IMG/VR virus record: IMGVR_UViG_3300035670_000008
Span: 124,001 to 188,000 of that record
DNA: 64,000 nucleotides
Direction: 5' to 3' (one strand)
Shown here: positions 1-64,000 of the stretch, piece by piece
Position numbering within the stretch: the stretch's first letter is position 1
How the letters are laid out: each line of letters starts with the position of its first letter
Notes under the pieces: generated by a model
What the model was told of the DNA's origin: nothing
Database searches by the model: none
Seen by the model: the letters and a program-made list of their open reading frames with translations, nothing else
Program-made: the position numbers and the translations under genes

Positions 1-489
1 CTCGCTTTCTAAGTTACTTAGGAACCGTTCGGTGTACTCCAGCCCTAGGGTGTTAGCTACGAGGAATTGGGCTAATACCGGGCCGTCGGGGGTGCGGAAG
101 TTTAGGTAATATTGGCTAGCGTGGCTACTGGCTCGGATTAAAGCTCGCTCAGCTGGAGCAGTCCCCCAGTAAAACCCCCGCTCGCCTCGAACTTCGGTCT
201 CTGGGCATACCCCAGTAAACAACAGCTCCCAGCGGCTATTAAGGACGTTGTAGGTGGTGTTCTTCCGGTAGCCGATGGTGCTGAGATCGAATAGATAATA
301 AGGCAGTTGGGTATCGGAGTCCTGGGGTTTGAACTCGAACGGGGTCACGGTAAACGTCGGCCCATTAAAGTTAGCAATGTCTAGGATTTGCTCTTCTTCC
401 AGGAAATATTTGATGAAGTCCAATCCCCCGAACTGCTGAAAGACGAGGTCTATCTTGGGTTTGAAAATCTGTAGGGCTTGGGTCACCAT
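1..489 (-). CDS. Hypothetical protein, partial (runs off the window start); last visible gene of the minus-strand tail operon
   Basis: Not in the ORF track. ATG at 489-487, 3 nt after the stop of the 389-aa gene. Frame is open to base 1 for 163 codons (MVTQALQIFKPKIDLVFQQFGGLDFIKYFLEEEQILD...). Confidence 0.8.
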   Translation of the reverse strand, partial: MVTQALQIFKPKIDLVFQQFGGLDFIKYFLEEEQILDIANFNGPTFTVTPFEFKPQDSDTQLPYYLFDLSTIGYRKNTTYNVLNSRWELLFTGVCPETEVRGERGFYWGTAPAERALIRASSHASQYYLNFRTPDGPVLAQFLVANTLGLEYTERFLSNLESE

Positions 490-492
490 AGC

Positions 493-1662
493 TTATATAT
501 ATTTAGTTACTAATAAATCTATCGTATAAAAGGCTTTATTCTTCCGAACGCCGTAGAACTTGTAGCTAATAATTACCCCGGTGTATTTAATTTCCTCCGG
601 GCCCTCTTTGGCAGTGGGAGCGGAGGCGCCGTTGTTGGAGCTAGACACATAGACTTCAACTTCCGTGCCTGGAAGCACCACCTCATCCATGAACTGCTTG
701 GCCTGTTTGTTGGCGCTGACGTGTTTGTCGAACTGGTCGGTAATTTCGTAGCTACTTAAAAGTACATCCGAGGAGCTCTTTTCGTCTGCAGATTTCCCCT
801 GTCCAATTACCTCCTCCCCAGTCATCGCGCCGATTAGATTTAACATCGCGTTGTTAATTCCAATGGTCTGGACTACTGGGGTAGAGCCGGGGATGACGAT
901 GTTCTTATGTTTTGTATCAATCCGTTGGAGTATCCCTGGCTTCACCTCCGGGACTTCGATGTTCCCAAACTTGGAGCCGCCCCGGTTTTCCATCGCTGGC
1001 AGTAGGTCGAAGGTAAACCGCTTCGGCGTGCCACTCCTACGGTCTTTATAAAGGATATAGAATTTGTCGTCGGCGTTCATCCGAAACGCGGCGTTACTAG
1101 GGATATTAAAGCCCTTATTCGGGTCGATTTTGTTGCCGTTGATTTCGTTCTTGCTCAGTAAGGTAAAGCCACCGTCTTTAATGGGTTGAACCGCCTGGGT
1201 CTTAGGATTTACGTTCTTCTTAGCTAACTCCTCAGTAGTGAGCACTTTATCGTCGGCGCTAGCGTTCCCACCTCCGCCACCTCCGCCTGGGCTATACGTA
1301 TGCTCTGGGAAGTTAGGGTTGTAGCCTGGGATAGCCTTATCTAAAGTGCCTTGTCCAATTGGAATGATTGTGTCTGTGTTCCCTAGATTTAACTCAACGT
1401 TGGCACTATCCGTCGCGTAGGTTTTAACGAGCTTATCAATAGCTAGCTTATTTAAAGCAGCGACACCTGAGGCGACATAATCGTCATAGACTAAGGGGCC
1501 AACCTCCCAAAGTGGTTCGTTATAAACAAACAGCTCTGGATACTCTAACGGGCCTACGACGTACTGGGTCTCTGAGCCGCCCCATAACGGTTCGTTGCCG
1601 TCGACGGTTAAGTCTCCTAAGACTTGGGTAATCGTTTTATCTAGTTGGTTAAGAACAGCCAC
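493..1662 (-). CDS. Putative tail tube initiator / P2 gpU-like baseplate-tube junction protein (389 aa)
   Basis: GTG start, tightly packed in the operon, two genes downstream of the tape-measure-position gene. C-terminal half has a gpU-like pattern (VQTIGINNAMLNLIGAM...YTGVIISYKF...FYTIDLLV) after a poly-Gly linker. The CDS is secure; the function is inferred. Confidence 0.5.
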   Translation of the reverse strand: MAVLNQLDKTITQVLGDLTVDGNEPLWGGSETQYVVGPLEYPELFVYNEPLWEVGPLVYDDYVASGVAALNKLAIDKLVKTYATDSANVELNLGNTDTIIPIGQGTLDKAIPGYNPNFPEHTYSPGGGGGGGNASADDKVLTTEELAKKNVNPKTQAVQPIKDGGFTLLSKNEINGNKIDPNKGFNIPSNAAFRMNADDKFYILYKDRRSGTPKRFTFDLLPAMENRGGSKFGNIEVPEVKPGILQRIDTKHKNIVIPGSTPVVQTIGINNAMLNLIGAMTGEEVIGQGKSADEKSSSDVLLSSYEITDQFDKHVSANKQAKQFMDEVVLPGTEVEVYVSSSNNGASAPTAKEGPEEIKYTGVIISYKFYGVRKNKAFYTIDLLVTKYI

Positions 1663-1666
1663 TGGG

Positions 1667-2197
1667 TTATACCTCTACGACTTCTTTAATAAACTCGATG
1701 GCGTTGGGTGTGATTGTTACTGGGGTGGAGTGTCTTAGGTAGAATAAATCTGCTCGCTCCACTTGAGCCACCGGAATAAATGAGGAGGTGTCGGTGCCGT
1801 GTTTAAACACTGCGTTCTTATATAACCCAATGCTTCGATAGCTTCTAGGAATCCCATCGATTACATCGTTGTGGGTAAGCTGTCCTTCAATTAATACAAA
1901 CCGGCAACGCTGCTTCGTCAACAACTCCAAATCAGGTTCGACTGGCAGGATGATGTAGCCACCGATTGTTAGAGTCGAGCCGGGTACTTCCCGGTCTGTT
2001 AACAGCACTGGTCGGGCGGTTACTTTAATAAAGCCGAAGCACTCTGGCTGGACACTGGAGTATTTATTAGGTGGATCTGGATTTAAGTCTGCTATCCAAG
2101 GCGACGTTTGACCAAAACCAAGCAGCAGTCCGTTAACCGCGTTGACCGTTTCTAGAACGCGTAGCGACTGGGCTTGTTGGAGGACAATAGACTTCAT
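1667..2197 (-). CDS. Putative baseplate structural protein (176 aa)
   Basis: The pattern GFGQTSPW..D.NPDPP......ECFGFIKV...CRFVLIEGQL...YRSIGLY...LFYL resembles small baseplate wedge proteins of large myoviruses. It lies directly downstream of the giant gene. Confidence 0.5.
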   Translation of the reverse strand: MKSIVLQQAQSLRVLETVNAVNGLLLGFGQTSPWIADLNPDPPNKYSSVQPECFGFIKVTARPVLLTDREVPGSTLTIGGYIILPVEPDLELLTKQRCRFVLIEGQLTHNDVIDGIPRSYRSIGLYKNAVFKHGTDTSSFIPVAQVERADLFYLRHSTPVTITPNAIEFIKEVVEV

Positions 2198-2232
2198 ATA
2201 TGTAGCAAAAATAAAACCTCTATATCTATACT

Positions 2233-5200
2233 CTAAGCTATACCTAGGAGTTGGGCGGTGGTCGGGGAGTTGGTGTCCTCCGAGATAATCTGGAAGAACT
2301 CCGCCGGAGACAGTGCGACGTTCGACCCGTCTACAAAGGCAGAGCGGATGTCTGACCGACCCGACATAGCTGTCAACGTTTCGCCGGAGTCTAGGTCTTC
2401 AGCGTCTAGTTCCTCCTCATCTCCTCCTACTAGATTCTGGGATAGATAGTTGTAGATGTTCTGGATGCCGGCGCTAACACTCTTAGCTACGTCCGCCATG
2501 AACTCGTCTTGTGTAACGGTCGTGGTAGGAATTGGTCGTTGGGAGATAACTCCCCCGACGGTCATCCCAATCAACCCGCCCGCTACCTCCGTTATTAAAC
2601 GAGCGGCGCCGGTCTGTCCCGCAACCCCAGGTACACCCGCGAAGCCGGGACGGGCTTGGTCGAAGTGCTGTCCAAGTAGCGTACCAAACGTAGCTCCGCC
2701 TGCGTAGATAAGTTCGCTAACCGCTGCTCTAGCCAGGCCCTCTGTTGGACTGCCGTAGTTCATTAGATACTGCTGCATCCGTCCGAACTGGAGTTTATCT
2801 GCGATTCTCTGGGTGCGGTCGGCAGATTGGGTGTCTTGAGATGGAGACAACAACTGGCGTAGGCTCGATCGCTCGTAGGAGCTAGCCGTAATACCAGACA
2901 TTACGACATCTAGACCTAAGCTAGTCACCTGCTCGGTAAGGGGTATGTCTCCCTGCATCATTGAGAACAACAACGGTACGCCAAGGATACTGACGCCTTC
3001 AGCTAGCCCGTGCATCCGGCTTAGGACTTCATGGCTCTCGGCGCGCTCTTTAGCCGCCCGCTGTACATCTACACTTCTTTGCGTAACGTCCATCAAATTA
3101 TCTCTCGCCTGAGTCACCTCAGCTAACGGACTAACAAAACCAGCAGCCTGTCGGTTCTCTAGATAGGTGTCTAGGTTCTCGTTAAGCTTCTGCTGCACCA
3201 CTTTCTGCTGCTCTACTAGCGCTTCTACCTGTTGTAGCTCCACTTCGCTAGTGTCGGCGGTTATCTGGCCAGTTTTCTCGGTGATAATCTGAGCCATGTT
3301 CTGAGCTAAGCCAGCCATTCCAACCTGGGTGTGGAGGTAGCTGTTGGCGGCTGCCGCGTACTCTAGGGCTCCCATCCCAGCAGTCACCGGTAATCGGTTC
3401 ACTTCTGGCACTGGAGCGGTCGGGCTTGCGGTCGGAGTTTCAACTCCCCCGTAGGTGAGGGCCTGCACTACCTTCTGTTGGAAGTCAATCATCTGGTCTG
3501 GGGTTAGGTTAGCGCCGGCTTCGGACATCATCTGTTGAACGCTGTCTGGTATGGCTCCACCTAACGCTAGAGCAGCGAATACTCCTTTTACTTCTTGATG
3601 GCTTAAACTACCGCCACCGGCAATCTGGCTCTTAACGGCGTCTACAATAGCAGTGACATTATGAGCGAAGGCTTTCGGCAGGGCCTCCCCAGATAACTTA
3701 CCTGCGTCGAGAGCGTATTGTTGGGCACTGAACTCCATAGCCAACGAATTGAAGCTATCGCCGTGTGCTACCAGGGCCTTAGCTAAATTAGTTGTACCCC
3801 CACTGTCTTGAATTTCTGCTACCGCTCGGTTGAACGCTTTGAGCCGGTTCATCATTGGCATCATCAAATCCGTCTGTTGGGAGATACTATGCTCCACCAA
3901 ACTACCGATGACGGCTTTGGTTAACGTCTGTTCACTTAGCTGAGCCCCAGGATTCTCAGGAGTTTGTACGGCTGTGAGTTCCTGTTGGATAGCTGCACTC
4001 ATCGCAGACTGCTGCTCTCGCAGTTTAGCTAGCTCCGTCTGCTGTCTGGCTTCTAGTCCGGCTACGATTTTGTCGGCGGTGTCTACGTTTAGATATTTAT
4101 CCCGTAGTAGCAGCGTGCCTTTACCTTTTATCCGAGCTACTTTCTGTTTAGTAGAGAGACGCTCATCATCTAAAGTATTCTGTATCTCATCTAGAAAGCG
4201 AACGGGCTCAGTTTCTGAATCACCTATCTTAACGTCTAGGTAACTCTGAACGTCTTTGATATAAGACTCCATGCTGGCCAACGTCAATTTACTATCATCG
4301 ACGATCTGACCCTGCTCGTTCACTCCATAGATGTCTAGAGCTTTCCGAGTCACGTCGATGTGGATGTTCTTCATCCCTTCCAACATCGCGTCGGAGATGA
4401 AGTTGGCTTGGAACTTATTCATCATATCCGACAGTACATAAGTCGTTAACTTAGCGTCGTCGATACGCCCGTAGGTAGCTACGCGGGCTTTGATGTGTTC
4501 TGGTAGTGTGCCATCGTCTAGGGCCTTCTGGTAGCTCGCTTTGATAGCTTTCAGCGTACTGCCATAGGAGCTGTTTTCCATGAGGTTAGCTGCGCTATCT
4601 CCTTTACCACTGACGTAATCAGTCAATAATCGCAGAGCGGCAAAGGCCGTTAATCCTTCCGTCTCCTGAACGGAAGGCCCTCTAGTGTCAACTCCATACT
4701 GGTATTGCAGGGCGCTGTTAGCTACCGTGCCTAAGAAGTCTTGACTAACGATTTGAATGAAGCTCTTGCGTTGGTCGTGGTCGGTATAGCGAGACTCCAT
4801 CTGGAGGATATTGGTGTAGCCAACTTCTTTAGAGATAGCTTCCCGGTCGGTGATTCCGATCTCTTTAAGTTCGTCTAGAGCAGACTCACTGATTCGATAG
4901 GACTCAATCCGGCCACTTAGACCGCCCGCCTGTTTCGGTTTCAAGGCGGCGTCCCGGAGATACTGTTGGGTGGTGACCAAGAACCGGTAGCTAACGGCGT
5001 TCCGTTCTTCTGTTTCCCGCATGGCGATTCGCCAGGGGATTATCTCTTCCGTCGTATTATCTACCGCTTCTTGAGTCAACATGGACTGCATTCTGGTTAA
5101 AGCATCTCCCACAGCTGCGTCTGCGTTCTGTTGGATGGCACCAGTAAAGCCCCTCTCAACGGCTGCGTTGAATCCAGCGGTTAGGTCTTTATCCAAAAGC

Positions 5201-8200
5201 ATTCGCTTGAAGCTGATGTCAGCCGATAGCCCACTGCTGATAGGTACGACAGTGTTGTACACCTTACCAAGTAGCGAGCCCCCGGTAATCCCCATGATGG
5301 CCTGCATCGAGCCGAAGTTCTCTGGGTCGGTTACAGTACCCCGCACGTTAGCGAACACCTTATTAACGCTCATCATCGACATTACCGTCGACTCCATCTG
5401 AGCTTGATATTCGGACACCGCCTGGACGTAGTCGTCTTTGGTGTAGCTACCTTTATCTAAGTAGGCTTGGTAGAAGGAGCCAGATTGCTCAAATTGACCA
5501 GACCAATACTCGAAGTTCTCCCGGACGCGGGTCTGCTTCTCGTTGGACAGTTTACCGAAGCCTTCATCCCAAGTTAAGGAGCCTTGTTGGAGCCTGCCGT
5601 CTGTGTCAAACTCAGCAGCATTAATATGAGAGTATTTACCTAACTCCCCGCCCATCAACCCAGTATCGAAGTTGAAGCCGGATAAGGTGTCTACGAACTG
5701 CTTGATTAAGCCGCGTAGCGCCTCGTCTTTAAAGACGGTGTTCTCCGCAATCTCCTTACTACCAATGACTTGTTCTGGCAGCGCTAAGAAGCTGCCGATG
5801 TAGCTACGCAACCCTTCGTAGGCTCGGTTTATCTTCGAGGTTCGGGTGGCTTCTACCTCGCCTAACGCTGCTTTAATCGTCTGCGTAGCGACGGATTTAA
5901 AGTTTTCTGCTTGTTGAATGGACGCAGCCTTCTCGGCCAGCTGCTCTTCTAAAGATTCAACCAAAGCAGGAACTGGGGTTGCCATATTTCTAGCTTTTAC
6001 TAGAGCAGCTTCTATCTGCTCTTTCTCTCTGGATAATCGGCGTAGCTCTACAGTCCGCTGAGCAATCTCCCCGGTCATGTTATTGACTCGGCTGAGGGCG
6101 GCTTGGAAGGAGTCCCCGTCGTAGTCTCCTAAACCAGTAAACTCAAAACCGAAGGCGCTGACTAACATCAAGGCAGAAGCCGAGGTCTCATTAGAGGTTA
6201 GGAAGGTGTTTAGCTCCCGACCCCGTCGGTTCGTTTCTGTAATCTCGATGGCTTGTTTAAAGAGGCTGTTGATTGACTGCCCATCGGTTGGGTTGCTGGT
6301 ATAGAACGGTGCCCCTTGACGGCCTGTTAGGACAGCCCCTAGCCCAGCTCGGTACTCAATCTCATTCTGGACTTTAGCTAGGTTCTCCTGGTTAACTGGT
6401 TGACCACTGATAACGGAGGCAACGATGATGTCGATGTTCTCGTTGTTAACCAGCCGACGGTGTAAGTCTTCCGGGGTGATGTTTGCACTTTCGTTTCCGT
6501 AGTGGTAAGCGTAATCTCTTAGTAGCTTTGCCCACTCACGTAGCTGACTGTTATACTTCGCCAGGTCGGGATAGTCTTGGTATATCTCAGCTTCTTGCTT
6601 CAACAGCCGAACGGTTTGTTGGTCTACTGAGTCAACGACAGCTCCAGTGCTGGGATTTATTATATCCTCGACGCCAGCATACAGCTGCCTAGAAGCTATT
6701 TCAGTTTCGTATTGATTTACTGTGTCTTGGCTTAGCGACCCCATGTAGGCATTGGCTTGGTCTAACCTTGCTTGTTCTACTGGGACATAACGAGCCGTTG
6801 GGTTATTAAGTTGCGCGGCTGCGCGTTCGATGGTTAACTTGCTCTGCTGGTACTCCAACAGATTCTCTGCTACAGTCTGACGGCCTTTAGCGGCTTCTTT
6901 GGTCAGTCCATAATCAATATTCAACCGGAAGTACTCGGGACCCCCGTAAGCAGTACGTTGGGATTCGACGTAACCAATAGCGGCTTCAACCTGGGCTAAG
7001 CGGCTTTGCAGCTCGGCTTGGTTACCTAACACTGATACACCTGATTGAAGTTCGTCGTATTGTCTTTGAGTTAGTTTGTTACTTAGTCCTGTACCTTGGA
7101 TGAAGGTTTCTTCCGCAGTGTAACCGCCAGCTAACCGCCGTTCCAAGTTGGCTTTGATTTCATTTAGCCGGTCAACGATAAAATCGATGTTCTTACCGTC
7201 TTCCTTACCGTAGGCAACTGCTCTAAGCCGGTTAGTGTAATCTATAACCTCCTGCATCTGAGCTAGGTTAGCTGCCTGCTGTTGTGGAGAGCTGGAGTCA
7301 TATTGTACATATCCCCAGCCGATGTACTTCTGCAGCTTTAATTCACTTTCGATAACGTTCTGATAAGCCTTGTGCTCTTCAGACAACCCAGCGTGGGCAG
7401 CCTGGCGAGCTGGTAATTCCGCAGACTTCTCAGCTATCTTCGTGTCTAACTTTCCAATTTCAGTTTTTATTGCGGCTAACTCACCTGGAAGCTTAGTAGT
7501 GTTATCGGCTTGATACCCTTCTAACTCAGTTACTTTATCTCTCATGCCTCCAATTTTTTGGGTGAGGTTCTCAACCTGCCCGGTGAGATACTGGGGCCAA
7601 CCGTCTTCGTTATAGAAGAATGAATTGTCTGGTATTGGCATCCCAACTGGAACGGCTTCAGGGCCTCTTAACCCTAGGTCAGCAACCATAATATTACTTC
7701 TGGCTCTAGCCTGTAGTTGATTTGCTCTTTTCAGCTTGGCATAGAGGCTGTCACCTTGTTCTATAGGGAACAAGACGCTAGCCGCCTTCTGCCTAGCTTT
7801 AACGCCGTCTATACTCTGAGCGTCAAGGTCAGCATCCCCGAACATAAGTGCGCCAAAGAAACCTCCAAATTCACCTCTAGATAAGTATGCAGCTCTTACC
7901 ATCGGAAAGCGGCTATCTCTAACGGTGTTTAGTTGCTGCTCACTTGGATTGAATAAGAAGTTGGTGTAACCTTTGATGTCTGATTGGGTCATTAGCCGCT
8001 CGGTCACGGCGTCTAACCGAGTTAATGCACCTACGTTTTCGGGGGTGACCGTTTGGTTTACACCTAGGTCAGCCAGCCCCGCATTGATATTAGTAAGGAT
8101 GTTGGGTAGTCTGGTGTTGTTTATCTCGTTATAGGCACCCTCTAACGTAGGTATCATATTGTCTACCGCGGCTAACAAACTCTGCCCCCGCGGAGTCAGT

Positions 8201-11200
8201 TGGTTTACAGCTATACGTCCGGTAGCTTGACTAGCTGGGACTACTTCAAAGAGTGCCCTGACGTTATCGTTTACCTGCGCAGCGAACTCTCTTTGTTCTT
8301 GTTGACTGAGTTGATTTAAGTCACTCGGCATATTGGAAGGTATAATACTTCCTTGGGCTACGCTGTTATACCTTGTTAGATGCTTCTCTAAAAACCGCAT
8401 TTGCCCGATAAAGTCCCGTGCGGAGTAGGGCGGCACTTCGTCGGTAAGTCCTATAGCATTTTCTATTGAAAAGACAATTTTATCGTGGTAGGTATCTCCA
8501 AACTGGTTTTGGTTGGTTAGCGTATTAATTTTACGACCTATAGCAGGCAGTACTCTGCTGTTAAGGTTCTGGTAGGTGCTGGCTTGGTTTAAGAGCCAAT
8601 TCCATTTATTATCTACGTTCCGTCTTGCCCGCTGAACTCTGGTGTTGTGTCCCTCTCCTGATTGGTCGTAGGGGTTTCTGATGTCGTAGTAGCGGTAATA
8701 GTTTAGGCTGGCTTGTTGTGTGCGGATATACGCTTCTTGCTCAGCAATTTTTTGCTGTTTATCGACGACTTGAGCTTCTTTCTTAGCGATAGCTGCATTT
8801 TTCTCGTTGATTCTCTGCTGCAGCTCCATCTGGTTTTTAACGTAGCCGCTTCTTGTGTTGTAGTGATAAGCTATCTGCTTACTTCTTTTAGCCTCTAACC
8901 GGCTGATTTCATCCTGTCTATTCTGCAGGGATTCGCCCGATACACCAAAGTTGAGCCGGTCACGCTGTTTAATAATGGTGTTCTCGCCTTTAATGTAGCC
9001 AAGGCTAACGTCTAGGTTTCTAATCCGCTGCTGGTTAACCTTCTGCTCTTCTATGAAGGCAAGCTGTGTTTTGACTGGGTTTTCTGTGCCTAAAGGTACT
9101 ACTCCACTTAGATAGGTGTTTCTTACTTCTACTAGACCCTTAGCTGAACGTAAAGCGTTCTCGATAGTATCTCTATCACCAGAGATTTGGGCTTGCCGTA
9201 GCTTTTGAATCACCGACTCGACTTCGTTCTTAACAGTGCCATCCGTCAGCTCTTGCAGTAGTTCTTGAGCGTATTCAATTTCGTTGGTAATCGTCAGTTC
9301 CATCAGAATCTGACCCTTACTTCCTAAAGCAGCAGCTAAGCGGATGGCTTTAACATCCTTCCTGATAGATTTATCGATGGACGAACTTAGCCGGCGGATA
9401 CCGTTTCCGGCAGTCAGCCCCGCTGCCCGCTCCACCCGGGAGCCCATTCCTACCTCGTCCATCCCGACCAGGAAGCTGTTGACGGCTATATAGGAGGTAC
9501 CGCTCATCCCCATCCGGTTGGCGGTGGCCTGGCGGATGCTGTTTTTGTTGTGTACGAGTTCTACCGCCGTCTCTTTCGACTGCTGCATTAATACCTGCAG
9601 TTCTTGGAGCTCTACAACCTCTTCGTCAGTAATTGTGGAGGTGCCGACACCTTGTAACGCTCCGAGTTGAATCTTATCAATCACGGGCTGTAAGCGTTGT
9701 AGCTTCGCTACTAATTTGAACTGAGCTTCCAATGCCGGGTGGGACTCAGCGTTAAATAGTAGGCTGAGCTTCTGTAGGATATCTAAACCAAGTAACACCC
9801 CTGTCTGAGCGTTACGGTCTGAGCCTACAGTAACTACGTTTAGCCCCCGGCCCTGAGTATCCAAACTATGACGGTCTAATATCTCAATACTTGGCAGGCT
9901 AATCATCCGCGTTGTGCTTAACGATTGCATAATCGTCTTAGCTGACTCGCGTTGTAGTCTCCCTTCAAAGTCGCCTTTATTCCGGTAGTACTCGAACTGC
10001 TGCTGTGCTGATTGGTATAGAGACTCCATACCTTCTAAATATTCCGCGCCAGTATTCATATTGAAGGTATTTTCCACTCGCGTTCTGACTTGCTCCCGGT
10101 AAGTCTCGGTTATGGCATTTAACGCTGCATTCGTAGCTAACGCGCGTGTCCCGGTAGCATTATAGTTTCTCAGATATTCTTTCTGGTAAAGAATATCCTC
10201 ACTATCCTGGTCGTATAGGTGGGTCGTGTTGAGACTGGTATTAATTGGAGACTCCTGCCGAGAATACAACCTATCTAGAAACTCCTCCATGTTAAACTCG
10301 GCTATTCCCAGTTTTGCTTCTTCTAACCGGGTCTCTAGTGCTGCCATAAACGTGGGGTTGTTGGCAGCTTTATGTCTGAACTTTCTGTCCAGCCGAGTTC
10401 TAGTTTCTTCGAGGACTAAGTCAACTCTGCGGTTGATATTAGCCTCGTAGTCTAGGTTATTACCCAGGTTACGGCGAGTGATGTCTGCATAGTCCATCAT
10501 CTGCTGCAGGGCAGGTAGATAGCTGTTACTGTCCTGCTTTTGGTGACCTTGTTTAATAAACTCACTAACGGCTTTAGTCCCTAACGTTCTAGTCTCTACC
10601 CTTCCTGATGAATCAACGTTGCCTGGTAGCTGATGCCGTCCGAAGCTTGTGTAGTGAGTTAGGTACGTATTGATAAAGTCGTAGGTAGTGTTCTGTCCAA
10701 GAGAGAGGCTTAATCCTAGGCGTTTAGTTGTGATATCTTCGTTAAACACCAACGCGGAGAGGTCTGAGTTAATAGCCCGATGCTCCGTAGCGTTAGTTAT
10801 TAGTTGCGGAGTCAACCCTAATTCTGTTTGAGCGATATGTTGCACAACAGCGGCATCCCCGAGGTTGTGCTTCATAATCCCGTAGCTGTCTTGGACTTGA
10901 CGGTGGGTAGGGACAACGTTCTCGTAGACGATGGCTAATTGAACCAAGGCATGTTGAATTGTACCGACGTCGGTCAAATCTTTCGGGTTATAAGCATACA
11001 TCTCTAGTTGCTTAGCAGTTAAGCCTTGGGCATAGTGTCCTTCTAACGCAGTGATATTCTTCATCCCCGCAGGCACTGCGAGTTTACTCGGCTCATACTC
11101 GCCAGGTAATTCAATAAACCGCTGGGTCTGAACGTAGGTGCGGATAGCTTGGTAGACCGCTTCCACCTCATGGAGCATCTGCTCTTCTTCAGAGGTGATA

Positions 11201-14200
11201 GTTTGGTTCTGCTTCAGTTTATTCAGAACGCCTTTGACTTTGTCGGCGTCTGGAAGGGTATATCTAAAGCGGCGGGCAACCTCTTCAATCCCAACGCTTA
11301 GTTTCTCCCCAAGGTGACCAAACTTACCGTATAGCTCCAGGGCTGTGTAGGTGGCGAGCTTCGTCTTCTCACCGTATTTCAATAGCCGCTTTTCACCATC
11401 TTCGCCTTTATCGTCTTTACCGTAAGCCGTCAGCAGGTCTTGAAGCTGCTGGTCAGCGTTACTAACTCCAGAGTCAGTCAGATTCCGTTTTATATCGGTC
11501 TTGAGCGCTTCTATCTGCTTCTCTTGTTGGCTACGAACATCGGCTAACTTACCGCTTACTGACGCGGCTATCAGCTGTATCGTAGCTTCGTCTGCATTGG
11601 CTAAGAAGCTTTGACTGGATGACTGGCCTGCCAGCTCATCTAGAGTCCGTCGGACGATACTGTGGTCTTCGCCGACCGCAGTCAAGTCGTCAGGACTAAT
11701 ATTGAATAACCCAATGCTTTGTGATTGAGCTGCTAGTCGGCTAATCTGCTCGTTTGTTCTTTGTTCGGCTGGGGTGTTTAAGGCATCTTGTAGTGTACGT
11801 AGGTAGTCAGCTACACTTTCAGGGCCTTGACGAGCTAACCGCTCGTTATGTTCGGTCAGGTCAGTTCCCGCTAATTTGTGTAGCTCTCGGATGAGCTCAG
11901 TTGTTTCGTGCCGGCGTAAGGTGGCGCCTAGGTTGGCTTTATAATCCCCAGACCCTCTAATTGTTTCGTGCAGTTTCTTCAGATACCCATCGGCGTCTGC
12001 ATCTAGTTCAGCATTGAACATACTCCGGGAGTCCAAGCTAACCTCAGAGAAGCCCATTGCATTCAGCCGGTCTTGAACGTCTACGTTGCGGTAGATGTCC
12101 TGGGACGCCTTTAATAAGAAGGCCAACAGCCCGGCTGGGCGAGTCGTAAAGTCATCTAAGTGGGTGTAGATGTCTTTGCCATGCTCTTGTCCAGTCTTTA
12201 GGCTCTTGGCTTCGGTGAACAACGTATCGAATAACTGTTGGGTACCAGACTGTAACTTATTCAAAGCATCATCATCGCCTGTTAAGGCGGAGATAACTTG
12301 CTGGGTTAACGCGCTCTCTAAAGTCTCACCTTCTCCAACACCGCCCACTAAAGCAGCTAAGCCAGAGTAGAAGCTTAAAGAAGACTTCAACTTGCTGTCG
12401 TTTGCTTTACTTTTTACTGGGCGTAACCGCAACGCCTCCGCGTACTGAGAGCGATTCTCTGCGTCGTGGGTCGTTAGGCTGGTGCGGAGGGCCTCTTTAA
12501 GCCCCTCAATGTTGGTTGAATCGTCGAAGGTCATTAGTAGCATTGCTAATGCTTCCGCGATGGCTCTACCTCCTTTAACCTTGGAATCCCCTTTACCTGT
12601 AATTAGCTCGTAGATACCGCTTTGCTGTTGCTCTTCTAGCAGGCCTAACCCCATATCGAAGTTGAAGCCCTTGATTTGACTAGTAGATAGCATCGCAAAG
12701 ACGTCTTGCGCGGCTACGCGGGTGGGTAAGAGGTGCTTCGTACCTTCAGTAAAGCCGGCCAAGGCTTCCCATAAGGCCCCCTCGGCTGTCCGCATAGGCC
12801 CTTTAGACATCGTGGTACCTGGACGCATGGCGTCTCGGTCGGCTTTAATCGTCTGGGTGTTGAGGTCTAAGGTTACGGTATTCCGTCGACTAACGTTAAC
12901 TCTGGAGTCTGACACAACGGTAATCCCTTCACCGAGTTCACGACCCGCCATAGCCGGCAGCCGGAACAGCATCGGTCGTACCTGGCTGTCTCCTGTCGAA
13001 CTGCTGTAGTTAAATAGGTTCTTAATGGTGAACGCCATGGAGTTCTCTTTGACTTCACCAATTTTCTCCATAGAGGCTAGGTATTGAGCTGGCTCCAGCT
13101 GGACGTCCTTTCCGTCTGAATCTTTCTGTACGTCGGGCGGGCTATAAACCCCTTTGCGGTAGTAAAAGCCTACTTCATCCGAGCCACGGGAGATATCTAT
13201 GCGAAGGTTATCGCTGTTCAACGACTGGATAGAGTCTATAACCAGTCGATGGACGTCTCTGGCGTCAAGACTGTCACCTACAGCGAGCCGAACGCTCTCT
13301 ATAAAGTTGCCAATATTAAGCTTACCTTTGGGGTCAGCTAAGCCTACTGGGGTTACACCCAGCTCAGCTAGTCGGCTGGTCACCTCAGTCGTCACCTGTT
13401 TATTCAGGCTATTTAGAACATCGGTTAGTTCGACTTTAAGGTCTTTAGCTAAAAAGATAGTCCCTGGCTTTAGTTTGTCGTTGATTTCTTTCTGTAGGGC
13501 AGCCGGGTTAGCTGAGAAGGAGTCTAACGTAGCTGTGGCCTGGACAACGTGGGGTTGAACATATCTCAGGTCATTGTACTTAGAGTTTAAGAGACCGTAG
13601 TCAGATAACTGAGACGCCCCGGTACCGATGACTACCCTTCTGGGGGTCTTACCGCCGATGAAGCCTTTGATAATCTGCTTCTGGTCTTCACTCAACTCTA
13701 CAGCCACCCGTCGCAGCAGTTGGGGGTCGGGGTTTCTTAACAGGTCAGCGTCTTCGGCAGTGTTATCTGGATGGAGCCGCTTAAATTCTCTTAGATATTC
13801 ATCCTTTAAATAATCGAACTGCTGTCGGCTTAGACTACCAAGAATACTGCCGCCTAAAGACGATGGTGCGTCTCCCGCGTTGTAGCTACCAACACTCCCG
13901 AAACTCAAGGCGTATTGAACGAATTCCTTTGAGGCCTCGTAGATAGGTCGAGTGGAGGTTAGGTTCTTCATCCGTTGGCTGATTTGCTCAGACTTAGCAA
14001 ACGGGAAGAAATATAACAGCTGGTCTAGGTTACCTTCCTCGTCTAACTGACCGTTTGGAATAGCATTACCTTGCTCGTCGTACTTAGGTAAAAGCCTACC
14101 ATCGTAACTAGTCTGGTAGTCTCGCTCGTAACGACTGAAGGTTATCTTAGCTAACCGTTCTGCTTCTGCTTTAGCCTCGTCTTTGTTTCGTCCGGCCTGT

Positions 14201-17200
14201 TCCAGAAGAGCGGTCGTCTCCTTGATATACTCACTCTTTTTAATAATGCTGAGCCCGGGCATACTCTGCATCAAACCCATTAGGTTGTGAACGACCGGAG
14301 CCCCGCCCTCTAGTTTCAACAGCCCGCCGTAGCGAACGTAGGCGTCTTGGAACTTAAGTCTACCGGACGAAGCAACGGCTCGGAGGTACTCGCCTGAGTA
14401 GGCCCCCAGGCCTTCCCCGTGCATTAACGCGTAGGGGCTCATAACAAAACCGGTAGTCTCTCCACCTCGGAGGTAGTCAAAGACGTTCGCAATCTGCTTG
14501 TCTTCGCCGTATACCGGCAGGCGGTGGATACCTTGACCAAAGGAGTAGTTCGTTTCGTGGGGTTGAGGGAAGATGTCTACTTGGTTGCTAAACGCCTCTT
14601 TCTTCCCTTTCTCTACCTCGTTTTTATAGATAGCCGCCAACACCGGATTGGAGTTGATGGTCTGCATAATCAAATCATTATAAATACCGCTATAACCTAA
14701 GCCGCCTTGGGTGCGTAGCCCCATACTGACGGATTCAATCACCCGGTCGGTAATGGTAGAGGTGAACTTAGCTACCTGTTGATGAATGGCTTCACCGCTG
14801 GTAGAGCTACCCACCATCGACATTAATCCCTCAACAAAGACGTCAACCGCCTTAGTCATCTGCTCTCTTCTCAAGCCGGCTAACGCTTCAGTCTTGGAGT
14901 AACCAGGGACGTATTGGTCGTAGTCTGCTAAAGCCCCACCTAACATATCGGTTAGTTGAGTTTTAAACGCTACCTTAGCCTTTATCCGGTCTTTAGCCGA
15001 GCTGCCGGCTAGCTGCTCGATTAAGCCCTTGGAGACATTCTCTAAGTCGATGTTCTCTTTATTTTTATTCAGACTGTAGCCTAACCCTTTGCCAATCTCG
15101 GCGAAGTTAGCTCCGATCAGTTTCCGTAGGTTGGTCTGAAAGACTCCTTTGTCTAAGTTACCGAAAGTAGTGTGAACACCACGAATTTGGTACTCATACT
15201 GCATGGAGTGATACATCGTGGTCACTAAACCACCTAAGACATCGAATGCCCCGGCTTGGTAGCTATCTCCGTGGCGGAGAGTCTTATCTACGACTTTGCC
15301 TTCTCTAGGGTCATAGACTTGATAGGTCTTGGCGTCGCCAGAACTATTCTTATAGACCATGCCGGCTAGCATCCGCTGAGTCTTGTTTAGATAGACGACA
15401 GGCTCCATGCCGTCCTTATAACGGGAGTTGATGGTCTGCTCTCCCCCGAAGGTTACGTCAAAGGAGTAACCTGGCTGCCCCTGAATCGGACTAGCAATCT
15501 GGATTGTCGCCCCGACTAACTTAGCCTCTCCTTCACCAACGAGATACCGGCGGCTAAAGATAAACTTGGGCATCTTACTGGGGTCGGTGCTTTCCCAAAC
15601 GCGGGCTTCCTTCCCGCCCATCTGCTGCAGATAGGCCAGGCCCTGCTCAGCGATTGCCGAGTTTCCTCGTCGTTCGACTAACAAGCCTTGATAGTCCTTC
15701 CCGCCCCTTAGATTTAACCCAAAGCGGCTGTAGCCATGTAGGTAGGTATTGGCAATATCGTCCTGCTCCTCCGTAGAGAGAAGGTCTAAAGAGTTCGCAC
15801 TGGTTTTATCTAAGAACAACATCGTCTCAATGTTGTTTTCGTAGGCCTGCTTTGATAGGTTAGCCGACCCAATCCCATAAGACTTTAGTTTATTATTCTC
15901 ATCCAAGACAGCAAACGACTTACTGTGCATGAACTGAGACGGCATCAGTGTAAAAGCGTTGTTCTCTAGTAGGGTTTTAATTAGTCCGTGTCGTTCCTTC
16001 TGATTCTCGGTTCTAGAACTCTCAGCTATTTTGTCGACTGCGTAATAGTTGTCTAATAAGGCAAACAACCCTAGGTCTGGCTTATAACTTGTAGCTGTGA
16101 TTCCAATACTTAATCGTCCGCTTTCCGCTAAGGTCTTCAAAGCCTCGAAGCCGGACGCCTTAACGCTAAAAGGCGTGCCCGACATATTTTTATTAGGGTC
16201 TAACATCTGTTCAATGTATTGAACAGACATAATAGCTTTGTCCTTTCCGTCAGCTGCGGCTCGGCCTAGACGGTCAGACATCTGTTCGTGGATGTCTTCG
16301 TTAACGTATAGAGCTTTGTGACCAGCGCCAGTAGCCACAAGGTTGTTTTCGTATAACGTTTTAAACCGGTCCCTTAGATTGTTAGGATCTCGGTCTCCAG
16401 TATCGTGCTTATTATCTTGTAGACTTAATAACGCATCGGTGGCTGCTTTAATCTGTTTGCTAACCGCGTCGAACGAAGCACGTTGTTTAACAGCCCATTG
16501 GTTGTGCTCTTCGTCATCTAATTTGAATGCTGCTCGATTGATAACCAGCATTTCTTCAATGGTGGTGCTTTGGTCTAAAGCTGGTGTGTAGTTTTGGGTG
16601 GAGATGAAGAACTTAGTAATCTGCTCTTGTTGACCCTGACCTTCATAGAAATAACCAAGCTTGGCGTGGATAGACCCGGTGTTCATATACACTGGTTTTA
16701 TCCGGGCGTCGGCTTGTCCGTTGTATAGCTGTGAAGCTCGTACAGCTAAGTCGTTACCTCCGTAGATACTGGCACGGGTAAAGTCGTCCTGGGCATCTGA
16801 CGCGGCTGAATACCCTTGTGTCCCTATCACCGTTGCACCAGGACGAGTAACTAAGGCAGCCAGCGCGCTAGTGTTCTGCATCTGGTAGACGTAGCCACGA
16901 AAACCTAGATTTCTGTTTTCCTCACCTGCGAACATGGCGAAGATATCTAAGTTACTTGGTCTACCAACTAACCCACTCGGACTCTGGTAATGCCGGGTTT
17001 GTTGAGTCAGCCGGTTACTGATGTTATCTATCGAACGGTTGAGCCGCTGAGCGCCATACTCTACTGCGCGAGTCAGCCCCTGGTTGAGATAACCTTGGTC
17101 GTACTCCGCTATCTTAAGTCGGTTAGCGGTGGTGTCTACATTCTGTTTCTGGTCAGCACTAACCTTATTTCGCTCGTCTTCTGCTTGTTTAAAGCGGCGC

Positions 17201-17571
17201 TCAAACTCCTTAGAGTAATTCTGAATACCTCGGAATGGATCGGTAGCATTAGTGACGAAGTTCGTCCAGAACTTATGGTCAACGTTGACTTCACCGTCAG
17301 TGTTTGCGTTCAGTGACCAACTGCTTAGGTTGGTGGCTACCTCTGGGTAGATTGCAACGTAGTCTTCAAGCGGGATTGATTTTAATAACTCTTTAGGCAG
17401 GCTTTCCCCTGCGTCTTTCAACGCCTGCTCTAAGAGGTTAATAAAAGACTGATATGTTGTAAGTAATGTCTCGTCCGCTACTAGGGACTGCTTTACCGGA
17501 CCGTTTACCCTGGCATCCTCGCTTAGGTAGGTAATTAAGTCATAGTAGTTTTGAATAGAGTAAGTAGACAT
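2233..17571 (-). CDS. Giant virion protein (5112 aa): N-terminal PLD-family domain, two-barrel RNA polymerase, and a helical/hydrophobic tape-measure-like C-terminus
   Basis: Single uninterrupted ORF. PLD motifs HAK (H302) and HSK...GSAN (H549). RNAP motifs LSDYGLL (D1324), K1576/K1590, RMGMSGTSYI (R2686), VLTGRQGAP (R3751), GDYDGD (3815-3820) and LLGKVYN (4102-4106). It lies downstream of the tail-assembly-chaperone genes and upstream of gpU-like and baseplate genes. Confidence 0.8.
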   Translation of the reverse strand: MSTYSIQNYYDLITYLSEDARVNGPVKQSLVADETLLTTYQSFINLLEQALKDAGESLPKELLKSIPLEDYVAIYPEVATNLSSWSLNANTDGEVNVDHKFWTNFVTNATDPFRGIQNYSKEFERRFKQAEDERNKVSADQKQNVDTTANRLKIAEYDQGYLNQGLTRAVEYGAQRLNRSIDNISNRLTQQTRHYQSPSGLVGRPSNLDIFAMFAGEENRNLGFRGYVYQMQNTSALAALVTRPGATVIGTQGYSAASDAQDDFTRASIYGGNDLAVRASQLYNGQADARIKPVYMNTGSIHAKLGYFYEGQGQQEQITKFFISTQNYTPALDQSTTIEEMLVINRAAFKLDDEEHNQWAVKQRASFDAVSKQIKAATDALLSLQDNKHDTGDRDPNNLRDRFKTLYENNLVATGAGHKALYVNEDIHEQMSDRLGRAAADGKDKAIMSVQYIEQMLDPNKNMSGTPFSVKASGFEALKTLAESGRLSIGITATSYKPDLGLFALLDNYYAVDKIAESSRTENQKERHGLIKTLLENNAFTLMPSQFMHSKSFAVLDENNKLKSYGIGSANLSKQAYENNIETMLFLDKTSANSLDLLSTEEQDDIANTYLHGYSRFGLNLRGGKDYQGLLVERRGNSAIAEQGLAYLQQMGGKEARVWESTDPSKMPKFIFSRRYLVGEGEAKLVGATIQIASPIQGQPGYSFDVTFGGEQTINSRYKDGMEPVVYLNKTQRMLAGMVYKNSSGDAKTYQVYDPREGKVVDKTLRHGDSYQAGAFDVLGGLVTTMYHSMQYEYQIRGVHTTFGNLDKGVFQTNLRKLIGANFAEIGKGLGYSLNKNKENIDLENVSKGLIEQLAGSSAKDRIKAKVAFKTQLTDMLGGALADYDQYVPGYSKTEALAGLRREQMTKAVDVFVEGLMSMVGSSTSGEAIHQQVAKFTSTITDRVIESVSMGLRTQGGLGYSGIYNDLIMQTINSNPVLAAIYKNEVEKGKKEAFSNQVDIFPQPHETNYSFGQGIHRLPVYGEDKQIANVFDYLRGGETTGFVMSPYALMHGEGLGAYSGEYLRAVASSGRLKFQDAYVRYGGLLKLEGGAPVVHNLMGLMQSMPGLSIIKKSEYIKETTALLEQAGRNKDEAKAEAERLAKITFSRYERDYQTSYDGRLLPKYDEQGNAIPNGQLDEEGNLDQLLYFFPFAKSEQISQRMKNLTSTRPIYEASKEFVQYALSFGSVGSYNAGDAPSSLGGSILGSLSRQQFDYLKDEYLREFKRLHPDNTAEDADLLRNPDPQLLRRVAVELSEDQKQIIKGFIGGKTPRRVVIGTGASQLSDYGLLNSKYNDLRYVQPHVVQATATLDSFSANPAALQKEINDKLKPGTIFLAKDLKVELTDVLNSLNKQVTTEVTSRLAELGVTPVGLADPKGKLNIGNFIESVRLAVGDSLDARDVHRLVIDSIQSLNSDNLRIDISRGSDEVGFYYRKGVYSPPDVQKDSDGKDVQLEPAQYLASMEKIGEVKENSMAFTIKNLFNYSSSTGDSQVRPMLFRLPAMAGRELGEGITVVSDSRVNVSRRNTVTLDLNTQTIKADRDAMRPGTTMSKGPMRTAEGALWEALAGFTEGTKHLLPTRVAAQDVFAMLSTSQIKGFNFDMGLGLLEEQQQSGIYELITGKGDSKVKGGRAIAEALAMLLMTFDDSTNIEGLKEALRTSLTTHDAENRSQYAEALRLRPVKSKANDSKLKSSLSFYSGLAALVGGVGEGETLESALTQQVISALTGDDDALNKLQSGTQQLFDTLFTEAKSLKTGQEHGKDIYTHLDDFTTRPAGLLAFLLKASQDIYRNVDVQDRLNAMGFSEVSLDSRSMFNAELDADADGYLKKLHETIRGSGDYKANLGATLRRHETTELIRELHKLAGTDLTEHNERLARQGPESVADYLRTLQDALNTPAEQRTNEQISRLAAQSQSIGLFNISPDDLTAVGEDHSIVRRTLDELAGQSSSQSFLANADEATIQLIAASVSGKLADVRSQQEKQIEALKTDIKRNLTDSGVSNADQQLQDLLTAYGKDDKGEDGEKRLLKYGEKTKLATYTALELYGKFGHLGEKLSVGIEEVARRFRYTLPDADKVKGVLNKLKQNQTITSEEEQMLHEVEAVYQAIRTYVQTQRFIELPGEYEPSKLAVPAGMKNITALEGHYAQGLTAKQLEMYAYNPKDLTDVGTIQHALVQLAIVYENVVPTHRQVQDSYGIMKHNLGDAAVVQHIAQTELGLTPQLITNATEHRAINSDLSALVFNEDITTKRLGLSLSLGQNTTYDFINTYLTHYTSFGRHQLPGNVDSSGRVETRTLGTKAVSEFIKQGHQKQDSNSYLPALQQMMDYADITRRNLGNNLDYEANINRRVDLVLEETRTRLDRKFRHKAANNPTFMAALETRLEEAKLGIAEFNMEEFLDRLYSRQESPINTSLNTTHLYDQDSEDILYQKEYLRNYNATGTRALATNAALNAITETYREQVRTRVENTFNMNTGAEYLEGMESLYQSAQQQFEYYRNKGDFEGRLQRESAKTIMQSLSTTRMISLPSIEILDRHSLDTQGRGLNVVTVGSDRNAQTGVLLGLDILQKLSLLFNAESHPALEAQFKLVAKLQRLQPVIDKIQLGALQGVGTSTITDEEVVELQELQVLMQQSKETAVELVHNKNSIRQATANRMGMSGTSYIAVNSFLVGMDEVGMGSRVERAAGLTAGNGIRRLSSSIDKSIRKDVKAIRLAAALGSKGQILMELTITNEIEYAQELLQELTDGTVKNEVESVIQKLRQAQISGDRDTIENALRSAKGLVEVRNTYLSGVVPLGTENPVKTQLAFIEEQKVNQQRIRNLDVSLGYIKGENTIIKQRDRLNFGVSGESLQNRQDEISRLEAKRSKQIAYHYNTRSGYVKNQMELQQRINEKNAAIAKKEAQVVDKQQKIAEQEAYIRTQQASLNYYRYYDIRNPYDQSGEGHNTRVQRARRNVDNKWNWLLNQASTYQNLNSRVLPAIGRKINTLTNQNQFGDTYHDKIVFSIENAIGLTDEVPPYSARDFIGQMRFLEKHLTRYNSVAQGSIIPSNMPSDLNQLSQQEQREFAAQVNDNVRALFEVVPASQATGRIAVNQLTPRGQSLLAAVDNMIPTLEGAYNEINNTRLPNILTNINAGLADLGVNQTVTPENVGALTRLDAVTERLMTQSDIKGYTNFLFNPSEQQLNTVRDSRFPMVRAAYLSRGEFGGFFGALMFGDADLDAQSIDGVKARQKAASVLFPIEQGDSLYAKLKRANQLQARARSNIMVADLGLRGPEAVPVGMPIPDNSFFYNEDGWPQYLTGQVENLTQKIGGMRDKVTELEGYQADNTTKLPGELAAIKTEIGKLDTKIAEKSAELPARQAAHAGLSEEHKAYQNVIESELKLQKYIGWGYVQYDSSSPQQQAANLAQMQEVIDYTNRLRAVAYGKEDGKNIDFIVDRLNEIKANLERRLAGGYTAEETFIQGTGLSNKLTQRQYDELQSGVSVLGNQAELQSRLAQVEAAIGYVESQRTAYGGPEYFRLNIDYGLTKEAAKGRQTVAENLLEYQQSKLTIERAAAQLNNPTARYVPVEQARLDQANAYMGSLSQDTVNQYETEIASRQLYAGVEDIINPSTGAVVDSVDQQTVRLLKQEAEIYQDYPDLAKYNSQLREWAKLLRDYAYHYGNESANITPEDLHRRLVNNENIDIIVASVISGQPVNQENLAKVQNEIEYRAGLGAVLTGRQGAPFYTSNPTDGQSINSLFKQAIEITETNRRGRELNTFLTSNETSASALMLVSAFGFEFTGLGDYDGDSFQAALSRVNNMTGEIAQRTVELRRLSREKEQIEAALVKARNMATPVPALVESLEEQLAEKAASIQQAENFKSVATQTIKAALGEVEATRTSKINRAYEGLRSYIGSFLALPEQVIGSKEIAENTVFKDEALRGLIKQFVDTLSGFNFDTGLMGGELGKYSHINAAEFDTDGRLQQGSLTWDEGFGKLSNEKQTRVRENFEYWSGQFEQSGSFYQAYLDKGSYTKDDYVQAVSEYQAQMESTVMSMMSVNKVFANVRGTVTDPENFGSMQAIMGITGGSLLGKVYNTVVPISSGLSADISFKRMLLDKDLTAGFNAAVERGFTGAIQQNADAAVGDALTRMQSMLTQEAVDNTTEEIIPWRIAMRETEERNAVSYRFLVTTQQYLRDAALKPKQAGGLSGRIESYRISESALDELKEIGITDREAISKEVGYTNILQMESRYTDHDQRKSFIQIVSQDFLGTVANSALQYQYGVDTRGPSVQETEGLTAFAALRLLTDYVSGKGDSAANLMENSSYGSTLKAIKASYQKALDDGTLPEHIKARVATYGRIDDAKLTTYVLSDMMNKFQANFISDAMLEGMKNIHIDVTRKALDIYGVNEQGQIVDDSKLTLASMESYIKDVQSYLDVKIGDSETEPVRFLDEIQNTLDDERLSTKQKVARIKGKGTLLLRDKYLNVDTADKIVAGLEARQQTELAKLREQQSAMSAAIQQELTAVQTPENPGAQLSEQTLTKAVIGSLVEHSISQQTDLMMPMMNRLKAFNRAVAEIQDSGGTTNLAKALVAHGDSFNSLAMEFSAQQYALDAGKLSGEALPKAFAHNVTAIVDAVKSQIAGGGSLSHQEVKGVFAALALGGAIPDSVQQMMSEAGANLTPDQMIDFQQKVVQALTYGGVETPTASPTAPVPEVNRLPVTAGMGALEYAAAANSYLHTQVGMAGLAQNMAQIITEKTGQITADTSEVELQQVEALVEQQKVVQQKLNENLDTYLENRQAAGFVSPLAEVTQARDNLMDVTQRSVDVQRAAKERAESHEVLSRMHGLAEGVSILGVPLLFSMMQGDIPLTEQVTSLGLDVVMSGITASSYERSSLRQLLSPSQDTQSADRTQRIADKLQFGRMQQYLMNYGSPTEGLARAAVSELIYAGGATFGTLLGQHFDQARPGFAGVPGVAGQTGAARLITEVAGGLIGMTVGGVISQRPIPTTTVTQDEFMADVAKSVSAGIQNIYNYLSQNLVGGDEEELDAEDLDSGETLTAMSGRSDIRSAFVDGSNVALSPAEFFQIISEDTNSPTTAQLLGIA
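4933..13644 (-). other. Two-barrel (double-psi beta-barrel) RNA polymerase region within the 5112-aa protein
   Basis: Beta-like then beta'-like motifs occur in the expected order. The catalytic DxDGD motif is encoded at 6112-6126. Boundaries are approximate. Confidence 0.75.
15800..16950 (-). other. PLD-superfamily domain (two HxK half-sites) within the 5112-aa protein
   Basis: IHAKLGYFY...FFISTQNYT (His at 16666-16668) and FMHSKSFAVLD...YGIGSANLSKQAYENNIETML (His at 15925-15927). Domain boundaries are approximate. Confidence 0.8.
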
Positions 17572-17606
17572 GTTTTAATAACATCACCGTATACTCTCAA
17601 CTTAGT

Positions 17607-17638
17607 CAGAAGGGAGCCCGTATTTTGGACTCCCTCTG
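17607..17638 (-). terminator. Intergenic hairpin just after the gpT-like stop codon (attenuator or mRNA-stability element; no U-tract)
   Basis: Minus strand reads CAGA-GGGAGTCC-AAAATAC-GGGCTCCC-T-TCTG: an 8-bp stem with one G.U pair plus a 4-bp extension, not followed by poly-T. Confidence 0.45.
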
Positions 17639-17639
17639 G

Positions 17640-18215
17640 CTACCGAAAGGTTTTGTCTAAGGCAGCGTTCGATTTTATATTGCTGATGGCATCTAAGGAT
17701 GGTTTGATTTGCTCCTTCATTGCCATCTTGGCTTCGTTGTTACGCCGCTCAATCTCGCGGTTGAGGTTCTCTACCTCCAAGGCGATGGCTTTCTTAATGA
17801 CTTCTGGCCATCCGTAGGTAGCGTAGAAGGCATCTCCACCACTTCCTATCCACTCAGCTAACGGAAGTTTAGTAAATTGGTTGGCTGCTATCCAGCTGGA
17901 TATCTGGTATTTCTCGGAGATGATTTTAGCAGCCTCTTCAAAAATCATATCTCTAGAGAGCATTAGATTCTTGAACTCTTCTTCCGTTAGACTCTCCCAG
18001 CGGCGGATGGGCCACCAGTCGGGGTAGATACAGGAGCGCCCAGCTAACTCTAGAAGAGGGTCGCCAGGCGCGGCGACTGGTGTGGGTGGTGTGTAGTTTA
18101 AGAAGCGGACGGCTCCGTTGTTGTCTCCGAGGGCTGGGCCGTAGTACGCCGAGCCCGAGGTTTGGCGTCGGATTCTTGTTGCCCAAAGCTTGCTCTGTAG
18201 CGCTTCCCCGCTTCT
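17640..18215 (-). CDS. gpT-like C-terminal part of a frameshifted tail-assembly chaperone (gpGT). The track lists only 17640-17963.
   Basis: The frame of the 107-aa ORF stays open for 84 further codons upstream, to the TAA at 18218-18216, with no ATG, GTG or TTG. It overlaps the chaperone 3' end in the -1 frame. Confidence 0.65.
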   Translation of the reverse strand, partial: RSGEALQSKLWATRIRRQTSGSAYYGPALGDNNGAVRFLNYTPPTPVAAPGDPLLELAGRSCIYPDWWPIRRWESLTEEEFKNLMLSRDMIFEEAAKIISEKYQISSWIAANQFTKLPLAEWIGSGGDAFYATYGWPEVIKKAIALEVENLNREIERRNNEAKMAMKEQIKPSLDAISNIKSNAALDKTFR

Positions 18216-18889
18216 TTAGCTTTTTCTGCCCCGTTATCGTCTAGGGTGAACTGGTTAATGAACACTAGGTTGGCAAACTGAACATCGCAGATTTCCCAGT
18301 CATCTAGTAAGCTGATGACATCGTTAGGGGTCTCTACAGGTTCGCCGTTAACGCTCTGAACACACATAGCAAAGAGGAATTCCTCTAAGGAGCACCCTTG
18401 CTGCTGAGGGCCCTGGTAGCGTCGGTCAGCCGCCATCTGGGTACCAGTGCTAGGCACGTTGTAGGTTAAGGACAGACTGCCGGAGGGTACTTTATCTGCT
18501 TCTAATCCATAAACCAATGCTGGAGCCAGCATATACTCGTTGGCTAACTCACGACCGACCTTAGCTTGGTCGACACTAAGCCAAAAGACTTCAATCATAA
18601 TCATGACCAAGGCTTGACGGTCAGCAATGGGAAAAGGTTTAATCCGGTCGATAATATCTTTGGGACTTTGTTTGCTTAATAAAGAATTACCTTGAAGGTC
18701 GACAACATCCACCAGTTGGTTAGCTAACACTAATTCTTCCACGGAGTAGCCGGGAGCTTTCCGGTCGTCTGATGGGTATAACTTACGAGCCTTGCGGTAA
18801 TCGCCGTAACGGGGACATTTCAGCGTTACGTTGTACTTTCCAGACGGGAGGTCTTCGTGGGAAATAGTAATTGTCTCAGGTAGCGACAT
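18098..18889 (-). CDS. Tail assembly chaperone (gpG-like), internally duplicated (263 aa)
   Basis: Two copies of a chaperone-like unit: LPSG...CPRYGDYRKARKLY...SVEELVLA...DIIDRIKPFPIADRQ and VPSG...VPSTGTQMAADRRY...SLEEFLFA...DVISLLDDWEICDVQ. It is first in an operon leading to the tape-measure-position gene. Confidence 0.65.
   Translation of the reverse strand: MSLPETITISHEDLPSGKYNVTLKCPRYGDYRKARKLYPSDDRKAPGYSVEELVLANQLVDVVDLQGNSLLSKQSPKDIIDRIKPFPIADRQALVMIMIEVFWLSVDQAKVGRELANEYMLAPALVYGLEADKVPSGSLSLTYNVPSTGTQMAADRRYQGPQQQGCSLEEFLFAMCVQSVNGEPVETPNDVISLLDDWEICDVQFANLVFINQFTLDDNGAEKAKEAGKRYRASFGQQESDAKPRARRTTAQPSETTTEPSAS
18203..18209 (-). promoter_or_regulatory. Candidate -1 ribosomal slippery site G GGG AAG (Gly-Lys)
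   Basis: Minus strand reads GAA GCG GGG AAG, just after the -1 frame opens. It resembles the lambda G/GT site (GGGAAAG, Gly-Lys) but is not a perfect XXXYYYZ heptamer. Confidence 0.4.
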
Positions 18890-18980
18890 AGAAATGAGAT
18901 TATGCTTAAGTTGCTACCTACCAGTATAAGCTAAGTCCTTGGTCTAAAGTATAAATAGAGTTCAATCTTCCTAGGCGTGC
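18890..18980. promoter_or_regulatory. 91-bp divergent control region between the chaperone/tape-measure operon and the portal/head operon
   Basis: Genes start divergently at 18889 (-) and 18981 (+). The gap is AT-rich and contains AGTATA twice (18923, 18948) and TATAAATA (18950-18957). Confidence 0.6.
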
Positions 18981-20450
18981 ATGGCTGACATAACTTATCC
19001 CGACAAGCGCTCCGTTCGTAAGCAGACAAAACAGCAAGGTCGTTACAACCTATATAACGCGCTTCGCCGACCGCTGATGTCGAAGCTACGGTTATACGAA
19101 CGTATGGCTCGCCAAGACTTAACAATCCGTTCAGCCCTTAACACCCGGGTAGATTCAATTATTGGAACGATTGGAGATGTCATACACCCAGACGAAGAGA
19201 TTCAAGAGTTTCTTAGAGACAGCCTTAAACGCCTAGAGGATGGTTCGGGTAGAAACTTTAAGTCGTGCCTACGAAATATTCAGTTCACAACAGACTGGGC
19301 AGGCTTCTCTGTGTCAGAGGTCTGCTATGCCTTCGAGAAAGGGCAGTTAGTGTTAGACAACGTTCTAACTTATCACCCTTCTTCCTTAGTCATCTATCCA
19401 AATAAGAAAGGTCTCCTAGTGGACGGGGAGGAGACAATGGATGGCTACCACAAATCAGGTATCTATCAGTATGCACTTAACTACGCTCCAGCGGAGCAGC
19501 AGCTAGACCTGTGGAAGCATATCTACTTAGGGCGGGATTGTGACTATGGCAACTACTATGGACATTCGTTGGTAGCTCCGGCTTACAAGTGGTTCCGGCT
19601 AAAAGAGGTGCTAATCGAGATGATGATTAGTGCCATGAACAAGTTAGGCAACCGACTACTGTGGATTCGCTCGCATAATACTCCTACTGAGGAGCTGGTG
19701 CTTAACCCAGCGACAGGAGAAGAGCGCCCTTTAACAACGCTAGAGTTAATTCGTAATCAGATTGAATCTAACGAGGGGGCTTTAGACACCCTGTTATTGC
19801 CGCAGGTCTCGCCGGACTACAAACCTGAAGTCGGCTCGGTGCAGATGTCTGATAACTTTGGGGATACCTTCTTAAGCACGTTAGCTTACGTTGACCAAGA
19901 GTCTGTTAGACACATCATCCCTTACTTCTTATTAATGGATAACAACTCCAACGAGTCGGCTCGGGAACGCCGGATGGAGATTTACTTTAATGATGTCTAC
20001 AATCAACGAGAAGCTTTGATTAACGCTGCAGTAATGAAGATTCTTATGCCGCTTCAGACCTGGAACTTCTCCAAGGCTGCAGCAAAGATTCCGCCGACGT
20101 TTGCCCGAGTCTACTCCGACAGACCAGAAGACCGCGTAGCCACAATGCAGATGGTTACCGGACTGACGGAGAAAGGTTATCTCAACCCAACTCACCCAAT
20201 GGATTGGAGCATGGTTCGGGAGATGTCCCGCTTGGCTAACCGGGATATGGAAGACGCAGATATCGAGTTTATTAATCAGGTCGTCATCGAACCTCTCCAG
20301 AAGCCGGAGCCAGCTCCTGGGTCGGAGGTCGTTAAGAAGCCAACGGCTGGAAGACCGAAGGGAGTGTCCAAACCAATCAGCGGGCGTCCCCCAGCTAAGC
20401 CAGCCTCGAGCGGCTCAACGACTAAGAAAAACTTGAAGGCCGGAGGGTAA
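18981..20450 (+). CDS. Portal protein (Mu gp29 / DUF935-like, 489 aa)
   Basis: Features include GFSVSEVCY, 'LTYHPSSL', 'GHSLVAPAYKWFRLK', a helical core and a basic low-complexity tail. It heads the head module, upstream of the protease and capsid genes. Confidence 0.8.
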   Translation: MADITYPDKRSVRKQTKQQGRYNLYNALRRPLMSKLRLYERMARQDLTIRSALNTRVDSIIGTIGDVIHPDEEIQEFLRDSLKRLEDGSGRNFKSCLRNIQFTTDWAGFSVSEVCYAFEKGQLVLDNVLTYHPSSLVIYPNKKGLLVDGEETMDGYHKSGIYQYALNYAPAEQQLDLWKHIYLGRDCDYGNYYGHSLVAPAYKWFRLKEVLIEMMISAMNKLGNRLLWIRSHNTPTEELVLNPATGEERPLTTLELIRNQIESNEGALDTLLLPQVSPDYKPEVGSVQMSDNFGDTFLSTLAYVDQESVRHIIPYFLLMDNNSNESARERRMEIYFNDVYNQREALINAAVMKILMPLQTWNFSKAAAKIPPTFARVYSDRPEDRVATMQMVTGLTEKGYLNPTHPMDWSMVREMSRLANRDMEDADIEFINQVVIEPLQKPEPAPGSEVVKKPTAGRPKGVSKPISGRPPAKPASSGSTTKKNLKAGG

Positions 20451-21060
20451 GCACCCCTGCATCCAAGAACGCAGTTCGGTTCAGCTCGGCCTCGGCTACT
20501 AGATGAATATGGTCGCAATCGCGGATGGTTCCGAATTCATCACAGGAGCATTGTCCAAGTTTAACGATATGCTCTAACCAACTGGGGGTAGTAACAATAA
20601 AGTGAGACCCCATTACTTCTTTCACTGAGTAGCCGTTCATCACACACTCGGCAGCTATGTAAGAGCGCCGTACGTTAATACCTTGGTCTACCAAGTCTTT
20701 GACGATTGTTTTAACCCCATTATGGGTATAAACAAGATTAGCACCTAGATACTGCGCGTCAGTAATCTGCCCCAATATGGTGTTGTGTAGAAACAGGTAG
20801 GCGAGGGCTCTACCAGTGTCAAGAGGTCCTTTACCTAGGATGAGCCGGTGGAGGTTAACTCGGGTATCAATCGTTAACCAATTACAGACCATAGAGTCCA
20901 AGGTTTTATAGTCTACTCGAATTGGAAGTTCTTTGTTGTTGTCTTTTCTTAGAACCGTAAGCTCTAAATAATCTGCTCCTAGACTGACAGAATCTTCTTG
21001 GAGGCACACTCTATAGTCTAAAGTGTGTAATGTTGCAGCCAGGTACTTAGTATTCCACAT
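20422..21060 (-). CDS. SWIM zinc-finger protein (212 aa)
   Basis: C-terminal CSCDEFGTIRDCDHIHLV matches the SWIM CxC-x(n)-CxH signature, preceded by the usual beta-strands (YSVKEV...HFIVT). It overlaps the portal 3' end convergently by 29 nt. Confidence 0.7.
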   Translation of the reverse strand: MWNTKYLAATLHTLDYRVCLQEDSVSLGADYLELTVLRKDNNKELPIRVDYKTLDSMVCNWLTIDTRVNLHRLILGKGPLDTGRALAYLFLHNTILGQITDAQYLGANLVYTHNGVKTIVKDLVDQGINVRRSYIAAECVMNGYSVKEVMGSHFIVTTPSWLEHIVKLGQCSCDEFGTIRDCDHIHLVAEAELNRTAFLDAGVLTLRPSSFS

Positions 21061-21120
21061 AAGTTAACTTGGTATATAGGTTAGCTTTCCTTTTGCTATT
21101 TTCCCCGTTTTCTATGTGAT

Positions 21121-21897
21121 ATGAGAGACTTAGATCTGCTAAATACGTTTATTGAACAATCGGCGAATAAATTTGTTCCAGCCAAGATAGACAGTGGTGC
21201 TATCAATAGCCTCAGTCTTCAACTGGATGCTCCGGTACCTCAACGACAGGTTTTCTCTAATGCAGTCGTAGCAGAGCCCGAAGAAGAGTTTTTCGTAGCT
21301 ACGCCTGTATTAGACGACGAACCTGAGGAAGAGCTAGAAGCTGAACCAGAGCCAGAACCAGAAGCCGAAGCTGAACCAGAGCCAGAGCCAGAACCAGAAG
21401 CGGATGAAGAGCCTAAGGAAGTTGCAAAGCAGAAGTTTTCTGCCCACCAAGGTGACGTTCCTCCTGGATTTAAAGTATCCGTTTCTTGCGCCAACTGTGC
21501 CTATTTCATCTGCTGGGATTATGAGCAAGATCACTTCTGCCGTAAGCATGACTTCCCCTGCGCAGCTAACTACACTTGCAACGACTTTAAGTCTAAGCGG
21601 GAAGCTGACGAGGAGGCTCACCAAAGGTTTATAGAGGAGGTTAGCGAAGCCCGGGAGGTATTTGCCGACGCAGCTGCTAGCGCTTCTGAAGAGGCGACAG
21701 AACCAGAAAATCAAGAAGATTATCAGTCTGTTCTCCAGAAGTTTAGCGACGCTACGCTGGCTGACGAAGTCTTAACACTAACTCAGAGTCGTTTCTCCAA
21801 GCGGTCTATTTATGCCGACGCGTTTTTAGACATGCACTACCGTAGTGAGTATAAGCGACGTAATGGAACTTTAAAGGGAGCTTTTATCGAGGAATAG
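21121..21897 (+). CDS. Head-module protein with an acidic Glu-Pro linker and a four-Cys motif (258 aa)
   Basis: EPEEELEAEPEPEPEAEAEPEPEPEPE linker, SCANCAYF...FCRKHDFPCAANYTC motif, and a basic C-terminus (SIYADAFLDMHYRSEYKRRNG). Its stop is 5 nt before the protease ATG. Confidence 0.7.
   Translation: MRDLDLLNTFIEQSANKFVPAKIDSGAINSLSLQLDAPVPQRQVFSNAVVAEPEEEFFVATPVLDDEPEEELEAEPEPEPEAEAEPEPEPEPEADEEPKEVAKQKFSAHQGDVPPGFKVSVSCANCAYFICWDYEQDHFCRKHDFPCAANYTCNDFKSKREADEEAHQRFIEEVSEAREVFADAAASASEEATEPENQEDYQSVLQKFSDATLADEVLTLTQSRFSKRSIYADAFLDMHYRSEYKRRNGTLKGAFIEE
21337..21402 (+). repeat. Coding low-complexity repeat (Glu-Pro/Glu-Ala)
   Basis: gaagctgaaccagagccaga occurs at 21337 and 21367 (30-nt period), plus gaacca/gagcca hexamer iterations. 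Confidence 0.85.
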
Positions 21898-21902
21898 AAA
21901 GT

Positions 21903-22958
21903 ATGCCGTTGTCCATCGAACTAAAAAACGACCAAGATTTATTAAGCGTCAGCGAGACGACCGAGGAGAAGTTCATTAAAGCTCCCGTCGCTCGTCTAGG
22001 TAAATGGAAGCACGACGCCTACGGTAAGGTTGAGTTCTCCCAGCAAGACTTTGACGATATGACCAATAACTGGAAGAATAACGCCGCTGGGTTCGAGCCG
22101 CCTCTTTATCTAGGTCACCCTCGTAACGACAAAGCTTGGAGTGGCGCACCTGCCGTTGGCTTCCTAAAGAAAATGGTTCAAGAGGGCGACACTCTCTTTG
22201 GGCTATACGAGCCTGTAGACCAAGGGGCCTTTGAAGATGTCAAACAAGGAAAGTACCGTTACGCTAGCTCCGAGGTCTATCGCAACGCTAAAGATAAAGA
22301 AACCGGTGCCACCATTGGTACATTATTGACTGCCCACGCGTTAACCAATGAACCCTACCTAACCAAGTTGCCTAGGGTAGAAGTGACAGATAAGTTGGAG
22401 CTCAGCAACCCCAACGACACCACTCGCTTTGTATTTTCTCAAGAATCAACTACCTGTACAAAAGAGGTAGTAACTATAAATGCTATGACACAAACCACCG
22501 AAGTCACATCAGAAACAACTCCCGCAGTTGACGAACGGTTCGTCAACCTACAGCAGGAGAACGAAACACTGCGACTTGAGCTCTCTGATAAGAACAAACA
22601 ACTTGCAGAACTCCAGGACGCCGTCGCTGCTATTAAGCAAGAACTTTCCATTCATACCGAGCGAGCCAAGAAGCAGGAACTTTCTGATAAGTTGGCTCGG
22701 TTGAATAAACTGAACGTCTCTGCAGCCACCAAAGAGAAGTATACACAAATCTTTACGGAAGGGTCTCTAGAGCCTTCTAGTGAAGAAAGCATTTTCTCTT
22801 TACTGGAAGAACTCTCCGCCGGCAACGTCGAAAAGTTCACCAACGTCCAGGGCACCCAAGAGAAGACAGAAGAGACTGCTGTTGAAAACCCTTATTCAGA
22901 TACTATCCTTAAGCTCGCTGAGCGTGCCAAGGAGCTAGGTCGTGAATTTGTAATCTAG
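21903..22958 (+). CDS. Prohead protease/scaffold (Mu-like prophage I protein family, 351 aa)
   Basis: LYLGHP, APAVGFL, KYRYASSEV and LTAHALTNEPYLTKLP are typical of Mu gp32-type proteases. The C-terminal part is an acidic coiled-coil scaffold. It lies directly upstream of the capsid gene. Confidence 0.85.
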   Translation: MPLSIELKNDQDLLSVSETTEEKFIKAPVARLGKWKHDAYGKVEFSQQDFDDMTNNWKNNAAGFEPPLYLGHPRNDKAWSGAPAVGFLKKMVQEGDTLFGLYEPVDQGAFEDVKQGKYRYASSEVYRNAKDKETGATIGTLLTAHALTNEPYLTKLPRVEVTDKLELSNPNDTTRFVFSQESTTCTKEVVTINAMTQTTEVTSETTPAVDERFVNLQQENETLRLELSDKNKQLAELQDAVAAIKQELSIHTERAKKQELSDKLARLNKLNVSAATKEKYTQIFTEGSLEPSSEESIFSLLEELSAGNVEKFTNVQGTQEKTEETAVENPYSDTILKLAERAKELGREFVI

Positions 22959-22998
22959 ACCCAGTGGATTAACTACTATTTAAGGAAATAAGCTAAAC

Positions 22999-24291
22999 AT
23001 GCCTCAAGAGTTTCACCCCGAGATTACAGATTACCAATATATTGGCGACTTGCCTGCCCTTGGTAGTCTACAGCTAACTAAGCTAGCCCGCGGATTTGAA
23101 GTGGCGGAGATTGGTCAGTTGGATGACCTGTTCCCCAGCCAAATGATTAACGAACGGACTATCGTCATCGAACAAATCATCGAAGGTCTGGGTATTATGC
23201 CCTTGGCTCGCTTTGGTGTTCCTGGCGGTGGCTTTATTGAGCCCGACCGGATTCGCTCGATGCGCGTCACCCCGGCGGTCGTTCGTGAAGAAGATTTCAT
23301 CGAGCAAGCGCTCATCAACCAACTCCGTCAGCCTGGTACCTTCAACCAGCAATGGAGCCCGACCCAGATCATTCAACAACGGGTACAAAAACTTGTTAAC
23401 CGTCACCGCCGTACCGTTGACCTCTTCCGTGCCAAAACCCTACTGGGCGGCATCAGCTACACCGACCCTCGGACAGGTGTCAGCATTGATGTCAGCACCA
23501 ACATTCCTGAGCATAACCTGTTCTCTTATAAAGGCTGGAATGCTGCTGTCGCTGCTGGTACCGTCGTTAACGGCTTTACTGCTGACTCGGCGCTGACCAA
23601 CGATAAAGGACGCCCTGAAGCCTTCTTCTTCCGGTCTACTGACGAGCGCTTCGGTGTGCCCTGGACTGACCCCAAAGCTGACCTGGCTTATACGATTCGT
23701 ATGATTAAGCAGTACCTGCTGAATACGAACAAAAACCAGTTCACTGAAATCATCATGCACTCTGACTTGATGACTGTTCTACAAGAGAACAACCTAGTCA
23801 AGTCCTTCATGGGTCTACCCTACGCTCTCAACACTACCGGCACCCAAGCGGCCTACACCCCCGCCAACAACATGCCGCCCTCCAGTTTCTTGGTACTCGG
23901 CCCCGGCGGTGACTTAGCCTCCTTAGGTGGTTTACGGATTCGTGTGGTTAACGGGCTGTACCGTAACCCCGTCACTAACCAGATTGAGAACTGGTGGCCT
24001 GCCCATAAGGTAGCTATCGTAGCTCCGACTCACATGAATGACTCCAGCGCTCGGTTGGGTCTAACTCAACACTGCGTCGGTGAATCTGAAGACGGACAAC
24101 CCGGTGTTTACATGCGCGTCAGCCCCATGAGCGCACCCCCGGCACCTCCCGGACGGGTAATGCAAATGGGTGATGCCTTCTTGCCCTTTGCTATCTATCC
24201 CCACTGGATTTGTCTGCTGGATGTTTGTGAGCCTGATGAACTCAAAACCAAGATCATCCTACAAGCTGACCTGAACTATGGAACGTTCTAG
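22999..24291 (+). CDS. Major capsid protein (HK97 fold, lambda gpE-like family, 430 aa)
   Basis: Follows the protease/scaffold. It has LDDLFP..., 'TIVIEQ', 'LFRAKTLLGG' and 'DPKADL' elements, strongly C-ending codons and an AAGGA ribosome-binding site upstream. Confidence 0.85.
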   Translation: MPQEFHPEITDYQYIGDLPALGSLQLTKLARGFEVAEIGQLDDLFPSQMINERTIVIEQIIEGLGIMPLARFGVPGGGFIEPDRIRSMRVTPAVVREEDFIEQALINQLRQPGTFNQQWSPTQIIQQRVQKLVNRHRRTVDLFRAKTLLGGISYTDPRTGVSIDVSTNIPEHNLFSYKGWNAAVAAGTVVNGFTADSALTNDKGRPEAFFFRSTDERFGVPWTDPKADLAYTIRMIKQYLLNTNKNQFTEIIMHSDLMTVLQENNLVKSFMGLPYALNTTGTQAAYTPANNMPPSSFLVLGPGGDLASLGGLRIRVVNGLYRNPVTNQIENWWPAHKVAIVAPTHMNDSSARLGLTQHCVGESEDGQPGVYMRVSPMSAPPAPPGRVMQMGDAFLPFAIYPHWICLLDVCEPDELKTKIILQADLNYGTF

Positions 24292-24418
24292 ACCACCGGT
24301 GTCTATACTTGTTCACTCCTCTGATAAGGTTATTGACTTGAAGGATGAGAAGACTAAGCAGGAACAACCGAATACGCTTCGCTTTCTTCAGTCAAACCTT
24401 TCTTATGGAACTTTTTAA
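24278..24418 (+). CDS. Small ORF (46 aa) whose C-terminus repeats the capsid C-terminus
   Basis: Below the track cut-off. ATG at 24278 lies inside the last capsid codons in the +1 frame. It reads MERSRPPVSILVHSSDKVIDLKDEKTKQEQPNTLRFLQSNLSYGTF*, against a capsid end of ILQADLNYGTF*. Confidence 0.5.
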   Translation: MERSRPPVSILVHSSDKVIDLKDEKTKQEQPNTLRFLQSNLSYGTF

Positions 24419-24449
24419 CCATCATCTGATTAAGGACGGCAATAAATAA

Positions 24450-25496
24450 ATGGCTACAGTACCTTTAACTGGAACTCCTGGATTTCGTTTTTTATGGCAC
24501 CTCTATCCGAGTGCCCGTAGTGGTGGTCTTAGCTACTACCCCTACTACAGCACCGTAGAGCAAGGTTTGGCCCCCAGCTGGACTCCCCCGGTTGCTTCTG
24601 GTCTGACCGATGCTCCTTCTTCCTATACGGTTGCTATCTCTGCCGGTCGTGCCTACCTGGACGGTGAAATCGCTGTCTTGACCGCTGGCCAAAACGTCGC
24701 GGTTAACCCTGGTGACCCCCTGTTCGCTCCCCCGGTTAACGGCGTTAACGACTACCCTATTTACCTGAGCCCCACCCGGATTCTTCAACCCGTGGTTAAA
24801 GGTGACACTCCTCCGACGACTTATCTGAACGGAGCTGCTATCACCGCTGGTGCCCAGTACGCTGAATGTGTTGATTTCGGTGAGTACCTTGGAGCTACTG
24901 ATTTCTATCAGTATAATGGGACTACCTGGGCTAAATACGACCCCACCTTTGCAGCTCCGATGCTACCTGCTCAAGCTGGTAAGAACCGGATTTACGGTGG
25001 TGGTATGGTTCCTTCTGTTGGGGCCAACAACCTAACGGTTCGGGCTCAAGAGAAACGAATCTACATTGAGAACAAGTACCCCCCGTACACCAACTCTAAC
25101 TCCAAAGCACTCCTCCGGGATGGTTGTTCCTTGGAGTTGGCCAATGTTTCCCTGTACTACTTCGTTCTCCCCCTCAGCATTAAAGTTGCCACGACGGCTA
25201 GCTCTGCTACCATTACGACTGACGCTGCTACGGCTGCCGTACTGGCTGATATGGTTGCTGCAGCTGGTAGTGTTGGCGCTCTTGCGGTCAAACTTACTGG
25301 ACCTTCTGGGTTCTTCACCGGCGGTGGAGCTTCTTCTAACATTACTGCTATTAGTGGTACTAACATCACTACAGCTGCTACAGTAGTAGCTAACAACGCT
25401 GAAGTTACTCTGACCATCGAGCCCCAAACGGCTGGTCTTATTTATCTTCTGGCCCCCGCTAAATCTGCGTTGTTGGTAAACAGCATCCCTGTCTAG
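24450..25496 (+). CDS. Putative head decoration / structural protein (348 aa)
   Basis: Follows the capsid gene with the same highly-expressed codon bias. It contains TVAISAGRAYLDGE and an Ala/Thr-rich beta C-terminus. Confidence 0.5.
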   Translation: MATVPLTGTPGFRFLWHLYPSARSGGLSYYPYYSTVEQGLAPSWTPPVASGLTDAPSSYTVAISAGRAYLDGEIAVLTAGQNVAVNPGDPLFAPPVNGVNDYPIYLSPTRILQPVVKGDTPPTTYLNGAAITAGAQYAECVDFGEYLGATDFYQYNGTTWAKYDPTFAAPMLPAQAGKNRIYGGGMVPSVGANNLTVRAQEKRIYIENKYPPYTNSNSKALLRDGCSLELANVSLYYFVLPLSIKVATTASSATITTDAATAAVLADMVAAAGSVGALAVKLTGPSGFFTGGGASSNITAISGTNITTAATVVANNAEVTLTIEPQTAGLIYLLAPAKSALLVNSIPV

Positions 25497-25508
25497 ATTT
25501 AACTTCCA

Positions 25509-26099
25509 ATGCCTAAGCAAATCTTAGCTGTCGCGCCTGTCAATCTTAGAATTGCCGGGCGCATTTATTCAATTGAAGCTGGCAAAAGCCTAGCTGTCTC
25601 CGACGATGAATCCCAGATGATTATGTCTGGGTCTTCATCTAGCAAGTTCAAACTCATTGGTGACTTTATGTCAGAAACTCCAATTAGTATCCACAGCGCG
25701 GGGCTGCCCACCTACGCCCCGCCTAAAACCGCAGCTCCAAATCTAGCTGCTCATAAGGACTGGGCAACACCTTTCGTGCCTGGGACTGTTCCTGACCCAA
25801 TAGACGACGTCTATAAGTTTAACGCAGAGGCTAATAAGGATTTTTACCAAGCCGTTCTGGAATTACCGGGGGACCCCATCTCAGCGGATGGTCCTTTACC
25901 TGAAGCGTCAATCTCTCAACTACCAGAACGGACGCCTATTACCCCTGACACCCACTGGTCTAAGGTCAAAGCTCACCTGTCGGTGATAGCTAAACAAGAG
26001 CCTATTAACTATGGAGAGGTAGAGGAGATTCGTCAGATGTTCTCTAAGTCCCCCTCCATCAGAGTTGAGTGCGACCGTATTCTAGCCAACCGTCCTTAG
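25509..26099 (+). CDS. Hypothetical protein (196 aa), head/neck region
   Basis: ORF packed in the operon. No recognisable motif. Confidence 0.6.
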   Translation: MPKQILAVAPVNLRIAGRIYSIEAGKSLAVSDDESQMIMSGSSSSKFKLIGDFMSETPISIHSAGLPTYAPPKTAAPNLAAHKDWATPFVPGTVPDPIDDVYKFNAEANKDFYQAVLELPGDPISADGPLPEASISQLPERTPITPDTHWSKVKAHLSVIAKQEPINYGEVEEIRQMFSKSPSIRVECDRILANRP

Positions 26100-26106
26100 G
26101 AGCGCC

Positions 26107-27852
26107 ATGACTAACACCTTTAGCTTTGCTGATAGGTTTTCTTATCCTCAACCTGATGGCATCAGCGTCGGGGTCAACACTACGTTGGCTCAGACCCTCA
26201 CAGACGAGGAGATCGAACAGGAGTCACCAGAGCTAAAGGTAATGGCGGATATGGTTCGCCAATATTCGGTACTACTTAAACGAACCAGAACGTTAGACAT
26301 CTTTAATATTATTACGACGCAGTCTGACCCACGGTGCGCTTTAATCCTAGCCGCAGCTAAACGGAAAAGCACCAACCTACCAATCTTTAAAGGGATTGAC
26401 GAGGTCAAGCAAGTTATGTTCAATGACGGCAGTAGGAATAGCAACCCGTCCGTGCCGTTAAGCCAGACTCTAAACAACCAACTCTTCAGTGATGGTGTGC
26501 GTCGAGTCAGCGCTGCAATGACCGCTGCTATCCTTATCGGACAGCTACCAGAGATACAGCGAGAGTACGCTCTGGACATCGAGAAGCGAGCGATTGAAGA
26601 CTTAGACCGGATTATTGCTACCTACGAAGCGCAATCTGTCCTACCTAGTACTGACAAAACAGCCGAGCCTGCCCCGATTGCGTTCTTCTTCGAGCCGAAA
26701 GACATTGAGCTTGACCCTACAGTAGAAGTCGCGCTGGAGTGGTACTCCCCTTCGATTGTTAACAACTGGATTCCGGTTCAAACCTATACTGGGAAGTTCT
26801 CTACTTGGCATTTGGTTAGTGACTTGGCTGACTCCATGAACATGTACACCAGCCAGGATATCGACAAAGCGTTGCTAGCCTCTGCTGAGTTGTCTGGCCC
26901 GCTGCTTGGCTCCACATATTACCACACGTTGTCCTTTTATCCACGTAAGCCGATCAACGGTGTTCTAGGTTATTCCATCAATGTCAAAATCGAGACCCGA
27001 CCAATTAGTTCTCCGTCAGAACCTCCCATTACTATGGGTGGAACCACAGCTGATGAAGCTGACGACATCTATGGTCGCTCTCCATTCGAGTGGGGGCCGT
27101 ACCCGTCGTCTATTGATACTTATCCTATTAACGGTAAGATTATCGTTCTTTATTTTGGTAAGTCCGCTGCTTTAGACCCCAAAGAGCTGAACGATGCGTA
27201 TATCCCGACCGTCCTTTATTTTAGAAACAAGATTAAATATACCGGCGTACCCAGCGACCCTTTAGACCCAGCTACGTTGGTAGAGCCACCCCAATCTACT
27301 CCGTTAACCTTTAGAGTGCAGCCCTGGCATCCAAATATCGCAGCTATTGCTAGCCAGCCGGTAGAGATAACTGTCCCCTTTGACCGGCTGCTAGAACAAG
27401 ACGGTAGCCCCAGTCAAGTTGATTTAGATAACTCCCGCTACTCGCAGATAGCTGTGCGGTTGCTGTATGAAATGTCTTACATTGACTTAGCTACGAAAGC
27501 GACTGGCTGTATCGTCCGCAATGATCCTGTAGAGCAGAGTCAACCACTATCTGGTCTAGAGTTAGTAGCGTGGGGGCTTAGTAAATCAGTTTCTCATATC
27601 GTCTTGGATGTTCTGGAAATACCAAAGGATATTGAAATGGCAACAGGTGATTTAACTGGACCGAAGACCTCCTTTAGCTCCAACCCGCGTTCGCTACGGG
27701 TGAAGGTACAGAATGAAGCCTTCGCAGGCAACGCGGTCTTAGAGGGGGCAGCAACCTACGAGCCGATCGGTATTGTGCCGAAGACCAATACTAAAGTCTG
27801 GCGCTCCATCTTAGAAGAAGCCAGCTCCGTTGAAGACTCCCGGTACTATTAA
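26107..27852 (+). CDS. Putative head-tail adaptor (Mu gp36-like N-terminus) with a long C-terminal extension (581 aa)
   Basis: aa ~120-170 (GVRRVSAAMTAAILIGQL...EYALDIEKRAIEDLDRII) resemble the helical bundle of head-completion proteins. It lies between the capsid and tail genes. Confidence 0.45.
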   Translation: MTNTFSFADRFSYPQPDGISVGVNTTLAQTLTDEEIEQESPELKVMADMVRQYSVLLKRTRTLDIFNIITTQSDPRCALILAAAKRKSTNLPIFKGIDEVKQVMFNDGSRNSNPSVPLSQTLNNQLFSDGVRRVSAAMTAAILIGQLPEIQREYALDIEKRAIEDLDRIIATYEAQSVLPSTDKTAEPAPIAFFFEPKDIELDPTVEVALEWYSPSIVNNWIPVQTYTGKFSTWHLVSDLADSMNMYTSQDIDKALLASAELSGPLLGSTYYHTLSFYPRKPINGVLGYSINVKIETRPISSPSEPPITMGGTTADEADDIYGRSPFEWGPYPSSIDTYPINGKIIVLYFGKSAALDPKELNDAYIPTVLYFRNKIKYTGVPSDPLDPATLVEPPQSTPLTFRVQPWHPNIAAIASQPVEITVPFDRLLEQDGSPSQVDLDNSRYSQIAVRLLYEMSYIDLATKATGCIVRNDPVEQSQPLSGLELVAWGLSKSVSHIVLDVLEIPKDIEMATGDLTGPKTSFSSNPRSLRVKVQNEAFAGNAVLEGAATYEPIGIVPKTNTKVWRSILEEASSVEDSRYY

Positions 27853-28715
27853 TGGATTTAATCTTTCCTACTGAGCGACAGGCAGTCCGGGCGTTACTCA
27901 ACGCCGTGGCTAACCATCGGGATGTAAAGAACGCTGAGGTCTACTTTCCAGTGTTGGTAGGGGACAGCGCCGCGCCCCAAAAGGTACCTCTAGTTAGTTT
28001 TAGAACCTTCGGCGGCACTGAGTATATCGAAGATGGATTAACGCTAGCTATCTACCCAGTAACAACGGGTATGGGGCTGGGCAACGCCTTGGTGTACCGA
28101 GACAGGGTGTTAGGTAATGTTGTAGACCCTAACTACTGTGTTCAGGCAAAGTTGAAGTTGGTGGTGCAGCTATTCTATCGGGAAACGACCTACAATGCCC
28201 CCTTAAAGCTGTACTCGGATTCTTCTTCACTAACAAAGGATATTGTCCGGCTTCTCCCTTACGGGGAACTGATTAAATTCAAGGAAGACCGCTTGGAATC
28301 CACACCTTTAGCTGAGCAGCTGCCTTTAGACCGGTTCGTGAATGAAAATATCATCGAAGTAAACGTGCTGCCAGGGGAAGAAGTTTTAAGGGATTGGATG
28401 GCTATTCTGCGCGGCGTCATCCGAGACTTGCCTCTACTCCAACCGTTTGCTATGCGAAACCCTAATATCACTTTGGTGGAGTATCAAACCAGTAACTGGT
28501 TGAAGCCAGAGATTCAGAATTTAGTCTTTCACTCTGCTTACATGGTGGTCGAGTACGACCTATTCGAGCCCGCTCGGTGTCCTGATTATCGTCTACCTTC
28601 TATCGGGGAAAACCTCTCTATTGAGAACAGTCCGGTAGCTGACACTAATCCGCCTCCCCCACCGCTTTATAGTCCCCCTCTAATAGACCCACCGCCCAAC
28701 GACTTCATCAATTGA
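27852..28715 (+). CDS. Putative tail terminator / neck protein (287 aa)
   Basis: TAATG coupling to the previous gene and position immediately before the sheath gene. Beta-rich with a Pro-rich C-terminus. Confidence 0.4.
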   Translation: MDLIFPTERQAVRALLNAVANHRDVKNAEVYFPVLVGDSAAPQKVPLVSFRTFGGTEYIEDGLTLAIYPVTTGMGLGNALVYRDRVLGNVVDPNYCVQAKLKLVVQLFYRETTYNAPLKLYSDSSSLTKDIVRLLPYGELIKFKEDRLESTPLAEQLPLDRFVNENIIEVNVLPGEEVLRDWMAILRGVIRDLPLLQPFAMRNPNITLVEYQTSNWLKPEIQNLVFHSAYMVVEYDLFEPARCPDYRLPSIGENLSIENSPVADTNPPPPPLYSPPLIDPPPNDFIN

Positions 28716-28821
28716 TTTGTTTTCTCCTGTTCCTTCTATGGTCTATGTGTAAGGTAGTCAATATGAATAGTATGGTTGCCGTACAGAACAGGCTTTATGT
28801 GTTTGTAGTATAGGTAAAAAG

Positions 28822-31800
28822 ATGGTAGATTACACGTTCCCTAACATTTCCTTTAACACCAGTATTATCGGCCCTGCACCGGCGCGTCCTGGTTGGCGCG
28901 ACAAGTATGCCGTAATCGGTGAATTCAACCGCGGGCCTGTTGTCCCCGTTAACTCTTCTAACCGCGCTGTATTAGCCTCTCTGTACGGAGAAGACACTAG
29001 CTCTGGGTCTATTGCCCTGCAGCAAGCGTTCCGTCAAGGTGCTACTAACGCGGTCGTTGCCCGAGCTGTGCCGGATAGTTTGGCTAGCCAACTATACTTT
29101 GAGCTGTCTGGTCAAAGTACCTTCATCCAACCCAGCACCGGCTACGAAAGCTCTGTAGCTAACACTGGTGTTCTAGACAGCTTCAACTCCACGACTGGGT
29201 TTAAGCTCACTCTAGACTACATCGGACGCCCCAAGTTTAACCGCACTAACTACGGTGGGGTTGAGTCGAAGAACACACCGGTAGACCACCCCACTTTTGC
29301 GGGTCGTGCTCAAATGACCTATATGGTCACCCGTGTTCAGTCTGCTGACTCCGCCCAGCGTGTTGTCTACGAAGACGATAACGAAGAACTTGAAATTACC
29401 CTACATAACAGCACTCGGGATGACTACCAACTCGTTACTTACGAAGAAGGTAACAACGAATATGTTGAGCAGTACATCAAGCCTGGTTTTACCATCCGCT
29501 CTTCCACCAGCGCTCAACAAGAAGGTTTAGTCATTGCGTCTAACCCGTTCACCTACGGCGAAGGTGTTAAAGCTGTTCTTGTTAAAGGACACTACAGCCC
29601 TGATGTTGCCTACACTGCTAACATCGTTTCTGCTAGCGGTCTTTACACCCTAACGGTTAGCGACTTCCAGAAAGGTTCGGCTGCTGAGTCCCCCTCTCTG
29701 CCTATTCTGGCTGAAAGCGTTGCTTTAGTCGCTGGTACTGCTTACAAAGTAGATGCCACTGCTAGCAACGGGCCTAACATTGATGTGACGTTAGCCTCTA
29801 ATGTTACCGCAGCTGCTAGCAGCGGTGCCCCTGTTTCTTTCGTCCCCCGCGTGAGCGCTGTTGCTCTCAACGGTGGTAATACCGAGATTACTTTAACAGG
29901 TGTGTTGGCTAACACCGATGTAGTCGTTGGCAGCAAAGTGAGCTTCTCCTCTAAAGAAAATGCTTACGAAGTAGCTACGATTCCGACTGTTTGGTCTAGT
30001 GGCAGTCAAGTAATCAGCATTACTGGTGATGTTCGCGCTACCGCTAAAGTGGGTGACTACGTGTTGGTGACCAGTGCTGACGCTACTGCGCAGATTGACA
30101 CCTTCAAAGTTCACTTCCCCGCTAAAACCCAATACATCCTTGGCTACAACTTCCGTCCTTTGGACAGCGGTTCTTTGGCTTCTAAGTTTGCAGACTACCG
30201 CTACTTCACGGTTGGCACTGCTTCCGCTCCAGTTCAATTCTACGATGGTTTCGTTAACTACCCTGTAGACAGCTATCTGGTTATCGAAGAAGGCAAAGGT
30301 GGGTCTTACCTCAAGATTCCTTACCAAACAGCTTTGGCTAACGTTCAAGAAGCTCAGCTTCTGAAGAGCGAGTACTTCGGCTTGGAGCTCCGCTTTGGTA
30401 AAGTTAACGATACTAAAGTCTACCTCGTCGAAAACAACATCTTCAACGTCTCGTTCGTTAAGACCGAAGTGGTTGTTGGAGGTAAAGCTGGTTCTGAGAC
30501 CGCTTACCCGAAAGGTACCGTCGGTACGACCATTCTCCGTGACCTGGAGTACGCCATCTACAGCGATGCCGCGTTCTCTTCGATGATTGCCGACGTGAAG
30601 ACGGACATCTCCTTGGTGCCTTATAAGTTCACGGTTAACGCCGGTTTCGTTGGTGTAGACTCTAATCGTCTTCGCTGGAATCTAGAGCGCTATGTCGCTG
30701 GCCCTACAGGTGTGTTCTCTAGCAAAGCGTCTAACGTCGTTACCTTGGATGCTGTTCCCGATGTAGTATTAGCCAACCCGACCGACTACAAAGTCGTCAT
30801 CGCTGATGTTGAGTACCCTGTAGCTAGCGCGACTTCTACTACGGTGACCTTAACTCTGACTGACGTAGCGGTGCTGGATGCTTATGCCGCCGGCGACACT
30901 GTCCAGTTTGCGTCCCAGGAGCAAACCAAAGACATCCTCATCCGTCGTGGTACGACTGGTGACTTTGATGTTACAGACTACGGAACGGATAAATTCTATG
31001 CCTTCACTGGCGGTCGGGATACTGCCTCCCACGCCTACGCCGATTTCTACGCCCTCAATGGTAAGTCCCTCCTCCGGGTGGTGGCTCTAAACCCTGGCGT
31101 CTACGGTAACAACCTGAAGGTCACGATTATCCCTGACCAAATCTCTGCCGACAGCGCCAAGTTCTATCTCCAAGTAGAAGACGTTAATCCTAACGTTACT
31201 TTGGGCGGGCCTAAAACCGAGCTGTGGTACCTCGACAACAAACAGGTTGATGCCAACACCGGGGTCTACCAAACAACCAAGGATTCCAACCTGATTCGCG
31301 CTTACTTCTTACCTGCGGTAGAGCCTATCAACATCACCAACCTCTTCAATATTATTGATGAAGGTTTGTTCAAAGCCCTGCCTCTCCGCATTGCACCTCC
31401 CTTGGAGTCTCAAGACAGCGTCTATGCCTCCGGGGCTACTAAAGTCAGCGCTCAAGGTTCTGCTTACATCAGCAGCGTTAAGCTGAGCGGCGGTACCGAG
31501 TTTGTTGACCCCGACCCCGCTGGTGCTGTGAAAGCTCGTAAAGATGGCTACCTAGCTGCCCTGCGCGCGATTGAGAAAGAAGATGTTGCTTGGGTGGTTA
31601 TCGCTGGTATCTACTACGGCGACAACGACTACCGAGAAGTCTTTGAAGAACTCAAAGCTCAATGCGAGCGTTCCACTACCCTGAACGGTCTCCGTCGTGG
31701 CGTAGTCAACCTCGCACCTAACGTGGCTCCCCGTCAAGCCTCTGTCCTGCGCGACCTTATCGCTAGCGATAAAATCGTTCAGGTGGCTGGCTCCATTCAA

Positions 31801-32409
31801 GGGGTTAACCTCAACGGTCAGGTTTACCAAAACCAAGGCTCGGCAGGTATCTACGTTGGACTTCGTTGCGCTCGTCCTCCTCATATTTCAACGCCGTCTA
31901 CCTACGCTAGCGGGTCTGCTTACAACGTTACTTTCAGTAACATCAACAGCTCCCCCGATGTGTTAGATGCCTTCACCCGCGCCGGCACCGAAGTTATCTT
32001 CTATGATTCTGGTCTGAAGCTCTATAAGTTCTTGAACGGGGTTACCACCAGCAAAGACCCCAACAAGAAATACGTCTGCGTCCTAGAAGTGTGGGATCAG
32101 ATGAAGTCTGACCTGTACGACTACCTGCAGTGGGTGCGCTCTGAGCCTAACACCCGTGACCTGCAGCGGCGCGTATCTTCCTCTGTAGACGCTTACCTCC
32201 AAGATAAGTTCCGTAGCGACTGGTTCATCCGCATCGCTCCGACTATCTGCGGTCCTGAAAACAATAGTGAAGCAGACATGATTCGCGGTCAGCTCAACAT
32301 TACTGTTCGTGCGACGCCCACCTTCCCCGCTGACTTCATTAAAGTCAACGCGATTATGGATCTCTCCGAGACCTTCTCGCTCGACACCCAACCCATCAGT
32401 TCTTTCTAG
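28822..32409 (+). CDS. Tail sheath protein (1195 aa)
   Basis: N-terminal VIGEFNRGPV..PV and a sheath C-terminal domain (VRSEPNTRDLQRRVSSSVDAYL...CGPENNSEADMIRGQLNITVRATPTFPADFIKV). Followed by the tube gene. Confidence 0.92.
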   Translation: MVDYTFPNISFNTSIIGPAPARPGWRDKYAVIGEFNRGPVVPVNSSNRAVLASLYGEDTSSGSIALQQAFRQGATNAVVARAVPDSLASQLYFELSGQSTFIQPSTGYESSVANTGVLDSFNSTTGFKLTLDYIGRPKFNRTNYGGVESKNTPVDHPTFAGRAQMTYMVTRVQSADSAQRVVYEDDNEELEITLHNSTRDDYQLVTYEEGNNEYVEQYIKPGFTIRSSTSAQQEGLVIASNPFTYGEGVKAVLVKGHYSPDVAYTANIVSASGLYTLTVSDFQKGSAAESPSLPILAESVALVAGTAYKVDATASNGPNIDVTLASNVTAAASSGAPVSFVPRVSAVALNGGNTEITLTGVLANTDVVVGSKVSFSSKENAYEVATIPTVWSSGSQVISITGDVRATAKVGDYVLVTSADATAQIDTFKVHFPAKTQYILGYNFRPLDSGSLASKFADYRYFTVGTASAPVQFYDGFVNYPVDSYLVIEEGKGGSYLKIPYQTALANVQEAQLLKSEYFGLELRFGKVNDTKVYLVENNIFNVSFVKTEVVVGGKAGSETAYPKGTVGTTILRDLEYAIYSDAAFSSMIADVKTDISLVPYKFTVNAGFVGVDSNRLRWNLERYVAGPTGVFSSKASNVVTLDAVPDVVLANPTDYKVVIADVEYPVASATSTTVTLTLTDVAVLDAYAAGDTVQFASQEQTKDILIRRGTTGDFDVTDYGTDKFYAFTGGRDTASHAYADFYALNGKSLLRVVALNPGVYGNNLKVTIIPDQISADSAKFYLQVEDVNPNVTLGGPKTELWYLDNKQVDANTGVYQTTKDSNLIRAYFLPAVEPINITNLFNIIDEGLFKALPLRIAPPLESQDSVYASGATKVSAQGSAYISSVKLSGGTEFVDPDPAGAVKARKDGYLAALRAIEKEDVAWVVIAGIYYGDNDYREVFEELKAQCERSTTLNGLRRGVVNLAPNVAPRQASVLRDLIASDKIVQVAGSIQGVNLNGQVYQNQGSAGIYVGLRCARPPHISTPSTYASGSAYNVTFSNINSSPDVLDAFTRAGTEVIFYDSGLKLYKFLNGVTTSKDPNKKYVCVLEVWDQMKSDLYDYLQWVRSEPNTRDLQRRVSSSVDAYLQDKFRSDWFIRIAPTICGPENNSEADMIRGQLNITVRATPTFPADFIKVNAIMDLSETFSLDTQPISSF

Positions 32410-32422
32410 AGCTTAATCTAGC

Positions 32423-32446
32423 GAGCGGTCGTAGCTACGACCGCTC
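32423..32446. terminator. Perfect 24-bp palindrome between sheath and tube genes (hairpin without a U-tract)
   Basis: GAGCGGTCGTAG-CTACGACCGCTC, 13 nt after the sheath stop. Confidence 0.6.
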
Positions 32447-32481
32447 ATAGACATTTTCAGAAATCTATGGAGTAAGAAGAT

Positions 32482-33249
32482 ATGCCTTCATTCATTACTA
32501 AAGCCGCTGTAAACAACGCGATTCTCGACCCTCTGCAGGGTTTTGACTGCGACGTATATATTCAAGACCAAGCTACTGGTAAACAGCTAGTTATCGGGCG
32601 TTTCACCAACTTCCAGTTCACGGTACGGAACACCACCGAGCCTTACATGGAGTTTAACCAACGGGTACCTCGTCTGCTGGATGGGGAGTTCCAATTTGGT
32701 TGGGTGCTAGAACGGGGTCTGATTGACGTCCGCTTCCTAGAAGATACCTTTGGTATGGTGTCTCTATCCCGGGAAATGCGTATCTCTCGTAGCCCCCGGT
32801 TCCAAATCACTGTGGAACTCAATGCCCCCGAGCTAGAGAACCCCAAAGAAGGTTCTGCCGACCAAAGCTCCCAAGAACTCCAAACCACTAGTGCTGTAAC
32901 TAACCGGGTTACTCGGAAAGCCTCCGGTAAATACCGTCTGATTTACGCTAAAACAGACTCCTTTACCTTCGGCGCTATGGCTGGTCGGAACGTTATTGCT
33001 ACCCGCTGGGAGGGCCTCTGTGAGGGTCTCTACTACAGTAACCAAGCCGATATCTGGCCTGGCGTTAACCTCGGCCCTGGCGTCGGTGTTAACTCCAACG
33101 GTGAGAAAAAGGTCATTACTGACGTTGAGCTTAAAGATCAGCCAGGCAGTAAAAAAGCGCCTACTTGGGATGTCTTTGGTGCTCAAACAGGTGATGTAGC
33201 CATTGTAAACAATAGCAACCTAGGTCAAGAAGGAAATACCTTCGGCTAG
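32482..33249 (+). CDS. Tail tube protein (255 aa)
   Basis: Directly after the sheath gene, with a tube-like beta pattern (GRFTNFQFTVRNTTEPYMEFNQRVPRLLDGEFQFGWVLERG...ATRWEGLCE) and a GGAG ribosome-binding site. Confidence 0.8.
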   Translation: MPSFITKAAVNNAILDPLQGFDCDVYIQDQATGKQLVIGRFTNFQFTVRNTTEPYMEFNQRVPRLLDGEFQFGWVLERGLIDVRFLEDTFGMVSLSREMRISRSPRFQITVELNAPELENPKEGSADQSSQELQTTSAVTNRVTRKASGKYRLIYAKTDSFTFGAMAGRNVIATRWEGLCEGLYYSNQADIWPGVNLGPGVGVNSNGEKKVITDVELKDQPGSKKAPTWDVFGAQTGDVAIVNNSNLGQEGNTFG

Positions 33250-33268
33250 ACCCCCGATAAGAAGGATT

Positions 33269-33302
33269 GAACGCTCTATGCTAGAAATAGTATAGAGCGT
33301 TC
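33269..33302 (+). terminator. 15-bp hairpin with a GAAA tetraloop after the tube gene (no U-tract)
   Basis: GAACGCTCTATGCTA-GAAA-TAGTATAGAGCGTTC, with one G.U pair. Confidence 0.55.
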
Positions 33303-33319
33303 TACTATATAGAGGCCTT

Positions 33320-36300
33320 ATGTCCGAACGTGTCCAAGCTAAGCTAGAGCCAACTTTTGGGCTTGACCTTGGCGCCGCCTGCCATCAACAACAGCAAGCC
33401 CAATACCCAGTCTTTGTTGTTACCGACTTAGAGAACAAAATCATCTTCTCCAACGCAACGCTGTGGAAGCTGACGAAGGCGCGGACGAACATCAATCGCT
33501 ATTGGCAGGCCAGCACAGCCTTCTTTCAATGCACAATCGAGCTGACGGACTTATCTCAACTCGTACCTTCCTGGCTAGCGCCTGGGTATAGACACCCCAC
33601 CGTCGCGCGGACTAATATCCTGCCGTCACCTGAGAAGCCCGAAGAAGAAGAAGGAACGGAGGTGACGCCCACTCCAGTTACCCAACCTACACCTACTGGG
33701 TCGGGTACGATGCTGGGGTTTTATGAAGAAAGAAGAAAAGCTATAGCTGAGCTCCAGAGCGCTGGGGAGACCGCTGCCCCGTTAAAGGTAGAACCACATC
33801 CCGATGTACCTGAGGTTAAAGAGATTGTACAAACCCTCCAGGCTGAGTACTCGGCAGCTAATGGAGACTCAGCTAAGAAAGCCGCAGCGGCAACTAAGTA
33901 CTACGGTGCCGTTCTAAAAGCCTACGACGCTGAGATTAGTAAGATTAAAGCGAATCAGCAGGGTACCGAAGCACCTACTTCTACTACGCCGGCTGCGTCC
34001 ACTAATCAGTCAAGCACTTTGGTTCCTCCCATGAGCCAGAAAATAAAAGACGAGATTAGAAAAAATAAAGAGGAGTGGGATAGTAGAGTAGGTCCTGGTA
34101 AGGCGGTAGAGCTCTTTGATATAGAGGCCGTAAGAGAGGACATGCTTGCTAAAATAAGCCCGGAGTTAAAAGCGTATGGAGAGTCCCTACCCGACGTTGA
34201 ACCTTACAAAAGTTTTACTTTTCTCGGAAAACTCTGGGAGGCACTTGAGTTATCAGAAGCAGGCGCTAGTGGCTCTCAACAGCAAACTAGCTCGATTCCA
34301 TCCCAACAGGCTATTTCTGATGCTGTCGCTGAGTTTCCTCTAGCTCCCTACGATGAGATTTGCCTCTACGGTGGTTATCTAGACCGTCTCCGCGAGGCTA
34401 CGACAACTGACATTGACCAGAACCGGCTGCTTCGCAAAGGCGTCTGGACAGTGGATACCATTACCGTCAGTGGCAGTACCCCAACTGGGATTATCATTAC
34501 GGTACAGTGCCGCGACCGGCTGAAGTATTTAATGGACACCTTCGGTAGCTACAATACCGCTGAGAGTTCAGAGTTCCTAACCCGAGACAGTAAGGAGTGG
34601 TATGCTTCAGCTAGAACTAATGTGATTCTAAACATCGCCCGCCGGGGCATAGGACATCTTACCTTTAATGGGCAAGAGCAGACCCTAGGGGGCCGGTTCA
34701 TCCAGCAAGGGACTATTCTAGACATCCCTACAGCTGTAGATGGTCAGACTAGGATAGAAGGCTTTGACCCTTACTTCATGTATAAGAATGGAGAGACGTT
34801 ATTTTTAGCGACGGGGTCACCTACAGCAAACCCAGATGGAAGCGCCTCGGTAACCACAGCAGGGCCCGCCGAATCCATTGACCTTAGTACTCCTGAAGGG
34901 GTGAAAAAGGCAGAGGAGAAGCTACAAGAGGTTAAGGAAAAAGCCCGCGCTCAATTAGAGACGATTACTGACGAGGCTGAGAAAAAGGCAGCTCAAGAAG
35001 TCTTTGACCGAATAAACGCTTTACAGACAGGGCAAGACCTTCTTAATTACATAAAGAACTCCCCCAACCAGAATAGTGTCTTAGGCACTGATTTATCTAA
35101 CAACCAGACGACTACTGCACAGCTCGGTGGCTCCCTGCGGGGCTCCGTAGTTAATGGCCCTCTGGCTAAAGAGATGAAGTTTAACATCGTTTCTGGCCGA
35201 GTTCCTTATGCAACAGGAGCAGACAGTTACTTCGGGTCGAACTTCATCGTAGCTGACCGGGTTCCTCTAGACTACATCAAGTTCTTATCACAACAGGAGC
35301 CCTGGCCAACGGAAGTGTTCCAAGACAGCCGCACTGGTGAGTTCTGGTACGCTCCTAGAGGACTAGACCTCAGCGGGCTTTCAGACCGGAATCGGTTTTA
35401 CCGGACATATTACTTCCGTAACTGGCCTAGTGATCTGGTGGCTAAGTCTGATGCCGCTCAGGCAAGTAAGAAAGCGTTGGCTGCCGTTCAAGCTCAAGGT
35501 GCCGAACTCGCTACCTACGACGATTTAATCAGTAAGATTACTAAGGCTTCAGCGGAGATAAAACAATACGAGGACTGGCTTAACCAACCGTTTGGAGAAG
35601 ACGCTGCTGAGATGACCCAACTCTACACCAACATGGGTAATATCATCTCAACCACTAAGTCCTTTGTTTATGAGAACAGTGTAGAAGACAGCGAACCCAG
35701 AAAGAAAATGGATCAGGCGGTTGCAGAGTGGATTGCATTAGCTCCTGTCCAAGATAAAGGCGTATTTGTGTCTAAATCCCAAGCCATCCGAGGGATATTA
35801 ACAGAACTACAAGACCTTTATAAACAAGAAGCCGAGGCACAAAGACAAACCGTTAGTGAACAAAAAAATGAGCTGACGGCGGCTACGGGGGCTGCTCCTG
35901 GTTTTACCAGCTCGGCTCCCCACCTAGCGCAGATGATTCATACCTTCCGGGAGGAAGTTTCTAATGTGTCGGTACGAACTAATATCATCGTCCAAACCCA
36001 CTCGCCTGCCTCTCCCGAAAACATCCAGCAGATTCTACATCTAACCGTTCAGCCTTGGTTTATGCGGGGCAGGGCCTACCCAACTTCGTTCTTTACAGTG
36101 ACAGACGACACCGCTGGGACTGTAGGGGGTGGGGGTAAGTCAGGTGCGTTGATTGCCTTGGCGATGGCTTACGCCCGGGTTATTGCCAAGGAACTCCGCG
36201 TAGCCGCGGCAACTATCCTAGGAGATCCATCTTTCGTACCAGGGGAGGTCATCCAAGTTATTGGTTCCCCAATGAACCCCGATGCGCTAAAGCCAGAAAG

Positions 36301-36655
36301 TGCCTACTCTTGGGACAAAGACCGGGTAACGATTGTAGATATGAACCGGCAGTATGAAATTCTAGGCAACGAGCTGGCGGTGGTGGCTCAGAATGACAAG
36401 AATGATTGGATACCTACTGTAGACGTTGTGGAAAGCGGTGACGGGGCTTCTACGCCAAAACTCGTAGCTACACAGGCTGCGGAGAACGGCAAGGTGGATT
36501 TAAACACGGCTATCTCTAATGTGGAGAAAGGGATTAATTATATTACCTTTAAGCGGGAGCCTCCTTCTATCTGGCGGGTAGAAGGTGTCGTCGACCGCTT
36601 TATGGACGGCGTGCCAGGATACTATACCGAACTAGCTTTACTTAGTTGCTTTTAA
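33320..36655 (+). CDS. Baseplate hub protein (gp27 / gpD / Mu gp44-like) with helical insertions (1111 aa)
   Basis: ICLYGGYLD...KGVWTVDTITVSG...ITVQCRDRLKYL, and a C-terminus ILGDPSFVPGEVIQV...WRVEGVVDRF..GYYTEL typical of hub proteins. Confidence 0.7.
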   Translation: MSERVQAKLEPTFGLDLGAACHQQQQAQYPVFVVTDLENKIIFSNATLWKLTKARTNINRYWQASTAFFQCTIELTDLSQLVPSWLAPGYRHPTVARTNILPSPEKPEEEEGTEVTPTPVTQPTPTGSGTMLGFYEERRKAIAELQSAGETAAPLKVEPHPDVPEVKEIVQTLQAEYSAANGDSAKKAAAATKYYGAVLKAYDAEISKIKANQQGTEAPTSTTPAASTNQSSTLVPPMSQKIKDEIRKNKEEWDSRVGPGKAVELFDIEAVREDMLAKISPELKAYGESLPDVEPYKSFTFLGKLWEALELSEAGASGSQQQTSSIPSQQAISDAVAEFPLAPYDEICLYGGYLDRLREATTTDIDQNRLLRKGVWTVDTITVSGSTPTGIIITVQCRDRLKYLMDTFGSYNTAESSEFLTRDSKEWYASARTNVILNIARRGIGHLTFNGQEQTLGGRFIQQGTILDIPTAVDGQTRIEGFDPYFMYKNGETLFLATGSPTANPDGSASVTTAGPAESIDLSTPEGVKKAEEKLQEVKEKARAQLETITDEAEKKAAQEVFDRINALQTGQDLLNYIKNSPNQNSVLGTDLSNNQTTTAQLGGSLRGSVVNGPLAKEMKFNIVSGRVPYATGADSYFGSNFIVADRVPLDYIKFLSQQEPWPTEVFQDSRTGEFWYAPRGLDLSGLSDRNRFYRTYYFRNWPSDLVAKSDAAQASKKALAAVQAQGAELATYDDLISKITKASAEIKQYEDWLNQPFGEDAAEMTQLYTNMGNIISTTKSFVYENSVEDSEPRKKMDQAVAEWIALAPVQDKGVFVSKSQAIRGILTELQDLYKQEAEAQRQTVSEQKNELTAATGAAPGFTSSAPHLAQMIHTFREEVSNVSVRTNIIVQTHSPASPENIQQILHLTVQPWFMRGRAYPTSFFTVTDDTAGTVGGGGKSGALIALAMAYARVIAKELRVAAATILGDPSFVPGEVIQVIGSPMNPDALKPESAYSWDKDRVTIVDMNRQYEILGNELAVVAQNDKNDWIPTVDVVESGDGASTPKLVATQAAENGKVDLNTAISNVEKGINYITFKREPPSIWRVEGVVDRFMDGVPGYYTELALLSCF

Positions 36656-36658
36656 TTC

Positions 36659-38551
36659 ATGCTTAACACTGCTGACTCTTTCTATTTCTCCAACAAGCCG
36701 ACCGACCAAGAGCGTTGGGTTAACAGTAACGACCAGAAGAACAACATCCAATACGAAGGGGTGGTTCAATCCATCACACCGCTAGGTTATTTAAATGGTA
36801 CCTGCACGGTGTATATCCCTAACCTACGGATGTACGTTAAGTGCCAAACTAACTTTGGCTACAACTCCTTCTACAGCGGTCAGACAGTCGCCTATAAACC
36901 AGGGGACTTCGTTCGAGTTAGCTTTGTTAATGGTAAGACCGAGCGTCCAACGATTATCGGAAGTCTTAGTAACCACCGCTCGGAGCGGTATATGTTGGGG
37001 GAAGGTAACCCAATCCCCAAGCATTGGACGTTTCAAGAAGACGGCGCATCAGCTACAGTCACCCCTAACGCTTATATCCCTGAGCTAGCCCGCTGGGGGT
37101 ACCGGGCCACGGGGCAGGTCTTTGACTTCCCTGGGTTAATTAACCAGAACGTGCAGGGAAGTAACTTCTACACGGAGATTCCTGGCTCAGCCGTCTGGGA
37201 TTTACATGGTAGCTACCATATCTATCCGCTCGGGGAGCTAAACATCGCGGCGACCAAGCTAAACATTAAAATCACCGCTCCAAGGGTAGACCCCGCGCTG
37301 TTCCCCTTAGAAGTACTGCAACATCGCATGAAGTACTTCCAGGACTTTGAAGGGAAGAACAACCGATATTTCCTAGACAACACAGGTAACAAACTAACTC
37401 GCTATAACCTGGACGAACACTTCATCCCTATCTCCGCTGATATGGAGCTACAGCCAGGCCCTGATATTAAGAAGGGCCTGATTGAAGAGGCGAAGAACGA
37501 AGTTAAGTCTGTTACGCACATGGAGAAGTGCATCGACCAGAACCGCTCCCAAGCTGAGTCCATGTTCCAGCGAATATTCGGAGCGGTAGCTGGAGGTCTT
37601 TTAGGTAGCTTCGGCGGCGGGCTGGGCAACATCATTGATGTCGGAGACGATATTCTAAACGATATTCTGAATGCAGGTCTAGGGTGGGCTATCCAGCAAG
37701 TCAATGGAGCTCTACCAGACTGGATGCAGATTGGACTCAGTAATGGTGGTATTAGCGTTGGTCCAATTGGGATAGACCCTAAGACAGGTAATATTAGCCT
37801 AAACGGTCAGATATTCAGTTCCTTTATCAATGATGGGTTGGACTCGTTGAATAAAGTCTTCCCCAGTTGGTTAGGTATCAAGATATCAGCGGAGACCCTA
37901 CAGATTGGTGGGCAGGATATCCCTTTAAGCGAGCTAGGTAAAGACGGCGGTAGTTTTACCGTCGGAGCCTTGGTTATCTCTAATCAAGGTGGGTCAGTAA
38001 CCGTATCAGTCGATGGAGAGGTAGTCGCAGATATTACCCAAGCCGTTGGGACAATGGTTATGCAGGCAGGCACCGGTATTATTAACGGCGGGCTACGGCA
38101 ATTAAACCAGAATTTACCGGCTGGCTTCCAGATGGGGGCTTCCTTAGGCAGTAACGGAATGCCGACCTTTAACCTTGGCCCTCTGAAAATGACACCTTTC
38201 GGCCCTAACGCAGGTATCTCTTTGGATAAGGCTGCCTTAGGTAAAGCGCTGGAGGGGCTGCTCGGAGGGTTGCTAGAGAAGTTCTTATCTCAACTGCCCT
38301 TACCGCTCCAGCTATTAGGTCGTGCGTTGTGGAACGAGATTAACTTTGGGGCTTTATTCTTAGACGCTCCTAAAGAACCCGACGGCGCAGCTAACTCAGT
38401 AGAAGGGATTATCCGTTCTGGGCGCTATACTTGTGTTAGCGGGCCTATTGATTTTATCAACGTGCCCGTTACTATATCCCCACTTCCGCCGCCTTCCGCC
38501 TTTGACGTGGAGGAAGCTGGGATAGGTAATGACGCCAGCAACACCGCTTAA
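36659..38551 (+). CDS. Baseplate spike protein, gp5/gpV-type OB-fold N-terminus (630 aa)
   Basis: EGVVQSI...CTVYIP...YKPGDFVRVSFVNGKTERPTIIGSL matches the spike OB-fold. The C-terminal half is Gly-rich and repetitive. Confidence 0.7.
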   Translation: MLNTADSFYFSNKPTDQERWVNSNDQKNNIQYEGVVQSITPLGYLNGTCTVYIPNLRMYVKCQTNFGYNSFYSGQTVAYKPGDFVRVSFVNGKTERPTIIGSLSNHRSERYMLGEGNPIPKHWTFQEDGASATVTPNAYIPELARWGYRATGQVFDFPGLINQNVQGSNFYTEIPGSAVWDLHGSYHIYPLGELNIAATKLNIKITAPRVDPALFPLEVLQHRMKYFQDFEGKNNRYFLDNTGNKLTRYNLDEHFIPISADMELQPGPDIKKGLIEEAKNEVKSVTHMEKCIDQNRSQAESMFQRIFGAVAGGLLGSFGGGLGNIIDVGDDILNDILNAGLGWAIQQVNGALPDWMQIGLSNGGISVGPIGIDPKTGNISLNGQIFSSFINDGLDSLNKVFPSWLGIKISAETLQIGGQDIPLSELGKDGGSFTVGALVISNQGGSVTVSVDGEVVADITQAVGTMVMQAGTGIINGGLRQLNQNLPAGFQMGASLGSNGMPTFNLGPLKMTPFGPNAGISLDKAALGKALEGLLGGLLEKFLSQLPLPLQLLGRALWNEINFGALFLDAPKEPDGAANSVEGIIRSGRYTCVSGPIDFINVPVTISPLPPPSAFDVEEAGIGNDASNTA

Positions 38552-39179
38552 GCCTATGCCCCTCACAGCGTTTACTAAGCCTTTAGAGTCTCACGTCTTA
38601 GCTCCGACTGGTACCATCTTGGAGGTCGTGCAGACCCCAGAGGATTTAGAGTTTTATATTGGTAATTTGCTGACTATCTACGGTGCTAGGCACGCAATGA
38701 AAGTTAGCTATACATTAAGTGAGTTTCATCAAACCTCCAGTCTGTACAGCTTCTTTGACTTAGTTAAGCTGGCTACCAACTTTGGCATGGCTTATACGAT
38801 TACAGCTATTGGTATAGCTCTTGGAAGAGCTTTGGACGATGAGTTAGCTACGTTAGAGTTACTGTACCCAACTCAAACTTACGCGTATCAAGACATCCCG
38901 TCATTATCTGAGGTCAAGTTGGTCAGCTACAACGGTCAAGCCGATGGACTAGGTGAGATTCTAGAGTGGTTCGATTACGATAATATTCATCTGCCGGGGG
39001 CAGTCAACGATTTTAGTTATCTACTCAATTGGGTTGGCAAGCAAGAGCCCCTCTACAGCGCGTTCTTCCCTACGCCTTTTAGCCCCATCACTTTTACAAT
39101 CGAGTTTTTGCACCTCACCTGTAAATTTCCTGTCACTCCTGAACTCACCGCTTACCTTAAGAAACTCTACAATGCCTAA
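38529..39179 (+). CDS. Hypothetical protein (216 aa), baseplate region
   Basis: ORF overlapping both neighbours in the operon. No motif recognised. Confidence 0.6.
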   Translation: MTPATPLKPMPLTAFTKPLESHVLAPTGTILEVVQTPEDLEFYIGNLLTIYGARHAMKVSYTLSEFHQTSSLYSFFDLVKLATNFGMAYTITAIGIALGRALDDELATLELLYPTQTYAYQDIPSLSEVKLVSYNGQADGLGEILEWFDYDNIHLPGAVNDFSYLLNWVGKQEPLYSAFFPTPFSPITFTIEFLHLTCKFPVTPELTAYLKKLYNA

Positions 39180-40284
39180 GTTCACCGAGATTCAAGAAAG
39201 AACACTCTACAGTATGGCGCCGTTGCCAGTGTCTCCCTTTGCTCAGCGGGCTGGCTACACAAACCAGAGTCGGTATAAGACTGATCGAGACCGGGTACTG
39301 AGTATTACTTTAGGTCAACTAGAGTTGGTCGGGCTGCAAGAGCGGTACTTGGATAGCTATAACGAGACAGACCAACCCTCAGTGCTACAATATCGAGACT
39401 TGATGCTAGCGAAGGCAATTGAGGCCTCTCTGTATAACACGCAGTTTGTGAATGGGGTCAACGGGGAGCTGACCTGGCACGCAAAGAAGACCTGGAACTA
39501 CTACAGCTACAATGACATCTGGGAATACATTATGCCTGGGGAGATAGTAGACTACCCCTATCTGTGGGCGGGGTTAGGGTGTCCAGCTTACTACTTCTAC
39601 TACTCCAAACCCAACCCAGAAGAAGGTCTAATTCGCTCCTACGAACGGCTGCTCACTTTCTTCTGGGCGACCTTTGCTTGTAGCCACAACACTCAAACTC
39701 CCCGCCAACGACTCCAGTATTTAATCGATTCGATTGGTCTAACTTCAGTATTTCTTAAAGAGCTTAATCTTTATAACGACCGGCTGGTGCCAACCGCTTA
39801 TATGAAACGGAATAACCTGCCGAAGTTAACCCAACTAAAGCCCGCGTTGTTATTAAATCAATACGAGTCAGAATACTTCGCTATCGTCTTAGAAGATGTT
39901 GAATCTGACTTTAAAGACCAGTTCAGTAAAGCTACCAAAGCTATTCTCTCGATGGCAAAGCCAGGAGGCTTAAGCTATATAGCTCAATTCTTTATCGTGG
40001 AGGCATATCTCAAGATAGCCAAACTTCTAACCTTAGACCGTAGCTACGGTCAGCTCCCTTTAACCACCTACCTAAACTTAAACACTTTAGACGTTATCTC
40101 TAACTGTCAGGCTGTCGTTAGGTTGTTGAGCTTAGCTAACGACGCCTATACCATTCTGAATTGGTACGATAACAAGAAGAACGAGTTTCTAGAAAAGAAC
40201 TTGTTGTTGTGGTTAGCTAATACCCCCGACCAAACCTTAGCCTACGACTCCGAATACAGACTGACTAACTTTGATGGCAACTAA
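39172..40284 (+). CDS. Hypothetical protein (~370 aa), baseplate region
   Basis: The track starts it at 39034, overlapping the previous gene by 146 nt. The ATG at 39172 (MPKFTEIQ) gives a normal 8-nt overlap. Mostly helical and Tyr/Leu-rich. Confidence 0.6.
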   Translation: MPKFTEIQERTLYSMAPLPVSPFAQRAGYTNQSRYKTDRDRVLSITLGQLELVGLQERYLDSYNETDQPSVLQYRDLMLAKAIEASLYNTQFVNGVNGELTWHAKKTWNYYSYNDIWEYIMPGEIVDYPYLWAGLGCPAYYFYYSKPNPEEGLIRSYERLLTFFWATFACSHNTQTPRQRLQYLIDSIGLTSVFLKELNLYNDRLVPTAYMKRNNLPKLTQLKPALLLNQYESEYFAIVLEDVESDFKDQFSKATKAILSMAKPGGLSYIAQFFIVEAYLKIAKLLTLDRSYGQLPLTTYLNLNTLDVISNCQAVVRLLSLANDAYTILNWYDNKKNEFLEKNLLLWLANTPDQTLAYDSEYRLTNFDGN

Positions 40285-42673
40285 ATTTACCGACTACTCC
40301 GTCCAAAGCCTCACCAAAACAAAGCCAACGATTAGTGGCAGCTCCTACGACACGACGTATGTGCTAGAGACCAGCGCGGCGACAACGCCAGGCAGTCCGG
40401 TAACCGTGACTGTCAGGGCCTACCCGCCGGTCAGCGACCTTAGTCAGCTTAAACTCGAGGCAGCAAACCCAACACTACAAGCAGCCATGGTGGCTACTAA
40501 ATTCGTTCAGACAGAGAAGCCTGGGGTTTATCAGGCATCTGTCACAGTCAGTAAAGCACTGGAGCAAGGGTTAGAGCTATACGTTAGAGACACTAAAGGA
40601 AACCTAAGTAACGGTTCAGTGGTGTCTACGGTAAGCGCGCCAAAAGCAGAGGCCTCAAACTACAACAATCAAGTGGTGAGCACCCTAAACCAAACCTCTG
40701 CGATGTCAGACGCGTCAGAGTCAAACAAGGCAAAAGCGGGCACCTACGATGCGGCTCTGAAAAAGTTAGGGATGAGTGAGCCGACTAGCCGGAGCACCCA
40801 GACGACTAAAGGGAGAACTGGCGGGGCGGTGGAAACCGCGGTAGCTGGATACCGATCGCTAGCAGAGGCCCTCGCAGCCAACCATAAGTATGATGAGTTC
40901 AGCAAGCTCCGGGTGTGGGTAAACCTTTCTAAACCGAAGAACTACCGGATTAAACGGCTTAACGAGTATCGAACCGCTCTAGATAACTGTATGGAGCGAC
41001 TAGCCGTAGTGATGCAGAACTACGACTACGTCGAGGTGGGGAGTAGCGTCAAAGACCATACCAACGCGGAGAACTCCAACGCGCTGTCGTTTCGCTTCAA
41101 TGCTGGTACGTTCTTTGATGTGTATTCACCTGCGTCAGTCTTTAACACGGAGTATCTGATTCAATACTCCACGCGGGGCACCTTTCGCCAAACTGCCATC
41201 GACCAGCTCAGCAGTTTCTATACCTGGCATCGGGCTCAGAACAATATGGTTCACCAGGCTCGAGATTACTTCAACTACTCAACTCAGCACTCCTTTCTGG
41301 GCGGCAATATCAACACGACTATCTACCGAGATAAGAAGGAGCGGTACGAGTATCTAGTGACCCAGATCGGGCAAGTTAAAGGCGGCGAGAAAGTAGAGGG
41401 TAAACTGAGAAGCGCTTCTAAGAAGACGGCTGAATTTAACGGGCAGTCCGCCCAGCTACCTAGTATGGGAGGAAGCGAAAGCGGTGGTATGGGCGGCGGG
41501 GGTTTTACAGTTGAGGGAGCTTCAGACGTAGCTACAGATACGACACTACCCACCAGCTCTGCGACTGAAGCAGCTGAGCCTACTGACGGCGTAAAAGGAA
41601 GTGCTTCCGGTGAAGCCGAGACAGTTGCTCCTGATAAAGTCTCGAACTGGGACATCAGCGTTAAGAACGACTTTAATCTCCAGTCTGTAGTTGGAGGAAT
41701 TATCCAGCAAGCGAAGGATTTATTCTTCCAGCAAGCCAAGGCAATTATTCTCAAAGCCTCCGAGAGCTTATTCTTAAAGTCCTCTAAGCATGTCTGCATA
41801 GAGGCTAAACAAGACCTATACCTGAAAGCCGGCGGCACTCTTTACATCAACGCTGACAACTTAGTTATCCGTACCGTCAGCGGTAACATCCAACGGCTGG
41901 TGGGCTACGCTGGCATCGATGAATACGTAGAGAAGAACGGCATAGACCTGCTCAAGAATGAGGACGGCGACCCTTATAAAGACGAGAACGGGGACTATAT
42001 TACGATGGCTGGAGATGAAGCCGTCTCCGTTAAAATGCCTACTCCACAGAAAGGGACTATCGTTGAGTTTCTGAAGCCAGGCCCTATCTATGTACCGACG
42101 CCCAAATTAGTGGAGGGAGACAATAGCCTCTTTACAGACTTCCTTAAAGACATGAATCTAGACCCCATTACTAACCTCACAGACATCCTAGACGGCAGTG
42201 CGCTAAGCGATGCGTTAGGGGACTCTCTGCTGAGCACTTTTGGGGAAGGAGACCTTGGTAAGTTTATTACTGACGTAGCCACCAGCGGGCTAGAGCAAAT
42301 GCTGGACGCAGGGTTAGACGCACTACCTGGCGCAGGAGAGTTGTTAGATACCGTAGGTGACATTAACGACCAGCTCAATGCCTTCGTCGATGAACTAATC
42401 GAGATTAAGAAGAGTTCGGTGGAGGTCGTAGGGCCTGACCTTAGCTACATCGTCACCTATAAGCTTCCAGAAGCGCCAGCTACTGCTGTAATAACTTACC
42501 CTACGGAGCTACTGGACTACCCGAAAGTTTCAGTACCTAAGCCTGCTTCTACTGGCAGTAACGACCTTAGAAATATGCCCGTGTTACCTAAGGCTCGAAT
42601 CGAACCCCTCTGGCAGAACGGGGTAGATATGAACACACCAACTACCCCAGCAGAGGGAACTCAAGATGCCTAA
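40274..42673 (+). CDS. Spike-like protein with gp5/VgrG-type beta-helix repeats (~799 aa)
   Basis: An 8-residue periodic run, IILKASES-LFLKSSKH-VCIEAKQD-LYLKAGGT-LYINADN-LVIRT. ATG at 40274 is preferred over the TTG at 40271. Confidence 0.55.
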   Translation: MATKFTDYSVQSLTKTKPTISGSSYDTTYVLETSAATTPGSPVTVTVRAYPPVSDLSQLKLEAANPTLQAAMVATKFVQTEKPGVYQASVTVSKALEQGLELYVRDTKGNLSNGSVVSTVSAPKAEASNYNNQVVSTLNQTSAMSDASESNKAKAGTYDAALKKLGMSEPTSRSTQTTKGRTGGAVETAVAGYRSLAEALAANHKYDEFSKLRVWVNLSKPKNYRIKRLNEYRTALDNCMERLAVVMQNYDYVEVGSSVKDHTNAENSNALSFRFNAGTFFDVYSPASVFNTEYLIQYSTRGTFRQTAIDQLSSFYTWHRAQNNMVHQARDYFNYSTQHSFLGGNINTTIYRDKKERYEYLVTQIGQVKGGEKVEGKLRSASKKTAEFNGQSAQLPSMGGSESGGMGGGGFTVEGASDVATDTTLPTSSATEAAEPTDGVKGSASGEAETVAPDKVSNWDISVKNDFNLQSVVGGIIQQAKDLFFQQAKAIILKASESLFLKSSKHVCIEAKQDLYLKAGGTLYINADNLVIRTVSGNIQRLVGYAGIDEYVEKNGIDLLKNEDGDPYKDENGDYITMAGDEAVSVKMPTPQKGTIVEFLKPGPIYVPTPKLVEGDNSLFTDFLKDMNLDPITNLTDILDGSALSDALGDSLLSTFGEGDLGKFITDVATSGLEQMLDAGLDALPGAGELLDTVGDINDQLNAFVDELIEIKKSSVEVVGPDLSYIVTYKLPEAPATAVITYPTELLDYPKVSVPKPASTGSNDLRNMPVLPKARIEPLWQNGVDMNTPTTPAEGTQDA

Positions 42674-42935
42674 CGACCTACCTTATTCTGAATTAGCAGC
42701 CAACTCAGCTAAGCCTCTATCAACCGAGTACAAAGTCATTAAGCAAGACCGGAGTGTTGTTACGGTAGTTCCACTGCGACCTCCTGCTGCTCAACTAACA
42801 GAGGGTCAGATTCTACAGTTCACGGATGAACTATCTGGGGTTGTGAAAAGACAGACTGCTACTAATACTTATGAAGTTCTACTACCCTTAGAAAGACCCG
42901 TCGTTACAGGGTCTCTGAAACGTCTAAGTTTGTAG
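42666..42935 (+). CDS. Hypothetical protein (89 aa)
   Basis: Overlaps the previous stop by 8 nt and fills the gap before the W-like gene. Confidence 0.55.
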   Translation: MPNDLPYSELAANSAKPLSTEYKVIKQDRSVVTVVPLRPPAAQLTEGQILQFTDELSGVVKRQTATNTYEVLLPLERPVVTGSLKRLSL

Positions 42936-42960
42936 TAGAACCTTAGAGCTAATTGAGTGT

Positions 42961-43476
42961 ATGACCGCCTTAAAGAAGAGACTAGACTTATACGATGACG
43001 CGATTGGGGCGGACGTAGTTATAAGTTCAAACCGAGACTTACTCTTAGACGCCCAGGATGGTGACTTAGCAACCGTAACTGGCTCGGCTGTCTTGGATAT
43101 GGCTTTAAGGCGGCGGCTGTCCACTCCACTTAATGGGTACGCCCGGGTCGTCAAAACCAGTCGAGGATACGAGTATTTAGATGCTAGCTACGGCAGCCGT
43201 CTCTCTAACTTCCTTTCCGCCCCACTAACTGACCTCTCTCTACAAGAAGCAGTAGCCGCAGTCGAACAAGACGTAGTCAAAGATAATCGAGTCGCTGTCG
43301 CCCGTGGGGATGTGAATGAAGTCCAGCAGAATGGTTACACTATCGAGCTGTACTTCGCACCAAAGTCAATTAACGAAATTAAAGCTCAAGACAACACCGC
43401 TGGTAGCTACGCTCAGGACTCTGTATTCAATGCTCAAGTAGCAACTAATTATTCTTTAATCATTCCTTTGTATTAA
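42961..43476 (+). CDS. Baseplate wedge protein, gp25 / gpW-like (171 aa)
   Basis: GDLATVTG..VLDMALRRRLSTP.....YGSRL..FLSAP...VEQDVVKDNRV. It precedes baseplate J. Confidence 0.8.
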   Translation: MTALKKRLDLYDDAIGADVVISSNRDLLLDAQDGDLATVTGSAVLDMALRRRLSTPLNGYARVVKTSRGYEYLDASYGSRLSNFLSAPLTDLSLQEAVAAVEQDVVKDNRVAVARGDVNEVQQNGYTIELYFAPKSINEIKAQDNTAGSYAQDSVFNAQVATNYSLIIPLY

Positions 43477-43477
43477 G

Positions 43478-44554
43478 ATGGCCTACACCCCTAAGACCAT
43501 AGATGATGTTCAACAAGCCTACTTCCAAGCGTTAGCCGACGCCAACAGTCAGATTAGGATTGATAAAACTCAGGGGTCGGTAGCCTATACCCTGGGACGG
43601 GCCTCCGCGGCAATCGCAGTACTTCAAGACCTAGAGCTTAAGCGGTTAGCAGACTCAATTAATCTCTCAACTGCAGCGGGAGACCAGCTAGACTCTTTTA
43701 GCAGTTTTGGTATACGTCGGCTGCCTGCACAGTTCGCAACTGGGACAGTGTTGTGTCTATCCGAAGAAGAGCCGGCGGTCTTACAACCTAGAACGATTCT
43801 GACAGACATCTCGACCGGGTCTCAGTTTGTCACTAAGAACACTACCCCAATTATCGTCAGTTACCTAGAAGTCTCCATTGCAATCACAGCGGTATCTACC
43901 GGGGCTGCCTATAACCTTTCGGCGGGCACGGTACTTTATGCAGCTGGACTGCCATATTTAAAGGCAACCGTGGGTACGATTCATACCCAGGAGAACGAGT
44001 ATCTAGGTAGCTTGACGGGCGGCTCTTCTAGAGAAGACGACGATGCTTTCCGAAATCGGATTGCCAGTTGGCTGCTTAGCCACACTACAGCCAGTAAAGG
44101 CGTGGTTATTAACCGGCTGCTGTCCTTCCCTGGGGTTACCAGAGCCTATAGCTATACCAAAGCAGGTGGTGTTATTGAAATCTGGGTCGACTCGATTCAA
44201 ACACTCAACGCTTCCCAGAAGTTGGAGCTGGTGAATTATCTCAAGCCTTATATCTCAGACGGGATTATTGTTGCGCTCTCGCAGCTAACAACTGTCCCCG
44301 CCAATCTGGAGATAGACTTGATTCCGTTTTCAGCCGCGGATATGGCTGTGGTAGCCGCCCGGGTGCGTCAAGTAATTACTCAAGTAATCAGTCAACTAGA
44401 GGTCGGACAGACGCTGGCGCTTTCTGTCATCAATGAAGTTATTAAACCACTGGCGGCTAAAGCCATTGTTACCCAACCTAAGGCTGACATCATCTGTGGG
44501 TTGGGAGAAATACTAATCCCAGGCGAGATTATTGTCCGATACCCCATTAACTAA
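43478..44554 (+). CDS. Baseplate J-like protein (358 aa)
   Basis: TAAGDQLD..FGIRRLPAQFATGTV, GGSSREDDDAFRNRI and FPGVTRAY are baseplate-J hallmarks. Confidence 0.9.
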   Translation: MAYTPKTIDDVQQAYFQALADANSQIRIDKTQGSVAYTLGRASAAIAVLQDLELKRLADSINLSTAAGDQLDSFSSFGIRRLPAQFATGTVLCLSEEEPAVLQPRTILTDISTGSQFVTKNTTPIIVSYLEVSIAITAVSTGAAYNLSAGTVLYAAGLPYLKATVGTIHTQENEYLGSLTGGSSREDDDAFRNRIASWLLSHTTASKGVVINRLLSFPGVTRAYSYTKAGGVIEIWVDSIQTLNASQKLELVNYLKPYISDGIIVALSQLTTVPANLEIDLIPFSAADMAVVAARVRQVITQVISQLEVGQTLALSVINEVIKPLAAKAIVTQPKADIICGLGEILIPGEIIVRYPIN

Positions 44555-44555
44555 A

Positions 44556-47132
44556 ATGTTTGACTTAGATAATCGAAAGTTTCTAGAACTATCGCCCCTG
44601 TCCTACCATGAGGTGCTGTTAACCCACGCTGGGCAGATGGATTTATCTATAGCGGACTGCCTGTTCTTGGATTGGGACTTAACCACATTTGACCCTGACC
44701 TACCAGCTCGTTCAGTTACCTACGCTTACTTTAAGCAGCCCAACCAAGCAATCAAAATAGATTATGCACCCTACAAAACAAACCTACGTTTGTCTCAGCC
44801 CGTTCGTCTATCCAGCAAAGCTCGGTTAAGCTCCTCTGTAGCCGCAGAGAACTATATTGTCGTCACGAACGCCGATGAGTCAGAGGTAGAGACCCGCTAC
44901 GCTGTCTACCGTGAGCCAGAAGACTATAATCTCTTTACCTACAGCCGTCGTACCTCAATCGCCAGCGGGGTAGCTGAGTACATCTATCGAGATACTCAGA
45001 CTGCTGAGGGTTTATTAACCTTAAAGACGATTAATAAGTTGCCCATCAGCAAAGCCTACACTTACCTACTTAATGACGTTACAGCAGCAACTTATACTCA
45101 AGGCGCGCGGTACCAGGCATTATCTAAGCTTTACCAATCTGACGTTAGAGATGGGTTAGTCCCCAGCAGCAAAGTCCATGTTGATATGGGCTACAAGAAC
45201 CCAGCTAACGTCGCCTGGGCGCTCTTCTACGCCTGCGCGGCTCAAGCAGACTTATATGTCCTTTTAATCCTACGGGGTTTGGTGGAAGAAGCTTTTCGGC
45301 GTGGCTACATCATTCGATTGGCAGAAGGGGAAATCGATATTAACCCAAACGCCTACTGGGGCTTTGAGCCTAGTTTTCTGCCCGGAGCCGCACAAGATGA
45401 CTCTTTAAGAATCATCTCTGATAACGCCCTCCTAGGTTGGTCAGTCTGTTGCGCCATCCGTTATCTACAAGACCGGCGACCGTTAGATTCAAATTTAATC
45501 ATCGGGAAATATACAGACTTTGACGTGGCTTTAAAACAGTTCGTAAAGTCCATTGGCTTTCTTTGTGCCTACGCGGTATCCCCCGTTATCTGGTGGTCTT
45601 GCGAGCGATTTGAGTCCGGTGCTTTTAACTACGAGGCGGTCTCTCTTAAGGCGTCTTATTTAACTGATATCTTCCTTAACGAGCTGCTTCAGATAACCTA
45701 CGAGCCATTTATTCACAGCCAAGCCGCCCGGCTGCACGAAACGATTAGCTACAGCCCGGATGACTTAACAAACGGCTTTTATACTGGGTTTGTAGACAAC
45801 TCTCCTGATGCCCAAGTCTATCGTCTGTATTGGTATTGGAAGTATAACGAGCAGGTTCTGTCAGACCTTCTTGCTGAGTATATTCCCGGCGGGGTTAATG
45901 ACTCCTACATTGCTTATTTATATTTAGCCACAGGGGAGACCCTCCCAGATTGGTTAGAGACTTTCTTAGATAGTAAACAGGATGTTATCTCCCCTGAGGA
46001 AGTAGACTCCCTTTACGACCTAGACTCACTTAGTTACCTGCCACTCTGTACTGGTGTGAGGGAGTATGCGATTAAAAGCTCTACTAACTTCTACTACTAT
46101 GCTCACGAAGCTTCAGCCAAGGTTAGTTATTTACTGAGCGAGCTACGGCGGCTTTGGCCGGTAGGTTCTCAGTGGACTAACCTAGAGACGCTAATGACGG
46201 TCACCAGCGTCTTAGGGTCGATGCTCTACGCTGAAGCTAGTCTTTACTACGACTTCTACCTTCTGTATTTTCTAATCCGAGACGGATTATCGTTAGACCG
46301 TGCTCAAGGTGATCAAGCCTACGCGTGGGTGGACTTATTCCTAAGACCCAAGTCGATGACGACAGATAAGTTCATTGCCGCCTTGGTATACGACTACTTA
46401 AATCGAGAGATTAATACCCACTCAGACCTGGAAGTGTTCCTGAGGGAATTCTTTAACCGACCGGAGTTAACGCTTAGCCATCCAACACCAAAACCCTACT
46501 CAGTCCTTAAAGACCCTTATCTAGTAGAGGATGACTTCTGGAACTACACTGCCGAGGTTAATGAGTTTAATACCTCGTACTTTACCGAGGTTGAAAACCG
46601 CTCTATTATTCACAAGCCCGGCTCGATTGTAGACACCTCAGAACTTTATACAATCGATACAGACGACCGAGTGAATGCCTATGGTGGTTATGTCGAGCGG
46701 GTCGTCCCAGGCTTTCCCTACCGTAATTGCTTAGTGAGCTTCAATACCTTTAACTGCTCTGATACCATCCCGGTTAACTCTGAGTATTACGATATGCCGG
46801 TAACGGAGCGGCTTATGTACCGACCTTACCTATCAATCTCTGACCCAGACGCGCCTGAATGTAGCTACGACTATTGGTACAACCCAGACCTGTATGTTCT
46901 AGACGGGCCTTCAATGCTGAAGCCGTTAGACCTGTACGTCCCCAAATCCACCATCGACCTTAATGGCCCTCTCTGTCCGTATTTAACAGAGGTGCTCCAT
47001 AGCACAATGCCCGCCGGGCTTAGCTATAAAGTCTTAGCGACTAATTACTATATTGAAGTTAGGAACAAAGTCGTTACCGACATCTGGTTCTTTGACGACG
47101 CCGACGTATTGGAAAACACCGTCTTTACATAA
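44556..47132 (+). CDS. Baseplate wedge protein (Mu gp48 / gpI-like C-terminal part) with a large N-terminal extension (~858 aa)
   Basis: Follows J. LSELRRLWPVGSQW...VLGSMLYAEA resembles the gp48 'LLP.G.AW' motif. ATG at 44556 is preferred to the track's TTG at 44532. Confidence 0.45.
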   Translation: MFDLDNRKFLELSPLSYHEVLLTHAGQMDLSIADCLFLDWDLTTFDPDLPARSVTYAYFKQPNQAIKIDYAPYKTNLRLSQPVRLSSKARLSSSVAAENYIVVTNADESEVETRYAVYREPEDYNLFTYSRRTSIASGVAEYIYRDTQTAEGLLTLKTINKLPISKAYTYLLNDVTAATYTQGARYQALSKLYQSDVRDGLVPSSKVHVDMGYKNPANVAWALFYACAAQADLYVLLILRGLVEEAFRRGYIIRLAEGEIDINPNAYWGFEPSFLPGAAQDDSLRIISDNALLGWSVCCAIRYLQDRRPLDSNLIIGKYTDFDVALKQFVKSIGFLCAYAVSPVIWWSCERFESGAFNYEAVSLKASYLTDIFLNELLQITYEPFIHSQAARLHETISYSPDDLTNGFYTGFVDNSPDAQVYRLYWYWKYNEQVLSDLLAEYIPGGVNDSYIAYLYLATGETLPDWLETFLDSKQDVISPEEVDSLYDLDSLSYLPLCTGVREYAIKSSTNFYYYAHEASAKVSYLLSELRRLWPVGSQWTNLETLMTVTSVLGSMLYAEASLYYDFYLLYFLIRDGLSLDRAQGDQAYAWVDLFLRPKSMTTDKFIAALVYDYLNREINTHSDLEVFLREFFNRPELTLSHPTPKPYSVLKDPYLVEDDFWNYTAEVNEFNTSYFTEVENRSIIHKPGSIVDTSELYTIDTDDRVNAYGGYVERVVPGFPYRNCLVSFNTFNCSDTIPVNSEYYDMPVTERLMYRPYLSISDPDAPECSYDYWYNPDLYVLDGPSMLKPLDLYVPKSTIDLNGPLCPYLTEVLHSTMPAGLSYKVLATNYYIEVRNKVVTDIWFFDDADVLENTVFT

Positions 47133-47135
47133 ACT

Positions 47136-50100
47136 ATGACTGTATCAGAAGACTACGAAGCGTTAAGAATACCAGTATTAGAAGGTATTAACGATGACCC
47201 CCAAGAGCCTAACTATTTAGACAACGGGCGGGGGTGTAATGGTTCTTACTATGTGCAACGCTACAACGCACTGATTGATATTCTTAAGACGATTCCTGAA
47301 GGCCCTCCAGGTATCCAAGGGGAGCAGGGTATCCAAGGGGAGCAGGGTATCCAAGGTATTCAAGGTGAAGTTGGGCCAGAAGGCCCGCAAGGGGAGCAGG
47401 GTATAGCCGGTATTACTTGGCGAACCGGAGATGGTGCCCCGGATGACTCCTTGGGAGTAGACAACGACTTGTATTTAGACTTGTTAACTGGGGATGTTTA
47501 CAAGCGAATTAGCGGGGTTTACTACATCGTTCTTAATCTTATCGGGCCGGCTGGCCCAGAAGGGCCCCAAGGCGACCCTGGGTTAGACGGCTTGGATGGG
47601 ATTGATGGCGCCACCATTCGCGTGGGTACCACCACTCCCGATAATGCTTTAGGGGAGAACGGGGATTACTATATTGTTTCTACGTCAGGTGACTTACATT
47701 TTAAGGACGGGGGTGCTTACTCAGTTGTAGCTAATCTGAGGGGGCCTCAAGGCGTTCAAGGTATCCAAGGGGAGCAGGGTGTCCAAGGCGAGCCTGGAAC
47801 TTCTATTACGGTCGTCGGAACGCTTACGGACGTAGGCGACCTTCCAGTAAGCTCTACGATCGGCAGCACCTACTTAGTTGGTGGAGAAGGCGGCGACCTT
47901 TATGTCTGGAGTGAAAACAGCACTTGGGTAAACCTAGGCCCGTTCCAAGGACCGCAAGGTATACAAGGTGAGCAGGGTATACAAGGTATACAAGGTGAGC
48001 AGGGTATACAAGGTGAGCAGGGTATACAAGGTGAGCAAGGTCCTTCTGGAAACGTTTGGCGAAGCGGGCCTACCAACCCCTCTAATGACACTGGAGTAGA
48101 TAACGACTACTACGTTAATACCACCAGCGGGGACGTCTTTAAGCGTATTGCTGGCACCTACGTTCTACAAGGCAACATTAAAGGGCCTATTGGCGACCCT
48201 GGCCCCCAAGGTGACCCTGGCGACCAAGGACCCCAAGGCCCCATCGGGGTAGCAGGAACTGTTTGGCGGAGTGCGGCTGGCGCTCCTAGTAATACCTTAG
48301 GAGTTGATGGCGACTACTATTTGAATACTTCTACCGGAGAAGTTTTAAGACGAACATCCGGTGTTTATGTATCACAAGGTAACATTAAAGGCCCTGTCGG
48401 CGACCAGGGTGTTCAAGGGCCTGAAGGTGTCGCTGGCCCTCAAGGCAACACTGGTATTCAAGGGCCAACCGGGCCTGCCGGGGATAAAGCCGGGGTCAAA
48501 TATTACTACTCGTCTACCACAACAGATGCAGACCCCGGAAACGGAACGTTTCGCTTTAGCTCTACTACCTTAGGAGCAATTACCTACCTTTATATTGACA
48601 ACGCAGACTTTAATAATACTAACCAGACGCCTTGGTACAACGCCTGGGACGACTCTACCTCTACTATCAAAGGCCAGCTTTATATTACAGGTAACACTGG
48701 CGGTAGCGCGGCAATGGCAGTGTTTAATATCACTGGGGATGTTATTATCTCCTCTGGTTACTACAAAGTTCCAGTTTTAAACGTCACCGGTACTCTACCC
48801 GCTAATGGGGAGGTCTGCACGATTACTTTTGTACCTGCAGGCTACAAAGGCGACCAAGGTATTCAAGGTATTCAAGGTATTCAGGGAGAGACAGGCACTC
48901 AAGGGCTCCAAGGTAATCCGGGGGATAACGGAGCTACCGGCCCAGCTGGCCCAACAGGAGATAAAGGGGGTATTAAATATGTCTACTCCACGACGACCAC
49001 AGACGCTGACCCTGGCAGTGGAATATTCCGGCTGAACAATTCGACGGTGAGTAGCGTCACCTTTATTTATATTGATAACGTTGACTCAGGTGGGGTCTCC
49101 CGAACAAACTGGTATGACACCTGGGACGACTCAACTTCCACAACCAAAGGGCAGCTCTACATTGCGGCTAACTCATCTAGTAACGCAACTCAATTGGTCT
49201 ATAACGTTACTGCGATTACTGTAGCTAGTGGTTACTACAAGATAGCCGTCAGCTACGTTAGTGGGGTTAACACTTTATCGAATAGCGACGCTTGTACTTT
49301 AACCTTTGTGCCTACTGGAGCAAAAGGAGACCCGGGCCCCCAAGGGACTCAAGGGATTGACGGCCCTCCTGGTGACGGCGGTTACCGAGTTGGTCTACGG
49401 TATAACTTTTCTACTACGACTAACGCGACCGGAATCGCAGCGGGAACGATTCGGTACAACAGCTCAACAGTAAGCTCTGTAACAGTACTGTTCATTGCTA
49501 ATACCGACGTTATGGGGCTTACCCAGAATACTTGGTTAGCGGGGTTAGACGACTCTACAAACACTGGGAACCGGGGTCTCATCACCATCATGGGAGCCGA
49601 CCCGACTAGCGCTACCGCGACGGTTTTCAAGGTAACAGGTTCAGCTACTGTTTTCTCTACCTACACTTCTGTCGTAGTTACTTACGTTTCTGGAACTCGA
49701 CCGGCGGACTCGCATGCTTTAGCCGTTCAGTTCAGCCCCTCTGGGGATCTTGGTCCGGTGGGCCCAGCTGGTGACGACGGAGCTACTGGCCCTGAGGGCC
49801 CTGCCGGCCCGGCAGGAACTACTGGCGCCACCGGGGCTGACGGCGGCTGGCAGAGTGCTCAAACGATAACTACCTTCACAGCTAGCGGTAACTTAACATC
49901 TTCCCACGTTGGGCATTTAGTAAGAAGTAACACGGCTTCAAACATTACATTAACCATTACTCAATTCACCCCAACTACAGGGGTTCATATTGACTTAATG
50001 CGTTATGGCACCGGCGGGCTGACGATTGCAGCTGCGTCCGGGGTAACAATTCGGAGTGTAGCTAGCTATAGAGGACTTAACTTCCAGTATTCCTGTGCGT

Positions 50101-50156
50101 CTTTAGTCCACTTAGGAAGTAACGAATGGTTATTGGCGGGAGACCTTAAAGCGTAG
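47136..50156 (+). CDS. Collagen-like tail fibre protein (1006 aa)
   Basis: Multiple Gly-X-Y runs ([12 protein letters not shown]) separate repeated globular modules. The C-terminal domain ends ...[16 protein letters not shown]. Confidence 0.85.
47958..48038 (+). repeat. Tandem 18-bp repeat ggtatacaaggtgagcag (GIQGEQ) in the fibre gene
   Basis: Four 18-bp units (the last ends CAA) and one 9-bp half unit. A related ggtatccaaggggagcag pair lies near 47310-47345. Confidence 0.9.
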
Positions 50157-50159
50157 ACT

Positions 50160-51083
50160 ATGCCGTACTCTATCGGGTTTCACAAATTTAATCCCCCTTA
50201 CTGGACACCACAAGGTGTTTACAGTGAATCGGGAGCTATCAGTCTGTGGTTGTCTGGAAATACAGCTGACAACTATCAGGGAGCGTTGCCAACGACCATT
50301 ACTAAAGATGGGGCCAATTATGTTTCTGCTTGGTCGAGTAGCTGGGGTGCAGCATTAACAAATGCAGGCGGGACTTCTGTAAAACCATACGTTGTAGGCG
50401 GCAATAAATATATAACTTTTCCTAACAACACATTCCTAAACGTAGGGCAGGAGATAGTTATTAACCCCTTGACGACGTCTAGCCCAGCGAATGATATCGT
50501 CGCCTTCTTTTTAGTAATTAGCATAAACGCGGCGTACTTTGGATACAACAAAAGTTGGTCGTTGCTTACTTCGTATAACCCTGCCGACCCGAATTACTTC
50601 CATTCATTTGTGTACCTACAATCCGACTCGACCGACCGGTTCTGGTTTGGTCAACGGGCTCAGACATCGACAGCCTCTGGGCAGAATATTCAGAGTCAGA
50701 TGTATAGTTCTTCTTTGATATTCAATGACAAATACACTCTTATTACCGGCTTTATTAATAACGATAGCTCTACTTTCCAAGCGTCATCCTATTTCTATAA
50801 CGTTGACGGCTATGGAAATCTAGTAAGTCAGACTACCAACATTACAGGAATATCTTCAGCTAACTACAGTAACCTGACTGCTACTACTTTAAACACCATT
50901 CCTGGTGGGGACGCAACCACGCTGGGGTTAACTGGCTACTTTAACTGCCACGAACTATTACTGGCTGACCTAACCTACTCCTCTAATTTATTCACAAAGA
51001 TAGAAGGGTCTATGGCTTGGAAGTACGGTATTCCTTTACCTAATACTCACCCCTACTATAGCTCTGCTCCTTTACTTGTTTAA
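50160..51083 (+). CDS. Putative receptor-binding / fibre-tip protein, LamG/concanavalin-A-like (307 aa)
   Basis: YWTP....ISLWLSG...YVSAWSS at the N-terminus and KIEGSMAWKYGIPLPNTHPY at the C-terminus fit a pattern seen in phage lectin-fold fibre proteins. It follows the collagen fibre gene. Confidence 0.55.
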   Translation: MPYSIGFHKFNPPYWTPQGVYSESGAISLWLSGNTADNYQGALPTTITKDGANYVSAWSSSWGAALTNAGGTSVKPYVVGGNKYITFPNNTFLNVGQEIVINPLTTSSPANDIVAFFLVISINAAYFGYNKSWSLLTSYNPADPNYFHSFVYLQSDSTDRFWFGQRAQTSTASGQNIQSQMYSSSLIFNDKYTLITGFINNDSSTFQASSYFYNVDGYGNLVSQTTNITGISSANYSNLTATTLNTIPGGDATTLGLTGYFNCHELLLADLTYSSNLFTKIEGSMAWKYGIPLPNTHPYYSSAPLLV

Positions 51084-51088
51084 TTATT

Positions 51089-51895
51089 ATGACTGTATCT
51101 CCGATTGTTATACTAGGTGACCAATTTACAGGGAGTGGCTCCGACGACACCACCCAAAGCTTCCGTAAGTATAATAGCCATATACACTCCGTCGTCCGGG
51201 TGCCAGACTTTTTAGCCTACGACGTGGCTTTAGGAGATGAGGTATACCTCTATGATGTTAACGACAGATTAGTTGTAGATGAGATTACCGCCCCCACAAT
51301 TAGTTATCTATCTTCGTCGGAGCTGCGCATCTCAACGACGTTTAATCAGTCGTTGTCTAACACGGTTCTTTATGTTAAAGCGCCTAAGGAAGAACCTCAG
51401 AATGCTGTGTTAATCACCGGAGTTGATATTGAGCAAGGCTCGAATCTAATTCGATTTAACCCCGCGTCAGCTAATGGTTTTGCCAGCACTGCACAGATAA
51501 TCAGTCTATCCACCGACCAACACAACCACGTTTTTGCTATTCCTTCTGGTGTTGTGAATTATGAATATCCAGTGGTCTTTCCTTCTGCCAACAAGAGCTG
51601 GGTTAAGTCTTTATCTATCTCGCTTCACCATGGCACAGGTACTTTCCATTTGATAGCTAAGCGAGGAAGCACGGAACAGATACTAGCTAACATTGGAATC
51701 AACGACCCAGGCATTGTTTATAAGACCGACCTAACTGAGGACGAAATAGCTGACTCCTCTTTGGTATACCCTTCTGGATTGATGACAAAGGCCTTAGACG
51801 CCGATACTTATCTGAATTTCAAGGTTATTAGGACTGAACCTACCATGAGCTATGTTGTAGTTAGCATGTCCTTGGAAATACAGAAAGTAATATAA
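51089..51895 (+). CDS. Hypothetical structural protein (268 aa), fibre-associated
   Basis: Beta-rich ORF between the fibre tip and terminase genes. Its stop abuts the terminase GTG. Confidence 0.55.
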   Translation: MTVSPIVILGDQFTGSGSDDTTQSFRKYNSHIHSVVRVPDFLAYDVALGDEVYLYDVNDRLVVDEITAPTISYLSSSELRISTTFNQSLSNTVLYVKAPKEEPQNAVLITGVDIEQGSNLIRFNPASANGFASTAQIISLSTDQHNHVFAIPSGVVNYEYPVVFPSANKSWVKSLSISLHHGTGTFHLIAKRGSTEQILANIGINDPGIVYKTDLTEDEIADSSLVYPSGLMTKALDADTYLNFKVIRTEPTMSYVVVSMSLEIQKVI

Positions 51896-53677
51896 GTGGC
51901 TTTAGCTGACGGCAATTTAGATTTCGAGGGGTTCTTTACAGGTCTAGCCCAAGACTTGGAGATGCAATTCTCTTCAAGTCTTGCGGCTACGAATATCATC
52001 GACTTCCTAGAGAACGAAGTGGATCAGGTCAGTTGGTTAGGTGAAGGTGGTAGTTTAACCCCGCAACAAATCACACTACTGAAGATATACGACGGGCTGG
52101 AGCTAGATGAAGAGGAGTTAGCTTTAGTTGAGGCTTGGAAAGCGCTAGACCGCACGACCTACGATTTTGAACTAGGCCCTCGCAGACGACAAGCCTTCGT
52201 TATGGAAGCAGGTAGAAATGCGTCTAAGACGTTTATAGGTTCTATCATTTTAGGATACGAGTGGTACAAGCTTTGTATGATGTCAAATCCCCAGGCGTTC
52301 TTCAGGATTGCGGCGTCCACTCTTATCTCCATTTACTGTTTAGCCCCGGCAGCTACCCAAACGAAGAAGACTATCTTTGGTCAATCGAGAGCCTTCCTTA
52401 ATTACATCCCCAAGATTAAACGTTTAATAGACAATAAGAGTATTATCGTCGGGGAAGAAGAAATCAAATATCCAGAGAAGCTACTGTACGTCTATGCCGG
52501 GAACAGTAAAGGTAGCACTCAGGTGGGAAGCCGTGTGATCCTAATGGTAATGGACGAGGTCGCCCGCTTTGAGTCTAAAGACGGAGACTCCAACGCATTA
52601 GAACTGTGGTCTAACGTGGGTGTGTCCGGGATTACCTTTGGTGAGCACGCCCGGCGGGTGGCCATCTCGTCTGCTTGGGAAGAAGGGGATGCTATCCAGA
52701 AGCTATGGAATGCTTCTAAGCTAGAGGATTCTTGGATCGGCTTCCGCTTCCGTACTTGGGATGTTAACCCCAAGATGGACAGGGATAACCCTATTATTGC
52801 AGCGGAGTATAACCTAGACGCTGCCCACGCCAAGCTTGAGTTTGAGGGTGACCGGTCGGCGAACGCCTACTCATTCTTCCACGAAACGGAGGTTCACCGG
52901 GCCTTCAGAGGTAGAGTTGAGTGCGACATCCAAAGGGTTGATTATGGGGATGACCTCATCCGGCTGAAGGTCAACTCGGTGGTACCCGCTACCTATTTAA
53001 CGTATATGCACCTCGACCCTGCTGTGGTGAGAGATGCCTATGCGATGGCGTTTGGCCATGGGACTACAGACTCAGATGGACGTAAGGTCGTTGTGATTGA
53101 CGGACTGGCCGCTTGGGAGCCGAAGCCTGGCCAAGCAGTAAGCTTACTCAACGTCTACGACATCATCTATGGGGTTCACACCCAACGTCCGCTGTATAAG
53201 GTTACTACAGACCATGCACAACAAGCTGAGACGATTCAACGGCTGCGGATGAATGGGTTGAACGCGAGTAGCATTTTCTTCTCCAATCGTATGCAGGTGG
53301 AGATATACGACGCTACTAGGAAGCTACTTCATGAGAACCGATTGATTTTACCTAAAGACTCTCCCTGGACGAACCTCCTTAAGCTAGAGATGATGACGGT
53401 TCAGTATGACCAACAAAAAGGTAAGATTTACCATAATGCGGACAGCTCGAAGGATTTAATTGACTGCGTATGTTCTGTGGTCTGGCATATTGCAGGCAAC
53501 CAAACAGGCACAGGTAACTCCGTTGTGGTCAACCGGAAGTCTAGACTAGGCAACAATCCTATTGACCGGTTTAGCCGTATAGAAGACGAAGACAGCTTCC
53601 AGACGAGCCGCCGAGAGTTGGTGTCTTCACTACGGAGCGGAGCGTCAGCCTCGTTGTTTGAAGAGTACGACTTCTAG
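51896..53677 (+). CDS. terL: Terminase large subunit (593 aa)
   Basis: Walker A-like AGRNASKT, Walker B VILMVMDE, motif III ISSA, and RNase-H-fold nuclease acidic residues (YMHLDP, TTDH, SKDLIDC). Confidence 0.92.
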   Translation: MALADGNLDFEGFFTGLAQDLEMQFSSSLAATNIIDFLENEVDQVSWLGEGGSLTPQQITLLKIYDGLELDEEELALVEAWKALDRTTYDFELGPRRRQAFVMEAGRNASKTFIGSIILGYEWYKLCMMSNPQAFFRIAASTLISIYCLAPAATQTKKTIFGQSRAFLNYIPKIKRLIDNKSIIVGEEEIKYPEKLLYVYAGNSKGSTQVGSRVILMVMDEVARFESKDGDSNALELWSNVGVSGITFGEHARRVAISSAWEEGDAIQKLWNASKLEDSWIGFRFRTWDVNPKMDRDNPIIAAEYNLDAAHAKLEFEGDRSANAYSFFHETEVHRAFRGRVECDIQRVDYGDDLIRLKVNSVVPATYLTYMHLDPAVVRDAYAMAFGHGTTDSDGRKVVVIDGLAAWEPKPGQAVSLLNVYDIIYGVHTQRPLYKVTTDHAQQAETIQRLRMNGLNASSIFFSNRMQVEIYDATRKLLHENRLILPKDSPWTNLLKLEMMTVQYDQQKGKIYHNADSSKDLIDCVCSVVWHIAGNQTGTGNSVVVNRKSRLGNNPIDRFSRIEDEDSFQTSRRELVSSLRSGASASLFEEYDF

Positions 53678-53688
53678 CCACTAGGTTA

Positions 53689-53702
53689 GAGGTAGCTACC
53701 TC
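53689..53702. terminator. 14-bp perfect palindrome after terL
   Basis: GAGGTAG-CTACCTC, flanked by CTAG on both sides. It has the same GTAGCTAC core as the post-sheath palindrome. Confidence 0.4.
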
Positions 53703-53713
53703 AGTACTAGACT

Positions 53714-54370
53714 ATGCCTAACGAGTCCAACCCTTATAGCCCTATACTACCGCCGCCGCAACCAAGTATTTGGCCTGCTACCTCTGAGGCTGAGATTCTT
53801 CAGACTGTCGAGACTCGATTAACCTATACACCGATTATTGTTCAGTTTGTACCCCCAATTCTTGACGCTGACAGTTCACCTTATACGGACAAACAACGTA
53901 AGCGTCGCTACGCCCTTAGAATTACTACGCCACCTAGCAACCGACCAGGAGAGTGGCAGTATATCCCTGACAGCTACTACTATGAAATCCCAGAGGACGG
54001 GCTGCTTAGATTGCAGCTGGTGCCTTCCGACCGGTATCTACCAATCGGGCGTTACGTTGTAGAATACTTCCGTATAGGTAAGCGGCTGCCCGTGTTGACC
54101 CAGCGGTGGATTGTTCCGAAGCCGCCGCCACTAGGCACCTTTGCATTTAACTACGAACTTCAACCACCGGTGTTACCAATAGATGTCTGGAAAGTCACTA
54201 GCGTCTCCGCAGGTACGGAGTGGGTATCTAACTACAATTCCCTGACTTGGGGTACACCTCCTGCTGTAGGAGAAGTTGTTAATGTCAAATATCAGCGAGC
54301 TCTCACTTTAGATAAACTTATAGACTACGGTATCAATAACTTTAAAGAAACGGATCGGGTGCGCTATTAA
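53714..54370 (+). CDS. Hypothetical protein (218 aa)
   Basis: Pro-rich, beta-rich ORF whose stop is 2 nt before the giant ORF start. Confidence 0.65.
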   Translation: MPNESNPYSPILPPPQPSIWPATSEAEILQTVETRLTYTPIIVQFVPPILDADSSPYTDKQRKRRYALRITTPPSNRPGEWQYIPDSYYYEIPEDGLLRLQLVPSDRYLPIGRYVVEYFRIGKRLPVLTQRWIVPKPPPLGTFAFNYELQPPVLPIDVWKVTSVSAGTEWVSNYNSLTWGTPPAVGEVVNVKYQRALTLDKLIDYGINNFKETDRVRY

Positions 54371-54372
54371 AC

Positions 54373-57300
54373 ATGGCTATCGATTACATCGACGCGGTTG
54401 GCGGTAGACTCTCTGTTAAGCTTGAGAGCTCGCACCTAAACGAGTCTGCCGGTAATATGTCTATCGGCGGTCAAGTCGAGCGCACTAAGGAAGACCCGTA
54501 TGGTGTCGTTTCCTACATGCACGATACGAACAGGCTGGCTCGCTTTGTAGACGGCCTGCGGGATATTGAAGTCATTCAGTTCGCAGCTCCGTTCAACAAC
54601 ATCCAACGTTCCGTTAGCCCCTCCCCAAATCCTTTAAGCAATATGCTGGAGGGGGCATACAACAGCGCGAAATGGATGCAGGCACTGTTCCCTTCAGAAG
54701 TCAGTATGTTAATGAAGACTAAACAACTGAAGTCTTTGGAGACTGACCTCACTAACTTTGACAGTACTGTCCAGAATCCTATTAAACTATACGAAGCGAG
54801 AGAAGCATTACTTAACAACCAGATTCAAGCCAAGTACCATAAGAACAAGGATGGATCTTTCCCGGAAGTTACCGGGGCACAACTAGACCGTCTGCAGCAC
54901 TCGAAGTTGTTAGAAGGTTTATACTCTAAGGAGAAACAAGCCCAACTACAAGCGGAGTTCAAAGAAAAAGGGTTTAACGTACAGGCCCCTACTGGAAAAG
55001 TACAAACAACCACAGCAATGTTTACCGATACCTCCTTTCTAGGGATATCGATTACAGGTTCTGGTGGAGCTTTAGGTAGCTACGAAGACTACACCTTAGG
55101 GTTTGAGAATCCGAATATCATTCGAGACTTAGCCTACTTTAGAGAAAACAAATCGACCATTGATTACTACGAGCGAGAGCCCGTCCCCGGCGTTACGATT
55201 ACAGGTAACCTCTCTATTTATAAGAAGCGGGTTGAAGCTTTAAGAGAAGCTAATGAGATTCAGCGCATCTTGGGGAAAGGTAAAGATGGATTGTTTGTCT
55301 ACGTCGCCTCCCCTTCTATGGACTGGAATGAGCAACCACGGGAGCATAACTACCGGGACACTATCCAGAGGAAGAACGTAGGTGCCTACATTAAGGAGCT
55401 GCAGAAAACTGGAACCCAGGGCATCTTAAGTTTAGGGATTGACAAGAAGCGGATTAACATCCCTGCTGGAGAGAAGACTAAACTTCTACAGAACGCTTAC
55501 ATTGGTGACTCTAGGTCTGGCCGGCGAGACCACGGAAACATGCAGTATATTAACTTGCGAGGTACACCGAAAGACCGGATTAGCAAAGAGGCTCAAGAGG
55601 AGCTAGCCCGTAAAGGTCTACTGGACAAGGCGGTCAAAGGTATCTCTACTTTATCCATCGGACAGTACCGGATTGTTGGGGACGAGTCGATTAACCAAGA
55701 GACGACCATCGATTTAAACAAAGTTAGTCCCGCGTATAGGGAGGCAGCAGAAGGTATTGCTCAAGGCAGCATCGGCGGGAAGAACTTCTACCAACTTAGG
55801 AAGGACGTAGCTAAGGAAGGTATTGCCGGCGCGCTGCTCCAAGAGTTTTACACTCCTACGTTTAGCGACCGGCAGAAGCGGGGCTGGGAGCAAGAAGGGT
55901 TGCTACCTAATATGCCGCTGTCTATGCCCGCCTCGTTCTTTAGATACTTCGAGCCGGGAACCAAAACCCGTATCTACACAGACCGCTTTAAAGCGCTAAC
56001 CGGTTACCGCCCAGAAGGTGCTCAGGGCTACGTTCTTCGTACTTTAGATGAAAAACTTAGCGACCCTGGGTTGGGCAACCAAATCAACTATATGTTCCGC
56101 CAGCGGGACTTGTACGAGGTGGGTAAAGGCGCGGTAGGAACATTAGCCGCGGGTGTAGGCCGGTTTATAGACACAGCCACTGGCTTCTACACTATGCAGA
56201 CTATTAAGGCTCGGGAGTCTGGGCAACTTAGCGGCTCGTTACGCAAGCTGTATGAATCTAGACAGCGAGACCCTTATGAACAGACTGAGAAGAGAGGCTT
56301 TTTCGAGAATCTTACTACTAAAGCTGTGGCTATCACTGGCTCTACTGCTACAGCTATGGCGTCTTACTTTGGGGTGACTCATGCTTATACGATGGCAAAA
56401 GCGGCGGTAGAGCAGGTTGGTGTGGACTATGTGCTTGACTCCATCGCCTCCGGGAAGGTCGGCGGAGCCAGTAAGTTATTTCTAGAACAACTCTTGGATG
56501 AATCTCATAGTAATTTGATTACCGGAGCTAACATCATTTATAACGCGGAGTCCGGTGCCCTCCGCACTATTGAGAACACAGGGAAGGCACTAGACGAGTA
56601 CTTTGACTTGTCGACTCGGTCTAGTCTAAAAGCGCTTCAATTAGACGACGAGCTGGTCGATGAAGTCGTTAAGGAGTCTGATTTCATTGGTGGGATTAGA
56701 GGAAAAGGGATAGCCGCGCCGACGGAGCAGCAAGCTGTGCTTAATCTCATTGGCGAGCTAGACACCTCTGCCGCAGCTAGAGATAACACCGTAGCCGGGT
56801 TGGTTACTAAGAAACTAGAAGCTCGGTTAGCTGAGTTTGCTAAGAGACCTGGCACTGCGACTGGGGCGAAGCCACCAGCAGGTGAAATCAGGGGTTGGGT
56901 AACCGAAATCTATAAAGAGCTAGGAATCCACCGCGATGCTGGAACTATTGACTTAGGGCGTGGGGTAGACCACCCAACCATTGCCGCTAGAGTCCAGCAA
57001 CCAGCGGGCTTCGTCAACATCGCCTCTGTCCGCCGTATGGATACTGGCAACCTCCATAATATGTTTATCCCTCTTCTGGACGAGGTTGTATTTGACAAAA
57101 ATAACCAGCAGTACCGAACAGCAAAAGAGAACTTACTCCGGCTGGCTAAGGCCTCACCGATACTGTCTTATAAACAAACCGCAAATAACTTATCAGCTGC
57201 TTCTGACCTTAAAATCTACAACTACGGCTACGAACGTATCCGACAACTAGCCGAGGTGTTTGACGAACTAGCAGAACAACTCCCGGCTAACCCGTTGATG

Positions 57301-60300
57301 TGGATTAAGCCTATTCGTCAAGTCTTCATGGCTAATCCACTAACTGGAGGTCAAACCCGACACAGCATCGAGGGTGGGGCGGAGACAACCTTAAGGTACA
57401 CCTTTAAAGATTTGATTGGTCCTGGCTTCACTGGGTTAATTAACCTCCAAGGACAGATTACCCGGGAGCTCGTTAATATTAACAAGGTAGGGTTAGGGAA
57501 GCACCTGGAAGGTGGGTTCGACCTTATTAAACAAAGCAAGGAGCTTGTTCAGTCACAGAGTCAGTTAGTCGCTATCATCCAACAGTCCAACTCTGCTCAA
57601 CAAGCAGTAGAGATGCTGGAAGGTTTTAACATAGGCGGCAATCTTACGGAACTTGGCGCCCGCAAAGAGTTTATCAGGAAGCAGAGTCGGTATGATGTCC
57701 TTCTCAGAGACCGCCGCCGGGACTACGAGGAGCTGTTAAAACAAGAGGGCGGCAATCCAGCCTTCAGTGGTTTAAGGAAAGGGTTGTTAGGTATCGGGAC
57801 GGTACTGTTAGTAGACCGGCTGTTTGACACGTTCGTAATGCGTCCACAGGGGGTAGACCTCTTTGACAGTATTCTGTCGGATGTAATTGGCAGCCGCTCA
57901 CCTGCAGTAGAAGGGCGAGAAGGAGACGCGGCCTTCCAATCGCTGTACGACACGGAATATAGTAACGCGTTGCCTAACATCGTTAAGTACCCGTCAGCTG
58001 CCGCAGGGTTCTTCATCGGTGGCCATATGTTCCCTAGCTACGAAGTAGCAGAGAGCAGTATCTACACAGCGATGCGCTCCAAGTATGGTGAGCTAGGTGA
58101 GGCAGCTCTGTCTGGTACTAAGTTCACGCTGCAAGCTGAGGGTGACCGGGCTATAGCACTAGGTATTAATAAGCAGATTATCAAAACTAAGTTCGGTACG
58201 GCTGGGGCACTTCTAGGGGCCAGTGCTGCCTTGATTGGGTCTCAGTTATTAGCTAACTACGTGGCAGATGTAGCTAAGCCCGCAGTCAGAGGGTTTGATA
58301 ATCTAGCCAGTTTAGCTACAGGTGTTTTCACTGGGCAATGGGGACGCTGGAGAGAGCCAGAAAGCGGGTTGGACGTTGACCCAGTGAAGGGCAGCGCCGC
58401 ATCTGTGTTAGCTAAGTTAGTTCACTACAGTGTTCGAGGCCAAGCCAAAGGTTATAGAAAAGGCGGGCTTGTTACTGCGGAGCAGAAGACAGATACCTAC
58501 TTGTTAGGGCTAACTGCTCAAAGCATGATGCAGTCAGACAGTAAGCCTCCTCAACTGTTTTACTCTTTTGCTACCCAGATTGCTTCTCCCTTCTTCCAGT
58601 TCGCTTCGGTAGGTAAAGTAGACCCGGCCAAGAACACTATCAATCTCAACGCGGGGCTTCAGTTATTCCCGTTGTTGGGCGCTGGTTTAATGCTCCCGTC
58701 TCCACTAACACCAAAGGTAACTTATACCTCAGCGTTACCGACGAGGATGGTTGCCAACTACCTCAAGAAGTACCACGAAGGCGTTCGTTATCGATACGAA
58801 CCGAACACCCTTGGGGAGATTCAAGAGCGGGAAGCTTTCCACCGGATGGAGGAGATTAATAAGCTGTCCTCAATGATGCTTGGTGGTGGAGTCAATCTTT
58901 CATTAGATACAAAGCCCTTAGTCTACCTAGCTATGTTAGGTGGGCTGCGAGACTTATCTGAATCCAGTCTCGCCGCGTTTGAGCAAATGCAGGTAAATAA
59001 CCGTGACCTGTCCCCAGATAAAGCGACTAAACTTTATAAAGAGTTGTCGAACTACGAGACATTATTCCATGCCGGCAGAACTGGGTTTAACGTATTAGAC
59101 ACGATGTCTCGGGCGGCTTACTCCCTCCCGATGGTGATGCCGAACTACCTAGTTAAGTCGGCGACTACACTACTTGGTGGCGCAGGACGTACCCAACATA
59201 TCCTCGGCCCTATGGCCCGCCGAGCTAGCCCTTACCTCTTGGCTTTCGGTATCTTGGGGGCTTCGTTCCGCTTCAACGATAAAGCAATGGAATCGGAGCT
59301 GGTAACCTACGCAGACCTCCAGAAGCTCTTCAAGACGGGACAGTACGAAGGGCTCAACCAAAAACTGATTGAGTCTCAAGGCATTAATCTTACCCAGACC
59401 GTAATTGGTTCTGCTTTATTAGGAGCTGCTATTTCCTCCTCTGGAGCCTTTGAGTCTGTCAGGAACTTTGGAGCTGCCTACGACCGGGTTCAGAAAATAA
59501 CTGAGCAAGGAGGCCGGGCAGGATACATTGACCGCCAGAAACATAAGCTGTATAGCATGTGGATGGAACACCTAGCTGAGAAGGGCACCGTTGGGCTACC
59601 CCTCGAGAGCGGGGTGGATTTAGTTATTGAGAGTATCAACACCCCATCGAAAGCTAGTGAGGCCTACGAGCAGATTTCTCGTAGACTGGTCGAGCCTGCC
59701 GAAGCAACCTTACAAACGCGACTCAGAGACCGTCAGTTAATTGAAGCCGCCCGGGAGATTGATATTCCTTTGGTTCGGACGATGCCAACTCGGTTAGGAA
59801 TGTTAGCTCGACGAGTAGCTCCACTTGTGGTGGGCGCGATGGTAGTTAGCCAGATGTTGGCTACGACGGATGGGTTTAAGCAGTCGCCTTGGATGTCTCT
59901 CATAAGAAACTTGACTGATACTGGTGCTGGTGATTTGTCAGCTGAGCAACGAGCGATGCTTACTAAGCTAGGTATTAAGGAGCCGAAGTACCGACCCAAA
60001 GATTTAGGTCAAAGCTTCCGTAACATAGCGGATTATCTGGTCGGTGCTGCGATGACCCCCTTTGGAGGTAACACCTTTGGGCTCTACCAAGACAATCCAA
60101 ACCCATTCAGCCCTATCCTAGGCCCGCTCGGGGTGTCTCTTGGTAGCCAGGATGACGTCCGTCCTTACCTTCAGTCTCAGTCGGTAGCCGCGGATATTAG
60201 TGGTTCGCTTTATCTCTTACCTGCAATGAGCGCTGGCATCTCAGAGGCGATGAACTTAGGGCCTCTGCTTAAGTATGCAGGTCAGCTAGAAACCCATCCA

Positions 60301-63300
60301 AAGGGGTCTCAGATTGCGAGAGCCCTTATTCGTGGTGCTGGATTAAGGACGAGAGCAGCTAAGTTCAAGGGCGGGCCTAGTCAACGGGAGATGCGAGCTG
60401 CGTCTAGTCCTGAGCTGCAAATGGCTTTGGTAAGGCGCTACGACCGACTGCGTCAACTCAGCTGGCAGACGGCTGGAGAACATCAATGGGATGTTCTAGC
60501 TGAGTTCCATCGGGCAGGTCGGATACTAGGCAATAATCAGAGGGGGACGATTCCAGGTGCTGAGATGAATGCGACTCGCCCGGCAACGACTATGATTTAC
60601 GACACGCTGGGTAAACTTCATCTGATACCGGTACTGAATGACGGCACCTTCATTACACCAAGAAAGAACACGGAAACAGAGCTGCTGAAGTTCTTTAGGA
60701 ACCTGATGTCTAGTGGCGCTGGTTATGGCCAAGGAGCAGCTGCGGACTTCTCTGCTGACGTGACAGACACCCTCATCCGCCGCAGTCAAGACCGTGGCGG
60801 CGTGCCTGTACTAAGTTTCTTTAGTGGGCTATTCCAATATGCCTTTAATAGCTTCTATGATAAGAATACTGAAGAGATAGCGGCAGACTCTAATAACGTT
60901 ATCGGGGCGGGCCTCATGGCCGGGGCGGCAATTGCCTTAGGTGCTTCGTTTGTTGGTACGACGTTCGCTACAGGTATACAACTTGTCGGTGCGTTAGCGG
61001 CGTTATCAGACCAAGGAAATATTAGTGACGTTCGCTCCAGCATTCGAGACCTCCGCCAAGGTGTTAAGAAGCGCCTCCGAAGAAGTACATTCTACATTGA
61101 CCAAACAAACGACCGACTGGTTAGACCAGACGGGCATAATCGCATTCGTGCTTTGAAAGACCACAATCTAACCGACGAGGCAGTAGAGCAGATTAACCAA
61201 GCACTGACCGGGCAAGGTCGCTACGGCGGTTACAGCCCGGGTAACGCTTTAGAGACTATTATCGACGCAGACTTACGTACGACGGCTAGCAAACTCGTTA
61301 ACACTTATCATACAGGCGGCGGGCAGACCATCTCTACCACAGTGGTAGAAGAGGTTGACGCTCTAATTAAATCTCTAGATACTCAACTGACAGTGGTTGT
61401 TGGAGGGCAGCAAATTCATGTCGGAGATTTGCTAACCCCGACTGTAGCCGCGGAGGGAGCTACAGAAGCCGTCGTGGCTCACTCGGTTGTTAAAGATAAA
61501 GCTCGGTTGAGCACCGAAATCTATGAGGTACTCACCAGTGGTAAATTCAAGGACACCCAACAACTAGAGATAGAACGTATTCTCCTCGACCATATCGATC
61601 GGGGTCTCGCTGTGACGACCGCAGATGGTCGTTTTGAAGCCGCTCAAGCTACACCCAATGCGTATCAACCGGAGGCTGCAGTTAGAGCTGAACAACAAGC
61701 CGCGGCCAAGAAAGCTGCGGAACAAGGCGTTCAAACTGTAGAAGCTTATGACCCCTCCGTTGGTTATTTACGCTCGAAGATACAAGCCAAGGGTTATAGC
61801 GGATTAATGGCTGAAGGGGCAGCTGGGGCTATGCGGGCAGCTGGGGAACTAATTAACCTTAAAGCTTACTACGAAATATTATCCTACACAGCTGCTATGG
61901 GCTCGTCTGACGTCTTCGACCGCAGACGATCGACTCAGGCAGCAGCCCAGAACACGATTCAAGCTTTTGGGATGATTATCCCAATGCAGTATGCTCTTAA
62001 AGCCGCTCAAGCAAGTCCTGGGGTGGCTATCACAGCTGCGCTAACCGCTGCGGTAATTGGTGGGGCTGCTTTAGGGAATAAGCAGGTAAGAGATACTTTA
62101 GGGAATATATTCAAGCCGGTCTTTAGCTTCGGGGATAAGTATGTTTATAAGCCAGCGGTTCAAGGTTTAGCTGGTATATACGACGCGGTAACCACAGCAG
62201 CGCCTTTCATCCCTCAAGTCTTGAGACCTATCGCGGCGGTCTTCGATCCTATCTTCAGCAATATGCGGTCGGCTGCTGGTAACGACCCAGCCTTAAGTAT
62301 GTTGGCTAACTTCTTTGTGCCTGAGGGTGTCGAGCAGTTCTACCAGCGTAATGCTGAAATAAAAGGTCGAACTACGCCGTGGGGAGAAGCGCAGGAGTTT
62401 TATTCCAATAAAGAGCTCGGTCAATACTACTTGTCTAAAATGGCGTCTAGGCGGCGGAGAGGGCGTTCTATTAATGCAGGTATAGACAGCGACCTACTCC
62501 ACCCCTTCATGCAAGGTAAGCAGGTAGATATTCAGTATATGAATATCTTTGCTGACCGGTATCTCGGCGGTGATGGCCGAATTATGGAGCAGTTCCAAAC
62601 CGACCGCCAGATGAGCAACCTACTGTTAATGGCGATCCAACGGCGTCAAGGAATGATCGACCAGTATGCTGAAGGCTCTTATATGCGGAAGCCTTACACC
62701 AAAGAGAATGTTCATCATTACTTCTCTACTGCTTTAGCTTTGTCCAAGTTTAGCTACGCTCAGACGGGAAGCTTTATTGAAGCTCCAATTAACCAAGCGG
62801 CACGAGGTATAGGTACAACTCTCGGAGCACTCCAGTATGTTAGCGAGTTAATCCCATCAGAGGTTGGCACAAAGATTAAGCAGGGTACTGTTGGGGCAGG
62901 TATCGGCTTTATGGTAGGTGCGCAGTTGAGCCATCTTGGTAAGGACGAGGGTGAGCGCCGTCAGTACGCAGCAATTGGAGGTTCTGTTGGCGCCACAGTC
63001 GGAGGAGCCGGTTCTGTTATCTTGGCACCATCTGCCCAACATCTTGCTCGTCGGGCTTTCGTCGCGCTTAAGAAAGACAAGACTGTTAGAGCGATCGCTG
63101 GTGGTGTAGCGACAGGCGCTAAGTATCTAACTAAGCAAGCTGGTAACGCATTAGGTATGGCAGGGAGATGGTTAAATAAAGCTGCTCCTTACCTTACGTT
63201 TGGTGCGTTGACAACAGCGGCTGTGTACACCAACTATGACTTCCTAGCCAATCTGGTGGATGGGGATGACCGACATAAAAAAGGTCCACTTTATAATCCT

Positions 63301-64000
63301 CTACTGAAGATGGGTGTATCTGCCGGCGTAGGCGCTACAACTACCTTACTCGGATTTACCGCAGTACTTGGTAAGAACAGTAATATCTTAGCTAGCCGGT
63401 TAGGTAAAGCTACCGGTGGGGTCTTCCGAGCCGGCGGCAAAGGCGCTAACGTTTTGCTTCTAACGGGTCTAACTAACTTCTTACTGACAAATAACGTTAC
63501 TGGCGCGTTACCTAAAACGGCTCTCCGGTCAGCTTACACCGCTTTGAACATTGGAAGAGAAGAAGACTTTGAGAACTACTACTCTAGCGGGGCTGCTGCC
63601 GCTTCTTTGGTTACTGGTGTAGTTACGCCCCCGGTCACTAATTGGATACATGGAAATTATAAGAGACAACTAACCGGTCTTTTAACGCCGGAGCTCAACA
63701 CGATAGGCCCAGCTTCAGCTATACCAGTAGATGAGTCTCAACGAGCTATGGCATTGGTAACTAAACTTCAAGGAGACTTAGACTTCGTTGAAGGGCGAAC
63801 CTCCATGAAACCGGTGAACACCACGGCTAAGATGGCGCGGTTGTTGGGCATTGCGGAAGACGCAGTTGTACAGACTAATTTAGAGGAAGAGTATCTTAAC
63901 GTTTTAAGTAATAAACAGTTAGCACTACGCCATGCTAGAAGTTTAGTAGACGCCAATCTCCAACATGGTTTTATCCACGAGGGACTGCGCTCTATTCGCG
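54373..64000 (+). CDS. Giant protein, partial (>3209 aa), with many Gly/Ala-rich hydrophobic segments; candidate ejection/channel or tape-measure protein
   Basis: Absent from the ORF track because no stop falls in the window. I read frame +1 from ATG 54373 (MAIDYIDAVGGRLSVK...) to base 64000 and found no stop. Hydrophobic segments include AGALLGASAALIGSQLLA (~58201), IGAGLMAGAAIALGASFVG (~60901), VAITAALTAAVIGGAALG (~62025) and TVGAGIGFMVGA (~62887). Confidence 0.85.
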   Translation, partial: MAIDYIDAVGGRLSVKLESSHLNESAGNMSIGGQVERTKEDPYGVVSYMHDTNRLARFVDGLRDIEVIQFAAPFNNIQRSVSPSPNPLSNMLEGAYNSAKWMQALFPSEVSMLMKTKQLKSLETDLTNFDSTVQNPIKLYEAREALLNNQIQAKYHKNKDGSFPEVTGAQLDRLQHSKLLEGLYSKEKQAQLQAEFKEKGFNVQAPTGKVQTTTAMFTDTSFLGISITGSGGALGSYEDYTLGFENPNIIRDLAYFRENKSTIDYYEREPVPGVTITGNLSIYKKRVEALREANEIQRILGKGKDGLFVYVASPSMDWNEQPREHNYRDTIQRKNVGAYIKELQKTGTQGILSLGIDKKRINIPAGEKTKLLQNAYIGDSRSGRRDHGNMQYINLRGTPKDRISKEAQEELARKGLLDKAVKGISTLSIGQYRIVGDESINQETTIDLNKVSPAYREAAEGIAQGSIGGKNFYQLRKDVAKEGIAGALLQEFYTPTFSDRQKRGWEQEGLLPNMPLSMPASFFRYFEPGTKTRIYTDRFKALTGYRPEGAQGYVLRTLDEKLSDPGLGNQINYMFRQRDLYEVGKGAVGTLAAGVGRFIDTATGFYTMQTIKARESGQLSGSLRKLYESRQRDPYEQTEKRGFFENLTTKAVAITGSTATAMASYFGVTHAYTMAKAAVEQVGVDYVLDSIASGKVGGASKLFLEQLLDESHSNLITGANIIYNAESGALRTIENTGKALDEYFDLSTRSSLKALQLDDELVDEVVKESDFIGGIRGKGIAAPTEQQAVLNLIGELDTSAAARDNTVAGLVTKKLEARLAEFAKRPGTATGAKPPAGEIRGWVTEIYKELGIHRDAGTIDLGRGVDHPTIAARVQQPAGFVNIASVRRMDTGNLHNMFIPLLDEVVFDKNNQQYRTAKENLLRLAKASPILSYKQTANNLSAASDLKIYNYGYERIRQLAEVFDELAEQLPANPLMWIKPIRQVFMANPLTGGQTRHSIEGGAETTLRYTFKDLIGPGFTGLINLQGQITRELVNINKVGLGKHLEGGFDLIKQSKELVQSQSQLVAIIQQSNSAQQAVEMLEGFNIGGNLTELGARKEFIRKQSRYDVLLRDRRRDYEELLKQEGGNPAFSGLRKGLLGIGTVLLVDRLFDTFVMRPQGVDLFDSILSDVIGSRSPAVEGREGDAAFQSLYDTEYSNALPNIVKYPSAAAGFFIGGHMFPSYEVAESSIYTAMRSKYGELGEAALSGTKFTLQAEGDRAIALGINKQIIKTKFGTAGALLGASAALIGSQLLANYVADVAKPAVRGFDNLASLATGVFTGQWGRWREPESGLDVDPVKGSAASVLAKLVHYSVRGQAKGYRKGGLVTAEQKTDTYLLGLTAQSMMQSDSKPPQLFYSFATQIASPFFQFASVGKVDPAKNTINLNAGLQLFPLLGAGLMLPSPLTPKVTYTSALPTRMVANYLKKYHEGVRYRYEPNTLGEIQEREAFHRMEEINKLSSMMLGGGVNLSLDTKPLVYLAMLGGLRDLSESSLAAFEQMQVNNRDLSPDKATKLYKELSNYETLFHAGRTGFNVLDTMSRAAYSLPMVMPNYLVKSATTLLGGAGRTQHILGPMARRASPYLLAFGILGASFRFNDKAMESELVTYADLQKLFKTGQYEGLNQKLIESQGINLTQTVIGSALLGAAISSSGAFESVRNFGAAYDRVQKITEQGGRAGYIDRQKHKLYSMWMEHLAEKGTVGLPLESGVDLVIESINTPSKASEAYEQISRRLVEPAEATLQTRLRDRQLIEAAREIDIPLVRTMPTRLGMLARRVAPLVVGAMVVSQMLATTDGFKQSPWMSLIRNLTDTGAGDLSAEQRAMLTKLGIKEPKYRPKDLGQSFRNIADYLVGAAMTPFGGNTFGLYQDNPNPFSPILGPLGVSLGSQDDVRPYLQSQSVAADISGSLYLLPAMSAGISEAMNLGPLLKYAGQLETHPKGSQIARALIRGAGLRTRAAKFKGGPSQREMRAASSPELQMALVRRYDRLRQLSWQTAGEHQWDVLAEFHRAGRILGNNQRGTIPGAEMNATRPATTMIYDTLGKLHLIPVLNDGTFITPRKNTETELLKFFRNLMSSGAGYGQGAAADFSADVTDTLIRRSQDRGGVPVLSFFSGLFQYAFNSFYDKNTEEIAADSNNVIGAGLMAGAAIALGASFVGTTFATGIQLVGALAALSDQGNISDVRSSIRDLRQGVKKRLRRSTFYIDQTNDRLVRPDGHNRIRALKDHNLTDEAVEQINQALTGQGRYGGYSPGNALETIIDADLRTTASKLVNTYHTGGGQTISTTVVEEVDALIKSLDTQLTVVVGGQQIHVGDLLTPTVAAEGATEAVVAHSVVKDKARLSTEIYEVLTSGKFKDTQQLEIERILLDHIDRGLAVTTADGRFEAAQATPNAYQPEAAVRAEQQAAAKKAAEQGVQTVEAYDPSVGYLRSKIQAKGYSGLMAEGAAGAMRAAGELINLKAYYEILSYTAAMGSSDVFDRRRSTQAAAQNTIQAFGMIIPMQYALKAAQASPGVAITAALTAAVIGGAALGNKQVRDTLGNIFKPVFSFGDKYVYKPAVQGLAGIYDAVTTAAPFIPQVLRPIAAVFDPIFSNMRSAAGNDPALSMLANFFVPEGVEQFYQRNAEIKGRTTPWGEAQEFYSNKELGQYYLSKMASRRRRGRSINAGIDSDLLHPFMQGKQVDIQYMNIFADRYLGGDGRIMEQFQTDRQMSNLLLMAIQRRQGMIDQYAEGSYMRKPYTKENVHHYFSTALALSKFSYAQTGSFIEAPINQAARGIGTTLGALQYVSELIPSEVGTKIKQGTVGAGIGFMVGAQLSHLGKDEGERRQYAAIGGSVGATVGGAGSVILAPSAQHLARRAFVALKKDKTVRAIAGGVATGAKYLTKQAGNALGMAGRWLNKAAPYLTFGALTTAAVYTNYDFLANLVDGDDRHKKGPLYNPLLKMGVSAGVGATTTLLGFTAVLGKNSNILASRLGKATGGVFRAGGKGANVLLLTGLTNFLLTNNVTGALPKTALRSAYTALNIGREEDFENYYSSGAAAASLVTGVVTPPVTNWIHGNYKRQLTGLLTPELNTIGPASAIPVDESQRAMALVTKLQGDLDFVEGRTSMKPVNTTAKMARLLGIAEDAVVQTNLEEEYLNVLSNKQLALRHARSLVDANLQHGFIHEGLRSIR

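What the first reader, a model, noticed from the sequence alone, without database searches (positions are those of the whole stretch)
15800..16950. Intact-looking PLD-family enzyme at the N-terminus of the virion RNAP/tape-measure giant
Seen: two HxK half-sites in one chain, HAK...STQN (H302, K304) and HSK...GSAN (H549, K551), so no dimerisation is needed. The Asp of HxKxxxxD is missing from the first site and shifted by one in the second. Known: the PLD fold covers lipases, nucleases (Nuc, BfiI, Zucchini) and tyrosyl-DNA phosphodiesterase Tdp1; variant HKD motifs are frequent in the nucleic-acid-acting members. Inference: the domain is ejected with the protein. It may breach a membrane, nick or resect incoming DNA to create a template for the fused RNAP, or process RNA/DNA ends. 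I do not know of a described PLD-RNAP-tape-measure fusion.
Basis: partly seen in the sequence, partly recalled or inferred. Interest (0 to 1): 0.78.

Follow-up and report, generated by a model that had tools for sequence, protein, structure and literature searches.

The report
PLD enzyme domain in phage giant
The start of a 5,112-residue protein of a 216-kb contractile-tailed phage carries a complete, two-lobed phospholipase-D-type phosphodiesterase domain whose catalytic residues are invariant in all ~38 related giant phage proteins, but its substrate (most likely nucleic acid, possibly membrane lipid) is still unknown.

Summary

Nearly all homologues are 3,000-5,400-aa giants with the domain at the same N-terminal place. 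Every full-length one has a single GDxDGD motif. The family includes Microcystis phages Ma-LMM01 and MaMV-DC. The gene lies between the portal/capsid genes and a baseplate-wedge gene.

Not supported: the "tape-measure" label. The gene is outside the tail module, which has its own 1,111-aa candidate.

Shown only at motif level: RNA polymerase identity. Inferred only: ejection into the host.

The weak sequence matches are to nuclease-type PLDs (NucT, Zucchini, DrmC, NgoFVII). I favour a metal-independent nucleic-acid phosphodiesterase. A membrane phospholipase is the main rival.

This is a new variant of a known kind. UniProt already labels the Ma-LMM01 protein automatically as PLD-domain-containing.

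The parts
2233..17571 (-). Giant ORF, 5,112 aa. It belongs to a family of 3,000-5,400-aa phage proteins.
   Evidence: ORF list. 36 cluster representatives in the exhaustive HMM search and two more. Conserved blocks run along the whole length.
15682..16974 (-). Two-lobed PLD-superfamily domain, aa ~200-630.
16555..16668 (-). Half-site 1: H302, K304, (T325) Q326, N327, T329, E339.
   Evidence: These residues are invariant in 36/36 homologues.
15826..15927 (-). Half-site 2: H549, K551, S569, N571, N580, E582. D557 lies at H+8 and is not conserved.
   Evidence: H, K and N are invariant in the 33 sequences that reach this part; S569 and E582 are present in 31. The motif aligns to NucT and Zucchini GSxNxSxxAxxxNxE.
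16249..16503 (-). Helical insert between the two lobes (aa ~357-441), variable in the family.
   Evidence: Secondary structure of the model shows helices at model residues 158-215 and 226-242. Only ~290-300 of 441 residues align to compact PLDs.
6112..6129 (-). G3815-D-Y-D-G-D3820, the single DxDGD motif of the protein.
   Evidence: One GDxDGD is present in each of 27 + 2 full-length homologues and in MaMV-DC ORF82L.
6307..6321 (-). Invariant R3751-x-G-A-P3755 upstream of DxDGD. It resembles the 'R.P' element of beta-prime-type double-psi barrels.
   Evidence: Alignment A3 and the full-length alignment. Comparable strings RNPVMG...DFDGD in the P23-45 TMP and RIPNQG...DFDID in gp66 were read. 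This is motif level only.
6322..9324 (-). Roughly 1,000-aa stretch (aa 2750-3750) that most homologues lack.
   Evidence: Column occupancy is 0.2-0.5 in the full-length alignment.
1667..2197 (-). Gene directly downstream on the same strand: a baseplate wedge 3 tail-fibre-network component.
   Evidence: PF25691, 31.9 bits against a cut-off of 27. phrog_1394, virion structural protein. The same neighbour is present in relative L005.
18981..20450 (+). Portal gene, divergent from the giant's operon. Protease (21903-22958) and major capsid protein (22999-24291) follow it.
   Evidence: PHROG hits. The same giant/portal/protease/capsid arrangement is seen in L003, L004, L005, MaMV-DC and Ma-LMM01.

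Best explanation
Residues ~200-630 of the giant protein form a catalytically competent single-chain PLD-superfamily phosphodiesterase. Two homologous lobes, an old internal duplication, each give a His, Lys, Asn and Glu (plus Thr or Ser) to one pseudo-symmetric active site at the lobe interface. By the chemistry established for this superfamily, one His (H302 or H549) attacks a phosphodiester and forms a phospho-histidine intermediate. The other His protonates the leaving group. Water or a hydroxyl then resolves the intermediate, and no metal or nucleotide cofactor is needed. The domain is a fixed part of a family of 3,000-5,400-aa proteins of large contractile-tailed phages. These proteins are encoded inside the virion-structural gene block, and each also carries one invariant GDxDGD motif. 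I infer that the giant is packaged and delivered with the DNA. I also infer that the PLD module acts on a nucleic-acid phosphodiester at or just after entry (nicking, end-processing or degradation of DNA or RNA) next to the polymerase-like module. Shown: the motifs, their conservation, the fold, the fusion and the gene context. Inferred: catalytic activity, substrate, packaging and ejection, and polymerase function.
Against: No activity or substrate is shown. The closest structural neighbours include lipid enzymes (PssA, cardiolipin synthase, PLD) as well as nucleases, so the fold does not settle the substrate. The nuclease-type sequence matches are weak, with E values of 1e-2 to 1e-8, and touch only the C-lobe motif. 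The domain is not consistently basic: median pI is 6.7, and 5.6 in this phage. No proteomic proof of packaging was found. In the cultured relative Ma-LMM01, host transcript levels barely change and early genes carry sigma-70-like promoters (PMC5780444). This argues against wholesale host nucleic-acid degradation and against a strict need for a virion polymerase. This phage also encodes a sigma-70-family protein. The His-His geometry was not measured directly.
Confidence: 0.6

Rival explanations
1. The domain is a true phospholipase or transphosphatidylase. It is delivered by the contractile tail and hydrolyses or remodels host membrane phospholipid to open a path for the DNA and for the giant protein itself. 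This would be analogous to the PLD-type (Tle5, PldA/PldB) effectors of type VI secretion.
Against: All sequence-level matches outside the generic PLDc_2 model are to nucleic-acid-directed members: NucT, Zucchini, NgoFVII, DrmC and REase_II. The giant has no hydrophobic segment that passes a 19-residue Kyte-Doolittle threshold of 1.6. The domain is fused to a module with a polymerase-type DxDGD motif rather than to tail-tip proteins.
Confidence: 0.22
2. The domain is a Tdp1-like or nicking-joining end-processing enzyme. It forms a covalent phospho-histidine link to a DNA or RNA end, for example to pilot, protect or circularise the incoming genome, rather than simply degrading nucleic acid.
For: The sites are Asp-less HKN-type, as in Tdp1. 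Tdp1 entries are among the best Foldseek matches (E ~1e-7). Pfam Tyr-DNA_phospho touches aa 547-577 (E 0.058), and one member reaches E 8e-4. Structural neighbours include poxvirus F13, and PLD3 and PLD4, which act on nucleic-acid ends. Covalent intermediates are inherent to PLD chemistry (established knowledge).
Confidence: 0.1
3. The domain keeps the fold but is not an enzyme. It would be a structural, binding or assembly module of the giant protein, as debated for vaccinia F13, or a PPK1-like phosphoryl-transfer module.
For: F13 and the PPK1 C-terminal domains are among the best structural matches. Pfam scores sit at or just below threshold for this protein.
Against: Both complete catalytic sets (H, K, N and E twice, plus T/S) are invariant across a family that has otherwise diverged to ~21-30% identity. 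That pattern is what purifying selection on catalysis gives. F13 and the PPK1 C-domains have degenerate motifs (established knowledge).
Confidence: 0.06

Closest known systems
Single-chain two-lobed PLD enzymes: PLD3/PLD4 5'-exonucleases, poxvirus F13/K4 group, bacterial phosphatidylserine synthase PssA
   Different: Sequence identity is only 9-14%. A ~85-residue helical insert lies between the lobes. The HKD Asp is absent or shifted. The H-to-N spacing is longer (25 and 22 residues against 17 in the canonical motif). The domain is embedded in a 5,112-aa protein.
Nuc / NucT / Zucchini (MitoPLD) / BfiI-NgoFVII / DISARM DrmC nuclease-type PLD domains
   Same: These are the best sequence-level relatives of the C-lobe. 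The GSANxSxxAxxxNxE motif aligns residue for residue. Pfam RE_NgoFVII, NCBIfam DrmC and NucT, and PADLOC DrmC are hit.
   Different: Those proteins have one HKD per chain and work as homodimers. Here two diverged lobes are fused in one chain. The N-lobe is unrecognisable by sequence search against PDB.
Tyrosyl-DNA phosphodiesterase Tdp1
   Same: Two HKN-type sites without the Asp in a single chain. There is local likeness in ...SANLSK.A.... Foldseek probability is 1.0.
Giant virion RNA polymerases: phi14:2 gp66 (crAss-like), P23-45 TMP-fused RNAP, N4 vRNAP
   Same: All are very large phage proteins encoded among structural genes. The family has one invariant DxDGD with an upstream R..P..G element, as in gp66 (RIPNQG...DFDID) and the P23-45 TMP (RNPVMG...DFDGD).
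   Different: No profile or sequence similarity was detectable. The host phage is a myovirus with its own tail module. The papers on those enzymes that I checked do not mention a PLD domain (PMC10770324).
Microcystis phage Ma-LMM01 gp080 and MaMV-DC ORF82L (Fukuivirus), ~3,560 aa 'hypothetical proteins'
   Same: Same family and same position next to the portal and capsid genes. The N-terminal PLD domain is present (HPK...IGTMN, HVK...GSSN) with GDFDGD further on. It is the BFVD top hit, E 8.8e-13.
   Different: Only ~23% identity in the DxDGD block. It has a canonical Asp at H+7 in site 1 and Met in place of the otherwise invariant Q326. It is ~1,550 aa shorter.

Membership tests
PLD superfamily (HKD/HKN phosphodiesterases) | Two HxK...(G/S)(S/T)xN half-sites, in one chain or in a dimer | tested here: met
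   H302/K304/N327 and H549/K551/N571. They are invariant in homologues.
PLD superfamily (HKD/HKN phosphodiesterases) | Acidic residue about 11-12 positions after the Asn, hydrogen-bonded to the His (Glu122 in Nuc) | tested here: met
   E339 (N+12) is present in 36/36. E582 (N+11) is present in 31/33. It aligns with the NxE of NucT and Zucchini.
PLD superfamily (HKD/HKN phosphodiesterases) | Asp of HxK(x)4D | tested here: not met
   Site 1 has Y309 at H+7. Site 2 has D557 at H+8, replaced by G, N, S or E in many homologues. This Asp is not universal in the superfamily; it is absent in Tdp1 (established knowledge).
PLD superfamily (HKD/HKN phosphodiesterases) | Bilobed alpha/beta PLD fold | tested here: met
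PLD superfamily (HKD/HKN phosphodiesterases) | Both half-sites converge on one active site | tested here: inconclusive
   This is implied by the rigid superposition of both lobes on enzymes where it is true.
PLD superfamily (HKD/HKN phosphodiesterases) | Curated Pfam PLDc_2 threshold (27 bits) | tested here: inconclusive
   Scores are 24.8 and 26.7 bits on the protein and 27.3 bits in the six-frame search. 24 of 36 homologues match at E<0.01, best 4.6e-10.
PLD superfamily (HKD/HKN phosphodiesterases) | His-dependent phosphodiester cleavage through a phospho-histidine intermediate | not testable with these tools
   Needs enzyme assays.
Nuc/NucT/Zucchini-type PLD nucleases | One HKD per chain, active as a homodimer | tested here: not met
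   There are two lobes in one chain.
Nuc/NucT/Zucchini-type PLD nucleases | Sequence relatedness above other PLD branches | tested here: inconclusive
   They are the only PDB sequence hits, but the hits are weak (E 0.0035-0.14).
Tdp1 | Match to the Tyr-DNA_phospho family and a Tdp1-like fold above other PLDs | tested here: not met
Two-barrel (double-psi beta-barrel) RNA polymerases, for the rest of the giant | DxDxD metal-binding motif in a beta-prime-type barrel | tested here: inconclusive
   GDYDGD is invariant, with R..GAP.G upstream.
Two-barrel (double-psi beta-barrel) RNA polymerases, for the rest of the giant | Detectable homology to known members (Pfam RNAP models, gp66, P23-45 RNAP) | tested here: not met
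   No hit.
Two-barrel (double-psi beta-barrel) RNA polymerases, for the rest of the giant | Second barrel with conserved lysines | not tested
   Candidate conserved R1583, K1590-G-P and K1634 were seen and not examined further.
Tail tape measure protein | Gene between the tail tube or chaperones and the baseplate hub | tested here: not met
   The giant lies beside the portal on the opposite strand. Sheath (28822-32409), a tube-like ORF and a 1,111-aa ORF (33320-36655) occupy the tail position.

The most novel reading that the evidence does not exclude
The giant is an injected, self-contained enzyme of contractile-tailed phages. It joins a metal-independent PLD phosphodiesterase to a very divergent two-barrel polymerase. 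The PLD module would either prepare or nick the template for that polymerase, or attach covalently through phospho-histidine to a genome end to pilot or shield it. That would be a new entry and early-expression strategy for myoviruses, including the bloom-controlling Microcystis phages that are now described as lacking any polymerase.
Probability: 0.15. Interest if true: 0.8.

Novelty: new variant of a known kind. Interest (0 to 1): 0.52.

Why it matters
The PLD domain is the only recognisable enzyme module in a family of 0.35-0.6 MDa phage proteins that are otherwise unannotated. The family reaches cultured, ecologically important Microcystis phages (Ma-LMM01, MaMV-DC), so the question can be tested at the bench. 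If the domain is delivered into the cell, it would be a cofactor-free enzyme acting at the first moments of infection. No PLD-type enzyme is described in that role for tailed phages in the literature I could search. Its invariant partnership with a DxDGD motif also gives a route to deciding whether these phages, reported to encode no RNA polymerase, do carry one.

Tried and rejected
- tblastn of the N-terminal 800 aa against 50,697 phage records found nothing.
- A viral-contig scan with back-translated peptides found nothing.
- phmmer of the N-terminus against PDB gave noise only.
- The first AF2 model, built from two sequences, was useless (pLDDT 38). It was replaced by a model from a 36-sequence alignment.
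- PHROGs gave no hit for any part of the giant.
- Atlas feature searches of the middle and DxDGD blocks were uninformative.
- The PDB profile search of the DxDGD block returned only coiled-coil noise.
- hhalign of four conserved family blocks against phi14:2 gp66 and the P23-45 TMP-RNAP found nothing.
- The N-lobe profile against PDB gave no PLD hit.
- A Pfam scan of homologue P0037 did not recover the precomputed PF25869 label or anything else useful.
- A paper hit for 'PLD' in a phage Goslar preprint was a false match to 'pLDDT'.
- Net charge and pI of the domain across the family gave no consistent signal for or against nucleic-acid binding.
- The short 'stand-alone' hits (P0011, P0016) sit on 1.5-kb contigs, so they cannot show that the domain ever exists as a separate gene.
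- The chance-motif explanation was rejected.
- The idea that the giant ORF is an artefact was rejected, because conserved blocks span its length in about 30 full-length homologues.

Full report
**What is there**

The window comes from a 216.6-kb virus record estimated to be 96% complete. The finding lies in one uninterrupted ORF, 2233..17571 on the minus strand, of 5,112 aa.
- The only two HxK triplets in the first 900 aa are H302-A-K304 and H549-S-K551.
- They are followed by S324-T-Q-N327 and G568-S-A-N571, then by E339 and E582.
- Site 1 has no Asp at H+7. Site 2 has D557 at H+8.

A pattern that asks for HxK, (G/S)(S/T)xN and a later Glu occurs twice. Shuffles of the same 900 residues gave a mean of 0.0075 and never two in 2,000. 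Pfam sees only the second half, at threshold: PLDc_2 scores 24.8-26.7 bits against a cut-off of 27 and 27.3 bits in the six-frame search.

**Conservation**

The word-based search found one relative at 45% identity. Both sites are intact in it, but the site-2 Asp is replaced by Gly.

The exhaustive profile search of 1.84 billion representatives found 36 proteins. Nearly all are 3,000-5,400 aa with the match at the same N-terminal place. The short ones I checked sit on tiny contigs or are cut by contig ends. No ordinary small PLD protein reached E<0.001, so this is a separate, divergent subfamily confined to giants.

In alignments of these sequences:
- H302, K304, Q326, N327, T329, L332 and E339 are invariant in 36/36.
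- H549, K551 and N571 are invariant in all 33 sequences that reach that part.
- S569 and E582 are present in 31.

Overall identity falls to 21-30%. The Asp position drifts freely. A profile of the N-half aligns to a profile of the C-half (E 6.2e-5) and pairs H/H, K/K, N/N and E/E. The two lobes are therefore an old duplication.

**Fold**

A two-sequence model failed (pLDDT 38). With the 36-sequence alignment AlphaFold gave pLDDT 89.1 and pTM 0.90. Both lobes show the same topology: strand, HxK strand, hairpin, GSxN strand, helix, Glu strand.

| Search | Result |
|---|---|
| Foldseek against PDB | Only PLD-fold proteins on top (PPK1 C-domains, bacterial PLD, Tdp1, F13, PLD3, PssA); probability 1.0; at least 411 columns |
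| AFDB and ESM Atlas | Only two-lobed PLD proteins; TM by hit up to 0.82 |

This rigid two-lobe superposition implies a single shared active site. I could not measure the distances because coordinates are not exposed.

**Which branch of the superfamily**

Sequence-level matches outside the generic model all point to nucleic-acid-directed members:
- NucT (E 0.0035) and Zucchini (E 0.14) in PDB, with GSANxSxxAxxxNxE aligned.
- RE_NgoFVII in 5/36 members.
- DrmC in 9/36 members, and NucT for the window protein.
- DrmC, ZacB, PbeA and REase_II in PADLOC.

These matches are weak and involve only the C-lobe. Structure ranks lipid enzymes and nucleases equally. The domain is not consistently basic. 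The substrate is therefore not settled. I put a nucleic-acid phosphodiester at about one half to two thirds, and a membrane phospholipid at about one fifth.

**The rest of the giant**

Every full-length family member has exactly one GDxDGD. An invariant R..GAP.G lies about 60 residues upstream. The proven virion polymerases gp66 of phi14:2 and the P23-45 tape-measure-fused RNAP show comparable strings: RIPNQG...DFDID and RNPVMG...DFDGD.

Beyond this motif likeness nothing links them:
- Pfam, PHROGs, PDB phmmer and profile searches gave no RNAP match.
- hhalign of four conserved blocks gave no match.
- Atlas features were uninformative.

Polymerase identity is plausible but unproven.

Conserved blocks run along the whole protein, apart from a ~1,000-aa stretch (aa 2750-3750) that most relatives lack. 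There is no hydrophobic, transmembrane-like segment.

**Context**

The window holds a myovirus structural module:
- portal, 18981-20450
- protease
- major capsid protein, 22999-24291
- sheath, 28822-32409
- baseplate wedge
- collagen-like tail fibre
- large terminase

The giant is transcribed divergently from the portal. It is followed on the same strand by a baseplate-wedge-3 network component (PF25691). The same giant/portal/protease/capsid layout recurs in three metagenomic relatives, one of them with the same downstream gene. It also recurs in Microcystis phages MaMV-DC (ORF82L, 3,560 aa) and Ma-LMM01 (gp080).

The MaMV-DC protein has HPK...D...IGTMN, HVK...GSSN and GDFDGD. Its N-terminus aligns to the family profile. 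The BFVD model of Ma-LMM01 gp080, labelled 'PLD phosphodiesterase domain-containing protein', is the best viral structural match (E 8.8e-13).

This context supports a virion role but does not prove packaging. I found no virion proteome.

The 'tape-measure' label does not fit. A 1,111-aa ORF sits where a tape measure belongs, after the sheath and a tube-like gene.

**Points that temper the model**

- Papers on the cultured relatives state that they lack an RNA polymerase (PMC9927357).
- For Ma-LMM01, early genes have sigma-70-like promoters and host transcripts barely change (PMC5780444).
- The present phage encodes a sigma-70-family protein and no recognisable T7-type or multisubunit RNAP.

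Wholesale host DNA or RNA destruction is thus unlikely for this family. A strictly required virion polymerase is not indicated either.

**Novelty**

I found no paper describing a PLD domain in such proteins. Only the automatic UniProt name for Ma-LMM01 gp080 flags it.

The domain is a new, divergent, giant-specific branch of a well-known superfamily, in an undescribed fusion. I rate it a new variant of a known kind, of moderate interest. It is readily testable because cultured phages carry it.

Noticed in passing
window 33320-36655 (+): A 1,111-aa ORF lies directly after the sheath (28822-32409) and a tube-like ORF (32482-33249). This is the expected place of the tail tape measure. It has no Pfam hit and only a weak PHROG of unknown function.
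   Followed up: partly
window 6322-9324 (-), aa 2750-3750 of the giant: A stretch of about 1,000 aa is present in this protein and a few close relatives but absent from most family members. It is a lineage-specific expansion of unknown content.
   Followed up: no
window 47136-50156 (+): A 1,006-aa tail-fibre ORF with collagen-like repeats matches 55 PHROG families.
   Followed up: no
window 38529-39179 and 39034-40284 (+): Two same-strand ORFs overlap by about 146 nt, and the second has a TTG start. This may be a mis-called start or a frameshift site in the tail module.
   Followed up: no
G000:C1:85413-85622 (outside the window): The phage encodes a sigma-70-family protein in a 338-aa frame (Sigma70_r2, 53.5 bits). 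No T7-type or multisubunit RNAP model matches the genome.
   Followed up: partly
L012:10393-11226 (+) = G000:C1:122393-123226 (just outside the window): A 277-aa ORF has a C-terminal AP2 DNA-binding domain hit below threshold (25.9 bits against 33.3). Domains of this kind are often found in homing endonucleases.
   Followed up: no
L004:20642-20947 and MaMV-DC ORF77R (L002:6727-6984): PAAR-motif genes lie within a few kb of the 3' end of the giant gene in two relatives. None was looked for in the window itself.
   Followed up: no
aa 111-112 and aa 640-800 of the giant (window ~15170-15650 and ~17236-17241): An invariant Asp-Pro at 111-112 and a well-conserved block after the PLD domain (aa ~650-800, with G652, Y676, G687, G737, G758 and T785) have no family assignment.
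   Followed up: no
window 22999-24291 (+): The major capsid protein's only relatives among 50,697 phage records are cyanophages: Microcoleus phage My-WqHQDG at 30% identity and the Microcystis Fukuivirus group at 27%. This hints at, but does not show, a cyanobacterial or freshwater host.
   Followed up: partly

Follow-up and report, generated by a model that had tools for sequence, protein, structure and literature searches.

Why should a phage major capsid gene be followed directly by a short open reading frame whose product ends in almost the same residues as the capsid protein itself? The window examined here, a stretch of 64,000 nucleotides of a phage genome of 216.5 kb, contains the major capsid protein (MCP) gene ending in LQADLNYGTF-stop, and an ORF in the +1 frame, overlapping the end of this gene, that ends in LQSNLSYGTF-stop. 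In the initial annotation, this arrangement was described as a re-encoding of the capsid C-terminus 127 nt downstream with synonymous changes, and was proposed to reflect selection on the peptide, in the form of either a frameshifted capsid isoform or a free peptide mimicking the capsid terminus as an assembly modulator or decoy. The observation was found to be correct in all its details. The interpretation was supported in part: selection on the peptide is supported, and of the two forms proposed the free peptide is favored, while its role as an assembly modulator or decoy remains inference.

Identification of the tail copy

All translations were made with table 11. The last ten codons of the MCP, starting at 24259, and its stop read CTA CAA GCT GAC CTG AAC TAT GGA ACG TTC TAG, while those of the +1-frame ORF, starting at 24386, read CTT CAG TCA AAC CTT TCT TAT GGA ACT TTT TAA. 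Seven of the 10 residues are identical, the stop falls in the same place, five of the seven shared residues use different codons, and 21 of 33 nt are identical. Among the total of 257,714 stop-free 10-mers in six frames of the whole genome, this was the only one besides the MCP itself with at least 7/10 identities, and five shuffled genomes gave none above 6/10. Only these two ORFs, among those of 20 aa or more in the genome, end in [YFW]G[TS][FYW]-stop. In a profile-profile comparison of eight mini-ORFs against 77 MCPs, the last 12 columns, and only these, were aligned with E = 4.7e-5. These observations indicate that the similarity is more than chance.

The assignment of the capsid gene is sound, as supported by matches to Pfam Phage_cap_E (1.5e-15) and the PHROG major head protein (1.3e-42), and by an AlphaFold model with an HK97 fold like lambda gpE. 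In contrast, the mini-protein gave no Pfam or PHROG hit at E <= 0.01, including the known families of head decoration, cement and scaffold proteins, and no usable hit in the ESM Atlas. A word search found only four called proteins, all from this clade. The features of the locus are summarized in Table 1.

Table 1. Features of the capsid gene end, the mini-ORF and the downstream genes (positions in the window)
Position	Strand	Feature	Remarks
22999..24291	+	MCP gene	430 aa; predicted HK97 fold, Phage_cap_E type
24253..24288	+	MCP C-terminal 12-residue tail IILQADLNYGTF	Conserved in nearly all of about 80 homologues (G428 and F430 nearly invariant); coil with lower pLDDT in the monomer model
24278..24280	+	ATG of the mini-ORF	Built into MCP codons Tyr427-Gly428 (TAT GGA, 24277-24282); 11 nt before the MCP stop, giving a 14-nt overlap (24278-24291)
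24278..24418	+	Mini-ORF	46 codons plus TAA; +1 frame relative to the MCP; the only open frame between the MCP and the next gene in all six lineages
24293..24316	+	N-terminal hydrophobic motif PPVSILVH	Semi-conserved (P-V-x-[IL]-L-V-H in 4 of 6 lineages)
24317..24370	+	Hydrophilic linker	Hypervariable sequence; contains both amino acid differences from the closest relative (D23N, T26I)
24371..24418	+	Conserved tail NTLRFLQSNLSYGTF plus stop	L34, L37, S39, G44 and T45 invariant; third codon position most variable
24419..24449	+	Spacer	Shine-Dalgarno-like AAGGA (24432-24436) for the next gene
24450..25496	+	Gene 2	348 aa; conserved directly after the MCP in all relatives; C-terminal beta-barrel weakly resembles a chain in the solved capsid entry of Arthrobacter phage Bridgette (weak match in a fold search)
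25509..26099	+	Gene 3	196 aa; no tail copy here, but the homologue in the sister clade carries one in the -1 frame behind a slippery heptamer

Conservation and selection of the mini-ORF

The possibility had been raised beforehand that the region is not conserved and is merely a decaying duplication or a chance match. The ORF was compared among relatives (L numbers below denote sequences of related phages). Six diverged lineages (window/L002, L013, L020, L014/L015, L016, and L017/L018), with MCPs 83-100% identical, keep an open frame of 45-48 aa, the same ATG and the same stop-adjacent tail, L..[FL]L.S...[YF]GT[FY]-stop, while the middle is unalignable. The MCP dS between lineages is 1.4 to more than 2, so that neutral sequence would be randomized. 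The other two frames carry stops in most lineages, and many in the more diverged ones.

The dN/dS ratio in the frame of the mini-ORF was 0.36 (L017-L018) and 0.37 (L013-L020), against 0.7-4 in the other frames, although the counts are small (15-25 changes per pair). The closest pair, the window and L002, has two non-synonymous and about one synonymous change, too few to test. Within the tail, the mean pairwise difference by codon position was 0.35/0.31/0.60, and thus the third position is the most variable. Gene conversion is excluded, because the two termini are only 64% identical in DNA within a genome.

The start codon is also kept through the codon choice of the MCP. The Tyr codon that supplies the ATG is TAT in all six lineages, even though TAT:TAC is about 1:1 in most of these genes, but it is TAC or TTC in all relatives without the ORF.

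A non-functional scar, left by a tandem duplication or by module exchange between related phages and drifting towards loss, was considered because phage genomes are mosaics, and because the head block is itself a recently exchanged segment (about 98% identical to L002, against 50-70% in the flanks). In addition, relatives with MCPs 57-74% identical lack the insert, and the origin of the ORF probably was such a duplication. A scar, however, would not stay open and keep its length, start, stop position and 12 tail residues in six lineages separated by saturated synonymous divergence, nor would it show the frame-specific dN/dS. Moreover, the same tail is kept under selection in a dual-coding segment of another clade (see below). 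This reading is largely refuted and is considered very unlikely.

Whether the whole ORF is a copy of the last 37 or so MCP codons, through a 112-nt tandem duplication, was also examined. Only the L013 copy aligned, over about 41 residues (0/2000 shuffles). At the expected offset only L013 ranked first, and the summed rank was 23 of 415.

Mode of expression

The mini-ORF lies in the +1 frame, overlaps the MCP end, and the +1 frame is open from 24275 onward. Since extended capsid forms made by frameshifting are known (PMC5009743), a fraction of ribosomes might shift +1 in the last MCP codons, adding about 43 residues that end in a second copy of the tail, comparable to T7 10B or Listeria phage PSA Cps. 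In four lineages, however, a +1-frame stop sits 1-2 codons before the ATG, so that the shift would have to occur within AC TAT GGA ACG TTC TAG. No codon in this stretch allows tRNA re-pairing in +1 or -2, and neither an X_XXY_YYZ heptamer nor CCC_stop is present, nor any site of the kinds known for phage capsid genes (CCC_UGA, ACA_CCC; PMC5009743). TTC-stop is equally present in relatives that lack the ORF. No stimulatory RNA structure was detected, as the fold of 24270-24460 gave z = -0.33 without any Rfam match. The ATG conserved through codon choice would not be needed for a fusion product. A capsid isoform is thus very unlikely, even though the sister clade appears to use a frameshift to attach the tail in another gene.

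With respect to alternatives to a protein product, no terminator or promoter was found in the spacer, in addition to the absence of an RNA fold signal and of an Rfam family. As for transcription, a contig from a metatranscriptome library spans the MCP 3' end, the ORF and gene 2, but this is weak evidence. No Shine-Dalgarno sequence precedes the ATG of the mini-ORF, and translation and initiation at this ATG are inferred from sequence alone.

The ORF ends 22-31 nt before the ATG of gene 2 in all lineages. This position, together with the start 11 nt before the MCP stop and the lack of its own Shine-Dalgarno sequence, could suggest a translational relay, in which translation of the ORF carries ribosomes from the MCP stop to gene 2 and couples gene 2 output to the MCP, the peptide itself being incidental. 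A relay needs only an open frame, yet the tail is conserved at the amino acid level with synonymous changes. Gene 2 has its own AAGGA site, and relatives without the ORF express gene 2 from a 30-75-nt spacer. A relay does not explain the tail copies on other carriers, and is considered very unlikely.

Tail copies in other clades

A sister clade (L005, L007, L023, L024 and L025) has no mini-ORF. Instead, the tail, F[FD]L[GE]RD..[YF]GTF-stop, is carried in the -1 frame of gene 3, the second gene after the MCP, directly behind a T_TTT_TTC slippery heptamer. The pN/pS ratio was 0.40 in the -1 frame against 1.33 in the 0 frame, and for YGTF-stop alone 0.09 against 5.6, indicating strong purifying selection. 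The stop is kept as TAA, TGA or TAG, and DNA identity is 0.79 in the overlap against about 0.4 in the flanks. No conserved structure was found after the heptamer. In L005 the T_TTT_TTC site lies at 5593-5631, and the predicted frameshift product is about 81 aa.

In a third clade, a free-standing 40-aa ORF (L039:9095-9217) with an AAGGAG site ends in FISSNINYGTF. This ORF lies in a replication-type gene block, which fits a head-assembly role poorly, and only two near-identical variants of it are known. The three carriers, each with a variable linker before the tail, are unrelated outside the tail, and no similarity was found between the body of the mini-ORF and the sister-clade frameshift product.

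The tail copy is not universally required, because a 91%-complete genome of the nearest MCP clade (G001) showed none, nor did four further clades within 10 kb on either side of the MCP. A weak tail-like hit in G001, ending in STDLNYGRI-stop, lies in an alternative frame of a long gene and scores at background level, and was taken as chance. The idea that each mimic tail tracks the MCP tail of its own clade was not supported.

Possible role of the mini-protein

What this analysis establishes is that the ORF, its ATG and its tail are kept under purifying selection in a clade of uncultured freshwater/subsurface phages of about 200 kb. The remainder of the model, including translation of the ORF and any binding by its product, is inferred. 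The best reading is a free, sub-stoichiometric peptide of 46 aa, composed of a short hydrophobic N-terminal motif, a variable hydrophilic linker and a copy of the conserved MCP tail with a free carboxyl end. In this view, the ORF arose from a duplicated MCP 3' end, and ribosomes that finish the MCP at TAG (24289-24291) re-initiate at the ATG 11 nt upstream, so that the peptide would be made at a fixed, lower ratio to the capsid protein. The tail would be the functional part, docking in trans into whatever site receives the MCP's own tail, either a neighboring capsid subunit, by analogy only with the C-arm of phage P74-26, or a head-assembly partner. The peptide would then be a minor capsid-bound component or a competitor that tunes assembly. 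The presence of the same tail on unrelated carriers in two other clades argues that it is a portable docking tag. A complex prediction of the MCP plus mini-protein, for which controls were not run, returned no verdict (score 0.00) and is not used as evidence either way. That the ORF is a selected, separately translated gene is considered likely, the docking of its tail at the MCP-tail site is only tentative, and the statement as a whole is held slightly more probable than not.

Alternatively, the free tail might be a decoy that titrates a host protein recognizing the MCP C-terminus, such as a C-terminus-specific protease or a capsid-sensing defense protein. The selected feature is exactly the exposed terminal motif with its free carboxylate, the patchy, clade-specific distribution and the hypervariable linker resemble accessory or counter-defense genes, and the third-clade copy lies among early or replication-type genes. 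Several defense systems are triggered by capsid proteins. No such sensor is identified, however, and a copy of a trigger would be expected to activate a sensor rather than block it. Expression coupled to late structural genes, through the MCP overlap and the gene 3 frameshift, fits a structural role better. A decoy is thus possible but unlikely.

A more far-reaching reading, which remains doubtful, is that a group of large uncultured phages uses self-mimicry of the capsid tail as a general docking tag, the same roughly 12-residue tail having been placed on different carriers by three genetic routes: a re-initiated mini-ORF overlapping the MCP stop, a -1 programmed frameshift inside another head-module gene, and a free-standing micro-gene. 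Each route would deliver a minor component to the site that normally takes the MCP's own tail, for example positions next to the portal or the vertices where an MCP arm is missing. This would be a phage counterpart of encapsulin cargo-loading peptides, derived from the shell protein itself.

Small phage ORFs are usually dismissed, and duplicated gene ends are usually read as recombination scars. Here, an ORF born, as inferred, from the capsid gene's own end has been kept for a long time, with selection on the copied tail, and two other clades reach the same end product by different coding routes. If the tail is a docking peptide, it gives a natural, minimal tag of about 12 residues for attaching cargo to an HK97-fold capsid, a handle on what the conserved MCP C-terminus binds in this widespread but unstudied capsid family, and a clean example of how a new gene arises from a partial duplication that happens to land in a frame reachable from an ATG hidden in the parent gene. 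The sister-clade site would also add a new case of -1 frameshifting in a phage head gene.

Comparison with known systems

In the thermophilic phage P74-26, the HK97-fold MCP has a C-terminal extension, the C-arm, of which the last four residues and the terminal carboxylate dock onto the E-loop of a neighboring subunit (PMC6775164). The MCPs of P74-26 and P23-45 are among the structural matches of the present MCP model, and the family examined here likewise has a strongly conserved aromatic-G-T-aromatic carboxyl end. There is no sequence similarity, however, and P74-26 has no separate gene that copies the arm.

The cargo-loading peptides of Family 1 encapsulins (PMC8346489) and the T4 capsid targeting sequence (PMC3012670) are short conserved terminal peptides, attached through a flexible linker to unrelated carriers, that direct them to an HK97-fold shell or its scaffold. 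The present tail is similar in being found on three unrelated carriers, its binding to the shell being hypothetical. Those tags are not copies of the shell protein's own terminus, and the T4 tag is N-terminal and is cleaved off.

Frameshift-derived second products of phage structural genes, such as T7 10A/10B, Listeria PSA Cps and lambda G/GT (PMC5009743), provide a minor structural product at a fixed ratio to a major one. The sister-clade gene 3 site, T_TTT_TTC followed by a 10-11-codon -1 frame, has this form, but the shift there would shorten the protein and add a capsid-derived tail, rather than adding an Ig-like or chaperone domain. In the window itself no shift site exists and the predicted product has its own ATG.

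In the case of T4 gp23/gp24 (PMC3012670), a duplicate of capsid coding sequence is retained next to the original and is given a distinct role in the head as the vertex protein. The gp24 protein is a full-length HK97-fold paralogue, whereas only the terminal 12 residues, or at most about 40, are copied at the present locus.

Genomic context

The 216.5-kb IMG/VR virus record, of which bases 124001-188000 were analyzed, is about 96% complete, and the DNA runs holding it come from subsurface and freshwater metagenomes. The head module is arranged in the order of portal (Portal_Mu), protease-scaffold (Mu-like_Pro_N, PHROG head maturation protease), and major capsid protein (MCP), while more distant members of this MCP family carry a sheath gene a few kb downstream of the MCP. 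The MCP matches Pfam Phage_cap_E and PHROG 30785, and its AlphaFold model (pLDDT 76) has an HK97 fold closest to lambda gpE, Bas63, P23-45, and YSD1. The nearest cultured relatives are Microcoleus and Microcystis phages at 27-30% identity. Coordinates of the features examined are listed in the table.

Positions of the features examined. Window, the stretch under study; L and G numbers, loci and genomes of relatives of the MCP. L002 is the closest relative of the window.
Sequence	Position	Strand	Feature	Remarks
Window	21121-21897		258-aa ORF between the portal region and the protease-scaffold gene	Long EP/EA acidic repeat (EPEPEPEAEAEPEPEPEP...) followed by a Cys-rich segment; region highly divergent from L002
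Window	22999-24291		MCP gene	
Window	24278-24418		+1-frame ORF (mini-ORF)	46 aa
Window	24450-25496		Gene 2 (348 aa), always directly after the MCP or the mini-ORF	AlphaFold model (pLDDT 77) with a disordered N-terminus and a C-terminal beta-barrel (residues 238-330); best match, still weak, a 124-aa chain in the solved capsid entry of Arthrobacter phage Bridgette (Z 7.4); may be a head accessory protein
Window	25509-26099		Gene 3	Homologues at L003:5482-6060 and L008:5195-5701
Window	22900-25500		MCP-to-gene-2 block	About 98% identical to L002
Window	20000-22800 and 25600-27300		Flanks of this block	20-50% mismatched or gapped alignment columns against L002
Window	24190-25000		Region of the metatranscriptome contig	1266-nt contig of the L002-type strain (run X7)
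L005	5593-5631		Candidate -1 programmed frameshift	In the second gene after the MCP
L007	5598-5636		Candidate -1 programmed frameshift	As L005
L024	5635-5673		Candidate -1 programmed frameshift	As L005
L025	5618-5656		Candidate -1 programmed frameshift	As L005
L023	5552-5620		Candidate -1 programmed frameshift	As L005, but without the T_TTT_TTC heptamer
L039 (G002:C1:28995-29117)	9095-9217	+	Free-standing 40-aa ORF	Very acidic K/E-rich body; MCP-tail copy FISSNINYGTF
L039	9204-9617		Gene following the 40-aa ORF	ATG supplied by the TAT-GGC codons of the 40-aa ORF, as at the MCP end of the window

The tail of the MCP and its copy

The MCP ends in LQADLNYGTF-stop, and the +1-frame ORF ends in LQSNLSYGTF-stop, 127 nt further on. 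Seven of ten residues match, and five of these seven use different codons. The re-encoding of the capsid C-terminus with synonymous changes, as described in the initial annotation, was thus confirmed. Genome-wide, this is the only 10-mer with at least 7/10 identities to the MCP end, and five shuffled genomes gave none, while only these two ORFs end in [YFW]G[TS][FYW]-stop. The MCP tail is one of the most conserved parts of the family, since nearly all of about 80 homologues end in ..L..[DN][LVI].YGTF.

Conservation of the mini-ORF

Relatives of the MCP were collected from viral contigs, assemblies, and metagenomes. All lineages with an MCP at least 83% identical, i.e. window/L002, L013, L020, L014/L015, L016, and L017/L018, keep an ORF of 45-48 aa in the same place. 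In all of these lineages, the ATG is embedded in the TAT-GG of the MCP, and the tail fits L..[FL]L.S...[YF]GT[FY]-stop, of which L34, L37, S39, G44, and T45 are invariant, while the 20-residue middle is unalignable. Between these lineages the synonymous sites of the MCP are heavily diverged to saturated (dS 1.4 to more than 2), a distance at which unconstrained DNA would be randomised. The other two frames of the spacer carry stops in most lineages, many in the more diverged ones.

In the two pairs close enough to measure, dN/dS was 0.36 and 0.37 in the ORF frame, against 0.7-4 in the other frames, and third codon positions varied most, although the counts for these selection tests are small. 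The closest pair, the window and L002, differs by 26 synonymous and 0 non-synonymous changes in the MCP and by 3 nt in the ORF, all in the linker. Against L002, the high identity is confined to the MCP-to-gene-2 block, indicating a recent exchange or sweep of just this head block. Gene conversion from the MCP end is excluded, because the two termini share only 64% of bases within a genome. Relatives with MCPs 57-74% identical lack the ORF, and there the MCP stop is followed by 30-75 nt and then gene 2. On an MCP tree, a single gain is compatible with the data (support 78/88), with L014 unresolved against the ORF-less L003/L004/L011 group. These observations altogether indicate, from metagenomic sequences alone, that the mini-ORF is a conserved gene and not a scar.

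Predicted mode of expression and origin

The ATG of the mini-ORF exists because Tyr427 of the MCP is encoded by TAT. All six carrier lineages use TAT, although TAT and TAC are about equally frequent in most of these genes, and all ORF-less relatives use TAC or TTC at that position, as would be expected of selection on a start codon. No Shine-Dalgarno sequence is present, and the ATG lies 11 nt upstream of the MCP stop, so that re-initiation by terminating ribosomes is inferred to be the likely route. A 1266-nt contig from a freshwater metatranscriptome library spans the MCP 3' end, the mini-ORF, and gene 2, which is compatible with co-transcription, but DNA can be present in such libraries.

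A +1 frameshift fusion to the MCP is unlikely. In four lineages a stop in the +1 frame sits 1-2 codons before the ATG, which confines any shift to the last five MCP codons, and none of these codons allows re-pairing. Known +1 sites of phage capsid or tail genes are CCC_UGA or ACA_CCC (PMC5009743). Examination of the region for RNA structure, terminators, promoters, and Rfam families found none. The interpretation in the initial annotation was therefore supported in part: selection on the peptide is supported, and of the two readings offered there, the free peptide is favoured over the frameshifted capsid isoform.

With respect to origin, only the last 12 residues are demonstrably homologous to the MCP end (hhalign E = 4.7e-5). 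In L013 the similarity extends over about 41 residues (LP-5-H-5-DV), with 0 of 2000 shuffles scoring as high. This would fit a 112-nt (3n+1) tandem duplication ending at the MCP stop, and such a duplication would place the copy in exactly the frame reached by the hidden ATG. The longer alignment is, however, not supported by other lineages, and this origin remains a suggestion.

Copies of the tail in other clades

All loci were scanned for stop-adjacent tail motifs. In a sister clade (loci L005/L006, L007/L012, L023, L024, and L025; MCP about 64% identical, tail L.LE..[VI].YGTF), the second gene after the MCP, the homologue of gene 3 of the window, holds F[FD]L[GE]RD..[YF]GTF-stop in its -1 frame. 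That frame has no start codon, but begins at a classic -1 slippery heptamer, T_TTT_TTC, in four of the five lineages, and is 10-11 codons long. In L023 the heptamer is absent, and the -1 frame is open further upstream, back to a C_CCT_TTT heptamer. Across the five lineages the 36-nt overlap is 79% identical, against about 40% in the flanks. The pN/pS value is 0.40 in the -1 frame against 1.33 in the gene's own frame, and for YGTF-stop alone 0.09 against 5.6, indicating stronger purifying selection on the -1 frame. The stop is kept as TAA, TGA, or TAG, while the 0-frame residue changes among K, D, and S. The predicted product of about 81 aa would consist of the gene 3 N-terminal domain, an acidic linker, and the capsid tail. 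Gene 3 has a conserved N-terminal domain of about 50 aa in all clades, and a conserved C-terminal HWSKVK...ECDRIL domain in the window's clade and clades C and D, but the sister clade that uses the candidate frameshift lacks this C-terminal domain. In the 96%-complete genome G003, the -1-frame copy is the only tail copy besides the MCP.

In a more distant clade (genome G002, MCP 57% identical), a free-standing 40-aa ORF with an AAGGAG ribosome-binding site ends in YFISSNINYGTF, with a tail score of 41 against a background of 24 or less. This ORF lies about 50 kb from the MCP, among primase- and nuclease-like genes. A second variant exists, and only two lineages represent this case, with divergence too low for a test of selection. 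No copy was found in G001 (the contig of L004; 91% complete, the clade nearest to the window's) or within 10 kb of the MCP in four further clades. IMG/VR classes G001, a 205-kb relative, as a provirus, which hints that some members of the group may be temperate. Outside the tail, the carriers share no similarity.

Possible role of the copied tail

The sequence comparisons establish that the selected element is the tail with its free carboxyl end, placed behind a variable hydrophilic linker, and that it has been attached to at least two, probably three, unrelated carriers. Two of the routes, re-initiation after the MCP and -1 frameshifting, both predicted from sequence, are devices that typically give a fixed minor fraction of a major structural product. 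In contrast, translation of the peptide, the docking-arm role of the MCP tail, and binding of the copies in trans to the same receiving site are inferred, and the single complex prediction gave no verdict on binding. The tail is coil with reduced confidence in the monomer model, which fits an inter-subunit contact. In this view, the copies could act as minor head components where an MCP arm is missing, or as competitors that tune assembly. A decoy for a host factor that recognises the MCP end is a live alternative, and the patchy distribution and the replication-module location of the 40-aa ORF of the third clade fit it better.

The mini-gene matches no described family. A precedent for a docking arm is phage P74-26, in which the last four MCP residues and the carboxylate bind the E-loop of a neighbour (PMC6775164). 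The closest functional analogues are the cargo-loading peptides of encapsulins and the capsid targeting sequence of T4 (PMC8346489, PMC3012670). Terminal docking or targeting peptides for an HK97-fold shell, and genes born by partial duplication, are both known, and we place the mini-gene, on present evidence, among them as a putative case. The unusual features are that the putative tag copies the shell protein's own tail and that it recurs through three predicted coding strategies.

What the first reader, a model, noticed from the sequence alone, without database searches (positions are those of the whole stretch)
54373..64000. Second giant (>3209 aa) membrane-active-looking protein absent from the ORF track
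Seen: 9.6 kb of uninterrupted frame +1 runs to the window end. A soluble N-terminal ~580 aa is followed by helical stretches punctuated by more than ten Gly/Ala-rich hydrophobic segments, densest at 62880-63630 (e.g. AAIGGSVGATVGGAGSVIL, GVSAGVGATTTLLGFTAVLG). I recognised no catalytic motif. Known: tape measures and internal ejection proteins (T7 core proteins, crAss cargo proteins) form DNA-conducting channels and show this pattern. Inference: this protein builds the trans-envelope conduit through which the PLD-RNAP giant and the DNA enter, so the two giants together (about 25 of 64 kb) form one ejection-and-transcription apparatus.
Basis: partly seen in the sequence, partly recalled or inferred. 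Interest (0 to 1): 0.7.

Follow-up and report, generated by a model that had tools for sequence, protein, structure and literature searches.

The report
Giant phage envelope-breaching tape-measure-like protein
The open frame is the first 46% of a real 6,943-residue late protein of a jumbo contractile-tailed phage, built from a PLD-fold head domain, a long helical stretch with glycine-rich hydrophobic segments and a tail-end cassette of five or six cell-wall-cutting enzymes. It founds an unannotated family of 3,000-7,900-residue proteins that includes gp120 of the cultured Microcystis phage Ma-LMM01, and it most likely opens the host envelope for DNA entry.

Summary
Frame +1 is open from window 54373 to the window end. 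In the 216,563-bp phage genome the gene runs on to 6,943 aa.

- Residues 1-480 form a divergent phospholipase-D-superfamily fold.
- The last ~1,550 aa, outside the window, carry SLT, M23, VanY, a class-A beta-lactamase-like domain, a degenerate M23-like region and an RlpA-type DPBB domain.
- The protein belongs to a family of about 30 giant proteins (2,882-7,866 aa).

The family shares a helical core (aa 507-690), scattered uncharged Gly/Ala-rich hydrophobic segments and variable C-terminal cell-wall hydrolases. Its gene always closes the late operon after TerL and a conserved ~200-aa protein. Members include Ma-LMM01 gp120 and a 4,151-aa protein of Microcoleus phage My-WqHQDG, both annotated "hypothetical".

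My best reading is a virion-delivered envelope-breaching protein of the tape-measure type, ejected C-terminus first. A capsid-internal ejection protein is the main rival.

Its coupling to the RNAP giant remains inference. This is a new variant of a known kind, of moderately high interest.

The parts
54373..64000 (+). First 3,209 codons of a 6,943-aa gene. It continues 11,204 nt past the window, to genome G000:C1:199204 (the gene spans G000:C1:178373-199204). The part outside the window carries further hydrophobic segments, the last near aa 5033-5078, and Pro-rich linkers at about aa 4250-4700. It then carries SLT at aa 5410-5476, M23 at 5601-5685, VanY at 5786-5918, Beta-lactamase2 at 5986-6136, an M23-like region at about 6268-6390, DPBB/RlpA at 6468-6564, and a Pro-rich C-terminal tail conserved in the two closest relatives.
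54382..55812 (+). N-terminal alpha/beta domain (aa ~4-480) with a two-lobed phospholipase-D-superfamily fold. Motif 1 keeps H175-x-K177 (window 54895-54903). Motif 2 reads H386-x-N388 (window 55528-55536), and this Lys-to-Asn change is conserved in the six closest members.
   Evidence: AF2 model with pLDDT mostly 80-97 over this domain. Foldseek against PDB: PPK1 E 1e-6, PLD, PLD3/4 and Tdp1, all at probability 1.00. BFVD: viral PLD proteins. Distant family members match Pfam PLDc_2 at E 2e-17 in the aligned region.
55891..56442 (+). Family-defining helical core (aa 507-690). It is the only stretch found in all 29 representatives, with invariant D559, G586, D600, G642 and Y665.
56470..60372 (+). 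Helical region (aa ~700-2000) conserved in 19-26 of the 29 representatives.
58198..63372 (+). Span holding the six strict uncharged Gly/Ala/Ser/Thr-rich hydrophobic segments of the window part. They start at aa 1276, 1423, 2176 (a 36-aa double segment), 2544, 2866 and 2982. A weak Pfam Gly-zipper_YMGG match lies at about aa 2835-2880.
53714..54370 (+). Conserved beta-rich 218-aa protein that sits immediately upstream of the giant in every context examined. It is a likely partner or assembly factor of unknown fold.
   Evidence: phmmer E 1e-38 to 1e-133 against the upstream neighbours in L003, L004, L005, L006 and L007. Weak hhalign match to Ma-LMM01 gp119: E 1.5e-4, probability 52%. AF2 pLDDT only 55.
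51896..53677 (+). Large terminase subunit, the first gene of the conserved trio TerL, ~200-aa protein, giant.
   Evidence: PHROG terminase match. Homologs sit upstream of family members in L003, L004, L005 and My-WqHQDG. Ma-LMM01 gp118 is annotated terminase.

Best explanation
The gene encodes a virion-delivered envelope-breaching protein of the tape-measure type. It belongs to a jumbo contractile-tailed phage distantly related to the Ma-LMM01 and Microcoleus cyanophages.

**Shown.**
- It is a real, conserved late-operon gene.
- Its architecture runs: PLD-fold domain, family core, about 4,500 aa of mostly helical sequence with 12 or more uncharged Gly/Ala-rich hydrophobic segments, Pro-rich linkers, then a cassette of peptidoglycan enzymes.
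- The cassette holds lytic transglycosylases (SLT and RlpA-type DPBB), an M23 endopeptidase, a VanY-type carboxypeptidase and a serine beta-lactamase/PBP-like domain.
- The sequence motifs I checked by eye are in place: HxxxD and HxH in M23, SxHxxGxAxD and ExxH in VanY, E-S and GLxQ in SLT, and SxxK in the beta-lactamase-like domain.

**Inferred mechanism.**
1. The protein is stored extended, either in the tail-tube lumen attached to the baseplate hub or partly in the capsid.
2. On sheath contraction it leaves C-terminus first.
3. The enzyme cassette cuts both the glycan strands and the peptide cross-links of a thick wall.
4. The glycine-zipper-like hydrophobic helices then insert into the cytoplasmic membrane and form or line the passage for DNA.
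5. The N-terminal PLD-fold domain arrives last, at the membrane or in the cytoplasm. There it acts on a phosphodiester substrate (phospholipid, nucleic acid or polyphosphate), or only binds one.
For: **Real gene.**

**Phage context.** Portal, protease, MCP, a 1,195-aa sheath, tube, a gp6-like wedge protein, collagen-like fibres and TerL all lie on the same strand, with the giant as the last gene before convergent genes.

**Hydrolase cassette.**. C-terminal cell-wall hydrolases recur in the family: M23 in 14/27, VanY in 6, DPBB in 3, and single cases of Phage_lysozyme2, SLT, S11 and Hydrolase_2.

**Hydrophobic segments.** They are enriched over shuffles and over the genome's other giants and eight other large window proteins. 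In most members they lie between the core and the enzyme cassette.

**Leaning towards the tail tip and a tape-measure role.**
- No other tape-measure candidate turned up by Pfam or PHROG in the tail module or among the genome's other large ORFs that I scanned.
- The genome's only M23 and only SLT are inside the giant. In Ma-LMM01 the homologous M23 (45% identity) is a separate gene, gp095, inside the baseplate module, and gp120 has no Pfam hydrolase match. This looks like a fusion/fission link between the giant's C-terminus and the baseplate.
- The DPBB domain matches the one in the baseplate hub chain of Anabaena myophage A-1(L), PDB 8KEA.
- There is a precedent. P23-45 gp96 is a 5,002-aa tape measure with an N-terminal enzyme, membrane segments and a metallopeptidase.
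- Ma-LMM01 gp120 is transcribed in the same temporal cluster as the baseplate and terminase genes.
Against: - There is no virion proteomics or imaging for any family member.
- No TMP model matches the protein outside its M23 region, in Pfam, NCBIfam or PHROG.
- The gene does not lie between tube and hub. It lies after TerL, a position more typical of head-associated proteins.
- Length does not fit a simple ruler. A-1(L) uses about 689 aa for 1,045 A, or 1.5 A/aa. MaMV-DH01 has a 260-nm tail, yet its gp120 homolog of about 2,898 aa (98.7% identical over the 2,000 aa compared) would predict about 435 nm. The window protein would predict about 1,040 nm.
- Close relatives differ by about 1,000 aa.
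- The N-terminal PLD has lost one catalytic Lys, so it may be inactive.
- No separate endolysin was found with four common families. A role in lysis is therefore not excluded.
Confidence: 0.6

Rival explanations
1. Capsid-internal ejection ('pilot' or polyvalent) protein. It would be packed in the head near the portal, threaded through the tail after contraction, and reassembled in the envelope like T7 gp14/15/16 or P22 ejection proteins. A separate, unrecognised protein would then be the true tape measure.
For: - The gene sits next to TerL rather than in the tail module.
- Length does not scale with the 260-nm tail of the Ma-LMM01 group.
- Close relatives differ by about 1,000 aa.
- The M23 region also matches a PHROG named 'minor head protein'.
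- One copy takes roughly 900 nm3, a small fraction of a 216-kb capsid. This is my own arithmetic, not a tool result.
- The unassigned 800-aa protein (window 40271-42673) could be a conventional tape measure. That is an inference from its size only.
Against: - No similarity to MuF, T7 core or crAss cargo families. The Atlas gave only a 0.68 lead to crAss_CARGO2.
- The M23 fusion/fission link to the Ma-LMM01 baseplate gene, and the DPBB link to the A-1(L) hub, both point to the tail tip.
- No other tape-measure candidate was detected.
Confidence: 0.25
2. A non-virion late protein used for lysis or wall remodelling from within. It would be a giant membrane-anchored endolysin/holin-like protein that the phage uses to get out, not in.
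For: - No Phage_lysozyme, Amidase_2 or GH19 domain exists anywhere in the genome, and the only SLT and M23 are in this protein.
- It has hydrophobic segments plus hydrolases.
- There are weak holin-family matches: at E 0.1, and in 2 members at E 1.7e-4.
Against: - Some 5,400 aa of conserved non-enzymatic sequence and a PLD domain are hard to explain for a lysin.
- Ma-LMM01 gp120 keeps the family core but has no Pfam hydrolase match, so the enzymes are accessory to the family's core function.
- The hydrolases matched are those typical of virion-associated lysins.
- Only four endolysin families were tested.
Confidence: 0.07
3. Not a single gene. The frame would be an assembly chimera or a fusion of several genes by sequencing error.
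For: Only its extreme size.
Against: - Independent Logan assemblies of four runs are identical over 6 kb.
- The same 6,943-aa protein occurs on 3 contigs.
- Collinear full-length homologs of 6,860 and 7,866 aa exist, and about 30 giants carry the same core.
- Family members occur in cultured phages.
Confidence: 0.01

Closest known systems
Thermus phage P23-45 gp96 (5,002-aa tape measure fused to a virion RNA polymerase; bioRxiv 10.1101/2022.12.01.518664)
   Same: Both are giant proteins with an enzyme domain at the N-terminus, then membrane segments, then a metallopeptidase. gp96 is thought to be ejected into the envelope to form the DNA channel.
   Different: P23-45 is a siphovirus with a known 800-nm tail that matches the protein's length. 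Its N-terminal enzyme is an RNAP, not a PLD fold. There is no sequence similarity. The window protein carries five or six wall enzymes rather than one, belongs to a contractile-tailed phage, and is encoded after TerL.
Tape measure proteins with lysin domains (T5 Pb2, mycobacteriophage TM4 TMP, staphylococcal phage TMPs; PHROG 10030)
   Same: All are helical, carry hydrophobic segments and have a C-terminal M23 or transglycosylase domain. The M23 region matches PHROG 10030, 'tail length tape measure protein'. The T5, TM4 and staphylococcal examples are from my own knowledge.
   Different: No TMP family model matches outside the M23 domain. The window protein is 5-10 times longer. Its gene is not in the tube-to-hub position. 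Its length does not fit the tail length known in the Ma-LMM01 group.
phiKZ gp181 (2,237-aa virion-associated lytic transglycosylase of a jumbo myovirus; from my own knowledge)
   Same: Both are very large tail-associated proteins of jumbo contractile phages with a wall hydrolase near the C-terminus. Both are longer than the tail would require.
   Different: I made no homology test, because the sequence was not fetched. gp181 has one hydrolase domain and no PLD domain.
T7 gp14/gp15/gp16 and other internal ejection proteins
   Same: Both combine a lytic transglycosylase with membrane-inserting helical segments, and both are proposed to make a trans-envelope conduit.
   Different: No sequence or profile similarity. 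The T7 proteins are three separate proteins stored in a podovirus capsid, and the SLT of gp16 is N-terminal.
Ma-LMM01 gp120 / MaMV-DC, -DH01, -DL and -CH homologs, and Microcoleus phage My-WqHQDG WOL31340.1
   Same: These are true family members. The A1 profile gives E 1.7e-19 for gp120 and 5.4e-50 for My-WqHQDG; hhalign gives 99.8% for My-WqHQDG. The Microcystis phages keep the TerL, small protein, giant trio, and My-WqHQDG has TerL, two small ORFs, then the giant.
   Different: They are shorter (2,898 and 4,151 aa). gp120 has no Pfam-detectable hydrolase, and its M23 is a separate baseplate-module gene. All are annotated 'hypothetical protein'.

Membership tests
Tail tape measure protein | Gene lies in the tail module between the tube (or chaperone) and the baseplate hub | tested here: not met
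   After the tube-like gene (window 32482) come a 1,111-aa and a 630-aa protein. I read these by eye as hub-like and spike-like. The giant lies 21 kb further on, after TerL.
Tail tape measure protein | Match to a curated TMP model (Pfam, NCBIfam or PHROG) | tested here: not met
   Nothing in aa 1-5400. Only the M23 domain touches PHROG 10030.
Tail tape measure protein | Long, mainly helical protein with hydrophobic segments and often a C-terminal wall hydrolase | tested here: met
   The AF2 model is helical from aa 520 to 1200. There are 12 strict hydrophobic segments.
Tail tape measure protein | Length proportional to tail length (about 1.5 A per residue) | tested here: inconclusive
   The only morphology available is for MaMV-DH01: a 260-nm tail against a homolog of about 2,898 aa, which predicts 435 nm. 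Part of the protein could still act as the ruler. The tail length of the window phage is unknown.
Tail tape measure protein | Located in the tail-tube lumen of the virion | not testable with these tools
   Needs proteomics or cryo-EM.
Internal ejection / cargo proteins (T7 core, crAss cargo, MuF-linked polyvalent proteins) | Sequence or profile similarity to a known family (MuF, T7 gp14-16, crAss_CARGO) | tested here: not met
   No Pfam or PHROG match. The Atlas score of 0.68 to crAss_CARGO2 is below any useful level.
Internal ejection / cargo proteins (T7 core, crAss cargo, MuF-linked polyvalent proteins) | Packaged in the capsid | not testable with these tools
   Needs virion fractionation and proteomics.
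Phospholipase D superfamily (N-terminal domain) | Two-lobed PLD fold | tested here: met
   Foldseek against PDB: PPK1 E 1e-6, and PLD, PLD3/4 and Tdp1, all at probability 1.00. BFVD returns viral PLD proteins.
Phospholipase D superfamily (N-terminal domain) | Two complete HxK...GSxN (HKD) motifs | tested here: not met
   Motif 1 keeps H175-x-K177 but not GSxN. Motif 2 is H386-x-N388. Distant family members keep both canonical motifs. The window domain has the fold but may not be an active enzyme.
Peptidase M23 | Pfam score above the gathering threshold, plus HxxxD and HxH zinc ligands | tested here: met
   72-80 bits against a cut-off of 28.7. The H-A-G-E-D and H-L-H motifs are read from the translation.
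VanY / LAS D-Ala-D-Ala carboxypeptidase | Pfam score above the gathering threshold, plus SxHxxGxAxD and ExxH | tested here: met
   106 bits against a cut-off of 25. Motifs are read from the translation. PDB relatives include LdcB and VanXY.
RlpA-type DPBB lytic transglycosylase | Match above the curated cut-off | tested here: met
   Pfam DPBB_1 gives 49-52 bits against a cut-off of 28.8. NCBIfam rlpA gives 77.8 bits, just under its cut-off of 82.15. I did not check the catalytic residue.
SLT lytic transglycosylase | Match above the cut-off, plus the catalytic E-S motif | tested here: inconclusive
   17.2-19.5 bits, below the 21.3 cut-off, when scanned as protein. 22.6 bits, above the cut-off, in the genome search. 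The E-S and G-L-x-Q motifs are present.
Class A beta-lactamase / PBP-like serine hydrolase | SxxK, SxN and KTG motifs | tested here: inconclusive
   Pfam Beta-lactamase2 gives 32-37 bits against a cut-off of 22. SxxK and S-S-N are present. The third motif reads K-I-G rather than KTG. The NCBIfam class A model scores far below its cut-off. The substrate is unknown.

The most novel reading that the evidence does not exclude
The family is a new class of tape-measure/ejection hybrid. A single polypeptide of up to 7,866 aa would fill the tail lumen and continue into the capsid, or would specify contractile tails of 0.5-1 micrometre. On ejection it would deliver, in order, a multi-enzyme wall-drilling head, a self-inserting membrane channel, and a PLD-type enzyme that remodels membrane phospholipid or attacks host nucleic acid at the entry site. 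If so, these would be among the largest known phage proteins, and the PLD-fold domains at the start of two different giants would mark a shared delivery or anchoring module.
Probability: 0.2. Interest if true: 0.8.

Novelty: new variant of a known kind. Interest (0 to 1): 0.62.

Why it matters
- **A function for an unannotated family.** The work gives a testable function to about 30 giant proteins, all unnamed or generically named in the sources searched. The family includes gp120 of Ma-LMM01, the reference phage of bloom-forming Microcystis, where experiments are possible.
- **A tape-measure candidate.** The protein is a candidate for the tape measure that Pfam and PHROG scans did not find in this phage.
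- **How a thick wall might be crossed.** A contractile-tailed phage may cross a thick, highly cross-linked wall by carrying glycan-cutting and peptide-cutting enzymes on one ejected polypeptide.
- **A new enzyme-tape-measure pairing.** After the P23-45 RNAP-tape-measure fusion, this would add a PLD-fold domain to a tape-measure-like protein.
- **Scale of investment.** This gene takes 9.6% of the genome, and the three giants together take 22.6% (my arithmetic). That points to heavy investment in the entry step.

Tried and rejected
- **Phage collection searches.** Megablast and tblastn of the window part against 50,697 phage records found no match at E <= 1e-5. Relatives in cultured phages appeared only with the family profile.
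- **Viral contigs.** A search with the N-terminal 600 aa found nothing.
- **Family libraries.** Pfam, PHROG and NCBIfam found nothing in aa 1-5400 apart from weak glycine-zipper matches.
- **PDB sequence search.** Nothing for the window part, aa 4300-5400 or aa 6137-6467.
- **ESM Atlas.** No usable lead.
- **Internal repeats and the other giants.** No internal repeats, and no similarity to the other two giants.
- **Ma-LMM01 gp108.** I first considered it (1,359 aa) as the syntenic counterpart or tape measure. I rejected it because hhalign probability was 0.1% and it carries DUF4815.
- **The ~200-aa partner.** Its AF2 model was too poor (pLDDT 55) to search. The complex prediction of the partner with the core gave 'no answer' and is not evidence either way.
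- **Size limit.** The look-up of encoding contigs refuses proteins over 5,000 aa, so P0002 has no context.
- **Other contigs.** L004 and L006 are not held, so I could not search them for the RNAP giant.
- **Papers.** The original Ma-LMM01 papers were not held. The 209-nm tail length I recall for Ma-LMM01 is therefore unverified and I did not use it.
Full report
**1. The observation**

Window 54373-64000, frame +1, is open for 3,209 codons. The ORF lister leaves out frames that run off the window, which is why the gene was 'absent from the ORF track'.

The window is G000:C1:124001-188000 of a single 216,563-bp viral contig. CheckV puts its completeness at 96%. Read in that contig, the frame starts at the ATG at window 54373, which is 2 nt after the stop of the preceding gene. 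It ends at genome 199204, giving 6,943 aa.

Three lines of evidence show it is a real gene:
- The same protein is on record from three contigs.
- Logan contigs of four runs, 'subsurface' and 'soil' metagenomes of one study, match window 58001-64000 without a single difference. These may be the source samples.
- Relatives of 6,860 and 7,866 aa align collinearly, at 47% identity over about 85% of the first 5,000 aa and 54-55% over the first 1,200 aa.

**2. Anatomy**

*N-terminal domain, aa 1-480.* An AF2 model built on a 27-sequence family alignment (A1) is confident here, with pLDDT mostly 80-97. Foldseek places it in the phospholipase-D superfamily. The matches are the PPK1 C-terminal domains at E 1e-6, bacterial PLD, PLD3/4 and Tdp1, all at probability 1.00. 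Viral PLD proteins match in BFVD.

Distant family members carry a canonical Pfam PLDc_2 domain (E 2e-17) at the aligned position. In the window protein and its five closest relatives:
- motif 1 keeps H175-x-K177;
- motif 2 reads H386-x-N388;
- the GSxN elements are replaced.

So the fold is retained, but activity is uncertain.

*Family core, aa 507-690.* This helical stretch is the only part found in all 29 representatives. A further conserved helical region reaches about aa 2000.

*Middle, aa ~1270-5080.* This part has no detectable internal repeat and no match in Pfam, PHROG, NCBIfam or PDB. It holds most of the hydrophobic segments:

| Sequence | Strict uncharged hydrophobic 19-mers |
|---|---|
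| Whole giant (6,943 aa) | 12 |
| Shuffles of the giant | 2.5 +/- 1.5 (maximum 7 in 200) |
| Window part of the giant | 6 (12 under a relaxed rule) |
| Shuffles of the window part | 1.4 +/- 1.2 |
| The genome's other two giants | 0 and 2 |
| Eight other window proteins of 500 aa or more | 0 |

About 55% of the residues in these segments are Gly, Ala, Ser or Thr. The trait is family-wide, mostly at 1-3.4 segments per 1,000 aa. One segment gives a weak Gly-zipper_YMGG match.

*Linkers, aa ~4250-4700.* These are Pro-rich.

*C-terminal cassette, aa 5410-6564.* All of it lies outside the window.

| Domain | Residues | Score |
|---|---|---|
| SLT | 5410-5476 | 22.6 bits in the genome search; below cut-off when scanned as protein |
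| Peptidase_M23 | 5601-5685 | E 4e-20 |
| VanY | 5786-5918 | E 1e-30 |
| Beta-lactamase2 | 5986-6136 | E 7e-8 |
| Degenerate M23-like stretch | about 6268-6390 | only a weak match to Ma-LMM01 gp095, iE 0.02 |
| DPBB_1 / RlpA | 6468-6564 | E 6e-13 |

The metal-binding and catalytic motifs of M23, VanY and SLT, and the SxxK of the serine-hydrolase domain, can be read in the translation.

*C-terminal tail.* A Pro-rich tail follows, and its last ~275 aa are conserved in the two closest relatives.

**3. Genomic setting**

The window holds the late module of a contractile-tailed phage:

| Window start | Product |
|---|---|
| 18981 | portal |
| 21903 | protease |
| 22999 | MCP |
| 28822 | 1,195-aa sheath |
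| 32482 | tube-like protein |
| 43478 | gp6-like wedge protein |
| 47136 | collagen-like fibre |
| 51896 | TerL |
| 53714 | 218-aa protein |
| 54373 | the giant |

Convergent genes follow the giant.

The two proteins after the tube (1,111 and 630 aa) look like hub and spike by eye. This is inference. No tape measure was recognised in the module or among the genome's other large ORFs that I scanned.

The genome has three giants of 4,239, 5,112 and 6,943 aa. Together they take 22.6% of its length, and they share no similarity with one another.

**4. Relatives**

An exhaustive phmmer search of 1.84 billion representatives with aa 1-1200 returned 29 proteins. Twenty-seven of them are 2,882-7,866 aa long. 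The other two, of 485 and 1,863 aa, look like fragments.

In every context I could fetch, the gene follows TerL, which carries an intein in some. In all but My-WqHQDG it also follows a strongly conserved ~200-aa beta-rich protein, and it precedes convergent replication genes. The contexts were L003, L004, L005, L006 and L007.

The MCP is nearest to Microcoleus phage My-WqHQDG (30% identity) and to Microcystis phages of the Ma-LMM01 group (27% identity). The family profile finds these members:
- a 4,151-aa 'hypothetical protein' in My-WqHQDG, with hhalign at 99.8% and E 5.5e-29;
- gp120 of Ma-LMM01 (2,898 aa), at E 1.7e-19 and 6.8e-11.

In Ma-LMM01, gp120 lies after gp118 (terminase) and gp119 (211 aa). 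gp119 is weakly similar to the 218-aa protein. All nine Microcystis-phage records call gp120 hypothetical.

gp120 is transcribed in the same temporal cluster as the baseplate and terminase genes (supplement of PMC5780444).

Across 27 members, the C-terminal 1,600 aa carry a changing set of wall hydrolases:

| Pfam family | Members of 27 |
|---|---|
| Peptidase_M23 | 14 |
| VanY | 6 |
| DPBB_1 | 3 |
| Beta-lactamase2 | 2 |
| Phage_lysozyme2, SLT, Peptidase_S11, Hydrolase_2 | 1 each |

**5. What it most likely does**

The protein combines both classes of peptidoglycan cutters, glycan and peptide, with many membrane-type helices and a late-operon position. That argues for a protein carried by the virion and used to breach the envelope.

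Several points lean towards a tape-measure-type, tail-tip-anchored protein that leaves C-terminus first:
- No other tape-measure candidate was found.
- The genome's only M23 and only SLT lie in the giant. In Ma-LMM01 the homologous M23 is a separate gene (gp095) inside the baseplate module, and gp120 has no Pfam hydrolase match.
- The DPBB domain matches the one in the baseplate hub chain of Anabaena myophage A-1(L), PDB 8KEA.
- The order of domains suits C-terminus-first exit.
- P23-45 gp96 is a precedent: a 5,002-aa tape measure with an N-terminal enzyme, membrane segments and a metallopeptidase.

Several points count against a simple ruler:
- The gene is not between tube and hub.
- No TMP model matches it.
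- Lengths do not fit. A-1(L) uses about 689 aa for 1,045 A. MaMV-DH01 has a 260-nm tail, while its gp120 homolog would span about 435 nm if fully extended. The window protein would span about 1,040 nm.

The main rival is therefore a capsid-internal ejection protein. A role in lysis is a minor rival, because four common endolysin families are absent from the genome.

**6.

The 'conduit' remains an inference. The link to the 5,112-aa giant rests only on co-occurrence within one lineage:
- G001 holds a 50%-identical homolog of that giant at the syntenic position.
- Ma-LMM01 has gp080 (3,562 aa) as well as gp120.

The profile of the giant's PLD region touches the HKD motif of the 5,112-aa protein only at motif level, with probability 8%.

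**7. Novelty**

The kind of protein is known: tape measures and ejection proteins with lysin domains. What is new:
- the family itself, which is unannotated even in cultured phages;
- its size, up to 7,866 aa;
- the N-terminal PLD-fold domain;
- the five-to-six-enzyme cassette.

I rate it a new variant of a known kind. The host is unknown. The nearest relatives are cyanophages, but the DNA comes from subsurface and soil metagenomes.

Noticed in passing
window 2233-17571 (-): The other giant (5,112 aa) has a weak PLDc_2 match at aa 524-591 (E 1e-4, below the cut-off) and a D-Y-D-G-D motif at aa 3816. A 50%-identical homolog sits at the syntenic place in G001. It also matches Ma-LMM01 gp080 (3,562 aa) weakly (E 7e-4). 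I did not test it for an RNA polymerase fold.
   Followed up: partly
outside the window: G000:C1:103066-115785 (-), locus L013: A third giant ORF (4,239 aa) carries a D-N-D-G-D motif at aa 2668. The genome may therefore encode two giant DxDGD proteins, which recalls the virion and non-virion RNAP pair of P23-45. The three giants take 22.6% of the genome and show no similarity to each other.
   Followed up: partly
window 38529-39179 and 39034-40284 (+): Two ORFs of the baseplate region overlap by 146 nt. The second starts at a TTG, and an internal Met about 46 codons downstream would remove the overlap. This is either a mis-called start or a frameshift site.
   Followed up: no
L004 5666-9382 and L006 5678-9388; compare window 51896-53677: In distant relatives the TerL gene upstream of the giant is about 1,240 aa long and carries intein/LAGLIDADG/Hint matches. 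The window's TerL (593 aa) is intein-free.
   Followed up: no
outside the window: G000:C1:19582-22425 (-), locus L011: The ribonucleotide reductase large subunit (947 aa) matches RNR models in two blocks. An insert at about aa 380-560 separates them and hits endonuclease and helicase PHROGs. It is possibly an intein.
   Followed up: no
whole genome G000: No Phage_lysozyme, Amidase_2 or GH19 domain is present. The only M23 and SLT domains are inside the giant, so the phage's endolysin is unidentified.
   Followed up: partly
window 36659-38551 (+) and 33320-36655 (+): The 630-aa protein has an OB-fold-like spike N-terminus followed by a long Gly-rich region. The 1,111-aa protein before it ends in a hub-like segment. 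Both have no Pfam or PHROG assignment; I named them by eye only.
   Followed up: no
window 54373-64000 (sequencing runs X1-X4): The DNA comes from 'subsurface' and 'soil' metagenomes of one study, yet the nearest cultured relatives are cyanophages of Microcystis and Microcoleus. L004 has a weak CP12 match next to its giant. The host of the window phage is therefore open.
   Followed up: no
outside the window: G000:C1:80233-84483 (+), locus L010: A 1,416-aa protein consists of repeated Ig-like (Hoc-like / tail-protein) modules. It is probably a decoration or fibre protein encoded far from the structural module.
   Followed up: no
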